This document shows, piece by piece, positions 1 to 33,231 of a stretch of DNA of 33,231 bases; positions within the stretch are counted from its first letter, which is position 1, and each line of letters starts with the position of its first letter. A program made the translations under genes and the position numbers. Source of the stretch: Chitinophagales bacterium (GTDB lineage Bacteria; Bacteroidota; Bacteroidia; Chitinophagales; LD1); contig JBKJJB010000375.1 of the NCBI GenBank assembly GCA_046598235.1, positions 1-33,231 of the forward strand, written 5' to 3'. The notes beneath the pieces are model-generated. The model made no database searches, had not been told where the DNA came from, and worked only from the letters and a program-made list of their open reading frames with translations.

Positions 1-1
1 T

Positions 2-487
2 AAAGTTAACTCTCTTAGCAAAATTACCGCAGCGCTAATACAATTAGAACAGGAATTTGAACGTGAACCAACTTCTGAAGAACTGGCAACATTGTTAGAT
101 GTTGACCTTGTGCAAATAGAAAATGTAATCGGACTAAAAGTAAGGCAAGTATCTATTGATGCTCCTTTTTCTGATGACAACGAAGCAAACAATCTTACTG
201 ATGTTATAAAAAATACAAATGCCGAAGCACCTGATCATCAAGTTCTGAATAAAGAATCGCTGAAAAAAGAAATTGAAATGTTGCTTGCCGACCTGAAAGA
301 AACTCAAGTGGAAGTAGTAAAGATGTATTATGGTTTAGATGGCGGAGAACAAATGACTTTACTGGAAATAAGCAGAACATTAAATGTATCGAGCGAACGA
401 ATACGCCAAATTAAAGAAGCTGCTATTGGACGAATCAAAAGATCTAACCGCTACAAATTACTAAAAGAGTTTATGCATAATGAATAA
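2..487 (+). CDS. rpoD: RNA polymerase sigma-70 family factor, C-terminal part (regions 3-4); the 5' end lies outside the window
   Basis: Frame 2 is open from the window edge (KVNSLSKITAALIQLEQEFEREPTSEELATLL...), so the listed 92..487 ORF is only the tail. Region 4.2 HTH-like string TLLEISRTLNVSSERIRQIKEAAIGRIK. Stop at 485-487, followed by a hairpin terminator. Confidence 0.85.
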   Translation, partial: KVNSLSKITAALIQLEQEFEREPTSEELATLLDVDLVQIENVIGLKVRQVSIDAPFSDDNEANNLTDVIKNTNAEAPDHQVLNKESLKKEIEMLLADLKETQVEVVKMYYGLDGGEQMTLLEISRTLNVSSERIRQIKEAAIGRIKRSNRYKLLKEFMHNE

Positions 488-495
488 CAGTTATA

Positions 496-531
496 AAAGA
501 GAAAGCCGCTGGTAAAGCGGCTTTCTCTTTT
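496..531. terminator. Bidirectional intrinsic terminator hairpin between convergent genes
   Basis: Perfect 15-bp inverted repeat, AAAAGAGAAAGCCGCT (496-510) / AGCGGCTTTCTCTTTT (516-531), with loop GGTAA. A/T runs lie on both sides. It sits between the sigma factor stop (487) and the minus-strand stop (546). Confidence 0.8.
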
Positions 532-545
532 ATTCTAGCTAAAGT

Positions 546-3500
546 TTACTTCTTCGAAGTTTTACCTGAATAAACTTTTTCTCCGTCAAGAATTCTGAAG
601 ATATATAAACCCTCAGAAAGATTTGTTGCAATGGTGTTTAGTGCAGACGGATTCAGTTTCTCCTTTACAACTACTTGTCCATTTATGTTCATCAATTCAA
701 GAATAGGAACAGAAAGTTCTGCTGAGGTAAGGTCTACAACAAAATCATTGCTGTTCCAATATGCTTTAATCATGCTCTGTGCATTTTCTTTAATACCACT
801 AATTGCAGTTACCATTACCACAACTTCCTGTGATGTAAGTTTATCATTCGCTGAATTGGTTGATTCGCAAATGATATAATAAGGACTTACAATATTGAAA
901 CGAGGAATAAGAGTTGCCCCTGTTTCGGCTGGATTAAAAGCCGCAAACCCTAAACCTGATACCTGCGAGTATTTCCATACGCGAGTTGCGGGGTGAGTTT
1001 CAGTAACACTAATAGCAGTTCCGTTTTGTCCTTGCACAAGATGTTGAGTATCTGCCAGGGCAATACTTATTTCGAAAGGAACTATACTTAGGTTATTGCC
1101 GTTATCGCTGCCAACCACAGCAGGATCAGTAGATACTACTCTTATTCTAAATCCTGTACCTGCTACGGAAGTAGTTGGAATAGTTGCTGAGATAGTTCCG
1201 ATAGTTGCGCTTGTAAGCGTTCCTATTTCTACAGGGTTTGCAAAATTGCCTATGTTATCTGAAAGTTGTGCTTTGAAAATATTTCCTGCATTAAATACTA
1301 CATCGGATGTATAATCAACATTTACAGGAGCTGCAAGGTTGGCAGAAATTAGAAAAGGTGAACCGCTTACTGCTGAAGTAGTGATCGTGCTTCCGTTGGT
1401 AACATTAATCTCTACTTCATTACTCGTTACTTCATCACTATATGTATTGGTGGAAACACAAACCACATAATATGTTCCGGGTAATGGAAAGTTAGGAGTG
1501 TAAGAACTTCCTGTTTCGGCAGGAGCAAAACTTACATAACCGCTTCCGCTGGTGGTGGTATATTTCCATTCATTGGTAGATATTTGTGAAGCAAACACTG
1601 CAATACCTGTTCCACTTGTACTGTGTTGTATTGTTTGAGTAGAAGGAGGAGAAATAGAATTATTAAACTGATCTATAACCAAATCAACTCCGTTATCGCT
1701 TCCTAGCACTACAGGGTCATTTGAAATTACTCTTATTCTATATCCTGTTCCCGCAGGTGTTGTATGGGGAACAGTTGCAGAAATAGTTCCTGATGAGGTA
1801 GCAGCTACAGTTCCTATATCTACAGGGCTGCTAAACGAACCCGAAGCATCTGAAAGCTGTGCTGTAAAAATATTTCCACTATTAAAAGTTCCGCTCGTAG
1901 TATAAGGAACATTCACCAAAACATCAGGAGCCGAAGGACTGAACAAGAACGGAGAACCTGCAATTGTTCCTGTTGCAATGGTAGCATTGCCAACCGAAAT
2001 CAAAACTTCATTACTAAATACTGTAACTCCGCTAACAATGCTTTGACACACTACATAATAGTTTCCTGCGCTGGCAAAATTAGGAGTATAGGTAGTTGCT
2101 CCTGTTACAGCAGGGATAAAAGAAGAGTAAGGTCCGCCCGAAACAGTAGAATATTGCCACTCGCGCCATGAACCCGTTGGAGTTTCAGTAACAGTAAGTG
2201 TGTTTCCATTTACTCCTACTAAAATACTTTGTGGGGAAGTAGGTGCAATGCTATTTGCTACTACGGTTACTACTACTTCATTGCTGATAACCGTTAATCC
2301 TCCCGGAAAAGAAGAAACACAAACTACATAGTAAGTGCCTGTGTTAGAAAAATTAGGAGTATAAGCAGTTCCTGTTTCAGCAGGGAAAAAATTTACATAA
2401 TTACTTCCGCTGGTATTGGTGTATTTCCATTCGCGTGAAGTGGCTCCTGAAGTTTCGGTAACGGCTAATGCAGTGCCTGCTGTAAAAGCAGCTATTGTTT
2501 GAGCGGTAGAAGGTGCAACTGAATTTGTAACCAAGGTAATAGATATGTCTGCCCCGTTATTAGCCGCAGTAAGTGCGGGGTTGCTGCTTACTACTCTTAT
2601 TCTATATCCTGTTCCGGTGGCGGTGTTGGCAGGAATGGTAGCGGTGATAGTGCCCGAAGTGGTAGCAGTAACCGAACCAATATTAGTAGCAGAAGCAAAT
2701 GAACCACTCGCATCGCTCAATTGAGCCGTTACCGTATTTGCTCCGTTATAGGTTCCTGTAAGAGTAAACGGAACACTTACGCTTGCACCCGATGTAGCAC
2801 TTACATAATATGACAAAGGAGAAATAGTTCCAGTGGCAATGGTTGGATTGTAGATAGCTTCAAAATCGTCAAGCCAAAGAGTGCTGTTTTGAGTTCCGCC
2901 TGTTTGGTTGCCGCTACTAGTAGAGGTAATAAGGATGTATTGAGGGGTTCTTCCATCTACATATACAAAAGGAAGCGAAACGCGCGTCCACGTAGCCACA
3001 TCCGAGTTAGGAACATTGAGCCATTTGGCACGGGCAATAATGTTTACTGTGCTATCAGGATGATTATTATTAGAAGGAGTTTCAGGAGCATAGCAATTTC
3101 CTACATGCAGGCGCGCTTCTACATTTGGATAATCGGAACTATACGAATCGTATCTAAACCAAAAGACCAAACTATCGGGTCTGCCGGTAAAGGGCATTGA
3201 ATAGTTCGGGTCACCTGGTATAGTACGAATATATCCGTCTGACTTATTAATAGTAGGCGCTTCTACTTTGCCGGTAGTAAGCGAGCCATTAACCGTGGTA
3301 ATAATATAGAAACCGGTTTTTACTCTAGCGCAGTAAGTGCCTCCATGCGGATTGGTAGTTTCCTGAAAACAGGTTTGCCCTCCGGTGCTTGCATTGCCGC
3401 CTCCGGTCATATTACTGTTCCAGTATTGTGGCTCGGTAGTACTTCCGCTTCCGGTCCAATTCTCCATATTAGCATTCCCAATAGTAGTTTGGGCTTTGCC

Positions 3501-3554
3501 TGCTAATGACATTATTGTTACAAACAGAAGAAGTAAAATCCTTTTCATAATCAT
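546..3554 (-). CDS. Large secreted modular protein: signal peptide, N-terminal beta-sandwich (PCMD-like), A-B-B-A-B-A-B repeat modules, T9SS type-A C-terminal sorting domain
   Basis: 1002-aa ORF. N-terminal signal MIMKRILLLLFVTIMSLAGKAQ. N-domain strings GNANMENW, PFTGRPDSLVFWFRY and STLWLDDFEAIY resemble the Bacteroides PCMD domain (from memory). C-terminus ...NLSEGLYIFRILDGEKVYSGKTSKK is typical of a T9SS CTD. Confidence 0.85.
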   Translation of the reverse strand: MIMKRILLLLFVTIMSLAGKAQTTIGNANMENWTGSGSTTEPQYWNSNMTGGGNASTGGQTCFQETTNPHGGTYCARVKTGFYIITTVNGSLTTGKVEAPTINKSDGYIRTIPGDPNYSMPFTGRPDSLVFWFRYDSYSSDYPNVEARLHVGNCYAPETPSNNNHPDSTVNIIARAKWLNVPNSDVATWTRVSLPFVYVDGRTPQYILITSTSSGNQTGGTQNSTLWLDDFEAIYNPTIATGTISPLSYYVSATSGASVSVPFTLTGTYNGANTVTAQLSDASGSFASATNIGSVTATTSGTITATIPANTATGTGYRIRVVSSNPALTAANNGADISITLVTNSVAPSTAQTIAAFTAGTALAVTETSGATSREWKYTNTSGSNYVNFFPAETGTAYTPNFSNTGTYYVVCVSSFPGGLTVISNEVVVTVVANSIAPTSPQSILVGVNGNTLTVTETPTGSWREWQYSTVSGGPYSSFIPAVTGATTYTPNFASAGNYYVVCQSIVSGVTVFSNEVLISVGNATIATGTIAGSPFLFSPSAPDVLVNVPYTTSGTFNSGNIFTAQLSDASGSFSSPVDIGTVAATSSGTISATVPHTTPAGTGYRIRVISNDPVVLGSDNGVDLVIDQFNNSISPPSTQTIQHSTSGTGIAVFASQISTNEWKYTTTSGSGYVSFAPAETGSSYTPNFPLPGTYYVVCVSTNTYSDEVTSNEVEINVTNGSTITTSAVSGSPFLISANLAAPVNVDYTSDVVFNAGNIFKAQLSDNIGNFANPVEIGTLTSATIGTISATIPTTSVAGTGFRIRVVSTDPAVVGSDNGNNLSIVPFEISIALADTQHLVQGQNGTAISVTETHPATRVWKYSQVSGLGFAAFNPAETGATLIPRFNIVSPYYIICESTNSANDKLTSQEVVVMVTAISGIKENAQSMIKAYWNSNDFVVDLTSAELSVPILELMNINGQVVVKEKLNPSALNTIATNLSEGLYIFRILDGEKVYSGKTSKK
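807..2846 (-). repeat. Intragenic protein-module repeats: three ~100-aa A modules and four ~90-aa B modules
   Basis: A modules cover aa 237-340, 524-627 and 720-825. They share ...AQLSDxxGxFxxPxxIGxxxxxxxGTIxATxPxxxxxGTGYRIRVxSxxP...DNG. B modules cover aa 341-432, 433-522, 628-719 and 826-916. They share ...TETxxxxxxEWKYxxxSGxxYxxFxPAETGxxYTPNFxxxGTYYVVCxS...SNEV. Confidence 0.8.
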
Positions 3555-3756
3555 GATTTTGGTTCGGGGCGAAAAATACGCATCTATATGAAACAGGCAA
3601 ACAATATTTATGCAACCCTGTTGATATAGGCCAGCTTCTTTGGGTAATCCGTTCGGTTAATTTTGGTTACTGTGGGGCAGTGTATCAGTTAAATGCAAAA
3701 AGGGTTGCCCATACCGAACTTGTTTCAGAATCTCTTCCTTGAGACCCTGAAACAAT

Positions 3757-3789
3757 TTCCATTTTAAGCATCACCCTTCCATTTTGGAA
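3757..3789 (+). promoter_or_regulatory. Two direct repeats of TTCCATTTT phased 20 bp apart; the second is the 13-mer TTCCATTTTGGAA. Candidate operator or UAS.
   Basis: TTCCATTTTAAG starts at 3757 and TTCCATTTTGGAA at 3777. The same 13-mer with the same 20-bp phasing recurs on the minus strand at 7016..6984, upstream of the paralogous XRE gene. Confidence 0.45.
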
Positions 3790-3888
3790 AGGTTTGCAAG
3801 AATCATTTTTACAGCCAGCTTTTGCGCTCTTGCCCTTCCCCCAATGAAAAATGTATTTAAAGCAACCCTTAAAGCACATTACATGATT

Positions 3889-3904
3889 TGGCACTTAGTT
3901 GGCT
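3889..3904 (+). promoter_or_regulatory. Candidate sigma-54 (-24/-12) promoter
   Basis: TGGCAC-TTAGT-TGGCT. GG is at 3890-3891 and GC at 3902-3903, which is the canonical 12-nt register of TGGCACG-N4-TTGCW. It lies ~65 nt upstream of ATG 3970 and ~100 nt downstream of the direct repeats. A sigma-54 activator is encoded at 7048..8388. The -12 box is TGGC rather than TTGC. Confidence 0.35.
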
Positions 3905-3969
3905 TAGTGTGTAATGACGCTAAATATTTTTTACAACAAGCTGACAAAAATAAAAACGAAACTACAAGC

Positions 3970-4389
3970 ATGATAAATGCTGAATCTATAAATGAAACTG
4001 ACTTGTTATCAACTATGACGTTGGGAGAAAGAATTAAAAGAGTTCGAGAAATAAGGGGTATAAATCAAAAAAAGATGGCGACTAAGATGAAAGTTACCGC
4101 CCAAACCTACGGCAACTTTGAAGATGGAGTAAACCTCAAGTACTCTAACCTCAAAAAATTCTGCGATATTGCTCATATAGATATGCCATTTTTACTTTCA
4201 GAAGATGTACCGGTTACAGAAAATAACATTGAATTTTTCGACCGTATTAAGGACAAATGTTTTCTGCTAACCCATGAACAAATGAGACAGAAAGTAGAAG
4301 TATACACGGACCTGCTACAATTAAGTGAAGAAGACCCTTCCAGGGAAAACCTATCTAGAGAAAATAATACCAAAAATCAATTAGAGTAA
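3970..4389 (+). CDS. XRE-family helix-turn-helix transcriptional regulator (paralog 1)
   Basis: HTH string LGERIKRVREIRGINQKKMATKMKVTAQTYGNFEDG. It shares a DVPVTENN / DIPITEET motif and overall layout with the 6437..6820 protein. The 3784 start of the listed ORF is unlikely: its N-terminal 62 aa look non-protein-like and would cover the promoter-like elements. ATG 4015 (MTLGERIK...) aligns best with the paralog's start, so the true start may be 4015. Confidence 0.75.
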   Translation: MINAESINETDLLSTMTLGERIKRVREIRGINQKKMATKMKVTAQTYGNFEDGVNLKYSNLKKFCDIAHIDMPFLLSEDVPVTENNIEFFDRIKDKCFLLTHEQMRQKVEVYTDLLQLSEEDPSRENLSRENNTKNQLE

Positions 4390-4402
4390 AGTCCCTTTAC
4401 TG

Positions 4403-6322
4403 TTACAAAACAAATTTAAAAATGGTGCCTTCTCCAACCGTGGAACTTGCCCAAATACGTCCGCCATGTTTGCTAATAATACGATGAACAATTGCAAGCC
4501 CAACTCCTGTGCCTTCAAATTCGCCTGATTTATGCAAGCGTTGAAAAACCCCAAACAACTTATCGGCATACTGCATATCGAAACCTACTCCGTTGTCTTT
4601 TATGTAGTAAATAATCTGCCCATCTTCCTCTAATGAACCTATTTCAATTTCAGGTTTTTCCTTTTTACGCGAATACTTAACTGCATTGGAAACAAGATTT
4701 ACCCATACCTGTTTAACTAATTGCGGGTCGCAATAAGCCGGGTGCATATCCTGCACTTTTATTTTAGCTGAAAGTTGATTGGTCATAAATCTTAACTCAT
4801 CTATCACATCAGCTACAACGCCATTCATATTCACTAACTGTTTTCGAAGCGGAACTTTGCCAAAACGGGCAAAGTTGAGCAAGTCCTCAATAAGACGCGC
4901 CATTAATGTAGAATTTCTTTTTATTACTCCAAGAGTGTGCTGCCCTTCTTCATTCAGTTTGTTGCGATAATCTTCAATCATCACATCAATAAAACTATCA
5001 ATATTTCTGAGCGGAGATAAAAGATCGTGCGAAACCGAATAAGTAAACGCCTCAAGTTCTTTGTTTGCCTCCTCCAATTCAGTCGTTCGTTCTGCTACTT
5101 TTTTCTCAAGCAAACTATTCAAAGATTTTATTTCCTCCTCCGAATTTTTTCGCTGGGTGATGTCGCTGGCAACTACACACAAGCCAATGGTGCCTTCTCT
5201 CGTTTCTGTGATAGGCGTAATACGCACATGATACCAACTTATCGAATTATCACGTTTAATATACTTCGCTTCATACGAATGTGTTGTGCCTTCAAGCACT
5301 TTCTTCATAACCGATCCCGCCAGCAGTTCATATCGCTCAGGTAAGTGAATCAAAATTTCTTCTCCTTCATTTAGCGCAATACCCAACTCAAACAATGCCC
5401 ATTCATTTGCTATACGGTTTGCTTTAAGAATCCTGAATTCGGTATCTAGCAACAGACAGGCAGCATCAGAATTATCAAGAATATACCTTGTATTCGCTTC
5501 CGATTTAAGCAATGATTCTTCTATTTGTTTCTTAGATGATATGTCCTTTACTACCGCTATAATTTGTTGCAGTTCGCCACGCTCATTTTTCGAAGAAGTA
5601 ATATTTAGCTCCACCCATTTAGTATTCTTCTTTAAAGTAACATATCTCTTTTCTATGCGATAGCTGTCAATTTCACCTCGCTTTAATTTTTCAAAGAAAG
5701 TAATGACGGTATTCATATCATCGGGGTGAGTAAACTCTGCCGGATTCCTATTCACCAATTGTTCAATTGACCCTTCCATCAAATCGCAAAAAGCTTTATT
5801 GGCATTTGTTAACCTGCCTTCGGCTGTTCCCCATGCAATACATAACAGCGGATTTTCACTTACTACTCTATAGCGCTCTTCGCTTTCTTTCAGCTTCAGT
5901 TCGCTGAGCTTTTGTTCCGTAATGTCGCGAACAAAGCAAACCACTCCGGTAACTTCTTCATTTTGCAGAATTGGGGTGAGTGAAAAATCCCAAAAGGATT
6001 TGCCGATAATATCAAACTCCTTTATAAAGCGCAGCTTCTTTCCGGAAAACGCCTCTTCATAAATTTCCTTCCATTCTGCTACTAATGCAGGGCTAATAAT
6101 TTCAAAAAATTTAAGCGGGCTATCACCAGGATTTAAATCTAACCCGAACAGTTGCCGCACTGTATTTTTCAGAACTGCGTTTATGGTAATTAAAGAGAAA
6201 TTTTTATCGATAGAGTAAACAAAACCAGGCACATTATCAATTGTAATGGCTAAGTGAGCCTGTATTTCAGAAGCGCGAACATCCATACCGATGACTGAAT
6301 GTTTTGGTATGTTTTTGTCCAT
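4403..6322 (-). CDS. Cytoplasmic multi-PAS sensor histidine kinase (about 3 PAS/PAC domains, HisKA, HATPase_c)
   Basis: H-box FTYSVSHDLLSPLRNI. N-box VNLVSNAVKYS. G-boxes IKDNGVGFD and GTGVGLAIV. PAC-like strings VVCFVRDITEQK, IIAVVKDISSKK and LCVVASDITQRK. I saw no hydrophobic TM segments. The first ATG is at 6322; the listed ORF start at 6343 is a TTG. Confidence 0.9.
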   Translation of the reverse strand: MDKNIPKHSVIGMDVRASEIQAHLAITIDNVPGFVYSIDKNFSLITINAVLKNTVRQLFGLDLNPGDSPLKFFEIISPALVAEWKEIYEEAFSGKKLRFIKEFDIIGKSFWDFSLTPILQNEEVTGVVCFVRDITEQKLSELKLKESEERYRVVSENPLLCIAWGTAEGRLTNANKAFCDLMEGSIEQLVNRNPAEFTHPDDMNTVITFFEKLKRGEIDSYRIEKRYVTLKKNTKWVELNITSSKNERGELQQIIAVVKDISSKKQIEESLLKSEANTRYILDNSDAACLLLDTEFRILKANRIANEWALFELGIALNEGEEILIHLPERYELLAGSVMKKVLEGTTHSYEAKYIKRDNSISWYHVRITPITETREGTIGLCVVASDITQRKNSEEEIKSLNSLLEKKVAERTTELEEANKELEAFTYSVSHDLLSPLRNIDSFIDVMIEDYRNKLNEEGQHTLGVIKRNSTLMARLIEDLLNFARFGKVPLRKQLVNMNGVVADVIDELRFMTNQLSAKIKVQDMHPAYCDPQLVKQVWVNLVSNAVKYSRKKEKPEIEIGSLEEDGQIIYYIKDNGVGFDMQYADKLFGVFQRLHKSGEFEGTGVGLAIVHRIISKHGGRIWASSTVGEGTIFKFVL

Positions 6323-6377
6323 GATGCGATTTCGTAATAACAATATTAGGTAAAATAAAGTGTATGCTGTTTCTACT

Positions 6378-6428
6378 AAAATAAATAAAGGGACAAGGGA
6401 ACATATCCCTTGTCCCTTTATTTATTTT
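6378..6428. terminator. Long perfect hairpin (23-bp stem, 5-nt loop) between the XRE paralog 2 stop and the histidine kinase start
   Basis: AAAATAAATAAAGGGACAAGGGA (6378-6400), loop ACATA, TCCCTTGTCCCTTTATTTATTTT (6406-6428). The arms are exact reverse complements and are A/T-rich at their outer ends. Confidence 0.7.
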
Positions 6429-6436
6429 TAACCTGA

Positions 6437-6820
6437 TTAAGCCCGTCTCACAGAGGCACTCATATTGGCATTAACTGCCTGAATATCAGATATGCTATTT
6501 TCCGTTTTTACTTTAATCAATTCATCAAAAATTTCCAGCTTTTGCTCTAATTTTTTGTATGAAGTAACAAAATCGTTATAGCTGGTACTTCCAAAACGGT
6601 CAAGGGTTTCTTCCGTAATAGGAATATCAACAGCTACCAGATATGCCAGTTCCAAGTTCATTACATTACAATATCTTTTAAGCGTATCTAACCTTGCATT
6701 GTTTGCACTTTGCTCAAGGCAACTGTATGCCTGCTGTGTAATTTTCATTGCGTTGGCTACTGCAACTTGTTTCCATCCTCTTATCTCTCTTATCTTTCTG
6801 ATTCTTGCGGCAATTATCAT
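6437..6820 (-). CDS. XRE-family helix-turn-helix transcriptional regulator (paralog 2)
   Basis: MIIAARIRKIREIRGWKQVAVANAMKITQQAYSCLEQ is an HTH_3-like string. It is a paralog of the 3970..4389 product and lies upstream of the kinase on the same strand. Confidence 0.85.
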   Translation of the reverse strand: MIIAARIRKIREIRGWKQVAVANAMKITQQAYSCLEQSANNARLDTLKRYCNVMNLELAYLVAVDIPITEETLDRFGSTSYNDFVTSYKKLEQKLEIFDELIKVKTENSISDIQAVNANMSASVRRA

Positions 6821-6983
6821 GACTTAATGTTTTAGGATGTTTGCTAAAAGGTTCGCCTTGTATCATACCAATCTAATGCCGTTTACCATTCGTTATTGTA
6901 AAATACTTCACTTTTCTCTGCTAAATACCGCTCATAAGTAGACAATGAAAAAACAGGAGTTGCTTTTTTAGTCAAAAAGTATC

Positions 6984-7016
6984 TTCCAAAATGAAAAATA
7001 CATTTCCAAAATGGAA
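6984..7016 (-). promoter_or_regulatory. Two direct repeats, TTCCATTTTGGAA then TCATTTTGGAA on the minus strand, phased 20 bp apart. Candidate operator or UAS.
   Basis: Plus-strand TTCCAAAATGGAA at 7004-7016 and TTCCAAAATGA at 6984-6994. Read on the gene's strand, the first is identical to the 13-mer at 3777-3789. It lies ~165 bp upstream of ATG 6820. Confidence 0.45.
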
Positions 7017-7047
7017 TGGAACAAATACAAAAAAGGCTAGGAGTAAT

Positions 7048-8388
7048 TTATGAAACGGCTTTCTCTAACTGGTACTCTTGAATTTTACGATAGAGGGTAG
7101 TAAGTCCAATATTGAGCAGTTTAGCGGTTTCTGTTTTATTGCCATTGGTATGGCGAAGTACCTTTAGTATGTGCTGCCTTTCTACTTCTGCTAAATCAAA
7201 TGTTGAATAAGGTGAATCGGAAGAGTCAGAATCAAAAGGAAGGCATTCGGGAGTAAGCGTTTGGTCGCATACAATCAACGTTCTTTCAATTACATTTCTC
7301 AGTTCGCGTATGTTTCCTTTCCAGCTATGCTTTCTTAAAGCATTCAGAAATTCTTTAGTTACTTCAGGAATGGGCTTGTTCATGGTTGCCGCATATATTT
7401 TAATAAAATGCAGCGCCAGCATTTCCAAATCTTCTATTCTATCTCTTAATGAAGGAAGCTTTATTTGAAATACAGATAAGCGATAGAAAAGGTCTAAACG
7501 AAAATTACCGTTTTGAGCTTCTTTTTCTAAATCACGATTGCTTGCCGCTACTATGCGCACATTTACCTTTGTTGGTTTTGAGTCGCCAACTTTGTAAAAC
7601 TCCTGAGTTTCAAGTACGCGCAGTAGTTTTGCCTGCAAATCTATATTCATCTCTCCTACTTCATCAAAGAAGATAGTGCCTCCGTTAGCTTCATCAAGCA
7701 AGCCACGCTTGTCTTTTACAGCTCCGGTAAATGCTCCTGCTTTGTGACCGAATAGTTCACTTTCTAGAATATCTCTACCAAAGCCGCTGCTATTAATTGC
7801 AATAAATGGTTTCAGTTTTCTTTTACCCGTTTCATGAATAGCTTGTGCAAATACTTCTTTGCCGGTACCTGTTTCACCCAGTAATAAAACACTGGCATCG
7901 GTTTGCGCTACTTTTGCTGCTAAGTCTTTACATTTAAGTATAGCAGGGGAAGTACCTTTAATATTATCAAAGCTGAATTTATCGGCTACTTTTTTTTCTA
8001 ATTGATGAATGCGAAATTGCAACTCCGACTTTTCGAGAGCCTTATTCAGGAGTGGAAATATCTTCTTGTTGTCTTCTCCTTTTACCAAATAATCAAAGGC
8101 TCCGTTTTTGATAGATTTTACACCATCTTCAATAGTTCCATAACCGGTAATAACTATTACCTCTGTAAAAGGGTGGCGAGCCTTAATGGTTTTCACCAAT
8201 TCAACACCATTTGCATCGGGCAGGTTTACATCGCTTATCACCAACCTTATTTCTTCTCTATCCAAAATCCTTAATCCTTTTGCACCTGTGTCTGCATCAA
8301 ACACCTGAAATCCCTCTTTAGAAACAATACGCACCAACAGCGAGCGCATATCGTTATCATCATCAATAATAAGTATGGTAGGACTCAT
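7048..8388 (-). CDS. Sigma-54-dependent response regulator (REC, AAA+ sigma-54 interaction domain, Fis-type HTH; NtrC family)
   Basis: Receiver strings ILIIDDDNDMRS and VISDVNLPDANG. Walker A GETGTGKE. ESELFGHKAGAFTGA contains the GAFTGA sigma-54 contact motif. C-terminal HTH NKTETAKLLNIGLTTLYRKI. ATG at 8388 (MSPTILII); the listed 8397 start is a TTG. Confidence 0.92.
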   Translation of the reverse strand: MSPTILIIDDDNDMRSLLVRIVSKEGFQVFDADTGAKGLRILDREEIRLVISDVNLPDANGVELVKTIKARHPFTEVIVITGYGTIEDGVKSIKNGAFDYLVKGEDNKKIFPLLNKALEKSELQFRIHQLEKKVADKFSFDNIKGTSPAILKCKDLAAKVAQTDASVLLLGETGTGKEVFAQAIHETGKRKLKPFIAINSSGFGRDILESELFGHKAGAFTGAVKDKRGLLDEANGGTIFFDEVGEMNIDLQAKLLRVLETQEFYKVGDSKPTKVNVRIVAASNRDLEKEAQNGNFRLDLFYRLSVFQIKLPSLRDRIEDLEMLALHFIKIYAATMNKPIPEVTKEFLNALRKHSWKGNIRELRNVIERTLIVCDQTLTPECLPFDSDSSDSPYSTFDLAEVERQHILKVLRHTNGNKTETAKLLNIGLTTLYRKIQEYQLEKAVS

Positions 8389-8462
8389 GAATAGCAAAGA
8401 TTATTTTTTTTAAATAATAAAGATGAGGGGATATGAACTACGCTTTGTGAATTCCAAGCTAC

Positions 8463-8942
8463 TCACAACAACTTCCCTCCTCCCTCACTTTCTGTCTCAT
8501 AAACTTCATCAATCAATAAATCTCTGGCATCAGCGGCTTCGGTGGCGAGTACATCACAGCGTTCATTATACGGATGGTCATTGTGACCTTTTATCCATTT
8601 AAATTTCACTTTATGCTTAGCATACACTTTCAAAAAGCGCATCCACAAATCTGGATTTTTTTTGTTTTTAAATCCCTTCTTCTGCCAACCGAAAACCCAC
8701 TTTTGATTCACTGCTTCCACCACATATTTTGAATCGGAATAAACCTCTACTTCAACTTGTTCACGAGTGAGCGTTTCTAATCCCACAATAACAGCGAGCA
8801 GCTCCATTCTGTTGTTAGTGGTTTTTCGAAAGCCTTGTGAAAGCTCTTTTTCCTTACTGCCGTATTTTAAGATAGCTCCGTAGCCACCGGGTCCCGGGTT
8901 GCCCCGCGAAGAGCCATCTGTGTATAGTTCAACAACTGCCAT
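8463..8942 (-). CDS. rnhA: Ribonuclease HI
   Basis: MAVVELYTDGSSRGNPGPGGYGAIL...TNNRMELLAVIVGLE...VYSDSKYVV...WIKGHNDHPYNERCDVLA carries the RNase H catalytic D/E/D/D context. I chose the internal ATG at 8942. The longer listed ORF (to 9059) would overlap the divergent gene's start. Confidence 0.9.
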   Translation of the reverse strand: MAVVELYTDGSSRGNPGPGGYGAILKYGSKEKELSQGFRKTTNNRMELLAVIVGLETLTREQVEVEVYSDSKYVVEAVNQKWVFGWQKKGFKNKKNPDLWMRFLKVYAKHKVKFKWIKGHNDHPYNERCDVLATEAADARDLLIDEVYETESEGGGKLL

Positions 8943-9010
8943 CGGGGTAAAAATAGAAGATTGGAGAAGAAGAAAAACTTCTGAGCATATTTGCGGCTCA
9001 AATTTCAGAT

Positions 9011-10210
9011 ATGCAAAAATTTCCTTCCCTGGTTCTCCATCAAAACAAAACACAAGCAATTAAGCGATTTCATCCCTGGGTGTTTTCGGGTGCCGTAAAA
9101 AGCAAAGAAGGAAATCCCGATCAGGGCGATGTGGTAGAAGTATATTCTGAAAAAGGAGAGTTTCTCGGCATAGGCCATTTCGGAACAGGAAGTGTGAGTG
9201 CGCGACTTTTTGGTTTTGAAAAAACTTCTTCGCTGAATGATTTGTGGAAGAAGCGGTTTCAACAGGCATTTGCGCTGCGAAAAAATATCGGGCTTACCGA
9301 AAGTAAAACTACCAACGCATATCGTTTAATAAATGCCGAAGGAGATGGAATGCCGGGATTGATTATTGATTGGTATAACGGTGCAGCAGTAATTCAATGT
9401 CATTCGAAAGGGATGAATGCGGAGAAAGAAAAATTTGTTGAAATTTTGAAAGAAGGATACAGTGACAGATTAAAAGCGGTGTATGATAAAAGTGCTGCTA
9501 CAATGCATCATAAAGCAGAAACCGAAACAGCCAATCCAGATTACAGCGATAGTTATTTGTATGGTAATCTTGCTGAAAAAATAATTCTCGAAAACAATCA
9601 CCGCTTTATTGTAGACTGGGAGAAGGGACAAAAAACAGGTTTCTTCCTCGACCAACGAGATAACAGAGAATTGCTTTCTAAATATGCTAGCGGCAAAAAA
9701 GTATTGAATACGTTTTGTTACTCAGGTGGATTTTCTGTTTATGCGTTGAAAGCTGGAGCTTCTCTTGTGCATTCGGTTGATAGTTCAGCTAAAGCCATTG
9801 ACTGGACAAATGAAAACGTAAAGATGAATTCTTCCGGTACAAATCATCAATCCTTCGCTTCCGATGTTTTTGACTTTATGAAAACTTCGAATGAAGAATA
9901 TGACATTATTGTTCTTGACCCGCCCGCGTTTGCAAAAGGACAATCGGCAAGGCACAATGCTATACAGGCGTACACCAGATTAAATCAAGCAGCATTCAAA
10001 AAAATTAAAAAAGGAGGAATTGTATTTACCTTCTCTTGTTCGCAAGTGGTTACTCCCGATATGTTTACCGGAGCAGTTACTTCCGCAGCTATTGAATCAG
10101 GAAGAAACATTAAAATTCTTCATCATTTAACTCAGCCCGCAGATCATCCGGTAAGCATTTTTAATCCTGAAGGACTTTATCTCAAGGGGCTGGTTCTGTA
10201 TGTAGAATAA
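9011..10210 (+). CDS. Class I SAM-dependent rRNA (cytosine-C5) methyltransferase, RlmI-like (PUA-like N-domain plus methyltransferase)
   Basis: N-terminal HPWVFSGAV...GDVVEVYSEKGEFLGIGHF (PUA-like). GFFLDQRDNR. VLNTFCYSGGFSVYA (SAM-binding loop). IIVLDPPAFAK motif. Confidence 0.85.
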   Translation: MQKFPSLVLHQNKTQAIKRFHPWVFSGAVKSKEGNPDQGDVVEVYSEKGEFLGIGHFGTGSVSARLFGFEKTSSLNDLWKKRFQQAFALRKNIGLTESKTTNAYRLINAEGDGMPGLIIDWYNGAAVIQCHSKGMNAEKEKFVEILKEGYSDRLKAVYDKSAATMHHKAETETANPDYSDSYLYGNLAEKIILENNHRFIVDWEKGQKTGFFLDQRDNRELLSKYASGKKVLNTFCYSGGFSVYALKAGASLVHSVDSSAKAIDWTNENVKMNSSGTNHQSFASDVFDFMKTSNEEYDIIVLDPPAFAKGQSARHNAIQAYTRLNQAAFKKIKKGGIVFTFSCSQVVTPDMFTGAVTSAAIESGRNIKILHHLTQPADHPVSIFNPEGLYLKGLVLYVE

Positions 10211-10368
10211 AACTGCAAACAAGTGCTAAAAACAGAGTCTTATTGCAACCTTTCTTTATGTATTCGTAACTATGTATGGTTAAGATTTTTTAACTGGCAT
10301 ACCATTTCTTTGGTATGGTTGTTTTAAGGAATTAGGATATTTTTGGCAGCGTTTTTAAAAAATAATCC

Positions 10369-11865
10369 ATGAGTAAAAAGACATTCACTACACTTCTCTT
10401 CTGCCTTATAGTTGCAAGTATTTTTGCAAGCGATAAGAAACCAATGAACATCAAGATAGCCGTAAAAGGTCTTGAGAGTTCGAACATGATTCTTGCCAAT
10501 TATTATGGCGATAAGCAGTATGTAAAAGACACCTTGGAGTTTGATAAAAAGGGAGTGCTTACTATTAAGGCTGACACCACTCTTCCCGGTGGAGTTTACT
10601 TGGCGGTGTTTCCTGCTTTAGGCAATCGCTATTTTGAGTTTATTATAAGTGAATCTGTTTTTTCGCTTGAAACAGATACAAATGACTTAACAGGTCGTTT
10701 AAAAATAGCTGGCTCAATAGAAAACTCTCTCTTTTACGGAGACATGAAATTCCTGGGCAAGATGAAACAGGTTTCTGATTCTATCAATAAGCTCTATGCC
10801 GGTGCAAAAGATGAAAAGGAAAAAGAAAAATTTTTAAACCAGTTAAGACAAATTGATAAGGATGTAAAAGCAGAACGAAATGATGTAATGACAAAAAATC
10901 CTGATTTGTTCTATGCAAAACTGATTAGAGCAATGAAAGATATAGAGGTACCAGAGCCGCCAAAAGATGCTGCCGGAAAAATCATTGATTCATCGTGGCA
11001 ATGGCGCTATTATAAATCACACTATTGGGATAATATTGATTTGAAAGACGAACGTCTTTTGCGTTGCCCGGTATTTCACAACAAAATGAAAACTTTTTTC
11101 TCTCAAACAATTGTTCAGGTTCCTGATTCTATTTCGGCAGCTACCGATGAAGTGATTTCAAAAACAGATAAGAAAAACGAAATATATCGCTACCTGCTTA
11201 CTTACATTTTTAATGAAATGGCAAATTCAAAAGTAATGGGATTTGATGCAGCGTATGTTCATATCGGAAAAAATTATTTCTGTAATGCAGATATGACTCC
11301 ATGGATTGACACTGCCAAACGTTTTAAAATCTGCGACCGCGTAAACAGACTTGAACCGGTATTGGTAGGCAAAAAAGCGCAACGCCTCATTCTGCCTGTT
11401 GATTCTACCGAAATGCAATGGAAATCACTTTATGATATAAAAGCCAAATACACAATTCTTGCATTTTGGGATCCGGATTGCGGACACTGTAAGAAGGAAC
11501 TTCCGGTGTTGGTTGAAGCGTATCATAACCTAAAAAAGAAAGGGATTGATGTAGAAGGTTTTTCTCCTGCCATTATGGAAATTGAACATTATAAAGATTG
11601 GCTTGATTTTATCAAGAACAATAATCTTGACTGGATAAATGTTTGCGATGCAAAACGCCATAGCAATTTCCGATGGGAATGGGATATACAGAGCACACCG
11701 CAGATTTATATTCTTAATAGCGAGAAAGAAATTAAAGCAAGAAGAATAGGTGCTGATCAGGTAGAAGATTACATTCTGCATTTAGAAAACCCAAGTTACA
11801 AGCCCAGAAACCTGATGAAGGTGAACGATGAAGATATACAGGAAGGAACAGAACAAATGCATTGA
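10369..11865 (+). CDS. Secreted thioredoxin-fold protein (DUF5106-like N-region plus TlpA/AhpC-like domain with a CGHC active site)
   Basis: Signal peptide MSKKTFTTLLFCLIVASIFA. Thioredoxin motif ILAFWDPDCGHCKKELP. 498-aa ORF followed by a terminator. Confidence 0.8.
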   Translation: MSKKTFTTLLFCLIVASIFASDKKPMNIKIAVKGLESSNMILANYYGDKQYVKDTLEFDKKGVLTIKADTTLPGGVYLAVFPALGNRYFEFIISESVFSLETDTNDLTGRLKIAGSIENSLFYGDMKFLGKMKQVSDSINKLYAGAKDEKEKEKFLNQLRQIDKDVKAERNDVMTKNPDLFYAKLIRAMKDIEVPEPPKDAAGKIIDSSWQWRYYKSHYWDNIDLKDERLLRCPVFHNKMKTFFSQTIVQVPDSISAATDEVISKTDKKNEIYRYLLTYIFNEMANSKVMGFDAAYVHIGKNYFCNADMTPWIDTAKRFKICDRVNRLEPVLVGKKAQRLILPVDSTEMQWKSLYDIKAKYTILAFWDPDCGHCKKELPVLVEAYHNLKKKGIDVEGFSPAIMEIEHYKDWLDFIKNNNLDWINVCDAKRHSNFRWEWDIQSTPQIYILNSEKEIKARRIGADQVEDYILHLENPSYKPRNLMKVNDEDIQEGTEQMH

Positions 11866-11890
11866 GAAGCAAACTGAATAAAGGTTTCAG

Positions 11891-11930
11891 AAAGCGGGAG
11901 TGAAACAATTCACTTCCGCTTTTATTTTTG
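11891..11930 (+). terminator. Intrinsic terminator
   Basis: AAAGCGGGAGTG (11891-11902), loop AAACAATT, CACTTCCGCTTT (11911-11922) with one G:U pair, followed by TATTTTTG. Confidence 0.7.
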
Positions 11931-12052
11931 CTAAGCACTTTAGTTACTGTCTATTTTGAAAGATGAGTCACTTTTATCAACATTTTATACGTTATAAATA
12001 AGCTTGTTAAGCATACTGATGAGCATAAATTAGCATATAGAAAATATAACCC

Positions 12053-12538
12053 ATGCTGAACATTCACCGCACCGAACCGTATCGCTTGTTTTTGATTGAA
12101 GATAGCCCTGCAGAAGTTCGTCTGATACAGGAGGCTGTAAAGGAAGCCGAACTCTCCGATATGATTGAATTTGAATACGCCTATGATGGAGAGGAAGCTT
12201 GTGAGTTGCTTGACACTGCAAAAATGATTGGAAAGAAGTATGACTTAGTGTTGTTGGATTTAAACTTGCCGAAAGTTACAGGAATTGAAGTATTAGAAAA
12301 AATAAAGACAGATCCTGATTTGGAAATGATTCCCGTTATAGTTGTAACAAACTCCGATTACAAGAAAGATATGATTGAATGCTACCGCATGAATGCTGAC
12401 GGCTATCTTCAAAAACCGGCTGACTTTAAAAAACTGGTAGATTTCTTTGTGTCTGTTAAGCGTTCTATTGAAGTAAGAAACAAACTTTCGATTTATTACA
12501 TCGAAAAAACTTACGATGAATTAGCGATGGCTAGTTGA
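12053..12538 (+). CDS. Single-domain response regulator receiver (CheY/Rcp1-like), orphan
   Basis: LFLIEDSPAEVRLIQEA, DLVLLDLNLPKVTGIEVL, IPVIVVTNS and DGYLQKP are the receiver acidic pocket, phospho-Asp, T/S and K positions. There is no output domain. Confidence 0.88.
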   Translation: MLNIHRTEPYRLFLIEDSPAEVRLIQEAVKEAELSDMIEFEYAYDGEEACELLDTAKMIGKKYDLVLLDLNLPKVTGIEVLEKIKTDPDLEMIPVIVVTNSDYKKDMIECYRMNADGYLQKPADFKKLVDFFVSVKRSIEVRNKLSIYYIEKTYDELAMAS

Positions 12539-13258
12539 TGCTTCGGCAAACAATAGGTTAATCACGTCTGTTCTAAAGTTTTCACTTCGCTTTACTTCCA
12601 CAAACTTTTTCTCTTCTGTCATCAGCCAGCATTTACTGCTATACTCTAATGATGCTTCAATATCATGGGTTGAAAGAATTACAATCTTCTTCATTTCTCT
12701 TGAAATGGCAGCAAGCAATTGAAGAATCTCCTTTTTGTTTCTGAAATCAAGAAAAGCTGTCGGTTCGTCTAAAATGATAACAGGTGTTTGCTGACATAAT
12801 GCACGGGCAATTAAAACCTTCTGTCTCTCTCCATCACTTATTTGATTAAAGAGCTTGTCCTGAAGTTTTTCCAGCTTCATAGCTGAAATCACCTTCTCCA
12901 ATTCTTTTAAATCCTCATATCTCATTTTACCAAACCAACTCGTATGTGGTGAGCGCCCCAATGCAATAACCTCTTTTACTGAAATATTATCGACAAAAAT
13001 TTTCTCTGTCAAAACAATGCTGATAAGCTTCGCTCTTTCCTGAACCGGTAAGTTTTCAAGCTGCTTCTCTCCTACATAAATGTTTCCGCTTACACTGTTT
13101 TGCAATCCAGAAATGGTTCTCAACAAAGTTGATTTACCAATTCCGTTTACACCGAGTAAGGCAACCATTTCGCCTTCGTTGGCAGAAAAAGAAATATCAC
13201 GAAAAACGATTTTATCGCTTCCGTAACCAATATTTAATTTCTCTGCCTGCAGTTTCAT
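12521..13258 (-). CDS. btuD: ABC transporter ATP-binding protein, iron-siderophore/cobalamin (FecE/BtuD-like) family
   Basis: Walker A GVNGIGKSTLL. Signature LSDGERQKV. Walker B VIILDEPTAFLD. It is the last gene of the riboswitch-led operon and directly abuts the permease gene (TAA then ATG). Confidence 0.85.
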   Translation of the reverse strand: MKLQAEKLNIGYGSDKIVFRDISFSANEGEMVALLGVNGIGKSTLLRTISGLQNSVSGNIYVGEKQLENLPVQERAKLISIVLTEKIFVDNISVKEVIALGRSPHTSWFGKMRYEDLKELEKVISAMKLEKLQDKLFNQISDGERQKVLIARALCQQTPVIILDEPTAFLDFRNKKEILQLLAAISREMKKIVILSTHDIEASLEYSSKCWLMTEEKKFVEVKRSENFRTDVINLLFAEASTSHR

Positions 13259-14275
13259 TTAGAATTTACGTTGACGAAGTATTATCCATATAACCACAGG
13301 TGCACCCAAAAGTGATGTAATAGCATTTATGGGCAAAATATTGTCAGAGCCTGGTGTAGATGCAATTACATTACACAGACCACAAATAACTGCTCCAATT
13401 ACCGCACAAGCAGGAATCAAAATTTTATGATCTGCTGTTTTAAATATAGCTCGTGAAAGATGCGGCACCGCCAATCCAACAAACCCAATTGGTCCGCAAA
13501 AAGCCGTTACACTTCCCGCTAAAATACTGGTGCATAAAACAATCAACACTTTTGCGTTGCGAATATTTAAGCCTGAACTTGCTGCATAGGTATCGCCCAG
13601 CAACAAAATGTTTAATGGTTTAGAAAGGAAAAAGGAAAATACAATTCCTATTAGCACCACCAGTGTGAGATAAAAGACCTGATTCAAATCAACATAACGG
13701 AAACTGCCGAAAGTCCAAAGCACATAATTCTTCAATGCTTCATTGCTGCTGAACGACTGCATAATTTCAATCATGGCACTAATTCCTCCACCAATCATTA
13801 AACCAATAATAAGAATAGCTACTACATCGTTCAAGCGATAAGAAACAAGAAAGTTGATAAAAAAAATAAGCACAGCACCGGCTGCTGCTGCAAGAATAAT
13901 ACTCCAACTACTCAACAAATGAATTTCGTGAATACCGAAAGCAGAAGCTGCTAAAATAAATATGGCTACACCCAAACTTGCACCGGCACTAATGCCTAGC
14001 ACATAAGGTCCTGCAATTGGGTTGCGAAACATGGTTTGCATTTGCAAACCACTTACTGATAAGCCTGCACCAGCAAGCAGAGCTGCAAGCGCAGCAGGCA
14101 AGCGCGATTCCAAAATAATGTTTCGCCATGCTTCATTGCCCATATTGTTTCCTGCCAGAATATTCAGCACTTCTGAACAAGAAATAGAAACAGAACCAAG
14201 AAGTAGTTGCAAGAAAAATACAACCACAGTCAGAATTGAGAAAGAAGAAAACAGTATAATATTTCTACTGCTCAT
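13259..14275 (-). CDS. btuC: FecCD-family ABC permease (BtuC-like)
   Basis: 338-aa polytopic hydrophobic protein with FecCD-like strings (RNPIAGPYVLGISAGASLG, LLGAPVVIWIIL). Its start overlaps the upstream stop as ATGA (14272-14275). Confidence 0.85.
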   Translation of the reverse strand: MSSRNIILFSSFSILTVVVFFLQLLLGSVSISCSEVLNILAGNNMGNEAWRNIILESRLPAALAALLAGAGLSVSGLQMQTMFRNPIAGPYVLGISAGASLGVAIFILAASAFGIHEIHLLSSWSIILAAAAGAVLIFFINFLVSYRLNDVVAILIIGLMIGGGISAMIEIMQSFSSNEALKNYVLWTFGSFRYVDLNQVFYLTLVVLIGIVFSFFLSKPLNILLLGDTYAASSGLNIRNAKVLIVLCTSILAGSVTAFCGPIGFVGLAVPHLSRAIFKTADHKILIPACAVIGAVICGLCNVIASTPGSDNILPINAITSLLGAPVVIWIILRQRKF

Positions 14276-15438
14276 TTTAGTTTTCGGTAGTAATACAGCT
14301 CATGATTAGGCAATAGTTCGGGATGGAAAATAAAAATCAAATCAGCCAACACCACATCGGGATTCAATGCACCGGTTTCCCAAAAATCAAAACCTCCGCT
14401 TGGTGTGTTACGTTTATCGTTATTGAAAATACTTGCAGTTTTGTAGGCATTAAAAAAAGTGTTCTTCTTATCTGCCGCTTTTATTTCGGTGAGCGAACGG
14501 GCAAAACCATTGCACAACCAAATATCAGCATCAGCCGCTTTGGCATATACGGCTTCATAATCTAAATTCAGATTTAAACCATTGGTCGCCTTTGCATCCT
14601 TCCACAAAAAATCGCCACCGGCATCGGCAATTAACTTTGCCATATAGTTTTCGCCACAGGGCATATACCATATCTCTTTAAAAGGAAGGTTGGAAAACAC
14701 CGTTGGCTTGCTTAAAACGCCTTTTAATTTATCCTTTAGCGACAAATAGTTTTTCTCTACATCCTGAAAAATGCTATCCGCTTCAAATTCCTTATCATAA
14801 AAAGCAGCAGTAAATTTTATCCATTCAGCACGCGCCAAAGGTTCTTGCTCCATATAGTCCAAGTTCAAAACTGACTTAATATGAAGCGAGTTCAACTTCT
14901 TTTTCATTTTATCGCCACCATCCCAATCGCCCGATGTAAAAACAAAAGATGGATTTAACTCCACCATCTTTTCATAATTCAATTCATTGCTTCCTACATT
15001 AGCAATTTGATTCTGTTTCACTTTAGCTACTACATCCGTATCATAAATCAAATCTACATTCGCTACTCCACAAATTGAATCAACCAAACCCAAACGAGTA
15101 AGAGTAGCAATGTGATTAGTAGAAATACAAATTATTTTCCTGATCGGTGTATCAAGCAAAAGCGCATCGACAAAATCAACCGGTGCAGGCTTACCTTTCT
15201 GTACTAAAATGTATTGCGCAAATACTTTTGAACTATCTCTCCAATCCTTTACAGTTATAACTTTAAAGCTGTTGTAGTAATCAACCGAAAACCCTTTGGC
15301 ATATTTTATCAGCAGCGAAGTATCTTTAATGCAATGAGTGGTGTGTTGCTCTTTAGTCTGGGTTTTGCTTCTGCATGACCATTGACCAATGACCAATGAC
15401 AATAAAAGGCAAACTACCGCCAAATGTTTCCTAATCAT
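14272..15438 (-). CDS. btuF: Periplasmic-binding-protein type 2 substrate-binding lipoprotein (BtuF-like)
   Basis: The internal ATG at 15438 gives a lipoprotein signal, MIRKHLAVVCLLLSLVIGQWSC. The body resembles Peripla_BP_2 (RKIICISTNHIATLTRLGL..., PSFVFTSGDW). The listed 15546 start would overlap the upstream gene by >100 nt. With 15438 the overlap is 8 nt. Confidence 0.8.
   Translation of the reverse strand: MIRKHLAVVCLLLSLVIGQWSCRSKTQTKEQHTTHCIKDTSLLIKYAKGFSVDYYNSFKVITVKDWRDSSKVFAQYILVQKGKPAPVDFVDALLLDTPIRKIICISTNHIATLTRLGLVDSICGVANVDLIYDTDVVAKVKQNQIANVGSNELNYEKMVELNPSFVFTSGDWDGGDKMKKKLNSLHIKSVLNLDYMEQEPLARAEWIKFTAAFYDKEFEADSIFQDVEKNYLSLKDKLKGVLSKPTVFSNLPFKEIWYMPCGENYMAKLIADAGGDFLWKDAKATNGLNLNLDYEAVYAKAADADIWLCNGFARSLTEIKAADKKNTFFNAYKTASIFNNDKRNTPSGGFDFWETGALNPDVVLADLIFIFHPELLPNHELYYYRKLK
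15375..15402. repeat. Imperfect heptanucleotide tandem array (4 units) inside the BtuF-like signal-peptide coding region
   Basis: Plus strand: ATGACCA TTGACCA ATGACCA ATGACAA. The coding strand reads TTGTCATTGGTCATTGGTCAATGGTCAT and encodes LSLVIGQWS. Confidence 0.85.
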
Positions 15439-16468
15439 GATTAAAAGCAAAGTTGCCAGAAATAATTCCGGCTGTGAAAGAATGAAGTAATATTCCGTTT
15501 TTGTTGTAACGGTAAATACGCGATTGCTGAACAAAGTCAAGTGCATCGCTTACATAAACATCACCGGTTATTTGATCAACACCTGTAGCATAAATACTTG
15601 ATGCAGTTGAGCGTATATAAGGCCAACCAGGAAATTGAAAATTATCTACACCATAAACGTCTTTTCCTAAAACATACCACACCATTCCGCGTGTTGCGTC
15701 TATTTGTAACCTAGAAGGATGGTCAACAATCTGGTTAAATGAATAATTGAAAAGCAGATTAAAATTTCTATCAAAAACTTTAATAGCAGCTGTGGTTGCG
15801 GAGGCACTATCTGAACTAGTTAAAATCCAAACATATTTGTTGGAATCAACTGCAATACCTTCTGCATCTCCGGCAAATTCTTTCTTATCAATATAGGTAT
15901 TATCGCTTATCCTGATTCTATACAAAGCACCCTTAGCAGAAGGATTTGAATAGATTTTCTTCCCTTCAACAAAAACATATTCACCTGCTTGAACTAAATG
16001 TTCTGTATACTGAGGTATAGAAATTTCAGTTTTCAAATTACCTGTTAAATAATTGACAACATAAATTTTGTTAGAATAAAGTTCAGTAACATAAGCAATA
16101 CTATCACTAACAGGGAGAATGTATCTTGGCGAAGAGCCGTTAATCGTTATCGTTCTTATCCTTTGAAACGATGGAAGTTTAACCACTTCTATTTTTGCAG
16201 AATTATTAATCACCACAAAAGCAATAGAATCCTTAATGAACATGCTTTGCGCTACATCGCCCAACGAATAACCATTTGCAGATTGAAACAAATTATTCGT
16301 TACTGCATTTGTATTCGGGTCATAAAAAGAAACTTCGCCATTGCCGAAATTGAAATTGCCTTCATTGATAATGTAGACACCTTTACCCGTAGGCAAATCG
16401 GGAGTTTTGTCTTTATGGCAAGAAGAAATGAAAGCGATAAGAATTAAGAGTAAGTAATTTCCTTTCAT
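15431..16468 (-). CDS. Surface lipoprotein, YncE/DUF5074-like beta-propeller (BtuG-like candidate by context)
   Basis: Lipoprotein signal MKGNYLLLILIAFISSC. GVYIINEGNFNFGNGEVSFYDPNTN and repeated blade-like segments (IYVVNYLTGNL, VWILTS, VWYVLG, VYVSDA). It sits directly downstream of the TonB-dependent receptor with a 1-nt overlap. Confidence 0.7.
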   Translation of the reverse strand: MKGNYLLLILIAFISSCHKDKTPDLPTGKGVYIINEGNFNFGNGEVSFYDPNTNAVTNNLFQSANGYSLGDVAQSMFIKDSIAFVVINNSAKIEVVKLPSFQRIRTITINGSSPRYILPVSDSIAYVTELYSNKIYVVNYLTGNLKTEISIPQYTEHLVQAGEYVFVEGKKIYSNPSAKGALYRIRISDNTYIDKKEFAGDAEGIAVDSNKYVWILTSSDSASATTAAIKVFDRNFNLLFNYSFNQIVDHPSRLQIDATRGMVWYVLGKDVYGVDNFQFPGWPYIRSTASSIYATGVDQITGDVYVSDALDFVQQSRIYRYNKNGILLHSFTAGIISGNFAFNHD

Positions 16469-18327
16469 CAGCTTAGTTTAAATCGAATTGTTCCTTCAAA
16501 ATTTCTTCCGGGCATTGGACGTTGCGCTACGTTCTGATACTGTTTATCCGTCAAATTATTTACACGAAACGACAACCCGATTTCATATTTATGGTTAATT
16601 ATAAAATCTTTCCCTGCTTCTAAATCTAACAGGTAATATCCTTTCAGATTTTGGGTATTATCGGTAGTAATAAAAACCGCATCGGTAAAAGTATTTATAG
16701 CATTCAAATAAAATCGTTTGTATTCAAAGTGAACGCTCGCGTTTGTCAAATGCAGCGGCACGTATATCAATTGCTTATTCTTGGATTGGTCGAAAGGCGA
16801 AAGTGCATCAAGATTGGTGGCTCGTGTGTAAGCATAGTTACAGGATAAACGGAAAATAAAATCGCGATTAGATGGAGTTTGAAATGAAGCATAAATTTCT
16901 GCTCCTCTCGTTAGCACACGTTTTACATTTTGCGGCTCCCAGTAAGTTCCATTATTAATCCACTGAATCCAATTAGTGATGTATTTGCAAAATCCTGTAG
17001 CTTTAAAAGTAAAGCGACTTTGATAATTGTAGCGCGCAGTTACCTCTCCATCCCAACTCTTCTCTGTTATTAAATCACGATTGCCGCCCGGCACCCAATA
17101 CAAATCGTTGAGTGTAGGAAATCTGAAATTGCGCGATGCACTAACTAAAAACATCAAGTAATGTTCTTGGTTGATAATTTTATAATACCGGAATGAAAGT
17201 GCCGGAGAAAAAGGCGAAAAGGTTTTATCGTAAATACTTTCACGCAACTTCAGTTGAACTAGAATTTCCTTTATTGGTTCATACTTTACGTCTGCTGAAA
17301 GTTTTCCAATATGTCTGCCTCTGATAATTTGATACGAAGGAACTATAGCTCTTTCAAAATCGTAACCTGCTCCAATATTTACCGAGAACTTATTAATGCT
17401 ATCGTAAGTAAGCGAAAAACTATTTCTGAACGCCTGCATAATAGATTTTTCGTTCAAATAAATTTCGGGATTCTTATAGTGAATTACATCCTGCAAAAAC
17501 GCAGAAGTAAATTCTGTCGTCAGCTTTCTAAAATTTCCCTTCCAAAAAAGCGAAGTGCGCATAGAGTAATCATCCTGCACTTCTTTGCTGTAAGGCTTGC
17601 TAATGATTGGTGGAATTTGTCGCTGCGCATCGCTTAACCAAAAATTAAAGTGTAGCGAATTATTTTGATTAACTCTCGCACTAAACTGTTGCATAAAATG
17701 TAACATCTGTACTTTAGCATTCGTCAATTTCTCTTTTGCGTTTCCTGGCTTGTAAGTGTTTACAAAAGAATAATCGTTATCGCTCTGCATATAGCTGATT
17801 CTTGTAGTCCCGAAAATTTTTCCATTTCCAAAACCGGCTTTACCAAAAGTGCGAAGTGTATTAAAACTTCCGTAAGTAATAAACGCTTCAAACATAAACA
17901 TCGAATCAACGGTTGTTCCATTATTGATATTCAGCGAGCCTCCGATATTACCTGATTGCGAAGTGCCATTTACCTGAACTTGATCGCTCATTCCCATATT
18001 AAACAACGAAGCATCTACCTGGCCAAGAGAAGGAGAATTCAATTTTACTCCATTCCATAAAATATCGGTTTGTGCTGCGCTTGTACCACGAAAAGCAATA
18101 GAAGCTAGTTGACCATTCCCGTAATTCTTGATATAGATACCCGTGTTTTCACGCAATGCATCATTCAGATTTTTTGATGGAGCAATGGAGTAAATAATCT
18201 TTGCCTTCAAAATAGTTGTAGAGGAAATTTTTTCTACTTGTGGTAAAGTATAAACGCTATCTATTTTTAGCTGTGCATTCGACAAGGCAAACAACAACAG
18301 CAACAGATATGTTAGCGCACATTTCAT
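16468..18327 (-). CDS. btuB: TonB-dependent outer-membrane receptor (BtuB-like by size and context)
   Basis: Signal peptide, then plug-domain strings NLNDALRENTGIYIKNYGNGQLASIAFRGTSAAQTDILWNGVKLNSP. Barrel with C-terminal ...PMPGRNFEGTIRFKLS. 619 aa. It is downstream of a cobalamin riboswitch. ATGA overlap with the upstream gene. Confidence 0.85.
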   Translation of the reverse strand: MKCALTYLLLLLFALSNAQLKIDSVYTLPQVEKISSTTILKAKIIYSIAPSKNLNDALRENTGIYIKNYGNGQLASIAFRGTSAAQTDILWNGVKLNSPSLGQVDASLFNMGMSDQVQVNGTSQSGNIGGSLNINNGTTVDSMFMFEAFITYGSFNTLRTFGKAGFGNGKIFGTTRISYMQSDNDYSFVNTYKPGNAKEKLTNAKVQMLHFMQQFSARVNQNNSLHFNFWLSDAQRQIPPIISKPYSKEVQDDYSMRTSLFWKGNFRKLTTEFTSAFLQDVIHYKNPEIYLNEKSIMQAFRNSFSLTYDSINKFSVNIGAGYDFERAIVPSYQIIRGRHIGKLSADVKYEPIKEILVQLKLRESIYDKTFSPFSPALSFRYYKIINQEHYLMFLVSASRNFRFPTLNDLYWVPGGNRDLITEKSWDGEVTARYNYQSRFTFKATGFCKYITNWIQWINNGTYWEPQNVKRVLTRGAEIYASFQTPSNRDFIFRLSCNYAYTRATNLDALSPFDQSKNKQLIYVPLHLTNASVHFEYKRFYLNAINTFTDAVFITTDNTQNLKGYYLLDLEAGKDFIINHKYEIGLSFRVNNLTDKQYQNVAQRPMPGRNFEGTIRFKLS

Positions 18328-19319
18328 TCAACAACTAACTTCGTTACGAGCGATTCTACTTTTAGAAAATAAATTCCTTTAGGGAAGTTGACAGTTGACA
18401 GTTGACAGTTGACAGTTGAAATCCCCATTTCATGTACCAATCTTCCACTAAAATCAAAAGCTTTCAGTCTGCTTCCAACCGACTCTTCATTAACAGCTAT
18501 CTGAACTTCGCTGCCAACTGACGGATTTGGGAAAGTTCGTAATTCGTAATTCGTAATTCGCAATTCCTCAACTGCTGTAGTACTAACCTGATTGATAACT
18601 CCCACTGCATCTAAATCGAAACCGCTTGAAGCAAATGCTGTTGGGTACGGGTCATTTATCTTTTGCCCAAATTGGTCATGTGTTGCATATTGATTACCGA
18701 TAGAACCAACTACATCTATTAAGCGCACATGCGTAATGTTGTTTACATCTATCCCTGCTTCATTTTTCAATTCTTCTAAATCGAAAGGAGTGCCGAAGCC
18801 GGAAACATATTTGCCTGCCAGATTATTTACCAGAGAGCAATCTACTCCTGTCATTGGAATCTGCATAGTATCCTGAATATTTGAAGTGGCAGGGAAACGG
18901 AAGAAATTGATTCCATCACTGCTTACTTCTACAAAAGCAAACTCAAGAAATGCTAAAGGGCTTTGTGTATAAAATCCGTTTTCGAAAACAGCAAAGTCGA
19001 AACCTAGTCCATTATAAATTGGATTTTGAAAAGCGAGTGTGGCAACACCGCTATCACCTAAACTAACTACTCCGTTTTGCCCTGCCATACCAATGGCAGA
19101 GTTTGCATTACCCACCGTTGTATACCCGGAATCAGGCACAGCAATATCCATATACCCGCGCTGAATTACACAACCGGTTGCCCAAGCCACAAAAGCAGAA
19201 CTATCTTTTTCCATGGCTGTTGTTCCCATCACATTTGCCGCAGGTGCAAATTGCGCGTCTGCTAAGTTTATTAGTTGTAGAGAAACCAGCAGTAGAAAAA
19301 TATTTTTCATGAAACTCAT
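18324..19319 (-). CDS. Secreted protein of unknown function with a T9SS type-A C-terminal sorting domain
   Basis: Signal peptide MSFMKNIFLLLVSLQLINLADAQ. Conserved-looking core DFAVFENGF...FLEFAFVEVSSDGINFFRFP...NLAGKY...GTPFDLEEL...VRLIDVVG. CTD TFPNPSVGSEVQIAV...FPKGIYFLKVESLVTKLVVE. It is the second gene of the riboswitch operon. Confidence 0.8.
   Translation of the reverse strand: MSFMKNIFLLLVSLQLINLADAQFAPAANVMGTTAMEKDSSAFVAWATGCVIQRGYMDIAVPDSGYTTVGNANSAIGMAGQNGVVSLGDSGVATLAFQNPIYNGLGFDFAVFENGFYTQSPLAFLEFAFVEVSSDGINFFRFPATSNIQDTMQIPMTGVDCSLVNNLAGKYVSGFGTPFDLEELKNEAGIDVNNITHVRLIDVVGSIGNQYATHDQFGQKINDPYPTAFASSGFDLDAVGVINQVSTTAVEELRITNYELRTFPNPSVGSEVQIAVNEESVGSRLKAFDFSGRLVHEMGISTVNCQLSTVNFPKGIYFLKVESLVTKLVVE
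18387..18419. repeat. Perfect heptanucleotide tandem array, GTTGACA x4.7, inside a T9SS CTD coding region
   Basis: GTTGACA GTTGACA GTTGACA GTTGACA GTTGA. The coding strand translates to STVNCQLSTVN, immediately before FPKGIYFLKV. Confidence 0.95.
18536..18566. repeat. Heptanucleotide tandem array, TTCGTAA x3 plus TTCGCAA plus TTC, at the start of the same T9SS CTD
   Basis: TTCGTAA TTCGTAA TTCGTAA TTCGCAA TTC. The coding strand translates to (E)LRITNYELR, immediately before TFPNPS. Confidence 0.95.
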
Positions 19320-19327
19320 TTTAATAA

Positions 19328-19360
19328 AGTGATGCCATCGTTTTAAACGATGGCATCACT
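19328..19360 (-). terminator. Perfect 33-nt palindrome/hairpin in the 51-bp gap between operon genes 1 and 2 (partial terminator or RNA processing/stability element)
   Basis: AGTGATGCCATCGTTT-T-AAACGATGGCATCACT. On the minus strand it is followed by TTTATTAAAATG. Confidence 0.5.
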
Positions 19361-19370
19361 GGTTCTCAAA

Positions 19371-20621
19371 TTATTGTTTCACAATTTTCTTTACCAAAGT
19401 TCCGTTCAGCGAACTCATTTTCACAAAGTAAATTCCTAATGAAAGTTCTTCCGTATTTAACTCAAGTGTATTGCTTTCAATAGCAGAAATTGTCTTCACT
19501 AAAATTCCTGTAACATCAAACAAATCAACTTGATTGATTACAGCCGATGAACGAATAGATATGTTATTGCTAAACGGATTTGGAAAAACCTTTACAGCAA
19601 CATCTGCAATTTCATCAAGCCCTGTAACGCCTGTTACATTTATATAAACAACTGCGGTATCGCTTGCGCCTAAGGCATCGTAAACACGATACACTAAAGA
19701 ATCTGTAGCAACAAGTCCAATAGCTGGCGTGTAATGAATTTCATTATTCTCAACCGTAGCCATAGCACCCGGAATAAGTGGTGCACTCAATAATTCAACA
19801 GTATAAGGATTGGCAATTAAACCGGCATCGTTGGCAAGCACGGCAATCACCGTGTCGTTTAAGTAGGTAGTAGTTACAGCATCATCGTTAGCTGTTGGTT
19901 GCGCATAAGCAGTATCGCCTGTAGTGAAATTGTCCATCGCGAAATAAGCCGGTGTATTCATGTAACCGAAAGCAGTGTCAGATGAAGTAAGTTGAAAAAT
20001 AATGCTATCCACATCACCCAGAGGCTGCAAATCAAACCAAGTCCAGTCGCTAAGCATATAATCCTGTGTACTATCAGCCGAACGAAAATCTGCAAGGAAA
20101 AAGTCTACTGCCTGTTGTTTCATTGCTCCGTTGAGCCATCCCATAGCACGCAAACGAAACCAATCCGGATCGGCACTGGTAGCGCCTCCAAATTTCTTAG
20201 CAAATTGATCTCCGTTTTTCATGCTCAGATATGCATAGGTGGTATTGGTTACATAAAAGCCTTTTACCAATTTACCCGATGCATTACCAGTTAATCGAAT
20301 TTTCGCATTGCCGTATTCATCGGCAACAGCGTACTGTTCTGAACCGTTATAGCCGCTTGCAGTGATAGCTGCGTATTGATTACCGAAACCAGCGGTCGTG
20401 CTATCCTTCTTATTCGAGTATGTAAAACCACTCCACGAAGCCCACGCGGTGTTGTAATCGTTTACAAAATTGGCATTGCCACTATTGAAGCCACCACTTA
20501 AATCGCTGCCATTCCAAAAGGTGTCGGTAGCAAGAGGAAGGTCTTCGAATGTAGAAACTGTTTGAGAGAAAAGAAAACTTGCCATAAGTGTGGCACACAT
20601 GAATAGGTTGAATTTTTTCAT
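19371..20621 (-). CDS. DUF4465-like secreted protein with a cadherin/Ig-like segment and a T9SS type-A CTD (BtuH-like candidate by context)
   Basis: Signal MKKFNLFMCATLMASFLFSQ. STFEDLPLATDTFWNGSDLSGGFNSGNANFVNDYNTAWASWSGFTYSNKKD...NQYAAI...GFYVTNTTYAYLSMKNGDQFAKKFGG...DWFRL matches my recollection of DUF4465. PTANDDAVTT...VLANDAG is a cadherin-like string. CTD VFPNPFSNNISI...LGIYFVKM...KKIVKQ. It is the first gene after the riboswitch. Confidence 0.8.
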   Translation of the reverse strand: MKKFNLFMCATLMASFLFSQTVSTFEDLPLATDTFWNGSDLSGGFNSGNANFVNDYNTAWASWSGFTYSNKKDSTTAGFGNQYAAITASGYNGSEQYAVADEYGNAKIRLTGNASGKLVKGFYVTNTTYAYLSMKNGDQFAKKFGGATSADPDWFRLRAMGWLNGAMKQQAVDFFLADFRSADSTQDYMLSDWTWFDLQPLGDVDSIIFQLTSSDTAFGYMNTPAYFAMDNFTTGDTAYAQPTANDDAVTTTYLNDTVIAVLANDAGLIANPYTVELLSAPLIPGAMATVENNEIHYTPAIGLVATDSLVYRVYDALGASDTAVVYINVTGVTGLDEIADVAVKVFPNPFSNNISIRSSAVINQVDLFDVTGILVKTISAIESNTLELNTEELSLGIYFVKMSSLNGTLVKKIVKQ

Positions 20622-20699
20622 TATAACAATGATTTAAATTGGTTAAAAAATTCGCCCCGAAAAATGAATGGATGGATTATGAAACCGTGCACTGTTCCA

Positions 20700-20885
20700 G
20701 TTCTCCGCCTTTCTTCCCGAAAGCTTTTGACTAATGTGCCGAAGGCAGGTCTTCTGGTTTACTCTGTTTCTATCGCCTTCCCGGTTTTTACACCAGTGGC
20801 TTTGTGAGATAGAAACTTTTAAAGAGCTTACAGCAGCGGGTACTACTCAGGATTTTCACCTGATTCCCTATTGGACTATTCATTG
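20700..20885 (-). promoter_or_regulatory. Cobalamin (B12) riboswitch
   Basis: The minus strand reads, in order: AATAGGGAATCAGGTGAAAATCCTGAGTAGTACCCGCTGCTGTAAGC ... AGCCACTGGTGTAAAAACCGGGAAGGCG ... AAACCAGAAGACCTGCC (B12 box, plus-strand 20744-20757). These are the conserved cores of the cobalamin aptamer, upstream of a TonB-receptor/BtuFCD operon. The ends are approximate. Confidence 0.9.
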
Positions 20886-20969
20886 TAACATGAAATTGTC
20901 ACCTTTAGCGTTGCAAATAGAATCATTTATTTTGTAATTACTAAAAATATTTTTTGAACCTTGCGTTTG

Positions 20970-21287
20970 ATGATTATGAAAACTACCTTGTTAGTAGTTA
21001 CCTTCTTTCTACTTGTGTTTGCCTCTTCTTGCCATAAATGCTACGAATGCAAACAGTATTGCGCCTATTGTGTTTCAGCAACAAATAACGGATTGTCGTA
21101 TAAAATCTGTGCGTCAAATGACGTTAATCATTTCAAGGTTGATTCGCTCAAAAATGCCTATCAAAGTAATGGCTACAACTGTTCGTTATTGGAAAATGAT
21201 AAGAAGGTGTGCGATAATCCGAATAAACTAAACGAGGCAGTTGACTACTACCAGCTACAGGATTACTATTGCAATCCAACTGAATAA
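20970..21287 (+). CDS. Small Cys-rich putative lipoprotein, unknown function
   Basis: MIMKTTLLVVTFFLLVFASSC is a lipobox-like signal. The mature part begins CHKCYECKQYCAYC and has 9 Cys in total. The listed start at 20961 is a TTG; ATGs lie at 20970 and 20976. A terminator follows. Confidence 0.6.
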   Translation: MIMKTTLLVVTFFLLVFASSCHKCYECKQYCAYCVSATNNGLSYKICASNDVNHFKVDSLKNAYQSNGYNCSLLENDKKVCDNPNKLNEAVDYYQLQDYYCNPTE

Positions 21288-21320
21288 AAAAAAGCCTACC
21301 GATTACTCGTTAGGCTTTTA
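21288..21320. terminator. Bidirectional terminator hairpin between convergent genes
   Basis: AAAAAAGCCTACCG / CGTTAGGCTTTTAA imperfect inverted repeat, flanked by an A-run and a T-run. Confidence 0.65.
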
Positions 21321-21345
21321 ATTGATTTTATTCTTTCAGAAAATA

Positions 21346-21771
21346 TTAATTCCAATCCATTTGTTCATCGTCACCTATCTGAGGTGTTGGTGGTGTGTCA
21401 GTTGATTCTTTATGAGATTCTTCTGAACTTGATTCTGCTGAAATACTTTCGGTTGAATTTTCATGCTGCTGATTATTTGTGGGACGGGTCGGACGTTCTG
21501 AATCATAATCATATTCAGGCATCAAGTCAGTTTTAATATACTCAACTGTTTCGTTAAGCGCCTCAAGAAATTTCTTAAAATCCTCTTTGTATAGAAATAT
21601 TTTATGGCTGTCGTAGCCTTCTCCTTCAAACTTCTTTTTACTCTCTGTAATTGTCAAAAAGAAATCACCTTGTTTCGTACTTCTTACATCAAAAAAGTAG
21701 GTTCTGCGTTTACCTGCTTTTAGTTTCTTGCTAAAAAAGCCACTGTATTTTCCACCAGTATTGTTCTCCAC
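21346..21771 (-). CDS. PUR-alpha-like DNA/RNA-binding protein (DUF3276 family) with an acidic, Ser/Thr-rich tail
   Basis: FSKKLKAGKRRTYFFDVRSTKQGDFFLTITESKKKFEGEGYDSHKIFLYKEDFKKFLEALNETVEYI matches my recollection of Bacteroidota DUF3276. Apparent GTG start at 21771. Confidence 0.75.
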   Translation of the reverse strand: MENNTGGKYSGFFSKKLKAGKRRTYFFDVRSTKQGDFFLTITESKKKFEGEGYDSHKIFLYKEDFKKFLEALNETVEYIKTDLMPEYDYDSERPTRPTNNQQHENSTESISAESSSEESHKESTDTPPTPQIGDDEQMDWN

Positions 21772-21867
21772 GGTTTGCTCGGTTTTAGGTTATGATTGAA
21801 TATTTGAAATTAGTTGCCCTGTTTAATTATTGGCTAAGATATATTTTCTTTAACAAACATTATACCA

Positions 21868-23655
21868 TCAAACAGCAACTTCCTCCTTTTGTTCACTCAA
21901 TTGTCGTTCATATATCTCTGAATAAATTCCCATTTTTTTCAACAGTTCATCGTGTGTACCTTGTTCAACTATTTTTCCTTCATCTAATACAAGTATGTTA
22001 TCAAACTGTATGAGCGAAAATATACGGTGCGTTATGATGATAGCTGTTTTGTTTGCAAGCACTTCATCTAAATTTTTCTGAATCTCCTTTTCTGTTGCTG
22101 TATCTACTGCGCTTAAACAGTCATCCAACACAAGTACATTTGGTTGCTTAATTAGACTGCGGGCAATTGATATTCGTTGCTTTTGACCGCCCGAAAGAGT
22201 AACCCCTCTTTCTCCAACAATTGTTTCATAACCTTCAGGAAAAGTTTCTATTTCTTTCCCGATAGATGCGTAATGGGCAAAACGTTTTGCAGTATCCTTA
22301 TCGCTCGTTTCCAATCCGAAAGAAATATTCTGCGTAATGCTTTCAGAAAAAAGAAAAACATCTTGAGGAACAAAGCCAATTTGCTTACGAAGTGAACTTA
22401 GTTTGAAATCACTAATGTTAGTTCCGTCAATCGAAATTTTTCCGGTGCTTACATCATACATTCGCATAATAAGGTCCGCAATAGTTGTTTTGCCGGAACC
22501 TGTTCTGCCAATAATGGCAATTCTTTCACCGGGCTTCAATTTGAATGAAACATCTTTCAGTGCTTTAATACCCGTATCGGGATATGTAAATGATACATGG
22601 TCGAATACTATTTCTCCTTTTATCTGCTTTTCAACTCCTCCCTTTTCTGCAATGGCAGGTTGATATTGAAGAAATTCATTGATACGCTTTTGTGACGCAA
22701 CAGCGCGCTGAATCATAGATGCTACCCAACCCAATGAACTTACAGGCCACATAAGCATATTGGTGTACATAATAAACGCAGCAATTTCTCCGGCTGAAAG
22801 TTTTTTCGCGCCTATTTGCATACCGCCAACAAAAATGACTATGATAATACTGCAACCCACTAAAAAAGTCATAGAAGGGAAATAGATAGAATCAATCTTT
22901 GCAAGATGTAGTTGCTTCTGCTTGTATTCCTCACTTTCGTGTACGAAATGTTTAAGCATATCTTTCTCGCGCACATACGCCTGCACCACCCGAATACCTG
23001 AATATGTTTCCTGTGCATTGGTAGTTAAATCAGAAAGCTTGCCTTGTATTTGTGTACTTGATTTCTCTACCAATTCATTTACATAATAAATAATCAGAGA
23101 AAGAATAGGCAATGGAATCAACACCCACCACGTAAGCGTGGGATTGATAAGAAACATAGAGATGACCGCAAATGTTATAGTGAAAAACAAGTTCACTGAA
23201 TACATAATAGCAGGACCTACATACATTCGCACACGACTTACGTCTTCCGTAATACGATTCATCATATCGCCTGTGTTGTTACGTCTATAAAATGCTAAGT
23301 CAAGTTTTTGATAGTGATCATAGATCTCATTCTTCATATCAAACTCTATCATGCGTGAAACTACAATGATAGACTGGCGCATAAAAAATGTAAATGCTCC
23401 TGCCAGTAATGCTACTCCGAGATACTTAAGAAACAAGAAAAGAACCTGCAAGCCTATTTCTGATTGAATATCTTCTATCAGCTGGTCAGAAGAGCGGATT
23501 TTACTAAGGTTATTAGATATTAAATCAACGGCCTGTTTGGTGATAACAGGATTATAAACGCTTAATGCGTTCGAACAAATAACAAAGAGAATTCCGCCAA
23601 GAATTCTCCATTTGTACTTTAAAAAATATTTGTTGAGGTATGCTAAATGTTTCAC
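21868..23655 (-). CDS. ABC transporter, fused permease/ATPase (MsbA-like exporter)
   Basis: 595 aa. N-terminal 6-TM ABC_membrane region. Walker A GRTGSGKTT. Signature LSGGQKQRISIARSL. Walker B VLVLDDCLSAVD. Confidence 0.9.
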   Translation of the reverse strand: MKHLAYLNKYFLKYKWRILGGILFVICSNALSVYNPVITKQAVDLISNNLSKIRSSDQLIEDIQSEIGLQVLFLFLKYLGVALLAGAFTFFMRQSIIVVSRMIEFDMKNEIYDHYQKLDLAFYRRNNTGDMMNRITEDVSRVRMYVGPAIMYSVNLFFTITFAVISMFLINPTLTWWVLIPLPILSLIIYYVNELVEKSSTQIQGKLSDLTTNAQETYSGIRVVQAYVREKDMLKHFVHESEEYKQKQLHLAKIDSIYFPSMTFLVGCSIIIVIFVGGMQIGAKKLSAGEIAAFIMYTNMLMWPVSSLGWVASMIQRAVASQKRINEFLQYQPAIAEKGGVEKQIKGEIVFDHVSFTYPDTGIKALKDVSFKLKPGERIAIIGRTGSGKTTIADLIMRMYDVSTGKISIDGTNISDFKLSSLRKQIGFVPQDVFLFSESITQNISFGLETSDKDTAKRFAHYASIGKEIETFPEGYETIVGERGVTLSGGQKQRISIARSLIKQPNVLVLDDCLSAVDTATEKEIQKNLDEVLANKTAIIITHRIFSLIQFDNILVLDEGKIVEQGTHDELLKKMGIYSEIYERQLSEQKEEVAV

Positions 23656-23774
23656 AATTTATTGCCGCTATACATTTCTGCCACTGAACTTCTTAGGATG
23701 CGAAACGTTGCATTTTATTTTATTAAACAAATCTAAGTAAAGCTGAATGAATTCCGAAAGAAGCGTGATAAAAC

Positions 23775-23810
23775 TAAAAAGCCCCGCAGTAAAATTTACG
23801 CGGGGCTTTA
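23775..23810 (-). terminator. Intrinsic terminator of the 594-aa T9SS cargo gene
   Basis: The minus strand reads TAAAGCCCCGCGTAAATTTTACTGCGGGGCTTTTTAGTTTT: a GC-rich stem (GCCCCGC/GCGGGGC) followed by a T-run, 17 nt after the stop. Confidence 0.85.
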
Positions 23811-23826
23811 ACTCGCATTATCAATA

Positions 23827-25611
23827 TCAATCTACCTTGATAAATTTTTTACTAACCTCTTTACCCTGAATATTAAGTTTTATCCAATACATACCTGCTT
23901 GCAGAGAAGCAATATTGAAACTAATCTGATGACCTTCATACTTGAAAGGTGCTGCTGTTACTTTACCGGTTATATCACAAATGCGGAAAGTAGTATTTGC
24001 ATCAGTAATTAAATCAGCAGTTACTATCAGTTGTTTATTAGCAGGATTAGGATAAATTGTAATAAGACTTTCTTCTAAATCATTTATACCGGTGCAAAGA
24101 CGAACCACAATTGTTTCAGTTGCAGAATTGGTACATGTGTTTCCATCTATATATGTATAAGCAATAGTGTGCGTACCAGTGCCGGATGTACCAGGATTAA
24201 AAGAGTTTCCTGTAATTCCTATACCGCTGTATGTTCCCCCGGAAGGACTACCGCCTGTTAATGTTATAGAAGCGGCAGTGTTGCAAAGTGTATCTGCATT
24301 TCCTGAAAGAGTAACACTCGGCAAAGGATTAATTGTGACAGCTATCGCATTGCTGGTATCCGCACAATTAGAAGCATTTTTTACAACTACTCTATATGAA
24401 CCTCCAAATGCCGAGGCACTGTAACTTGAGGTGGTTGCTGTGCCTAAATTACTACCATTTAACTGCCACAAATAAGTAACTCCTGCAGTAGCAGTGGCTT
24501 GAAGAGTAATACTGCTTCCCTGGCAAACAGCTACGGGACCTGCTGGAGAAACAGTTACAGAAGGAGTCTCGCTAACCGTAACAGTTATTACATTACTTGT
24601 TGCATTACATCCTCCGCTGCTGTATGATACCGAATAAGCACCTGATGAATCAGCTATAGTGTATGTGCTATCCATCTCCCCTATAATATCAACTCCATTG
24701 CGCTGCCACTGATTAGCGAAAGAAGCATTCTGTGCAGCATGCAAGGTAACTGAACTTCCACGGCAGAGAGAGGTAGCTCCATTAGCTGTTATTTGAAAAT
24801 TACCTGCACCACCCGATACTGTGTAATCGATAGTATCAATATCCGAGTTGCCTGCTGCATCAGTTACCGTAACTGTATAAGTTGAATTTTGAGTAAGCGT
24901 TGCAGTGGGATTTAGGCAGGTACTACAACTTAAAGAGTTTCCTGTAGATTGCCATAAATAGGTAACCGGCTGTAATCCACCTGTAACTACAGGATTAAGA
25001 GTAGCAATACTTCCGCTACAAACATTTTGGTCGGCACCTAGATTTACAACCGGTGGTGGCGATGCCGAACAGACTCCGCCATAAGGAACAAACGGTATTG
25101 TTGTTAGCGTGTCAACCGGTGTTATAGCATTGCCACTGTTTATTACACGCACATAATAATGCAATCCAACAGAAGAAGCATCTACCTGAACTGTAAACCC
25201 ATTTGTGAGAACTGCTGTCGCAATAATTCTTAACTTATATTGCCCTGTAGAATCGCAAGGCGTACCGTTTACCTTTATACATCCGTTTTCGGAATTTGCA
25301 TAAGTATTATTGACTTTATCGCTTGCCCAACACAAACCATTAGGCAGATTTTCAATACTATCAAGCTTGAGTGATTGTAAGGTAAACTGGCCTCCTCCAA
25401 AAAAAACGGTGTTGAAATTTCTAAACTCAATAACAGTTGTAGAAGCTACATTGTTTACAAAAGGCGGAAGCGAATCGGACATGGGCGAAAGACCGGGTTG
25501 CAAAACAGCACCCGAAGCAGTGCATTGACTTGAACCGGAGTTTCCGCAATACTGCGCTGAAACAGAAAAAACAAGAATAAAGCAGGTTGTAAATAGTAAA
25601 ATTTTTTTCAT
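23827..25611 (-). CDS. Secreted protein: Cys-containing N-domain, four Ig-like repeats, T9SS type-A CTD
   Basis: Signal MKKILLFTTCFILVFSVSAQ. Repeats contain ...C.GSS(I/V)TL.A....(Y)LWQ.NG...... and end in ...TV(T/S). CTD ITIYPNPANKQLIV...LQAGMYWIKLNIQGKEVSKKFIKVD. Confidence 0.85.
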   Translation of the reverse strand: MKKILLFTTCFILVFSVSAQYCGNSGSSQCTASGAVLQPGLSPMSDSLPPFVNNVASTTVIEFRNFNTVFFGGGQFTLQSLKLDSIENLPNGLCWASDKVNNTYANSENGCIKVNGTPCDSTGQYKLRIIATAVLTNGFTVQVDASSVGLHYYVRVINSGNAITPVDTLTTIPFVPYGGVCSASPPPVVNLGADQNVCSGSIATLNPVVTGGLQPVTYLWQSTGNSLSCSTCLNPTATLTQNSTYTVTVTDAAGNSDIDTIDYTVSGGAGNFQITANGATSLCRGSSVTLHAAQNASFANQWQRNGVDIIGEMDSTYTIADSSGAYSVSYSSGGCNATSNVITVTVSETPSVTVSPAGPVAVCQGSSITLQATATAGVTYLWQLNGSNLGTATTSSYSASAFGGSYRVVVKNASNCADTSNAIAVTINPLPSVTLSGNADTLCNTAASITLTGGSPSGGTYSGIGITGNSFNPGTSGTGTHTIAYTYIDGNTCTNSATETIVVRLCTGINDLEESLITIYPNPANKQLIVTADLITDANTTFRICDITGKVTAAPFKYEGHQISFNIASLQAGMYWIKLNIQGKEVSKKFIKVD

Positions 25612-25837
25612 GGTATATAGGTTTTAAATATGGGTGAAAAGATACATGTTGTTTTCTATTTGCAAAAATAATTTTCAGATGTAAAAAACCTTTATCGCAA
25701 ATCATCAAAACGATAAAAATTGCTTTCCTTCATTCGTATTACCCTTTATAACACTTACCGCTCACCGTATTTGAAAGATTTTGTATTAAATATAAAATGC
25801 TATATTTCAACTTTTAAAAAAATAAAATAAAGTAACC

Positions 25838-26197
25838 ATGGGAAGACCGCCAACCAGACCGAAACGATTAAAAGATGGATTCTATATCGAAGTTCGCAGC
25901 AAAGGAACTAATTCAGGAATGAAAATCAGAAGCGATAGTAAAGACGAAATGCAGAAAGCAGCCGATTTCTATTCCAGAAATAAAGAAGTAGTTATTTTGG
26001 GAGAGCATAAGGATGACGTTTGGATGAACGAAAAAGCCGAAGCCGACAAATTAAAGCAAGATAAAAAAGCGCAAAAGGCGAAGGAAAAAGAATTGGTAAA
26101 AAAAGAGAAGGCGGCAACCAAGCCCGCGAAAGAGCCAAAAGCTAAAAAGGCAGAAAAACCTAAAAAGGCAGCAAAAGTCGTTAAGAAGAAAAAATAA
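25838..26197 (+). CDS. Small basic protein with a Lys/Ala-rich histone H1-like C-terminal tail
   Basis: 119 aa. N-terminal MGRPPTRPKRLKDGFYIEVRSKG... C-terminal KKAQKAKEKELVKKEKAATKPAKEPKAKKAEKPKKAAKVVKKKK. Confidence 0.65.
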   Translation: MGRPPTRPKRLKDGFYIEVRSKGTNSGMKIRSDSKDEMQKAADFYSRNKEVVILGEHKDDVWMNEKAEADKLKQDKKAQKAKEKELVKKEKAATKPAKEPKAKKAEKPKKAAKVVKKKK

Positions 26198-26287
26198 CAT
26201 TCCTCTTATTTCTGATTACCACGCAACCGTTTCCAAAAATAGAAGTTGTATTGCACAGCTAATATTTAAATTTCACAATACTGTTAC

Positions 26288-26486
26288 ATGGAAGATGTTT
26301 TTGCCACAGAACGATTGCGAAATCTGTTGCCTAAAGTTCATGAATTTGTAAAAATCGAATTGCTTCCGCTCTAAACTGACCACCTTAAAAAGAACTTTTT
26401 CGGAAACTGCTAAAATATTGGAAGCAAAAGAGAAAAGAAAAGCACTCGGATTGTGGGCCTTACAATTGCCCGCCAATGAAGACTGA
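26288..26486 (+). pseudogene. Decayed 5' remnant of an acyl-CoA dehydrogenase-family gene
   Basis: ATG 26288 gives MEDVFATERLRNLLPKVHEFVKIELLPL, then TAA at 26372. After a frame change, 26412.. gives KILEAKREKKALGLWALQLPANED, then TGA at 26484. That segment resembles the N-terminus of long ACAD proteins (…IPLE…GLWNLFLP…). No continuation is seen in any frame. Confidence 0.5.
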
Positions 26487-26608
26487 GTATTATAAGAAAG
26501 TATGAACTGAAGCTAAAGAAAATGAACTATGCAAATTCTTTTGAAAACATATCAATTCATACTCGATCATTAATTATTTTCAAATTTGACCTTTAAAATT
26601 TCGCCTCC

Positions 26609-27619
26609 GTGAAAAAAGCTTTTATTACAGGAATTACCGGGCAGGATGGTTCCTATTTAGCAGAGTTATTGTTGAGCAAAGGGTATGAAGTTCACGGGAT
26701 GCTCCGTAGATCAAGCACCTTCAATACCGAAAGGATTGAGCATATTTTTGATAAACTTCATCTTCACCATGGAGACATTACTGACAGTTCTAACATCAAT
26801 CATTTATTGTGGCTTATAAAACCCGATGAGATTTATAATTTGTCAGCACAAAGCCATGTGCAGGTTTCGTTTGAAGTGCCGGAATATACTGCGCAAGTAG
26901 ATTCGTTAGGAACGTTAAGAATTTTAGATGCCATGCGATTGCATTGTCCCAAAGCAAAATTTTATCAGGCATCTACTTCCGAGTTATTCGGGAAAGTGCA
27001 GGAAGTACCACAATCAGAAACCACCCCCTTCTATCCACGAAGCCCGTATGGTGTAGCCAAAATATATGGCTACTGGATTGTAAAAAACTTTAGAGAGGCA
27101 TACAATCTGTTCGCCTGCAATGGAATACTGTTCAACCATGAAAGCGAAAGAAGAGGCAAAACATTTGTAACACGAAAAATAACAAGAGGACTTTGCATGG
27201 TTCGTACAGGTAAAATAACCAGTCTTAAATTGGGCAATCTCAATTCGAAAAGAGACTGGGGCTATGCACCGGAATATGTAGAAGGCATGTGGCGCATGTT
27301 ACAGCAAGAAACTCCCGAAGATTATGTTTTAGCTACAGGCAAATCATATTCTATTCGTGAATTTGCAGAAAAGTCTGCGCGGCATTTGGGATACGAACTT
27401 ATTTGGGAAGGGAAAGACATTACTGAAAAGGGAATAGACAAAAACACTGGAAAAACTATTATTGAAATTGACCCTAAATATTTCAGACCTACCGAAGTGG
27501 ACGAACTGATAGGCAATGCAGAAAAGGCAAAACGAAATCTTGGTTGGGAAACTAAAACCGATATAGATGAGTTGGTTAAAATAATGATGGATTACGATAA
27601 AAAAGAGATACTTGGTTGA
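26609..27619 (+). CDS. gmd: GDP-mannose 4,6-dehydratase
   Basis: (V/M)[46 protein letters not shown]..., ...[10 protein letters not shown]... Apparent GTG start. Confidence 0.93.
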
Positions 27620-28554
27620 TGAATGAGAGTTCAAAGATATATGTAGCAGGTCACAATGGAATGGTTGGCTCTGCAATAGTCCGCAAGTTACAATCAGAAG
27701 GCTATCAGAATATTATTAAAAGAAGTTCGAAGGAACTTGATTTAACCAATCAATCAGCAGTCAATAATTTCTTTGCTGCAGAAAAGCCCGAATTTGTTTT
27801 TGTAGCAGCCGCCAAAGTGGGAGGTATTTTTGCAAACAATACTTACAAGGCAGAATTCCTTTATGATAACCTTGCTATTCAATCGAATATTATTCATGCG
27901 TCTTATAAAAATGGAGTAACTAAACTTCTCTTTTTAGGGTCGTCTTGCATTTATCCCAAGTTAGCTCCTCAACCGCTTAAAGAAGAATACTTACTGAGCG
28001 GCTATCTTGAACCCACCAATGAACCTTATGCCATTGCTAAAATAGCAGGTATAAAAATGTGCGAGGCTTACCGCGACCAATACGGTTGCAATTTTATTTC
28101 AGCCATGCCTACTAATCTCTACGGCACTAACGATAACTACGATTTAGAAAAATCGCATGTATTGCCCGCACTTATTCGAAAATTTTATGAAGCAAAAATG
28201 AATAATACCTCCCAGGTAGAAATATGGGGAACAGGAACTCCAAAAAGAGAGTTTATGCATGTAGATGATTTGGCTGATGCTTGTTTTTTTTTAATGAAGA
28301 ATTACAACAACAAAAGTTTTTTGAATGTCGGCACCGGAGAAGATATAACTATTAATGATTTAGCTTTACTTATAAAAGATATTGTTGGTTTTGAGGGAGC
28401 TATTTATTTTAATACCACTAAACCCGATGGCACACCGCGCAAATTAATGGATGTATCAAAAATAAATGCGTTAGGATGGAAACATCGTATTAATCTGCAA
28501 GAGGGAATAAAAAGTACGTTTAGCGATTATATTCGCACCTTTAATAAATTATAA
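27619..28554 (+). CDS. fcl: GDP-L-fucose synthase (GDP-4-keto-6-deoxymannose 3,5-epimerase/4-reductase)
   Basis: [54 protein letters not shown] 27619 overlaps the gmd TGA by 1 nt; the listed 27616 start is a TTG. Confidence 0.92.
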
Positions 28555-28622
28555 GCAGTTGTCAACTCTCGATATCACTAGGAAATATAATTCTCAATGA
28601 AGAGAATAATAATGAGCTAAAA

Positions 28623-29468
28623 ATGGAACAAACCTGGACCGAAGAAATATCCGCCAAAAGAAATTTATTGGATATCAACTTTAAGGAGATTTGGCACTAT
28701 AAAGACTTAATCTGGATGTTTGTAAAGCGTGATATTGCTTCGCAATACAAGCAGACTATCTTAGGTCCTATTTGGTTTTTTATCAGCCCGTTTATGACGG
28801 TGTTCATGTATACTTTTGTTTTCAGCAGAATTGCAGGCATACAAACCGATGGTATTCCCGCTCCCATTTTCTACCTAACAGGCACCACCCTTTGGAACTA
28901 CTTTCAACAGTGCTTTATTTCATCCTCCGGTACTTTTGTGAACAACGCGGGTATATTCGGTAAGGTATATTTCCCACGCCTTGTATCACCTATCTCTACT
29001 ACTATATCTAACCTTATTAAATTGTTCATACAACTTTCTGTACTGGTAATTCTCATTGTATATTACATCTTATTCAGAGAGCATGTTTTTCATTTCAATC
29101 TATATCTGTTTCTGTTGCCTGTATTAATTTTACTCATGGCTGGAATTGCCTTTGGTGTAGGTATTATCACCTCAGCAATTACTACTAAATACCGCGATTT
29201 ACAAATGTTCATTACATACGGGGTTTCACTCTTAATGTATGCTACTCCTGTTATTTATCCTGTTTCAGAAGTGCCGGAAAGGTTCAAAATCTATCTTATG
29301 CTCAATCCTATATCCCCGCTTATTGAAGCATTTCGATTCAGTGTTTTAGGAAATGGAACTTTCTCGTGGTTGGCATTAGGTTACAGTGCGGGCTTTATGG
29401 TTGTAGTTACCTTTGTTGGTATTGTTATTTTTAATCAGGTGGAAAAAACCTTTATGGATACTGTGTAA
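28623..29468 (+). CDS. wzm: ABC-2 type polysaccharide export permease (Wzm/TagG-like)
   Basis: 281 aa, 6 predicted TM helices. The N-terminal ...LIWMFVKRDIASQYKQTILGPIWFFISP... is typical of the ABC2 membrane family. It is adjacent to a Wzt-like ATPase. Confidence 0.88.
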   Translation: MEQTWTEEISAKRNLLDINFKEIWHYKDLIWMFVKRDIASQYKQTILGPIWFFISPFMTVFMYTFVFSRIAGIQTDGIPAPIFYLTGTTLWNYFQQCFISSSGTFVNNAGIFGKVYFPRLVSPISTTISNLIKLFIQLSVLVILIVYYILFREHVFHFNLYLFLLPVLILLMAGIAFGVGIITSAITTKYRDLQMFITYGVSLLMYATPVIYPVSEVPERFKIYLMLNPISPLIEAFRFSVLGNGTFSWLALGYSAGFMVVVTFVGIVIFNQVEKTFMDTV

Positions 29469-29470
29469 CT

Positions 29471-30760
29471 ATGAGTGAGTTAGCTATTAAAGCGGAAAAT
29501 ATTTCCAAACTATACCGGTTAGGCAATGTAAGTGCTGCCACCTTTAAAGCAGATGCCTATAAACTATGGGCAAAAATAAGAGGACAGGAAGACCCCACCA
29601 TTAAGTTAGCTCAGGTTAACGATCGCACACAGAAAAATACTTCTGATTATGTATGGGCGCTCAAGGACATTAACTTTGAAGTTAATCAGGGAGATGTTTT
29701 GGGAGTAATTGGAAGAAATGGTGCCGGCAAAAGCACCTTGCTAAAAATATTATCTAAAGTAACTGCCCCCACAACAGGTACTATAAAAGTAAAGGGAAGA
29801 ATAGCCAGCTTGTTGGAAGTAGGTACCGGCTTTCATCCTGAGCTTACAGGCATTGAAAACATTTATTTGAACGGACATATTTTGGGTATGACCAAGCGGG
29901 AGATAGACCGCAAGTTTGATGAGATAATTGACTTTGCAGGGGTAGAAAAGTACTTGAACACCCCTGTAAAAAGATACAGCAGCGGAATGTATGTACGGCT
30001 TGCCTTTGCAGTAGCAGCACATTTAGAGCCAGACATTATGATTGTTGATGAAGTTTTAGCTGTAGGCGATGCCGAGTTTCAGGCTAAATGCCTCGGCAAA
30101 ATGAATGACGCCAGTAAAAAAGAAGGAAGAACAATTTTGTTTGTAAGCCATAATTTAGCCAGTATCAAAGCACTTTGTAAAAAAGGAATCTATATGCAAA
30201 ACGGCATGATCCAAGCTGCCGGTGATATGAATGAAGTTCTTAACCTCTATAAAAGAAACAGTCTTGGAGCGTTTGAGTTAGATGGCTTCACTAATTTATC
30301 AAACAGGATTAACAGATGTTCCTCCGAAGGAAGGTATGCCGGTTTTTTAAGATTTACTTCTCTCAAAATTTTAGACAAAGAACACCACGTAGCAACTTCC
30401 TTTAATACGGAAGATGAAATTTTCTTTGAGATAGAGTATGAGGCATTTGAAACTGTTGATAGTTTAAAAATCAGCATCATGATTGAGTCCGCTGATAATT
30501 TGAGTCCTGTTTCTGCTAACTCGTATATTATCAGCAGCAATCCTTTTTCAAAAGGGAAAAAAGGGAAAGCTTTAATCAGGTTTCACAATTTATCGCTTCC
30601 GGCCGGAGATTACCTGCCGTATTTATGGGCGGGTTCTTTAGAAAGCGAGCCTTATGATGTGGTGGACCGTTTAATTGTCAATGTACCAATAATCGAAATA
30701 GTAGGTGAAAAAAACGGCCGCTTAACTCAACTGAGTTCTGAAATACAAGTTTTGAATTGA
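29471..30760 (+). CDS. wzt: Polysaccharide ABC exporter ATP-binding protein with an extra ~170-aa C-terminal domain (Wzt-like)
   Basis: Walker A GRNGAGKSTLLK. Signature YSSGMYVRLAFA. Walker B IMIVDEVLAVGD. The C-terminal extension (aa ~260-429) has the size and position of the Wzt glycan-terminus-binding domain. Confidence 0.88.
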   Translation: MSELAIKAENISKLYRLGNVSAATFKADAYKLWAKIRGQEDPTIKLAQVNDRTQKNTSDYVWALKDINFEVNQGDVLGVIGRNGAGKSTLLKILSKVTAPTTGTIKVKGRIASLLEVGTGFHPELTGIENIYLNGHILGMTKREIDRKFDEIIDFAGVEKYLNTPVKRYSSGMYVRLAFAVAAHLEPDIMIVDEVLAVGDAEFQAKCLGKMNDASKKEGRTILFVSHNLASIKALCKKGIYMQNGMIQAAGDMNEVLNLYKRNSLGAFELDGFTNLSNRINRCSSEGRYAGFLRFTSLKILDKEHHVATSFNTEDEIFFEIEYEAFETVDSLKISIMIESADNLSPVSANSYIISSNPFSKGKKGKALIRFHNLSLPAGDYLPYLWAGSLESEPYDVVDRLIVNVPIIEIVGEKNGRLTQLSSEIQVLN

Positions 30761-30781
30761 AACAATAAAACTGAATGATCG

Positions 30782-31999
30782 ATGGAAAAATACTTTATGC
30801 AAACTTTCGAATACGAAAAGAATAAGTATTTCAATTCAACACTTGTTACAAATAATTTTACAAAAGTTGATAATGTTCAAATTCTGGAACTGATTAATTC
30901 ACTGGATGCCGTCATCAATTTTATTGTAACATCTAACCCGTCTAATCCCATAGATAAATTTCACAGTTCTGCAGAAAACTACCTAAATCAGTTACTTGGC
31001 ATCTTCGAGCAGAAAACAATGGGCGAGCCTGAACTGAACTCTGTTTTGAAAATTATCCATAGTAACTCAATACAACTGGCAGAAAAATATATAGACAATA
31101 AAACTTCAGATAAAGATTTGATTACTAAAAAGAATATTGTCAGATCAAATCAGTATAAAGATAATCTTGCATCTTTTAAAGAAGCTGGCTTCCTGGAATA
31201 TGAGTTTGCCTTGGATTCCGAATTTCTAACCTGGTGCGATAATCAACTTTTCAATGCCAGAAAGAAATATGAAAATGAATCTGATTGGAGAGGAGCCAAT
31301 GCGTATGAAAACAATTCATCAGAATTTAAGTTTATAGAAAATTTCATTCATAAAAACCAAATTTTAGATGTAATCTCCGATTACAAGCAGATGAACATGG
31401 AGATGCTTTATGCCGCATGGGATTACTCACACTCAAGACAAAAATGGTTCCGGCATAACCATGAGTATGATTATATTTCTCCAACCAATTATTACCACTT
31501 TGATGCAGATGAAGATGTTGCAAAGATGCTGATTTACTTATCCGATGTTTCACTGGAAGATGGCCCCTTTAAGTTTGTAAAGGGAAGCAACGCTATGTCA
31601 AGATCACCTTTCCTTACTTTTATTCACTATTCTATTGATGATAAGATTTCACGTCAATATGCGCAGAAAGATAATCTCTATGGAAGGGGTTTATTTCTTT
31701 ATAGAAAAGACTTATTAATGAAATTCCCTGCTAGCATTAGAGGCACAACACATTTTGGAGATGATCTAATTGAAAACTCTCTGCTGTCAAAATATCTGTT
31801 GGAGAATACGATTACTTTTACTAAAAAGAAAGGAACGGCCGTATTGTTTGATGGTTTCAAAGGAGTTCATGCAGGAGGAAATGCAGCCGATGGAGAAAGG
31901 CTTGCGGTGCAAGTTGCTTTCCGCAGAAAATCATCACCCGCTCAGAAAAACACTGAACAAAACAGAATTGTTAGAAAATTAAAATCTTTAATCCGGTAA
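30782..31999 (+). CDS. Hypothetical protein with a C-terminal PhyH-like Fe(II)/2-oxoglutarate dioxygenase fold
   Basis: His239-x-Asp241 (YYHFDADED). LIYLSDVSLEDGPFKFVKGSN. Distal His363 (FKGVHAGGN), followed by AVQVAFRR. The N-terminal ~200 aa have no motif I recognise. Confidence 0.55.
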   Translation: MEKYFMQTFEYEKNKYFNSTLVTNNFTKVDNVQILELINSLDAVINFIVTSNPSNPIDKFHSSAENYLNQLLGIFEQKTMGEPELNSVLKIIHSNSIQLAEKYIDNKTSDKDLITKKNIVRSNQYKDNLASFKEAGFLEYEFALDSEFLTWCDNQLFNARKKYENESDWRGANAYENNSSEFKFIENFIHKNQILDVISDYKQMNMEMLYAAWDYSHSRQKWFRHNHEYDYISPTNYYHFDADEDVAKMLIYLSDVSLEDGPFKFVKGSNAMSRSPFLTFIHYSIDDKISRQYAQKDNLYGRGLFLYRKDLLMKFPASIRGTTHFGDDLIENSLLSKYLLENTITFTKKKGTAVLFDGFKGVHAGGNAADGERLAVQVAFRRKSSPAQKNTEQNRIVRKLKSLIR

Positions 32000-32016
32000 T
32001 TACTTTAACCCAAACT

Positions 32017-33135
32017 ATGAGATTAAATGTGAGATCTTTTTTGAGCAGGATTAAAAAACGTATTGGCAAATTATTGGTTGACAATCCAGACAATGTAGTT
32101 AGCCCCACTAAACCTGTTAAACATTTAAGGAGTTCCTATGTATACGATGAATTGAATATCCTATTACAAGGTCAGAAATTAAATTTTGTAGATGTGGGTG
32201 GGGCCGTAAATCTGCAGCCGCACCATGAAAAATTAATTGGTAATGCAAACTATTACGTTTTTGAACCTGACGAAAGATCTTATAACGATTTAATTAATAC
32301 TGTTGATAGATACGCTTATCCCCAAGATTTCACTTACATCAATAAAGCATTATCGGGTGCTAACGGTAAAAGAACTCTCTATTTATCCAATATTCCTACC
32401 GGCACTTCTATCTTGAAACTGAAAGAAGATCAACAGTTTTTTTCTAACACTAATTCCTATTTTTTCCCAATGAGGGAGATAGAAATTAATACGATTACAC
32501 TTGAAACCGCTCTGAATGAGTATAGGGTAAAACATTTTGACGCTATTAAACTGGATGTGCAGGGAGCTGAGTTAGAAATTATAAAAGGCATTGATGACGT
32601 AAGGCTTAATGAGGTAAATACCATTGAACTAGAAATAGGATTACATGACATTTACCAAAACCAAACCAAATTCTGCGATGTACTGGCGTTTATGACAGAG
32701 AAAGGATTTGGTCTGTTTGATGTTCGAACTAACCGTGGACATTTGCCTGACAATTTCGACAACTTCTCCTATCAGCAAAAGTACTTTAACACCCATGACC
32801 AATCCCCATCAGTAGCTGCAAGGATATGGGAGTTTGATGCTCTGTTTTTCAGAGAGCCTCATTGGATAAGCCGGAATAAAATTTCAAAGGAAAGACTGCT
32901 GCGAATTGCGGCTATGTACTGCGTGTACAACTTTTTTGCAGAAGCTATGCAGGTGATAAATACTGCGCACCACGAGGGTAAACTTACCGAAGTGGAATAT
33001 TCTTCTGTAAAAAATGCCATTATTAACTGGAATAAAAAAGAACAGAATCATACTGCCGATTATAATCTAATGCTTGAAAAAAGAAATTACTGGACCTGGG
33101 GGCAATACATGCAGACGGGCTATCCCTCTAATTAA
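32017..33135 (+). CDS. FkbM-family methyltransferase with N- and C-terminal extensions
   Basis: FVDVGGAVN (SAM loop) and FDAIKLDVQGAELEIIKG, a characteristic FkbM-domain string. 372 aa. Confidence 0.75.
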   Translation: MRLNVRSFLSRIKKRIGKLLVDNPDNVVSPTKPVKHLRSSYVYDELNILLQGQKLNFVDVGGAVNLQPHHEKLIGNANYYVFEPDERSYNDLINTVDRYAYPQDFTYINKALSGANGKRTLYLSNIPTGTSILKLKEDQQFFSNTNSYFFPMREIEINTITLETALNEYRVKHFDAIKLDVQGAELEIIKGIDDVRLNEVNTIELEIGLHDIYQNQTKFCDVLAFMTEKGFGLFDVRTNRGHLPDNFDNFSYQQKYFNTHDQSPSVAARIWEFDALFFREPHWISRNKISKERLLRIAAMYCVYNFFAEAMQVINTAHHEGKLTEVEYSSVKNAIINWNKKEQNHTADYNLMLEKRNYWTWGQYMQTGYPSN

Positions 33136-33147
33136 TTAAAATTATAT

Positions 33148-33231
33148 ATGCTTTCCAATAAATCAATTCTAATTACCGGTGGTACCGGCTCACTCGGAAA
33201 AGAGCTGACCAAAACTATTTTACAAAAATGG
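33148..33231 (+). CDS. N-terminus of a polysaccharide-biosynthesis SDR (UDP-GlcNAc 4,6-dehydratase, PseB/CapD-like); the 3' end lies outside the window
   Basis: MLSNKSILITGGTGSLGKELTKTILQKW contains the Rossmann GxxGxxG motif in the context typical of PseB/FlaA1/CapD. Confidence 0.7.
   Translation, partial: MLSNKSILITGGTGSLGKELTKTILQKW

Follow-up and report, generated by a model that had tools for sequence, protein, structure and literature searches.

A cobalamin riboswitch-led uptake operon of a Chitinophagales bacterium with two leader proteins bearing type IX secretion sorting domains

The riboswitch and the operon

The window analysed is a stretch of 33,231 nucleotides from a Chitinophagales bacterium (GCA_046598235.1, contig JBKJJB010000375.1). 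A cobalamin riboswitch aptamer lies on its minus strand at 20727-20921, where cmscan matched RF00174 over the full model (1-189) at 91.6 bits against a gathering threshold of 31.5 (E=1.1e-21). This bears out the minus-strand aptamer proposed in the earlier note, as direct reading of the sequence recovered the four quoted core strings in the order claimed, the end of the B12 box standing ~122 nt from the ATG at 20621. The riboswitch-led span given there (12521-20885) thus contains a real riboswitch, but its end at 20885 trims 36 nt off the aptamer 5' end. The leader between aptamer and first gene (20622-20726, minus strand) is a candidate expression platform, in which the RNAfold MFE structure features a long imperfect hairpin (~20654-20724) followed by a U-run (20645-20653). 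The hairpin was no better than those of shuffled sequences (z-score 0.22, not significant), and a simple terminator scan of 20622-20726 gave no match. Ligand-dependent control of the downstream genes is predicted from the position and orientation of the riboswitch.

Seven tightly coupled minus-strand genes follow, the first two of which are termed J and X here. A 51-nt gap separates J from X, while the further junctions are an ATGA overlap between genes 2 and 3 (18324-18327), a TGATG with 1-nt overlap at 16468 between btuB and the BtuG gene (genes 3 and 4), an 8-nt overlap between genes 4 and 5 (15431-15438), an ATGA overlap between genes 5 and 6 (14272-14275) and abutting TAA/ATG between genes 6 and 7 (13258-13261). 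All the coupled junctions described previously were found at these positions, and family matches agree with the proposed order of a DUF4465 protein, a 331-aa protein, a TonB-dependent receptor, a propeller lipoprotein and BtuF, BtuC and BtuD.

Gene 3 (16468-18327) encodes a BtuB-like TonB-dependent outer-membrane transporter of 619 aa (Plug, 43.7 bits), whose top NCBIfam matches are TonB-dependent B12 receptor models, weak and under their cutoffs, and whose syntenic orthologues carry Plug and a TonB barrel. Gene 4 (15431-16468) encodes a BtuG beta-propeller surface lipoprotein, assigned by DUF5074 and by the solved BtuG chains 8p97/8okv (E=1.6e-51 over aa 8-342, 335 aa); homology to the seven-bladed propeller is accompanied by a lipoprotein signal, with the lipobox ...FISSC followed by HKDK as read by eye, and by an adjacent btuB. 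Gene 5 (14272-15438) encodes a BtuF-like periplasmic binding lipoprotein (Peripla_BP_2, 63.2 bits); the longest open reading frame starts at 15546, and an internal ATG at 15438 gives the lipoprotein signal MIRKHLAVVCLLLSLVIGQWSC, with the lipobox ...QWSC identified by eye. Gene 6 (13259-14275) encodes a BtuC-like permease (FecCD, 260.7 bits; best NCBIfam match BtuC NF003001, 192.8 bits, under its cutoff of 334) and gene 7 (12521-13258) a BtuD-like ABC ATPase (ABC_tran, 105.6 bits; top matches to FecE and corrinoid ATPase models). Peripla_BP_2, FecCD and ABC_tran thereby occur in one operon as in a BtuFCD importer. No equivalog cutoff was reached, so that the corrinoid specificity of genes 5-7 is deduced from their setting.

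Gene J, a DUF4465 protein of the BtuJ type

Gene J (19371-20621, minus strand) encodes a putative type I signal peptide for Sec (aa 1-20, by eye), a DUF4465 domain (aa 59-232, nt 19926-20447), a Big_9 Ig-like spacer (PF17963; aa 241-328, nt 19638-19901) and a T9SS type-A C-terminal sorting domain (CTD; aa 345-416, nt 19374-19589). The DUF4465 assignment of gene 1 held, with PF14717 scoring 178.5 bits (cutoff 25) over model positions 2-176 of 176, and J matched 9qpm and 9fct, DUF4465/BtuJ1 chains from structures solved with B12 bound, at E=2e-26. The suggestion that DUF4465 is the BtuH family did not hold: the domain is that of BtuJ1/BtuJ2, a family of proven B12 binders (PMC13616437, PMC13398666), whereas BtuH has a different fold without a match in the operon.

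The MNTPAY segment of J aligns with the loop MNTPSY of BtuJ1, which is the B12-binding motif of that protein (PMC12751083). P224 and Y226 are invariant in 32 homologues, and N222 is nearly invariant (at least 90%) alongside the invariant Y226 (A4). N222 and Y226 probably match N291 and Y295 of BtuJ2, a correspondence made without an alignment, and these BtuJ2 residues touch B12 (PMC13616437). B12 binding is established for eight divergent DUF4465 proteins, one of them from Fluviicola (PMC13398666), a genus in which a metagenome-assembled genome (MAG) bearing the X_N domain described below was also found (L021). We infer from these eight divergent homologues that J would bind corrinoids as well. 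J has no lipobox, and the SPII lipoprotein signal with a surface export signal is absent; since it carries an apparent SPI-type signal and a CTD instead, J is a DUF4465 member by domain that falls in another export class.

Type IX secretion signals on J and X

Gene X (18324-19319, minus strand) encodes 331 aa comprising a putative type I signal peptide for Sec (aa 1-22, by eye), a domain of ~225 aa termed X_N (aa ~23-250, nt 18570-19253) and a T9SS type-A CTD (aa 263-330, nt 18330-18533). At cutoffs of 23 bits for TIGR04183 and 27 bits for PF18962, the CTDs of J (PF18962 50 bits, TIGR04183 42.1 bits) and X (34 and 31.9 bits) both exceed the curated thresholds at the extreme C-terminus, so that the reported type-A CTDs on the two leader proteins are substantiated. 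As judged by eye, the signal peptides (J ...FSQ|TV, X ...ADA|QF) feature a hydrophobic core and then Q, with no lipobox, and the A/S-Q after the core is conserved (AQFAP in X, AQT in J).

Flavobacterium and Chitinophagales, the related taxa, are known T9SS bearers. A third CTD protein is encoded within the 33-kb window, which holds no T9SS machinery gene, and T9SS machinery in this genome is presumed from the three CTD proteins and taxonomy. Proteins exported by this system need both a CTD and a Sec type I signal, and finish either attached to the surface or released (PMC5445135). Export of J and X by this route, and their fate thereafter, are predictions from these sequence features.

An alternative is that the CTDs are vestigial or have some other use, with J and X working in the periplasm. 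The lack of a machinery gene in the window would fit it, as would the classification of ~30% of DUF4465 proteins, which are non-lipoproteins, among those with 'periplasmic targeting signals' (PMC13398666); neither T9SS nor C-terminal sorting domains, however, appear in that paper. BtuF is already the periplasmic binder in the operon. Relic CTDs would moreover be expected to decay, whereas those of J and X score above cutoffs here and in dozens of species, being kept at 50-60% identity. A periplasmic location is accordingly regarded as very improbable, and T9SS export as the preferred reading.

Among the sampled loci, a home-made HMM called the CTD on J in 45 of 48 complete cases and on X in 57 of 69. 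BtuG in the sampled loci never carried a CTD, and a lipobox was present in 35 of 45. The J and X cases without an HMM-called CTD look like divergent CTDs.

Conservation of the locus

The closest relatives are found in Chitinophagales MAGs, one of which has the identical seven-gene order at ~53% protein identity. Among 80 X-holding loci, tblastn (E<=1e-5) placed DUF4465 in 45, BtuG in 50 and BtuB in 45, the synteny table also counting L001-L003. An nhmmer model detected a riboswitch upstream on the same strand in 64 of the 80 sampled X_N loci, or 64 of 73 when loci truncated upstream were left out; in the other 9 of these 73 loci, with adequate upstream sequence, the model found none. The expected synteny of riboswitch, DUF4465-CTD and TonB-dependent transporter is thus present, together with BtuG, in many related Bacteroidota. 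The architecture is widespread: hundreds of species have it, and this window is no special case.

X_N, a domain of the B12 riboswitch regulon

X is the more novel part of the operon. The 'unknown 331-aa protein' of the earlier note belongs to a large unnamed family within the B12 riboswitch regulon. The X_N family comprises 2675 clusters at 50% identity, and environmental Bacteroidota carry it in at least 523 GTDB species; its riboswitch linkage is observed across species.

PF18962 and TIGR04183 were the only Pfam and NCBIfam matches of X, leaving X_N without a Pfam family, and sequence profiles gave it no relative among solved structures. Its comparison with DUF4465 by hhalign returned a probability of 0.7%, and searches with three X_N-only profiles at E<=10 brought up neither BtuH nor BtuGH chains. 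Neither 7BIZ nor 8BLW was among the best 50 of 1363 Foldseek matches (E<=10) to the X model, an AF2 prediction that gave weak generic beta-sandwich matches only. A lone weak match to 8blw_B (E=0.0064) was not reproduced. As X_N has no detectable kinship to known B12 binders and its fold matches are weak, its role is drawn from genomic association.

The domain might act enzymatically outside the cell, freeing or remodelling corrinoids before uptake, by release from carrier proteins or detritus or by trimming of lower ligands or amides. Invariant D/E/N/Q positions (D69, D88, E93, N94, E106, Q133, D182, D195, N202 and D215 in domain numbering) would suit catalysis, and in one locus (L072) X is co-operonic with nucleotide-loop genes in the order riboswitch-X-CobT-CobS-CobC. 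X_N, however, resembled no enzyme family, hydrolases included, in Pfam, NCBIfam or PDB, and its sole consistent match is a weak one to NF033170, a Leptospira lipoprotein family of unknown function (31 of 32 members, with a best E=2e-7 that falls far short of the cutoff), which makes an enzymatic role improbable.

Alternatively, X_N could be a non-binding docking or scaffold module that tethers secreted binders (J, DUF4430) to the surface or to BtuB-BtuG, or that holds CTD-processed proteins in the surface layer. The domain nearly always adjoins the CTD, and fusions often place it C-terminal to DUF4465 or DUF4430, proven and likely binders respectively, or to Ig-like spacers, as in DUF4465+X_N+CTD and DUF4430+X_N+CTD proteins, the DUF4430+X_N fusions also being riboswitch-led. 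The modelled beta-sandwich resembles adhesin, CBM and LamG-type domains, and the many invariant acidic residues would fit a structural Ca site. Against this, X is the sole gene behind the riboswitch in three loci (L017, L050, L058), where neither a binder nor a transporter gene is close by, and the sole CTD protein in the Flavobacterium-type BtuB-BtuG-X loci. Docking is less likely in both settings because an adaptor would have nothing to adapt, and overall it is considered rather unlikely. DUF4430 is transcobalamin-like.

Tentatively, and somewhat less likely than not, X_N may represent a new class of corrinoid-binding domain that forms, with CTD-bearing BtuJ, a T9SS-secreted 'corrinophore' layer for B12 competition among environmental Bacteroidota of soil, freshwater, marine habitats and activated sludge.

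Comparison with known systems

The Btu loci of B. thetaiotaomicron (BtuJ-BtuH-BtuG-BtuB-BtuFCD; PMC13616437, PMC10404256, PMC8941943) are riboswitch-controlled and share with this operon a cobalamin riboswitch leader, a leading DUF4465 protein and a second accessory protein followed by BtuB, the BtuG propeller lipoprotein and BtuFCD; BtuJ2-BtuH2, which open locus 2, occupy the positions of J and X. In B. thetaiotaomicron, BtuJ and BtuH carry a lipoprotein export signal and are of the SPII lipoprotein type, in contrast to the putative SPI signals and the T9SS type-A CTDs of J and X, and the second protein is BtuH, to which X has no sequence or fold match. PorT is absent from B. thetaiotaomicron and B. 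fragilis (PMC5445135); the former has no T9SS and widens capture with outer-membrane vesicles, whereas secretion or A-LPS-type anchoring would serve here. Compared with the DUF4465/BtuJ family (PF14717; 9FCT, 9I2L, 9HMU), J matches the full domain and keeps the MNTP(S/A)Y loop, but has an added Big_9 spacer and CTD and lacks the lipid anchor.

The putative Sec signal, Ig-like domain, C-terminal TIGR04183 domain of ~70 aa and Bacteroidota host are shared with T9SS type-A cargo such as gingipains and Flavobacterium secreted hydrolases (PMC5445135). Unlike J and X, known cargo consists mostly of proteases, glycanases, adhesins and motility proteins, and literature searches found no paper tying T9SS to B12 uptake and no riboswitch-controlled vitamin-scavenging T9SS cargo. 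HmuY and HusA of P. gingivalis offer a parallel, in which an extracellular or surface high-affinity binder hands a tetrapyrrole to a TonB-dependent transporter. Ligand, folds and regulation of these hemophore systems differ from this locus, and HmuY is a lipoprotein rather than CTD cargo.

Proposed mechanism and significance

Taken together, the operon is likely the BtuJ/G/B corrinoid relay of Bacteroides in a form delivered by T9SS, with a candidate new corrinoid-handling domain added, serving uptake of corrinoids (the vitamin B12 family) in an environmental T9SS-bearing Bacteroidota host. The 5' riboswitch would silence the operon in B12-replete cells, and B12 limitation would lead to expression of all seven genes. 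J and X would cross the inner membrane via Sec by their type I signal peptides and be routed by the type-A CTDs through T9SS, where the CTD would be cut off and the proteins left surface-attached or released. Outside the cell, the DUF4465 jelly-roll of J would capture corrinoids with high affinity, like BtuJ, and hand them to the BtuG lipoprotein lid on the BtuB transporter, import being finished by BtuF, BtuC and BtuD. X_N would most likely take part in this extracellular stage too, whether as another corrinoid binder or as a module for relay or docking.

B12 is a keystone shared micronutrient, and its capture by Bacteroidota is known mostly from gut Bacteroides, which have no T9SS and use surface lipoproteins and vesicles. 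The locus and its relatives suggest that T9SS is the route by which environmental Bacteroidota, a much larger section of the phylum, export their outermost binders; T9SS cargo would thereby gain a role in vitamin nutrition, and the published localisation of non-lipoprotein DUF4465 proteins would be revised. The X_N family is nominated as a new B12-handling protein that is directly testable, with cultured hosts in Flavobacterium pectinovorum, F. calami, Taibaiella soli, T. lutea and Mariniflexile gromovii. If the X_N/BtuJ corrinophore is real, it would account for the ~30% of DUF4465 proteins now called merely periplasm-targeted, and vitamin scavenging would be a previously unrecognised function of T9SS.

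The cobalamin riboswitch and the operon

An Rfam scan of the window upheld the cobalamin riboswitch claimed in the earlier note, as RF00174 matched 20727-20921 on the minus strand over model positions 1-189 of 189 (91.6 bits, E = 1.1e-21), the sole match above the gathering score, and the four aptamer core strings quoted in that note were all present in the order described. The span it had assigned ended at 20885, which cuts 36 nt off the aptamer, while the rest of the observation was exact. Between the aptamer and the ATG of the first gene, a long hairpin is followed by a U-run, which together represent only a candidate expression platform; folding was no better than that of shuffles, and scanning of the leader for a terminator and a promoter gave nothing convincing. 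Divergent from the riboswitch, 20961-21287(+) encodes a 108-aa Cys-rich putative lipoprotein with a FASSC lipobox, 10 further Cys and no Pfam family.

Seven minus-strand ORFs lie downstream of the riboswitch, and their junctions were found as first described: an ATGA overlap at 18324-18327 (genes 2/3), a one-base TGATG overlap at 16468 (genes 3/4), an 8-nt overlap at 15431-15438 (genes 4/5), provided that btuF begins at the internal ATG giving it a lipoprotein signal, a further ATGA overlap at 14272-14275 (genes 5/6), and abutting TAA/ATG at 13258-13261 (genes 6/7). The only real gap, of 51 nt, separates genes 1 and 2. Gene 3 (619 aa) encodes a TonB-dependent transporter whose top NCBIfam matches are B12 receptor models, gene 4 a DUF5074 propeller with a lipobox that aligned with solved BtuG lipoproteins over 335 residues (E = 1.6e-51), and genes 5-7 Peripla_BP_2, FecCD (BtuC as best match) and ABC ATPase proteins, respectively. 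A stand-alone response-regulator gene at 12053-12538(+) is convergent with btuD, with an 18-nt overlap, and neighbours a DUF4369/DUF5106/thioredoxin gene at 10369-11865(+); the pair is kept beside the same operon in a Chitinophagales MAG (L001), the group to which the window's best relatives belong. Elsewhere in the window, 546-3554(-) encodes a 1002-aa protein that is unannotated except for a PCMD domain (putative carbohydrate metabolism) at its N-terminus.

The DUF4465 protein J

The product of gene 1 (J, 416 aa, 19371-20621(-)) matched the DUF4465 model at 178.5 bits, as anticipated, and also carries Big_9. The earlier note's assignment of BtuH to DUF4465 was wrong: DUF4465 is the BtuJ family, whose members BtuJ1 (BT1491) and BtuJ2 (BT1957) are augmented jelly-roll proteins binding B12 and cobinamide with nM or tighter affinity, and BtuH is a globular domain with no kinship to DUF4465 (PMC13616437, PMC13398666). 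Alignment of J with BtuJ1 chains of solved structure gave E = 2e-26, with MNTPAY in J where the main B12-contact loop of BtuJ1 has MNTPSY (PMC12751083). In vitro B12 binding has been reported for eight divergent DUF4465 proteins, one of which comes from a flavobacterium, Fluviicola taffensis (PMC13398666).

Several arrangements of DUF4465 genes were seen in other genomes. In L030 (6660-9922), X-BtuB-BtuG-BtuFCD, where X is the product of operon gene 2, is preceded by two tandem units, in each of which a separate cobalamin riboswitch is paired with a DUF4465-Big_9-CTD gene (CTD, C-terminal sorting domain). J variants of ~630 aa with apparently two DUF4465 domains followed by Big_9 and CTD occur at L004 3488-5392 and in entries P0121 and P0123-P0125. 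At L003 9710-11614, on a 6.5-Mb contig, a 537-aa DUF4465-CTD gene stands alone directly 3' of a cobalamin riboswitch, with no transporter genes nearby.

Predicted export through the type IX secretion system

The standard layout of type IX secretion system (T9SS) cargo is an N-terminal signal with a C-terminal type-A CTD, and both surface attachment and release are known fates (PMC5445135). Signals judged by eye showed that J and X (331 aa, 18324-19319(-)) have no lipobox and carry a hydrophobic signal followed by Gln, together with a C-terminal type-A CTD. The type-A CTDs first noticed by eye were borne out by TIGR04183 (42.1 bits for J and 31.9 bits for X, cutoff 23) and by the Pfam sorting domain (50 and 34 bits), the only domain matched in X. 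A third CTD protein (594 aa, 23827-25611(-), Ig_7 (CHU_C-associated), Por_Secre_tail 49.9 bits) is unrelated to the B12 operon. No T9SS machinery genes were found within the window, so a T9SS of the host is inferred.

PF18962 was present in almost all of the 120 best homologues of J. With a home-made CTD HMM applied to 80 loci from GTDB species genomes, the CTD was detected in 45 of 48 complete J proteins and in 57/69 X proteins, the others having divergent, CTD-like tails; no BtuG carried a CTD, and 35/45 had a lipobox. One Bacteroidales MAG encodes J as a 259-aa lipoprotein in place of the CTD type. Since J and X bear CTDs and BtuG a lipobox without CTD across loci, the predicted split is systematic: the outermost proteins would leave through T9SS, and the BtuB lid would be lipidated. 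Four BtuJ/DUF4465 papers, PMC13398666 among them, nowhere mention T9SS, and non-lipoprotein DUF4465 members are described in PMC13398666 as having 'periplasmic targeting signals'. Full-text literature searches combining T9SS with cobalamin/B12, BtuB, BtuG or riboswitch returned nothing relevant.

The N-terminal domain of X

The N-terminal ~225 residues of X (X_N) define a family of 2675 clusters at 50% identity (E <= 1e-3), or 972 at E <= 1e-30, distributed over at least 523 species genomes of Chitinophagales, Flavobacteriales, Saprospiraceae, Cytophagales, Sphingobacteriales and some Bacteroidales, with cultured hosts including Flavobacterium, Mariniflexile and Taibaiella. No Pfam family matched consistently among 32 members (E <= 1). 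The only consistent match, in 31/32 members, was the NCBIfam LIC_13355 lipoprotein family, below threshold (best E = 2e-7; model cutoff 120 bits); published work on that family deals with binding to the host matrix and not with B12.

A BtuH-like identity was considered from the place of X after BtuJ and one weak profile match (BtuGH 8blw_B, E = 0.0064), which other profiles did not reproduce. It was rejected because three independent X_N-only profiles (17, 32 and 78 sequences) found no relative and no BtuH chain among solved structures, and BtuH was absent from the 50 Foldseek matches listed (of 1363 at E <= 10) for the full-length X model. A divergent DUF4465 was likewise ruled out (hhalign probability 0.7%). 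The full-length AF2 model is a beta-sandwich (pLDDT 79.6); as the Foldseek matches listed were weak, low-TM jelly-roll, LamG, discoidin or CBM-type hits, X_N is given no fold assignment. A domain-only model from the 17-sequence alignment (pLDDT 44) was discarded.

Association of X_N with the B12 regulon

In a test set of seven loci, Rfam confirmed an upstream cobalamin riboswitch in every one (7/7), and an nhmmer model built from these hits detected one upstream of X on the same strand in 64/80 loci and on the opposite strand in 0/80; 7 of the 16 loci lacking one are contigs truncated upstream. Gene orders include J-X-BtuB-BtuG-BtuFCD, as in the window, J-X-BtuG-BtuB, BtuB-J-X-BtuG and BtuB-BtuG-X, and in three loci (L017, L050 and L058) X is the sole gene after the riboswitch. 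Flavobacterium pectinovorum has the BtuB-BtuG-X set, and a Taibaiella has J-X-BtuG-BtuB. In L072 (9756-13220), a riboswitch is followed by X, CobT (DBI_PRT), CobS and a CobC-like phosphatase, X here being co-operonic with nucleotide-loop assembly genes, not transport genes. Fusions of X_N with DUF4465, in which either domain may come first, were seen in 9 of the top 150 cluster representatives and in L048 and L051. Other fusions join X_N to DUF4430, which is the C-terminal domain of transcobalamin (PMC4350170), and these genes too are led by a riboswitch.

The riboswitch linkage, the sole-gene loci, the CobT/CobS/CobC neighbours and the DUF4465/DUF4430 fusions constitute strong guilt by association, suggesting a corrinoid-related extracellular role for X_N. 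A second binder or relay is the likeliest form of it, at about an even chance; an adaptor is a distinctly less probable reading, and an enzyme an improbable one.

The fusions in L048 (9275-10918; 547 aa) and L051 (9242-10918; 558 aa) each combine DUF4465, X_N and CTD in one ORF downstream of a riboswitch and BtuB, and the reversed order, X_N before DUF4465, occurs in P0331 and P0384. In Flavobacterium calami, a Flavo-1 sRNA (RF01705, 61.7 bits) at L044 14554-14631 follows the B12 locus, a few kb further downstream.

Comparison with Bacteroides and proposed mechanism

Because the domain architecture is visible in databases and occurs commonly, the window is no isolated case; for its biological reading, a T9SS-exported B12 capture layer, no published account was found in the literature searched. 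The system would be functionally the same as the Bacteroides Btu relay, and the gene order also agrees, with BtuJ2-BtuH2 in B. theta locus 2 corresponding to J-X here. In contrast to B. theta BtuJ and BtuH, which are SPII lipoproteins (PMC13616437), the outer layer here would belong, judging from its sorting signals, to the T9SS export class, and the second accessory domain, X_N, is unrelated to theirs.

Under B12 scarcity, riboswitch repression would be released, and J and X would be exported by Sec and then T9SS with cleavage of the CTD, to be either attached to the surface or set free. J would then capture corrinoids and pass them to BtuG/BtuB for import by BtuFCD.

Follow-up and report, generated by a model that had tools for sequence, protein, structure and literature searches.

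A compact BtuH-related protein with type IX secretion signals as a probable corrinoid relay component in a cobalamin-riboswitch operon of a Chitinophagales bacterium

Results

Organization of the corrinoid uptake operon

The analysed window, a stretch of 33,231 nucleotides (GCA_046598235.1, JBKJJB010000375.1:1-33231) of a Chitinophagales bacterium, contains a minus-strand operon in which a cobalamin riboswitch is followed, in this order, by genes for a DUF4465 protein, a protein of 331 aa that is the subject of this study (hereafter the target), BtuB, BtuG and BtuFCD (Table 1). The target ORF runs from an ATG at position 19319 to a stop codon ending at 18324. This stop codon and the start codon of the receptor gene share a 4-nt ATGA overlap (...GTT GAA TGA / ATG AAA TGT).

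Table 1. Features of the operon and of the target gene within the window
Feature	Position	Strand	Evidence
Cobalamin riboswitch aptamer, leading the operon	20727..20921	-	RF00174, 91.6 bits, E 1e-21
BtuJ-type protein (DUF4465 + Big_9 Ig domain + T9SS CTD)	19371..20621	-	PF14717 (E 2e-52), PF17963, PF18962
Target, signal peptide	19254..19319	-	residues 1-22; predicted cleavage between ADA and Q, read from sequence
Target, core (compact BtuH-like, putative corrinoid-binding module)	18579..19253	-	residues 23-247; profile, hhalign and Foldseek matches
Target, T9SS type A CTD	18327..18533	-	residues 263-331; PF18962, TIGR04183, 8GLK_D
Target, stop codon	18324-18326	-	
BtuB-type TonB-dependent receptor	16468..18327	-	Plug domain, partial TIGR01779 match
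BtuG-type seven-bladed propeller lipoprotein (DUF5074)	15431..16468	-	PF16819
BtuF-type periplasmic binding protein	14272..15438	-	PF01497, E 3e-17
BtuC-type permease (FecCD)	13259..14275	-	PF01032, E 2e-77
BtuD-type ABC ATPase	12521..13258	-	PF00005, E 4e-30

The receptor is best matched in the PDB by Bacteroides BtuB chains (8BMX_C, 8P97_A and 8P98_A; E about 1e-50), and the BtuG-type protein, whose translation contains the lipobox ISSC, matches the BtuG chains 8P97_B, 8OKV_B and 8BMX_D (E 1e-46 to 1e-51). The BtuF-type protein probably starts at M37 of the listed ORF, which is followed by a lipobox-like signal sequence ending in Cys (...LSLVIGQWSC). The gene preceding the target had been labelled BtuH-like in the first-pass annotation of this locus; its product is in fact of the BtuJ type (DUF4465), as judged from the PF14717 match and from PDB matches to the DUF4465 B12-binders 9QPM, 9FCT and 9HMU (E 1e-23 to 1e-26) and to BtuJ2 (9I2L, E 4e-6) (PMC13616437).

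A scan of the whole 2.96-Mb assembly gave no RF00174 match besides the riboswitch of this operon. The genome encodes several proteins with a B12-binding domain, and B12-dependent enzymes are present, while neither CbiC nor any other marker of corrin-ring synthesis was found in it. The operon is therefore probably the sole means by which the organism obtains B12.

Architecture of the target protein

All six sequence strings by which the first-pass annotation had characterized the ORF (DFAVFENGF, FLEFAFVEVSSDGINFFRFP, NLAGKY, GTPFDLEEL, VRLIDVVG and SSGFDLDAVGV) are present in the minus-strand translation. The rest of that description, i.e. a well-formed gene coupled through ATGA to a TonB-dependent receptor gene, encoding a signal peptide and a T9SS CTD, and lying in a riboswitch-gated corrinoid uptake operon, also holds; the riboswitch is on the same strand as the gene.

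The N-terminus (MSFMKNIFLLLVSLQLINLADA/QFAPAA, the slash marking the predicted cleavage position) resembles a signal-peptidase-I signal with an A-x-A site, and both the +1 Gln (Q23) and F24 are invariant among 40 homologs. Inspection of the sequence revealed no lipobox Cys, the signal ending in ...NLADA followed by QF. The CTD matches Por_Secre_tail of Pfam (PF18962; residues 263-325, E 3.7e-8, 34 bits against a cut-off of 27), TIGR04183 of NCBIfam (E 9.5e-8, 31.9 bits against a cut-off of 23) and, in the PDB, the solved CTD of a T9SS substrate (8GLK_D); when the single target sequence was compared with the PDB using phmmer, the matches were confined to this region. The same genome encodes two homologs of GldM (E 1e-40 to 1e-45). 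The target thus combines the features that define T9SS type A cargo: the CTD, an N-terminal Sec signal and the secretion machinery in the genome. With its CTD of about 70 aa and its Sec signal followed by Gln it is similar to known cargo of this type (e.g. the CTDs of gingipain and NucA), from which it differs in that the passenger belongs to B12 uptake and is not a protease, glycosidase or adhesin.

The core has no match in Pfam, and the NCBIfam search of this region yielded a single sub-threshold match, to the LIC_13355 family (17.3 bits against the NF033170 cut-off of 120), of which the target is consequently not a member. In a set of 5.8 billion proteins, 7998 of the 8000 scored candidates reached E<=0.001, although some of them may match the common CTD alone; the best homologs are 50-82% identical to the target across its full length. 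The family comprises 4,711 clusters at 50% identity from at least 531 species of Bacteroidia, Chlorobia and Kapabacteria. Core residues invariant in both of its subfamilies include D108, F109, F112, E113, N114, E126, S133, F142, P143, G176, F179, D202, F234 and D235; D180 is nearly invariant and F116 is conserved at 90% or more across both.

Homology of the core to the BtuH domain

In Bacteroides thetaiotaomicron, a B12-binding domain of roughly 270 aa, the BtuH domain, is common to BtuH2 (BT1956, PDB 7BIZ), BtuH1 (BT1488) and, as its C-terminal part, BtuG1/BtuGH (BT1490; 8BLW chain B). A profile built from close orthologs of the target only (A2) produced no PDB or Pfam match. The link to BtuH became significant once remote homologs of the Chlorobia/Kapabacteria type were included in the family profile (A4): hmmsearch then matched residues 429-498 of 8BLW_B, i.e. 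the BtuH-like C-terminal domain of Bacteroides thetaiotaomicron BtuG1, with an E-value of 3.8e-6, and this was the sole PDB match of the core. Other profiles of the target family matched the same chain at E 8.7e-3 and 2.9e-5.

Comparison of A4 with a profile of nine canonical BtuH/BtuGH domains gave hhalign probabilities of 97.7% (local; E 1.7e-12) and 98.7% (global), as against 0.4-3% for the control profiles of BtuJ, BtuG and BtuB. The target can accordingly be rejected as a relative of any of these three; for BtuJ in particular, the value was 0.8%, and the Pfam search gave no match to the DUF4465 model (PF14717). The Chlorobia/Kapabacteria subfamily forms a bridge between BtuH and the close family of the target, with probabilities of 97.8% and 99.6%, respectively. 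The confident part of the A4-BtuH alignment spans about 56-93 columns around the block SLGxGG...DFxxxxNxF...E..V.VS.D, the remainder being of low confidence, and with single BtuH sequences only a block of about 55 aa was aligned (86-96%). In a Foldseek search with a model of the core, 8BLW_B ranked first (E 2e-3, TM 0.39; the model is of moderate quality, with a pLDDT of 71 for the core alone and 85 for the full-length model). BtuH2 itself (7BIZ) was absent from both the sequence and the Foldseek matches, in which the BtuH family was represented by the BtuG1 domain only. Foldseek with the full-length model was uninformative, mostly returning CTDs and beta-sandwich proteins with two domains, namely beta-glucuronidases and galactose oxidase. 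The target profile also retrieves bona fide BtuH2-like and BtuGH-like genes from Bacteroidales-type loci, organized as riboswitch-BtuJ-BtuH2-BtuL and riboswitch-BtuB-BtuGH-BtuJ-BtuF.

[quoted passage not shown] The two share the blocks SLGxGG, DFxxxxNxF, E..V.VS.D and FD...V.(F/Y)V(K/R)(I/V); beyond a single block of roughly 60 aa, their identity drops to less than about 20%. A large insertion that follows the VSxD strand of BtuH is absent from the target, which is shorter by about 70-80 residues as a result and carries the motif FEN where BtuH has xGN.

The core is also related at the sequence level to the LIC_13355 family (NF033170), whose model matches 17 of 18 superfamily cores (best E 2e-13) and aligns with residues 101-143 of the target, i.e. 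with the FEN...VEVSSDG block. We know of no reported link between this family and B12. LIC_13355 is a lipoprotein of the spirochaete Leptospira and has been described only as an adhesin binding laminin and plasminogen (PMC11891782).

Conservation of the BtuH2 binding site

In BtuH2, the phosphate is contacted by Asn399, which is also given as one of the residues of the metal site; Phe401 makes contact with DMB, and Glu406 serves as a ligand of the metal (PMC8941943, PMC13616437). These residues lie in a GNAF...EPG block that aligns with DFAVFENGF...LEF of the target; their equivalents are N114 (invariant), F116 (near-invariant) and E126 (invariant), the mapping having been made through a close ortholog of BT1956 with a numbering offset of 1-6 residues. 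The BtuH domain is a binder in which the residues equivalent to those conserved in the target hold Ca/Na and phosphate. The GE-STEV strand of BtuH is placed opposite the invariant GFDLDAV segment of the target (F234, D235, D237), in a low-confidence global hhalign alignment of ambiguous register. For the metal ligand Asp522 no equivalent could be placed in the corresponding low-confidence region of the hhalign alignment (the other ligands are Ser582 and Glu584). The corrin contacts of BtuH2 (His476, Tyr510, Trp511, Trp577 and Gln333) are located in or beside segments that are missing from the target or aligned with low confidence, including an insertion of about 80 aa after the conserved block, and hhalign revealed no recognisable equivalent of any of them.

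Genomic context and gene fusions

Genes of the target type occur mainly in environmental Chitinophagales, Flavobacteriales, Sphingobacteriales, Cytophagales and Saprospiraceae, and also in some rumen and gut Bacteroidales, in Chlorobia and in Kapabacteria. Their genomic context is strongly B12-specific. RF00174 was found within the 19-kb loci of 16 of 20 genomes, including eight of the nine with remote homologs. Among 80 loci of named species, 62 have an upstream riboswitch on the same strand (48 of the 56 loci in which each flank extends over at least 4 kb), 52 have a BtuJ gene upstream on the same strand, and in about 10 the riboswitch is followed by the target-type gene alone. Loci without a B12 neighbour are in the minority (3 of the first 20, about 11 of the 80); in the orphan loci L031, L034 and L039 no riboswitch was detected and the neighbours encode peroxiredoxin, MetRS/WD40 and MatE/DUF1697. 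It follows that the target-type gene is not always clustered. The expectation of a generic protein, with homologs mostly outside B12 or TonB contexts, is nevertheless contradicted by these counts, since most species loci are B12-linked.

Among the 150 best cluster representatives we identified eight BtuJ-target and three target-BtuJ fusions, five tandem duplications and one PKD-target-BtuG fusion. Such joining to BtuJ and BtuG parallels the canonical BtuGH fusion.

Discussion

BtuH and the target have much in common besides their shared sequence blocks: both are encoded in cobalamin-riboswitch operons beside btuJ and btuB/btuG, each is found in fusions with BtuG propellers, and an extracellular location is expected for both. 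They differ in the predicted mode of delivery, BtuH having a lipoprotein anchor and the target a signal-peptidase-I signal and a T9SS type A CTD without a PKD stalk. BtuJ (DUF4465; BT1491, BT1957; 9I2L) is a surface B12-binding beta-sandwich accessory of the same operons, to which the target is not homologous at profile level; the BtuJ-type protein in the window is likewise T9SS cargo, and BtuJ is often fused to the target domain. With the preceding gene assigned to BtuJ and the core of the target to BtuH, it is the target that would represent BtuH in this operon. The suggestion that it is a new accessory component therefore stands in one part, membership of corrinoid uptake, as indicated by its riboswitch, BtuJ, BtuB and BtuG neighbours, and fails in the other, as a BtuH homolog is not a new kind of component: the target extends a known part of B12 scavenging to many environmental bacteria.

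As the probable explanation of the whole, we propose that the target is a compact, divergent member of the BtuH superfamily that is exported by the T9SS and serves as a putative corrinoid-binding relay protein. Taking into account the position of the gene behind a cobalamin riboswitch, its expression would be confined to conditions of low intracellular cobamide. After Sec export and cleavage behind ADA, which would leave an N-terminal Gln, the T9SS would move the protein across the outer membrane by means of the type A CTD. If it behaves like other type A cargo, it may then become anchored at the cell surface. The core, a beta-sandwich of roughly 225 aa, would most likely bind corrinoids, in a proposed pocket with the nucleotide-loop phosphate at its centre and the invariant DFxVFENxF...E block (N114, F116, E126) as its candidate grip. 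With regard to the order of hand-off, we infer that the BtuJ-type protein encoded upstream would capture the corrinoid, that the target would pass it on, and that the BtuG-BtuB complex encoded downstream would take it up, import being completed by BtuFCD. A ligand-binding or hand-off role and a partnership with the DUF4465 protein, both put forward in the first-pass annotation, fit the conserved pairing of BtuJ and target genes and the natural fusions, direct binding by the target being the putative element.

A more far-reaching view, which we regard as possible and put forward tentatively, is that the FEN-type compact domain forms a class in its own right, very large and as yet without a name, of extracellular modules that handle corrinoids and are linked to LIC_13355; these modules would grip the nucleotide loop and phosphate via a Ca2+ site, have DUF4465 (BtuJ) as an obligate partner, and be delivered by the T9SS instead of as lipoproteins.

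It is rather unlikely, in our opinion, that the target is a BtuH-derived accessory that has lost corrinoid binding and acts as a surface scaffold or dock (e.g. for the BtuJ-type protein beside BtuG-BtuB) or in some other non-binding role. The missing or unrecognisable corrin-contact residues of BtuH2, together with the absent insertion that carries some of them, would suit such a role, and the close pairing of the target with BtuJ, like the proteins in which the two are fused, would suit a partner protein equally well. There is also a precedent: BtuK2 and BtuL, proteins of the B. thetaiotaomicron Btu operon, do not bind cobamides, so operon membership is no proof of corrinoid binding. A scaffold would, however, hardly explain the cross-class invariance of N114, E126 and the acidic cluster, which correspond to the phosphate- and metal-site face of BtuH, nor the approximately 10 species in which the riboswitch precedes a target-type gene with no adjoining partner.

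The many invariant acidic residues (D108, E113, E126, D202, D235, and nearly so D180) and the strict riboswitch and BtuB context might also point to an enzyme or release factor at the cell surface whose Asp/Glu metal-dependent site would act on corrinoids or on their carriers, by stripping B12 from binding proteins of foreign origin or by remodelling the nucleotide loop. This we consider improbable, given that the Pfam, NCBIfam and PDB searches revealed no similarity to hydrolase families and that the BtuH domain, the only homolog whose function is known, is a binder. That the target is a beta-sandwich protein of a generic kind, a lectin or an adhesin (CBM32/discoidin-like or of the LIC_13355 style), present in the operon by chance is very improbable and is rejected on genomic context. 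In its favour, Foldseek with the core model (pLDDT 71) gave CBM32/discoidin matches (TM 0.38-0.42 at E about 1e-2; TM 0.3-0.4 over E 1e-2 to 1e-1), a resemblance at the level of the fold, as no CBM family matched the core in PDB or Pfam profile searches, and the related LIC_13355 protein has been reported to bind laminin and plasminogen. Against it stand the cross-class riboswitch association, which greatly exceeds the roughly 1% that a random gene would show where the genome has one or a few riboswitches, the fusions with BtuJ and BtuG, and the specificity of the hhalign signal for BtuH.

To our knowledge, extracellular B12 capture in Bacteroidota is known almost entirely from gut Bacteroides, and we know of no accessory binder of these bacteria (BtuG, BtuH, BtuJ, BtuK) that is not a lipoprotein. 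Our literature search found no paper mentioning BtuH together with the T9SS and, judging by titles and abstracts, none of the eight papers listed, out of nine that name type IX secretion, cobalamin and BtuB, deals with B12-uptake accessory proteins. The present analysis indicates that shortened BtuH-type and BtuJ-type modules are widespread outside the gut, with predicted export by the T9SS, which would tie this secretion system to vitamin acquisition. It also offers a putative function for thousands of proteins whose sole annotation at present is "T9SS type A sorting domain-containing protein", and a testable lead for the LIC_13355 family of Leptospira. The N114/F116/E126 block represents the smallest conserved part of the BtuH domain and should help to define what corrinoid binding needs. 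Should the domain indeed form a separate class, LIC_13355 would have to be re-read as a B12 protein, and B12 scavenging by soil, freshwater and rumen Bacteroidota would depend on the T9SS.

The target and its operon

The first-pass annotation described a 331-aa ORF, coupled to the gene of a TonB-dependent receptor and lying in a corrinoid uptake operon. Translation confirmed that this ORF (the target) is real: all six strings quoted for it are present, and its last codons (GTT GAA TGA) overlap the next ATG, giving the proposed ATGA coupling. The operon is indeed led by a cobalamin riboswitch (RF00174), with BtuB-, BtuG- and BtuFCD-type genes located downstream of the target. The upstream neighbour, previously labelled BtuH-like, had to be renamed, since it is a DUF4465 protein, and such proteins are designated BtuJ, not BtuH, in the current nomenclature (PMC13616437); matches to DUF4465 structures in the PDB place it there as well.

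Features of the corrinoid uptake operon in the window
Feature	Position	Strand	Remarks
RF00174 cobalamin riboswitch	20921-20727	minus	91.6 bits
DUF4465 + Big_9 + CTD protein (BtuJ-type)	between riboswitch and target	minus	
Hairpin	19328-19360	minus	perfect 15-bp stem, then UUUAUU; between BtuJ-type gene and target
Target	19319-18324	minus	331 aa; ATG at 19319, stop 18324-18326
7-nt tandem array	18536-18566		4.4 copies, 95% matches; linker/CTD coding part of target
7-nt tandem array	18386-18419		4.9 copies, 100% matches; linker/CTD coding part of target
TonB-dependent receptor	after target	minus	closest solved relatives Bacteroides BtuB, E ~1e-50
DUF5074 propeller lipoprotein	after TonB-dependent receptor	minus	top relatives BtuG structures, E ~1e-51
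BtuF-, BtuC- and BtuD-type genes	after DUF5074 propeller gene	minus	BtuF-type start probably Met37, nt 15438 (15438-15546)

The hairpin occupies the sole real intergenic gap of the operon (MFE -24.4 kcal/mol, z = -8.2 versus shuffles). It was not flagged by a simple terminator scan, and could act as a partial terminator or 3'-stabiliser, resulting in a higher dosage of the BtuJ-type first gene. Starting the BtuF-type ORF at Met37 yields a Cys-ending (lipobox-like) signal peptide, MIRKHLAVVCLLLSLVIGQWSC, and reduces the overlap with the BtuG-type gene from 116 nt to 8 nt.

The N-terminus of the target (MSFMKNIFLLLVSLQLINLADA|QFAPAA) is a signal of the signal-peptidase-I type, and the Gln following the cleavage site is invariant in 40 homologs. 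As originally proposed, the C-terminal ~70 residues constitute a T9SS CTD, namely a type A sorting domain (PF18962, E 3.7e-8; TIGR04183, E 9.5e-8), which also matches the solved substrate CTD 8GLK_D. The source genome encodes two GldM homologs, and therefore the T9SS machinery is present. The tandem arrays are translated through as STVNCQLSTVN and LRITNYELR, and RITNYELR is retained as protein sequence in an ortholog of 78% identity. Because their 7-nt period is not a multiple of 3, frameshift switching at these arrays could remove the CTD.

Homology of the core to BtuH

The core (residues ~23-247) had not been assigned to any named family in the first-pass annotation. This holds with respect to Pfam, where a search found no family for it, but the core is homologous to BtuH. 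Close orthologs (50-82% identity) are abundant, their best annotation being "T9SS type A sorting domain-containing protein". A whole-genome search detected the domain in 50 of 401 genomes of the phylum. Twelve of the matches are close orthologs, and about 35 are more remote (E 1e-8 to 1e-17), those sampled originating from Chloroherpetonaceae and Kapabacteria. A third group comprises three very weak matches, in ORFs about 630-1300 aa long, of which two are canonical Bacteroidales-type loci. The first has the order riboswitch, BtuJ, BtuH2-like 633-aa ORF, BtuL-like; this ORF, which shortens to about 591 aa if counted from its likely lipoprotein start, combines repeated Ig-like modules with a BtuH domain at the C-terminus. 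The second comprises riboswitch, BtuB, a BtuGH-like fusion of propeller and BtuH domain, BtuJ and BtuF.

A profile combining close and remote cores (A4) gave only one match in the PDB, 8BLW chain B (BtuG1, BT1490), residues 429-498 (E 3.8e-6). These residues fall inside the ~270-aa C-terminal domain of BT1490, which binds B12 and is common to BtuH1 and BtuH2 (PMC8941943, PMC13616437). When compared by hhalign with a profile of canonical BtuH domains (nine, collected from genomes of the class), A4 scored a probability of 97.7% in local mode (E 1.7e-12) and 98.7% in global mode, versus 0.8%, 3.0% and 0.4% for the BtuJ, BtuG and BtuB controls. The remote subfamily reached 97.8% against BtuH and 99.6% against the close family. 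Homology of the core to BtuH is thus well supported by profile comparison.

Of the 18 superfamily cores, 17 also matched NCBIfam NF033170 (LIC_13355 family lipoprotein; best E 2e-13), relating this Leptospira family to the BtuH-like superfamily; the target itself lies far under the cut-off. LIC_13355 has been described solely as a laminin/plasminogen-binding adhesin without a recognised domain, and a B12-related role was not considered in that description (PMC11891782).

Genomic neighbourhood and domain fusions

In the phylum sample, RF00174 was located within 19 kb of the homolog in 16 of 20 loci, including 8 of 9 remote ones, always upstream and on the same strand, and in 15 the gene lay next to BtuB and/or BtuG. 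In three of these 20 first loci no riboswitch was found and the neighbours are unrelated (peroxiredoxin; MetRS and a WD40 protein; MatE and DUF1697). A pattern-confirmed search matched at least 531 species; the gene occurs in Taibaiella, Flavipsychrobacter, Sediminibacterium, Flavobacteriales, Sphingobacteriales, Cytophagales, Saprospiraceae, and Bacteroidales of the rumen and horse gut. Among 80 loci of named species (GTDB representatives), nhmmer placed a riboswitch upstream on the same strand in 62 (48 of the 56 with ≥4 kb on both sides), and a BtuJ gene was similarly positioned in 52. In about ten a riboswitch is followed by the target-type gene alone, and about 11, several of them contig ends, have no B12 neighbour. 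By estimate, such proximity to a riboswitch would be expected for roughly 1% of random genes if a genome of 3-5 Mb carries one or a few riboswitches. The order BtuJ-target is the same as that of btuJ2-btuH2 both in operon 2 of B. thetaiotaomicron and in locus L052. A locus from another class of the phylum (L046, 8905-13661) has two tandem cobalamin riboswitches on a single strand: one controls the BtuH-like gene alone, and the next, directly after the stop of that gene, controls btuB-btuG.

When 1.84 billion cluster representatives were searched exhaustively by HMM, 4,711 clusters matched at E≤1e-3 (1,286 at E≤1e-30). The best 150 of the 4,711 include eight BtuJ-target fusions (P0141, P0167, P0177, P0212, P0223, P0245, P0262, P0268), three in the reverse order (P0197, P0209, P0253), five tandem duplications of the target domain (P0132, P0133, P0154, P0232, P0063), one PKD-target-BtuG fusion (P0241) and a protein in which a weak DUF4430 match precedes the domain (P0134). 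Two canonical full-size BtuH domains (loci L066 and L056) bear C-terminal tails resembling T9SS CTDs (in L066, ...SYPNPCTDYLYL...GIYILKAGNTIQKIIKN), and so T9SS delivery may not be confined to the compact variant.

Conserved residues and possible function

The target family shares with BtuH the blocks SLG(D/G)GG, DFx(V/I)x(E/G)NxF, E(P/x)(G/A)xVxVSxD and FD(L/I)...(L/V)xx(V/I)x(F/Y/H)V(K/R)(I/V). Asn399 of BtuH2 makes contact with the phosphate of the nucleotide loop and is also listed for the Ca/Na site bridging to that phosphate, in which Glu406 serves as a ligand; Phe401 packs against the lower ligand (PMC8941943, PMC13616437). These residues lie within GNAFDSSNEPG of a BtuH2 ortholog, aligning with FENGF...LEF of the target, whose N114 and E126 show no variation in the two subfamilies and F116 almost none. 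The BtuH C-terminal strand GE-STEV (Ser582, Glu584) is placed opposite the invariant GFDLDAV of the target in a low-confidence stretch, and their equivalence is only suggestive. Unlike BtuH, the target lacks the long insertion after VSxD and is ~70-80 residues shorter; equivalents of the corrin contacts His476, Tyr510/Trp511 and Trp577 of BtuH2 were not recognisable in the profile alignment. Given that the target keeps the best-conserved portion of the BtuH pocket, it could plausibly still bind corrinoids.

Low cobamide would relieve the riboswitch, allowing expression of the entire operon. Judging by its CTD, the target would leave the cell through Sec and T9SS and be displayed at the surface, where, to go by the conserved block, it would probably bind cobamides in a Ca-assisted, phosphate-centred pocket. 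Gene order, the fusions and the relay model for B. thetaiotaomicron B12 uptake (PMC13616437) suggest that it hands them on between BtuG-BtuB and the capture protein of the BtuJ type. A non-binding scaffold or BtuJ partner, which the fusions to BtuJ and the unrecognisable corrin contacts would fit, is unlikely in view of the retained pocket residues; a surface enzyme or release factor is improbable, and a generic adhesin or lectin, set against the predominance of B12 neighbours, scarcely credible.

The operon's riboswitch is the only RF00174 match in the 2.96-Mb source assembly, which encodes three to four proteins with B12-binding domains; CbiC was not found in this MAG (estimated 91% complete). 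Cobamide auxotrophy, with a single uptake locus, is probable for this organism.

The literature search found no mention of BtuH together with T9SS, and among the publications listed that mention type IX secretion, cobalamin and BtuB (8 of 9), none has, by title and abstract, B12-uptake accessory proteins as its subject. Since the BtuH family was defined through BLAST among gut species (PMC8941943), the compact subfamily would be missed. The suggestion of a new accessory component needs correction, in that the target is not categorically new but BtuH-like by profile homology: as far as its sequence indicates, it is a compact, T9SS-delivered BtuH-like module, widespread in environmental Bacteroidota.

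Follow-up and report, generated by a model that had tools for sequence, protein, structure and literature searches.

Two heptanucleotide arrays in the T9SS sorting domain of a Chitinophagales B12-operon protein belong to a genome-wide repeat population

Heptanucleotide tandem repeats of the STRR and LSSR kinds have been recognised in bacteria for more than 30 years, and we know of no agreed mechanism or function for them. The STRR heptamers of cyanobacteria were reportedly described by Mazel and colleagues in 1990. Other simple repeats serve as contingency loci, as in the opa genes of Neisseria with their pentamer repeats in the leader peptide. LSSRs with units of 5-11 nt, together with a general excess of heptanucleotides in prokaryotes, were described by Mrazek, Guo and Shah (2007), as summarised in PMC4679880; according to that summary, polymerase slippage was proposed as their cause and a coding location is likeliest for units whose length is a multiple of 3. 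Direct repeats of TAACTGA occur in Beggiatoaceae, cyanobacteria and a few Bacteroidetes; in reverse orientation they would read LSVISYQ, and coding cases were treated as rare exceptions (MacGregor 2015, PMC4679880). In Haemophilus influenzae, 7-bp repeats are reported upstream of hmw1A (PMC8262952, PMC12721329).

The window, that is, the whole stretch of 33,231 nt analysed here, comes from a MAG of 452 contigs and contains a B12 uptake operon under cobalamin-riboswitch control, in which a gene for a 331-aa protein takes second place (Table 1). At least 582 loci across Bacteroidota are related to this gene. A sequence-only reading of the window had placed two heptamer arrays in the C-terminal sorting domain (CTD) of the 331-aa protein, and TRF, the sequence and the translation all agreed, except that Array B begins one base before the start given there (18387). 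The overlap of this gene with the downstream receptor gene was also borne out, since the receptor's ATG and the stop codon share the sequence ATGA. Array B encodes S301-F312 (STVNCQLSTVNF), directly before P313-K314-G315-I316-Y317-F318 with the GIYF motif of the CTD. Array A, which on the forward strand reads TTCGTAA x3, then TTCGCAA, then TTC, encodes E252-T262 (ELRITNYELRT), the linker into the first CTD strand, and adjoins F263-P264-N265-P266. A third heptamer array encodes LSLVIGQWS in the lipoprotein-type signal peptide of the BtuF-like protein, the true start of which is likely the methionine of MIRKH...; its unit, TTGGTCA, is presumably the STRR2 unit. Perfect lag-7 runs of 27, 18 and 11 bases were found in the window, and there were no runs of 11 or more bases at lags 5, 6, 8 and 9. 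First-order Markov simulations of the window, 200 in all, gave lag-7 runs of at most 11 bases. Because runs of at least 11 bases arose only 0.01 times per simulated window, a chance origin of the heptamer arrays is excluded.

Table 1. Heptamer arrays and operon features in the window, with the evidence for each
Feature	Position	Strand	Evidence
Cobalamin riboswitch, operon head	20727..20921	(-)	Rfam RF00174, 91.6 bits vs gathering score 31.5
First operon gene: DUF4465 + Big_9 + T9SS CTD, without array	19371..20621	(-)	Pfam
331-aa gene: signal peptide + conserved N-domain (no Pfam family) + T9SS type A CTD (residues 263-330)	18324..19319	(-)	ORF, PF18962, TIGR04183
Array A: coding strand GAATTGC + (GAATTAC)x3 + GAA	18536..18566	(-)	TRF period 7, 4.4 copies, 95%
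Array B: coding strand (TCAACTG)x4 + TCAACT	18386..18419	(-)	TRF period 7, 4.9 copies, 100% matches, unit AGTTGAC (= GTTGACA rotated)
TonB-dependent receptor, BtuB-like	16468..18327	(-)	Plug domain; TonB-B12 similarity weak
DUF5074 protein	15431..16468	(-)	Pfam
Third heptamer array (TGGTCAT)x3.7	15375..15400	(-)	TRF
Peripla_BP_2 (BtuF-like) binding protein	14272..15546	(-)	Pfam

The domain that holds Arrays A and B is an ordinary T9SS type A CTD. PF18962 (Por_Secre_tail) matched residues 263-325 with 34 bits (cut-off 27) and TIGR04183 residues 263-330 of 331 with 31.9 bits (cut-off 23); the PNP, GxY and C-terminal K-L-V-V-E motifs were present, and P264, P266, G315 and Y317 were invariant among the aligned homologues. 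AlphaFold predicted a beta-sandwich of seven strands over residues 261-330 (pLDDT 70-90), in which residues 304-308 of the Array B peptide form a beta-strand (pLDDT ~88-90); the model of the N-domain was poor (pLDDT <50). Its peculiarity is that a strand and the linker before it are encoded by heptamer repeats. The genome contained 119 CTD matches over the cut-off, which implies a T9SS. For the CTD core between the arrays, diversifying selection was considered and rejected, as dN/dS of 0.2-0.34 indicated relaxed constraint and no positive selection. When one unit was added to or removed from either array by simulation, both behaved as frame-shifting tracts: the products were 271, 278, 316 or 315 aa long, ended before PNP or before GIYF, and lacked the CTD end GIYF...KLVVE. 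A single slip of one unit would cut the CTD, and the accessory protein of the B12 operon would then probably no longer be exported by the T9SS, a consequence that we regard as a mutational liability rather than a regulated switch.

The arrays are not a local device. A genome-wide census, suggested in the sequence-only reading, revealed a population of about 200 dispersed period-7 arrays, to which Arrays A and B belong as heptanucleotide repeats of LSSR or STRR type with at least 3 head-to-tail copies. Perfect arrays of at least 3 copies numbered 43 at period 7, compared with 6, 4, 1 and 1 at periods 5, 6, 8 and 9, and TRF arrays of at least 3 copies numbered 202, compared with 36 at period 6 and 66 at period 8. 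The units were restricted, with 91 classes among 201 arrays (random units would give ~179) and 9 arrays in the largest class (~3 for random units). A loose consensus, W-N-N-S-A-A-W, was shared among them (5.0 bits versus 4.16 ± 0.09 with shuffled units), and certain units recurred at unrelated loci (TCAGAAA in 5 genes, TCAATTG in 4, and TCAGAAT in 3). Array lengths clustered at 30-36 nt and peaked at 30-33 nt. According to gene calls from a crude custom ORF caller, 120 of the 202 arrays (59%) were fully inside ORFs, 65 were intergenic and 17 were partial, while intergenic sequence, at a 10% share, remained about 3x over-represented. The enrichment was 5.2x in 5' leaders (80 nt upstream of starts), 5.7-8.2x in CTDs and 1.5-2.4x in the first 50 codons, and arrays were depleted in other coding sequence (0.4x). 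The CTDs contained 13 arrays where 2.1 were expected (p = 3e-7), 9 of which, in several CTD subfamilies, occupied the site before GxY; the site of Array B thus carries an array in 8 other CTDs of the genome, at least 9 in all. In-frame arrays were also present in Ddl, AroB, FolC, MetG, ValS, PanC, LipB, HisH and KdsB, and about 20 leader arrays, mostly of TTAACNA type, ended 0-16 nt before a start codon.

Compared with LSSRs as they are summarised in PMC4679880, the arrays are alike in being dispersed tandem 7-nt units of many different sequences, with period 7 far above neighbouring periods. They differ from that summary in that the majority lies in frame inside ORFs with a sharp length mode, and that they occupy structurally fixed positions (signal peptides, CTD strands and enzyme loops), where they are homogenised across species without a change in length. 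With STRR and TAACTGA repeats they have in common heptamer units, some of them shared or near-identical, and a patchy distribution across phyla, and the TTAACNA-type leader arrays recall TAACTGA in their position. STRR and TAACTGA repeats are, by description, confined essentially to intergenic sequence, whereas most arrays of this genome are not, and in-frame read-through is the rule here, essential genes included. Arrays A and B themselves do not resemble TAACTGA leaders, which stand in sense orientation, contain stops and lie a few nt before a start; both are read through in frame.

The turnover of the arrays can be read from the orthologues. No second copy of the 331-aa protein from this species was found in the protein database, where the closest proteins were 81-82% identical, and a metagenome scan gave a single close relative (L163, 73%). 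The only contigs of the same strain, three from JGI that carry P0004, were 100% identical over 1.3 kb and thus uninformative on copy number. At site B the units were TCAACTG x4 + TCAACTT in this genome, TCAACTT x5 in L243, CCAACTG-type x5 in L247 and TCAATAC x4 in L163, while length and phase were identical in all four. Further units were found at each site in the genus relatives that still bear arrays at both (L003, L005-L007, L009 and L011). The site of Array A likewise carried other units in other species, and the 33-nt array of the G001 orthologue was near-identical to Array A, differing only at its 3' edge (GAACT vs GAATT). Mean unit identity within an array was 0.77-1.00, with dS of 0.7-1.0 in the N-domain; heptamer periodicity, length and phase at both CTD sites are thus kept between species with near-saturated synonymous sites. 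The copy-number differences between orthologues that might have been expected of a slipping tract were not seen, as length did not change between species at either site. The tail after DLDAVGV measured 96-98 aa where arrays are present, against a range of 88-108 aa, mostly 93-106, in orthologues free of them, and the median distance from PNP to GxY was 49.5 with arrays versus 53 without. Similarly, in AroB, FolC, Ddl, PanC and an MBL hydrolase the array takes the place of an orthologue segment of equal length. These equal-length segments point to length-neutral templated homogenisation, not classical expansion and contraction. Graded periodicity or residual protein similarity to array-free orthologues was found in FolC, the MBL hydrolase and AroB; in FolC, lag-7 scores in four relatives were 8, 12, 19 and 22 out of 24, and G000 has a perfect array (TRF 100%). 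Slippage that alters length occurs as well: one array, that of LipB, amounts to a net insertion, and loop lengths in AroB differ by steps of roughly 7 aa. The dominant units were species-specific and the distribution was phylogenetically patchy. No arrays were seen in a 400-kb sample of genome G011, but its PanC has an array at the same site as in G000; "array-free" genomes are therefore array-poor, not empty. The genus comprises roughly 10 array-bearing genomes and 14 array-poor ones.

Repeats collapsed or invented during assembly or polishing could in principle produce such a pattern in a fragmented MAG, the more so as array lengths of 30-36 nt are near common k-mer sizes. We consider this explanation extremely improbable. 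All coding arrays are in frame, whereas arbitrary collapse would break two-thirds; contig ends are not enriched for arrays (3 versus 3.0 expected); the same lengths and phase recur in independent assemblies (ENA, JGI, Logan and GTDB genomes); and a single-contig genome of another family again has a length mode of 30-32 nt.

The sequence-only reading had proposed ON/OFF or localisation switching of the accessory protein by slipped strands. As a contingency locus, the arrays would have been selected for such slips, a one-unit change toggling export through the T9SS and perhaps also breaking the translational coupling to the overlapping gene of the BtuB-like receptor. The simulated loss of the CTD end agrees with this view only as far as the consequence of a slip is concerned. 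Like known SSR contingency loci, the arrays combine a unit that is not a multiple of 3 with a place inside the sorting signal of an exported protein, and their enrichment in the signal peptides and CTDs of such proteins also fits contingency loci. Moreover, for arrays to be perfect at dS of 0.7-1.0, misalignment must be far more frequent than point mutation, and the hmw1A heptamer tracts are proven phase-variation elements (PMC8262952). Nevertheless, these tracts, of only 4.4-4.9 units, are short and stable. No frame breaks and no 7-aa indels occurred at either site, whether in 23 homologues aligned as proteins or in 21 loci of genus relatives and close metagenome relatives read as DNA. A genome-wide search for OFF alleles, in which ORF spans were compared with one unit added or removed, gave 0 of 132 arrays. 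Simulated double slips (A+1/B-1 and A-1/B+1) did not restore an open frame. The host is a free-living environmental organism, and the operon serves riboswitch-regulated nutrient uptake. Equally perfect arrays stand in frame in Ddl, AroB, FolC, MetG, ValS and PanC, essential enzymes in which switching is implausible. A dedicated phase-variation switch is therefore not supported, and we judge a selected contingency locus unlikely.

In the search for OFF alleles, 8 of the 132 arrays had been flagged, and all proved false on inspection. Six lie at most 16 nt upstream of the next gene's start (uvrD-like, ribF, pth, mraY, C134 and C287), one (C378) is at a gene junction, and one (C306) has only short open frames and no gene on either side. 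Partial CTD profile matches that might have been frameshifted CTDs turned out to be contig ends or SprB-like repeats, and no CTD truncated at an array was found in the genome.

Two further explanations were considered. According to the first, a miniature mobile element is at work, and a transposase- or RT-like activity places ready-made heptamer cassettes of ~32 nt into many loci. The recurrence of the same units at unrelated loci, the restricted unit vocabulary, the uniform length, the species-specific dominant units, the patchy distribution and the LipB insertion would all suit such an element. However, array ends fall at any unit phase, and no conserved flanks, defined ends, target duplications or terminal motifs were found around the arrays of the genome; most arrays replace a segment of equal length, and the graded periodicity and residual similarity in FolC, the MBL hydrolase and AroB indicate an origin in situ. 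The one candidate partner tested, the gene for the 23S rRNA IVS protein (PF05635), occurred in 37 of 41 genomes and equally in those that did not show the array pattern, such as G011; consequently its copy number does not track the arrays. We hold a mobile element to be improbable. According to the second, Array B acts in the mRNA, by its RNA or a bound protein, as a leader element of the receptor gene, whose ATG is 58 nt downstream of the array's end. The fivefold enrichment upstream of starts, with some 20 arrays close to the start codon, and the role as sites of post-transcriptional regulators proposed for the TAACTGA repeats of Beggiatoaceae (MacGregor 2015, PMC4679880) are in line with it. 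On the other hand, no co-directional gene is found in the 60 nt that follow 6 of the 10 CTDs with an array; such a gene follows 4 of 10 CTDs with arrays and 24 of 109 without, an association that is not significant. The units at one site vary by species, which argues against a sequence-specific binder, and the TTAACNA type of most leader arrays is unlike TCAACTG or GAATTAC. A leader function of Array B is thus very improbable.

We consider it probable that both arrays are members of a lineage-wide population of short heptamer arrays of the STRR or long-SSR class, which persist in tolerant segments and are homogenised without a change in length. This population fills the present Chitinophagales genome and its nearest relatives, and its sites are confined to places just upstream of starts, the n- and h-regions of signal peptides, the surface loops of enzymes and two fixed CTD positions, before PNP and before GxY. 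Our results demonstrated that arrays survive only where the product tolerates them. Their number, about 200 in the genome, and the presence of some in essential enzymes give them the look of a by-product of DNA copying that renews itself, and not of an on/off switch. The alternative raised in the sequence-only reading, of genome-wide heptamers that resemble STRR and are tolerated in permissive regions, was upheld by the census, except that the arrays are not spread at random but position-specific, and that they do not simply decay but have been homogenised over long evolutionary times. The length mode of 30-33 nt and the species-specific dominant units are not accounted for by simple tolerance.

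As judged from the outcomes, the arrays may be continually re-homogenised by a length-neutral copying error, for which the candidate mechanisms are a nascent strand that transiently misaligns by one unit and then realigns, or gene conversion within the array. Such an error could gradually convert a tolerant non-repeat segment into an array while the protein length stays the same, and the peptides STVNCQLSTVNF and ELRITNYELRT would then be passengers that happen to fit the CTD strand and the linker. More tentatively, we propose as a possibility that, in a subclade of Chitinophagales and patchily in other Bacteroidota, a lineage-specific templated mutation rewrites tolerant DNA into heptamer arrays of ~32 nt with unchanged length and homogenises them until synonymous saturation, likely through transient 7-nt primer-template misalignment that escapes mismatch repair. 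Parts of sorting signals, namely the n- and h-regions of signal peptides and one strand of the T9SS CTD, and surface loops of enzymes would in that case be "written" by repetition at the DNA level rather than by selection acting on the peptide, and each array would be a latent frameshift site.

Heptamer arrays that are in frame at homologous positions in many species make their turnover directly readable: the units of an array change together, whereas its length and phase do not. In the annotation of Bacteroidota proteins, peptides such as STVNCQLSTVN, ELRITNYELR, EIRNQKSEIRN and LLSIVYCLLS are to be taken as repeat read-through and not as motifs. If the reading proposed here is right, mutation moulds short stretches of signal peptides and of the T9SS sorting domain, which bears on what these signals really require. 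And if slips of one unit are frequent, many exported proteins of these bacteria carry built-in sites at which secretion can be knocked out.

The two in-frame heptamer arrays that the sequence-only reading had reported in the T9SS C-terminal sorting domain (CTD) of the 331-aa protein are real and were well described. A T9SS type A sorting domain was found at residues 263-325/330 (PF18962, 34 bits, cut-off 27; TIGR04183, 31.9 bits, cut-off 23). The arrays bracket its core, as had been claimed, with array A (encoding E252-T262, ELRITNYELRT) stopping at the FPNP motif and array B (encoding S301-F312, STVNCQLSTVNF) at the PKGIYF motif. The Pfam profile spans array B without insertion. In the AlphaFold model, which is confident only for the CTD, N304-S308 form a beta-strand and array A is a low-confidence linker leading into the first strand. 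Chance does not account for the perfect lag-7 runs, which are 27 and 18 bases long: when the window was simulated 200 times with a Markov model, the longest run was 11. No comparable perfect run was present in the window at lags 5, 6, 8 or 9.

The riboswitch and the gene content of the operon behind it make the 331-aa gene an accessory gene of an uptake system under B12 regulation. Its stop codon overlaps the ATG of the receptor gene (ATGA). Because of this riboswitch-headed context, the two CTD-bearing proteins of the operon, predicted to be exported by the T9SS, are candidate surface corrinoid-capture accessories. The N-domain of the 331-aa protein belongs to no Pfam family, yet is conserved across Bacteroidota (at least 582 loci). 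The unit of a third array in the operon, TGGTCAT, is that of the cyanobacterial STRR2 repeat (TTGGTCA).

Features of the window, arrays elsewhere in its source genome, and coding-strand units at the two array sites (A and B) in orthologues. C numbers are contigs, G numbers genomes (G000, the source genome) and L numbers loci of relatives read as DNA
Feature	Location	Strand	Remarks
Array A	18536-18566	-	TTCGTAA x3, then TTCGCAA, then TTC; coding strand (GAATTAC)n
Array B	18386-18419	-	Perfect (AGTTGAC)x4.9; coding strand (TCAACTG)n
331-aa ORF	18324..19319	-	Contains arrays A and B
Third heptamer array	15375-15400	-	TGGTCAT x3.7; encodes LSLVIGQWS, lipoprotein signal peptide of the BtuF-like protein
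Cobalamin riboswitch RF00174	20727-20921	-	Rfam 91.6 bits; at head of five-gene operon
Operon, in order after riboswitch			DUF4465-Big_9-CTD protein; 331-aa CTD protein; BtuB-like TonB-dependent receptor; DUF5074 protein; BtuF-like periplasmic binding protein
Leader arrays	C257:1491-1521, C309:7965-7993, C380:2098-2127, C387:1033-1059, C284:6251-6279		Also on C117, C138, C224, C402
Multi-array signal peptides	C401:3224-3294, C244:4716-4819, C246:3946-4032, C360:7407-7487		
PF05635 genes flanked by arrays	C387:605-1059, C306:2990-5007, C356:10361-10751, C166:11969-12371		23S rRNA intervening-sequence (IVS) protein
Site B, G000			TCAACTG x4 + TCAACTT
Site B, L243			TCAACTT x5, perfect
Site B, L244-246			ACAACTG + TCAACTG x3 + TCAACTT
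Site B, L247			CCAACTG, CCAATTG, CCAACTG x2, CCAACTT
Site B, L163			TCAATAC x4
Site B, farther genus members still with arrays (L003, L005-L007, L009, L011)			GCAACCN, AATTGTC, GAAACTY, ACTTCCR, AAACTGY or AACTACC
Site A			GAATTAC in G000 and G001; GAAATAC in L163 and L243; RAGTTAC in L244
Site A, same farther genus members			TTTCAAG, GTTTCAG, ATTTCGR or ATTTTGG

The source genome is a 2.96-Mb Chitinophagales MAG of 452 contigs (39.8% GC; the window is contig C195). We found that perfect tandem arrays of at least three copies numbered 43 at period 7, and 6, 4, 1, and 1 at periods 5, 6, 8, and 9. With TRF, 202 arrays of at least three copies had period 7, versus 36 with period 6 and 66 with period 8. 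A genome-wide census of the two units had been suggested earlier; both proved to be dispersed, (GTTGACA)n at six loci and (TTCGTAA)n at five, and period-7 arrays were enriched in CTDs. The 201 arrays with a 7-letter consensus fell into 91 unit classes (largest, n = 9), compared with about 179 (largest, about 3) expected for random units. With strand and rotation chosen, the units share the loose consensus W-N-N-S-A-A-W (5.0 bits vs. 4.16 ± 0.09 for shuffled units). Array length peaked clearly at 30-33 nt, with a steep drop above 37 nt. Conserved flanks were absent, and arrays started and ended at any unit phase.

A degenerate pattern of three units was used to investigate the distribution of the arrays in 41 genomes; it matched in G000, in about ten more genus members (mostly the nearest relatives), and in three other families of the order. 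The dominant unit differs per genome (TCCGAAA in G014, TCAGAAA in G013, TACGAAT in G025, TAGGAAT/TAAGAAT in G028), which suggests a genome-wide concerted change of unit vocabulary. No period-7 array was found in a 400-kb sample of the complete same-genus genome G011, and 13 per 400 kb, mostly of 30-32 nt, were found in the single-contig genome G034 of another family (C1:1400001-1800000, L143-L162). The latter sample also holds one 199-nt array and arrays of periods 14, 21, 28, and 42. In G000, the two arrays flanking the PF05635 gene on C387 resemble inverted copies (AAGAACA... / TCTTGGC...), and C306 carries an array of 11.3 units, longer than any other in this genome. PF05635 genes were rejected as a determinant, their copy number being uncorrelated with array presence across the 41 genomes.

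Site B has the same length and phase in G000, L243, L244-246, L247, and L163. Mean unit identity within arrays was 0.77-1.00, and single-base unit variants had spread to all units. The N-domain dS between the compared genomes was 0.7-1.0, enough divergence for a passive tract of 34 nt to have decayed. Both sites are thus undergoing concerted evolution with no change in length. The 38-codon core between them (window 18420-18535) showed an amino-acid identity of 0.45-0.5; the N-domain reached 0.9, and the part following array B 0.74-0.84 (L001 vs. L243, L244, and L247). Positive selection on this core was rejected, since its dN/dS was 0.2-0.34, which points to fast change under relaxed constraint. 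After array B, over 19 codons only, dS (0.26-0.39) was lower than in the N-domain (0.74-0.98).

In most of the cases examined, the arrays are not net insertions. In other families, the CTDs of orthologues of the 331-aa protein are ordinary and nonperiodic. The tail after DLDAVGV measures 96-98 aa with arrays versus 88-108 aa (mostly 93-106) in array-free orthologues. The median PNP-to-GxY distance (both CTD motifs) in G000 was 49.5 with arrays and 53 without. In AroB, Ddl, FolC, PanC, and an MBL hydrolase, the array of G000 corresponds in other species to a segment of equal length that is nonperiodic or periodic with another unit. LipB is the exception, its array adding about 10 aa net, and the AroB loop lengths of 25, 31, 38, and 45 aa also depart, by steps of roughly 7 aa (three units). 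Lag-7 matches in FolC are graded (8/24 in G011, 12/24 in G022, 19/24 in G001, 22/24 in G007, perfect in G000 with TRF 100%), and protein similarity is still recognisable in every member of the series. Of five genomes compared, four have an array in the same PanC loop, and its units are of three unrelated kinds (TCAGAAA in G000 and G001, CAGACAA in G007, AACTCCA in G011). One of the four is the otherwise array-poor G011; thus, some protein sites appear to be hot spots at which arrays recur.

Placement was counted with a crude, self-made ORF caller, by which 120 arrays lay inside ORFs, 65 were intergenic, and 17 overlapped an ORF end. Relative to random positions, arrays were enriched 5.2-fold in the 80 nt upstream of starts, 5.7- to 8.2-fold in CTDs, and 1.5- to 2.4-fold in the first 50 codons, and were depleted to 0.4-fold in the remaining coding sequence. 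About 20 arrays, mostly TTAACNA-like, sense-oriented, and stop-containing, terminate 0-16 nt upstream of the start codons of ordinary cytoplasmic genes, including ribF, pth, mraY, and a uvrD-like gene. About 40 lie within genuine signal peptides, where they write basic n-regions (IRNQKSEIRN, RFKVQSSKFKVQS, RFRISDFGFRI) or hydrophobic h-regions (LLSIVYCLLS, LSVVCCLLSIV, FLCSLLFAFCS, FLWSLVFGLWS); some whole signal peptides consist of two or three adjacent arrays, with the n-region from one and the h-region from another. The 119 CTDs contain 13 arrays versus 2.1 expected (p = 3e-7), nine in exactly the position that array B has, directly preceding GxY, across several distinct CTD subfamilies, and four around PNP, as array A. 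In-frame mid-gene arrays occur in the housekeeping enzymes Ddl, AroB, FolC, MetG (two), ValS, PanC, LipB, HisH, KdsB, an E2 acyltransferase, and TrmH.

The sequence-only reading had proposed that slippage would truncate or remove the sorting signal and so act as an ON/OFF or localisation switch. As a consequence of slippage this holds in silico: in array A, loss or gain of one unit shortened the product to 271 or 278 aa, and in array B to 316 or 315 aa. The CTD end is missing from all four products, so a single slip is predicted to inactivate the signal. Neither A+1/B-1 nor A-1/B+1 restored the frame, and changes of ±3 units kept it. As a switch it was not supported, with arrays in essential genes and no frameshifted (OFF) state among the arrays examined. 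No out-of-frame copy or 7-aa indel at either site was present in 23 aligned homologous proteins or in the DNA of 11 genus orthologues and 5 distinct close metagenome relatives. Searches for another strain of the species gave none. A ±1-unit change lengthened the ORF at 8 of 132 arrays, none a frameshifted gene on inspection. Partial CTD matches were rejected as frameshifted CTDs, being contig ends or SprB-like repeats. Essential-gene arrays are no less perfect than the ones found in sorting signals. In geometry the arrays resemble contingency loci, but they did not pass such tests of polymorphism and gene class as could be applied, and there is no sign that slippage occurs at an appreciable rate or is put to use. 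Phase variation is therefore improbable, and then only as a side effect.

The alternative offered at the outset, genome-wide tolerated repeats, was supported and sharpened by the census, the placement, and the absence of OFF states. The arrays are real members of a large, lineage-specific family, positionally conserved and homogenised. Since they are lineage-wide, in no case found OFF, and present in essential genes, tolerated repeats are a better explanation than phase variation. The homogenising process would be largely length-neutral, perhaps transient one-unit misalignment followed by realignment, or intra-array conversion, given that essential genes retain perfect arrays although any frameshifted intermediate in them would be lethal. 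Selection may confine the arrays to segments that need a general character (hydrophobicity, charge, a fixed-length beta-strand or loop) and not an exact sequence.

Heptameric STRRs of cyanobacteria were reportedly described by Mazel in 1990. The arrays fit the heptanucleotide LSSR/STRR class (Mrazek 2007, as summarised in PMC4679880). The leader arrays of G000 match in layout the TAACTGA repeats of Beggiatoaceae, which are placed just upstream of start codons (MacGregor 2015, PMC4679880). However, most arrays of G000 are coding and in frame, unlike those in either description. They are a new form of a known, so far unexplained kind of repeat, and are chiefly of value as a clean natural system in which to study the origin and upkeep of heptamer arrays.
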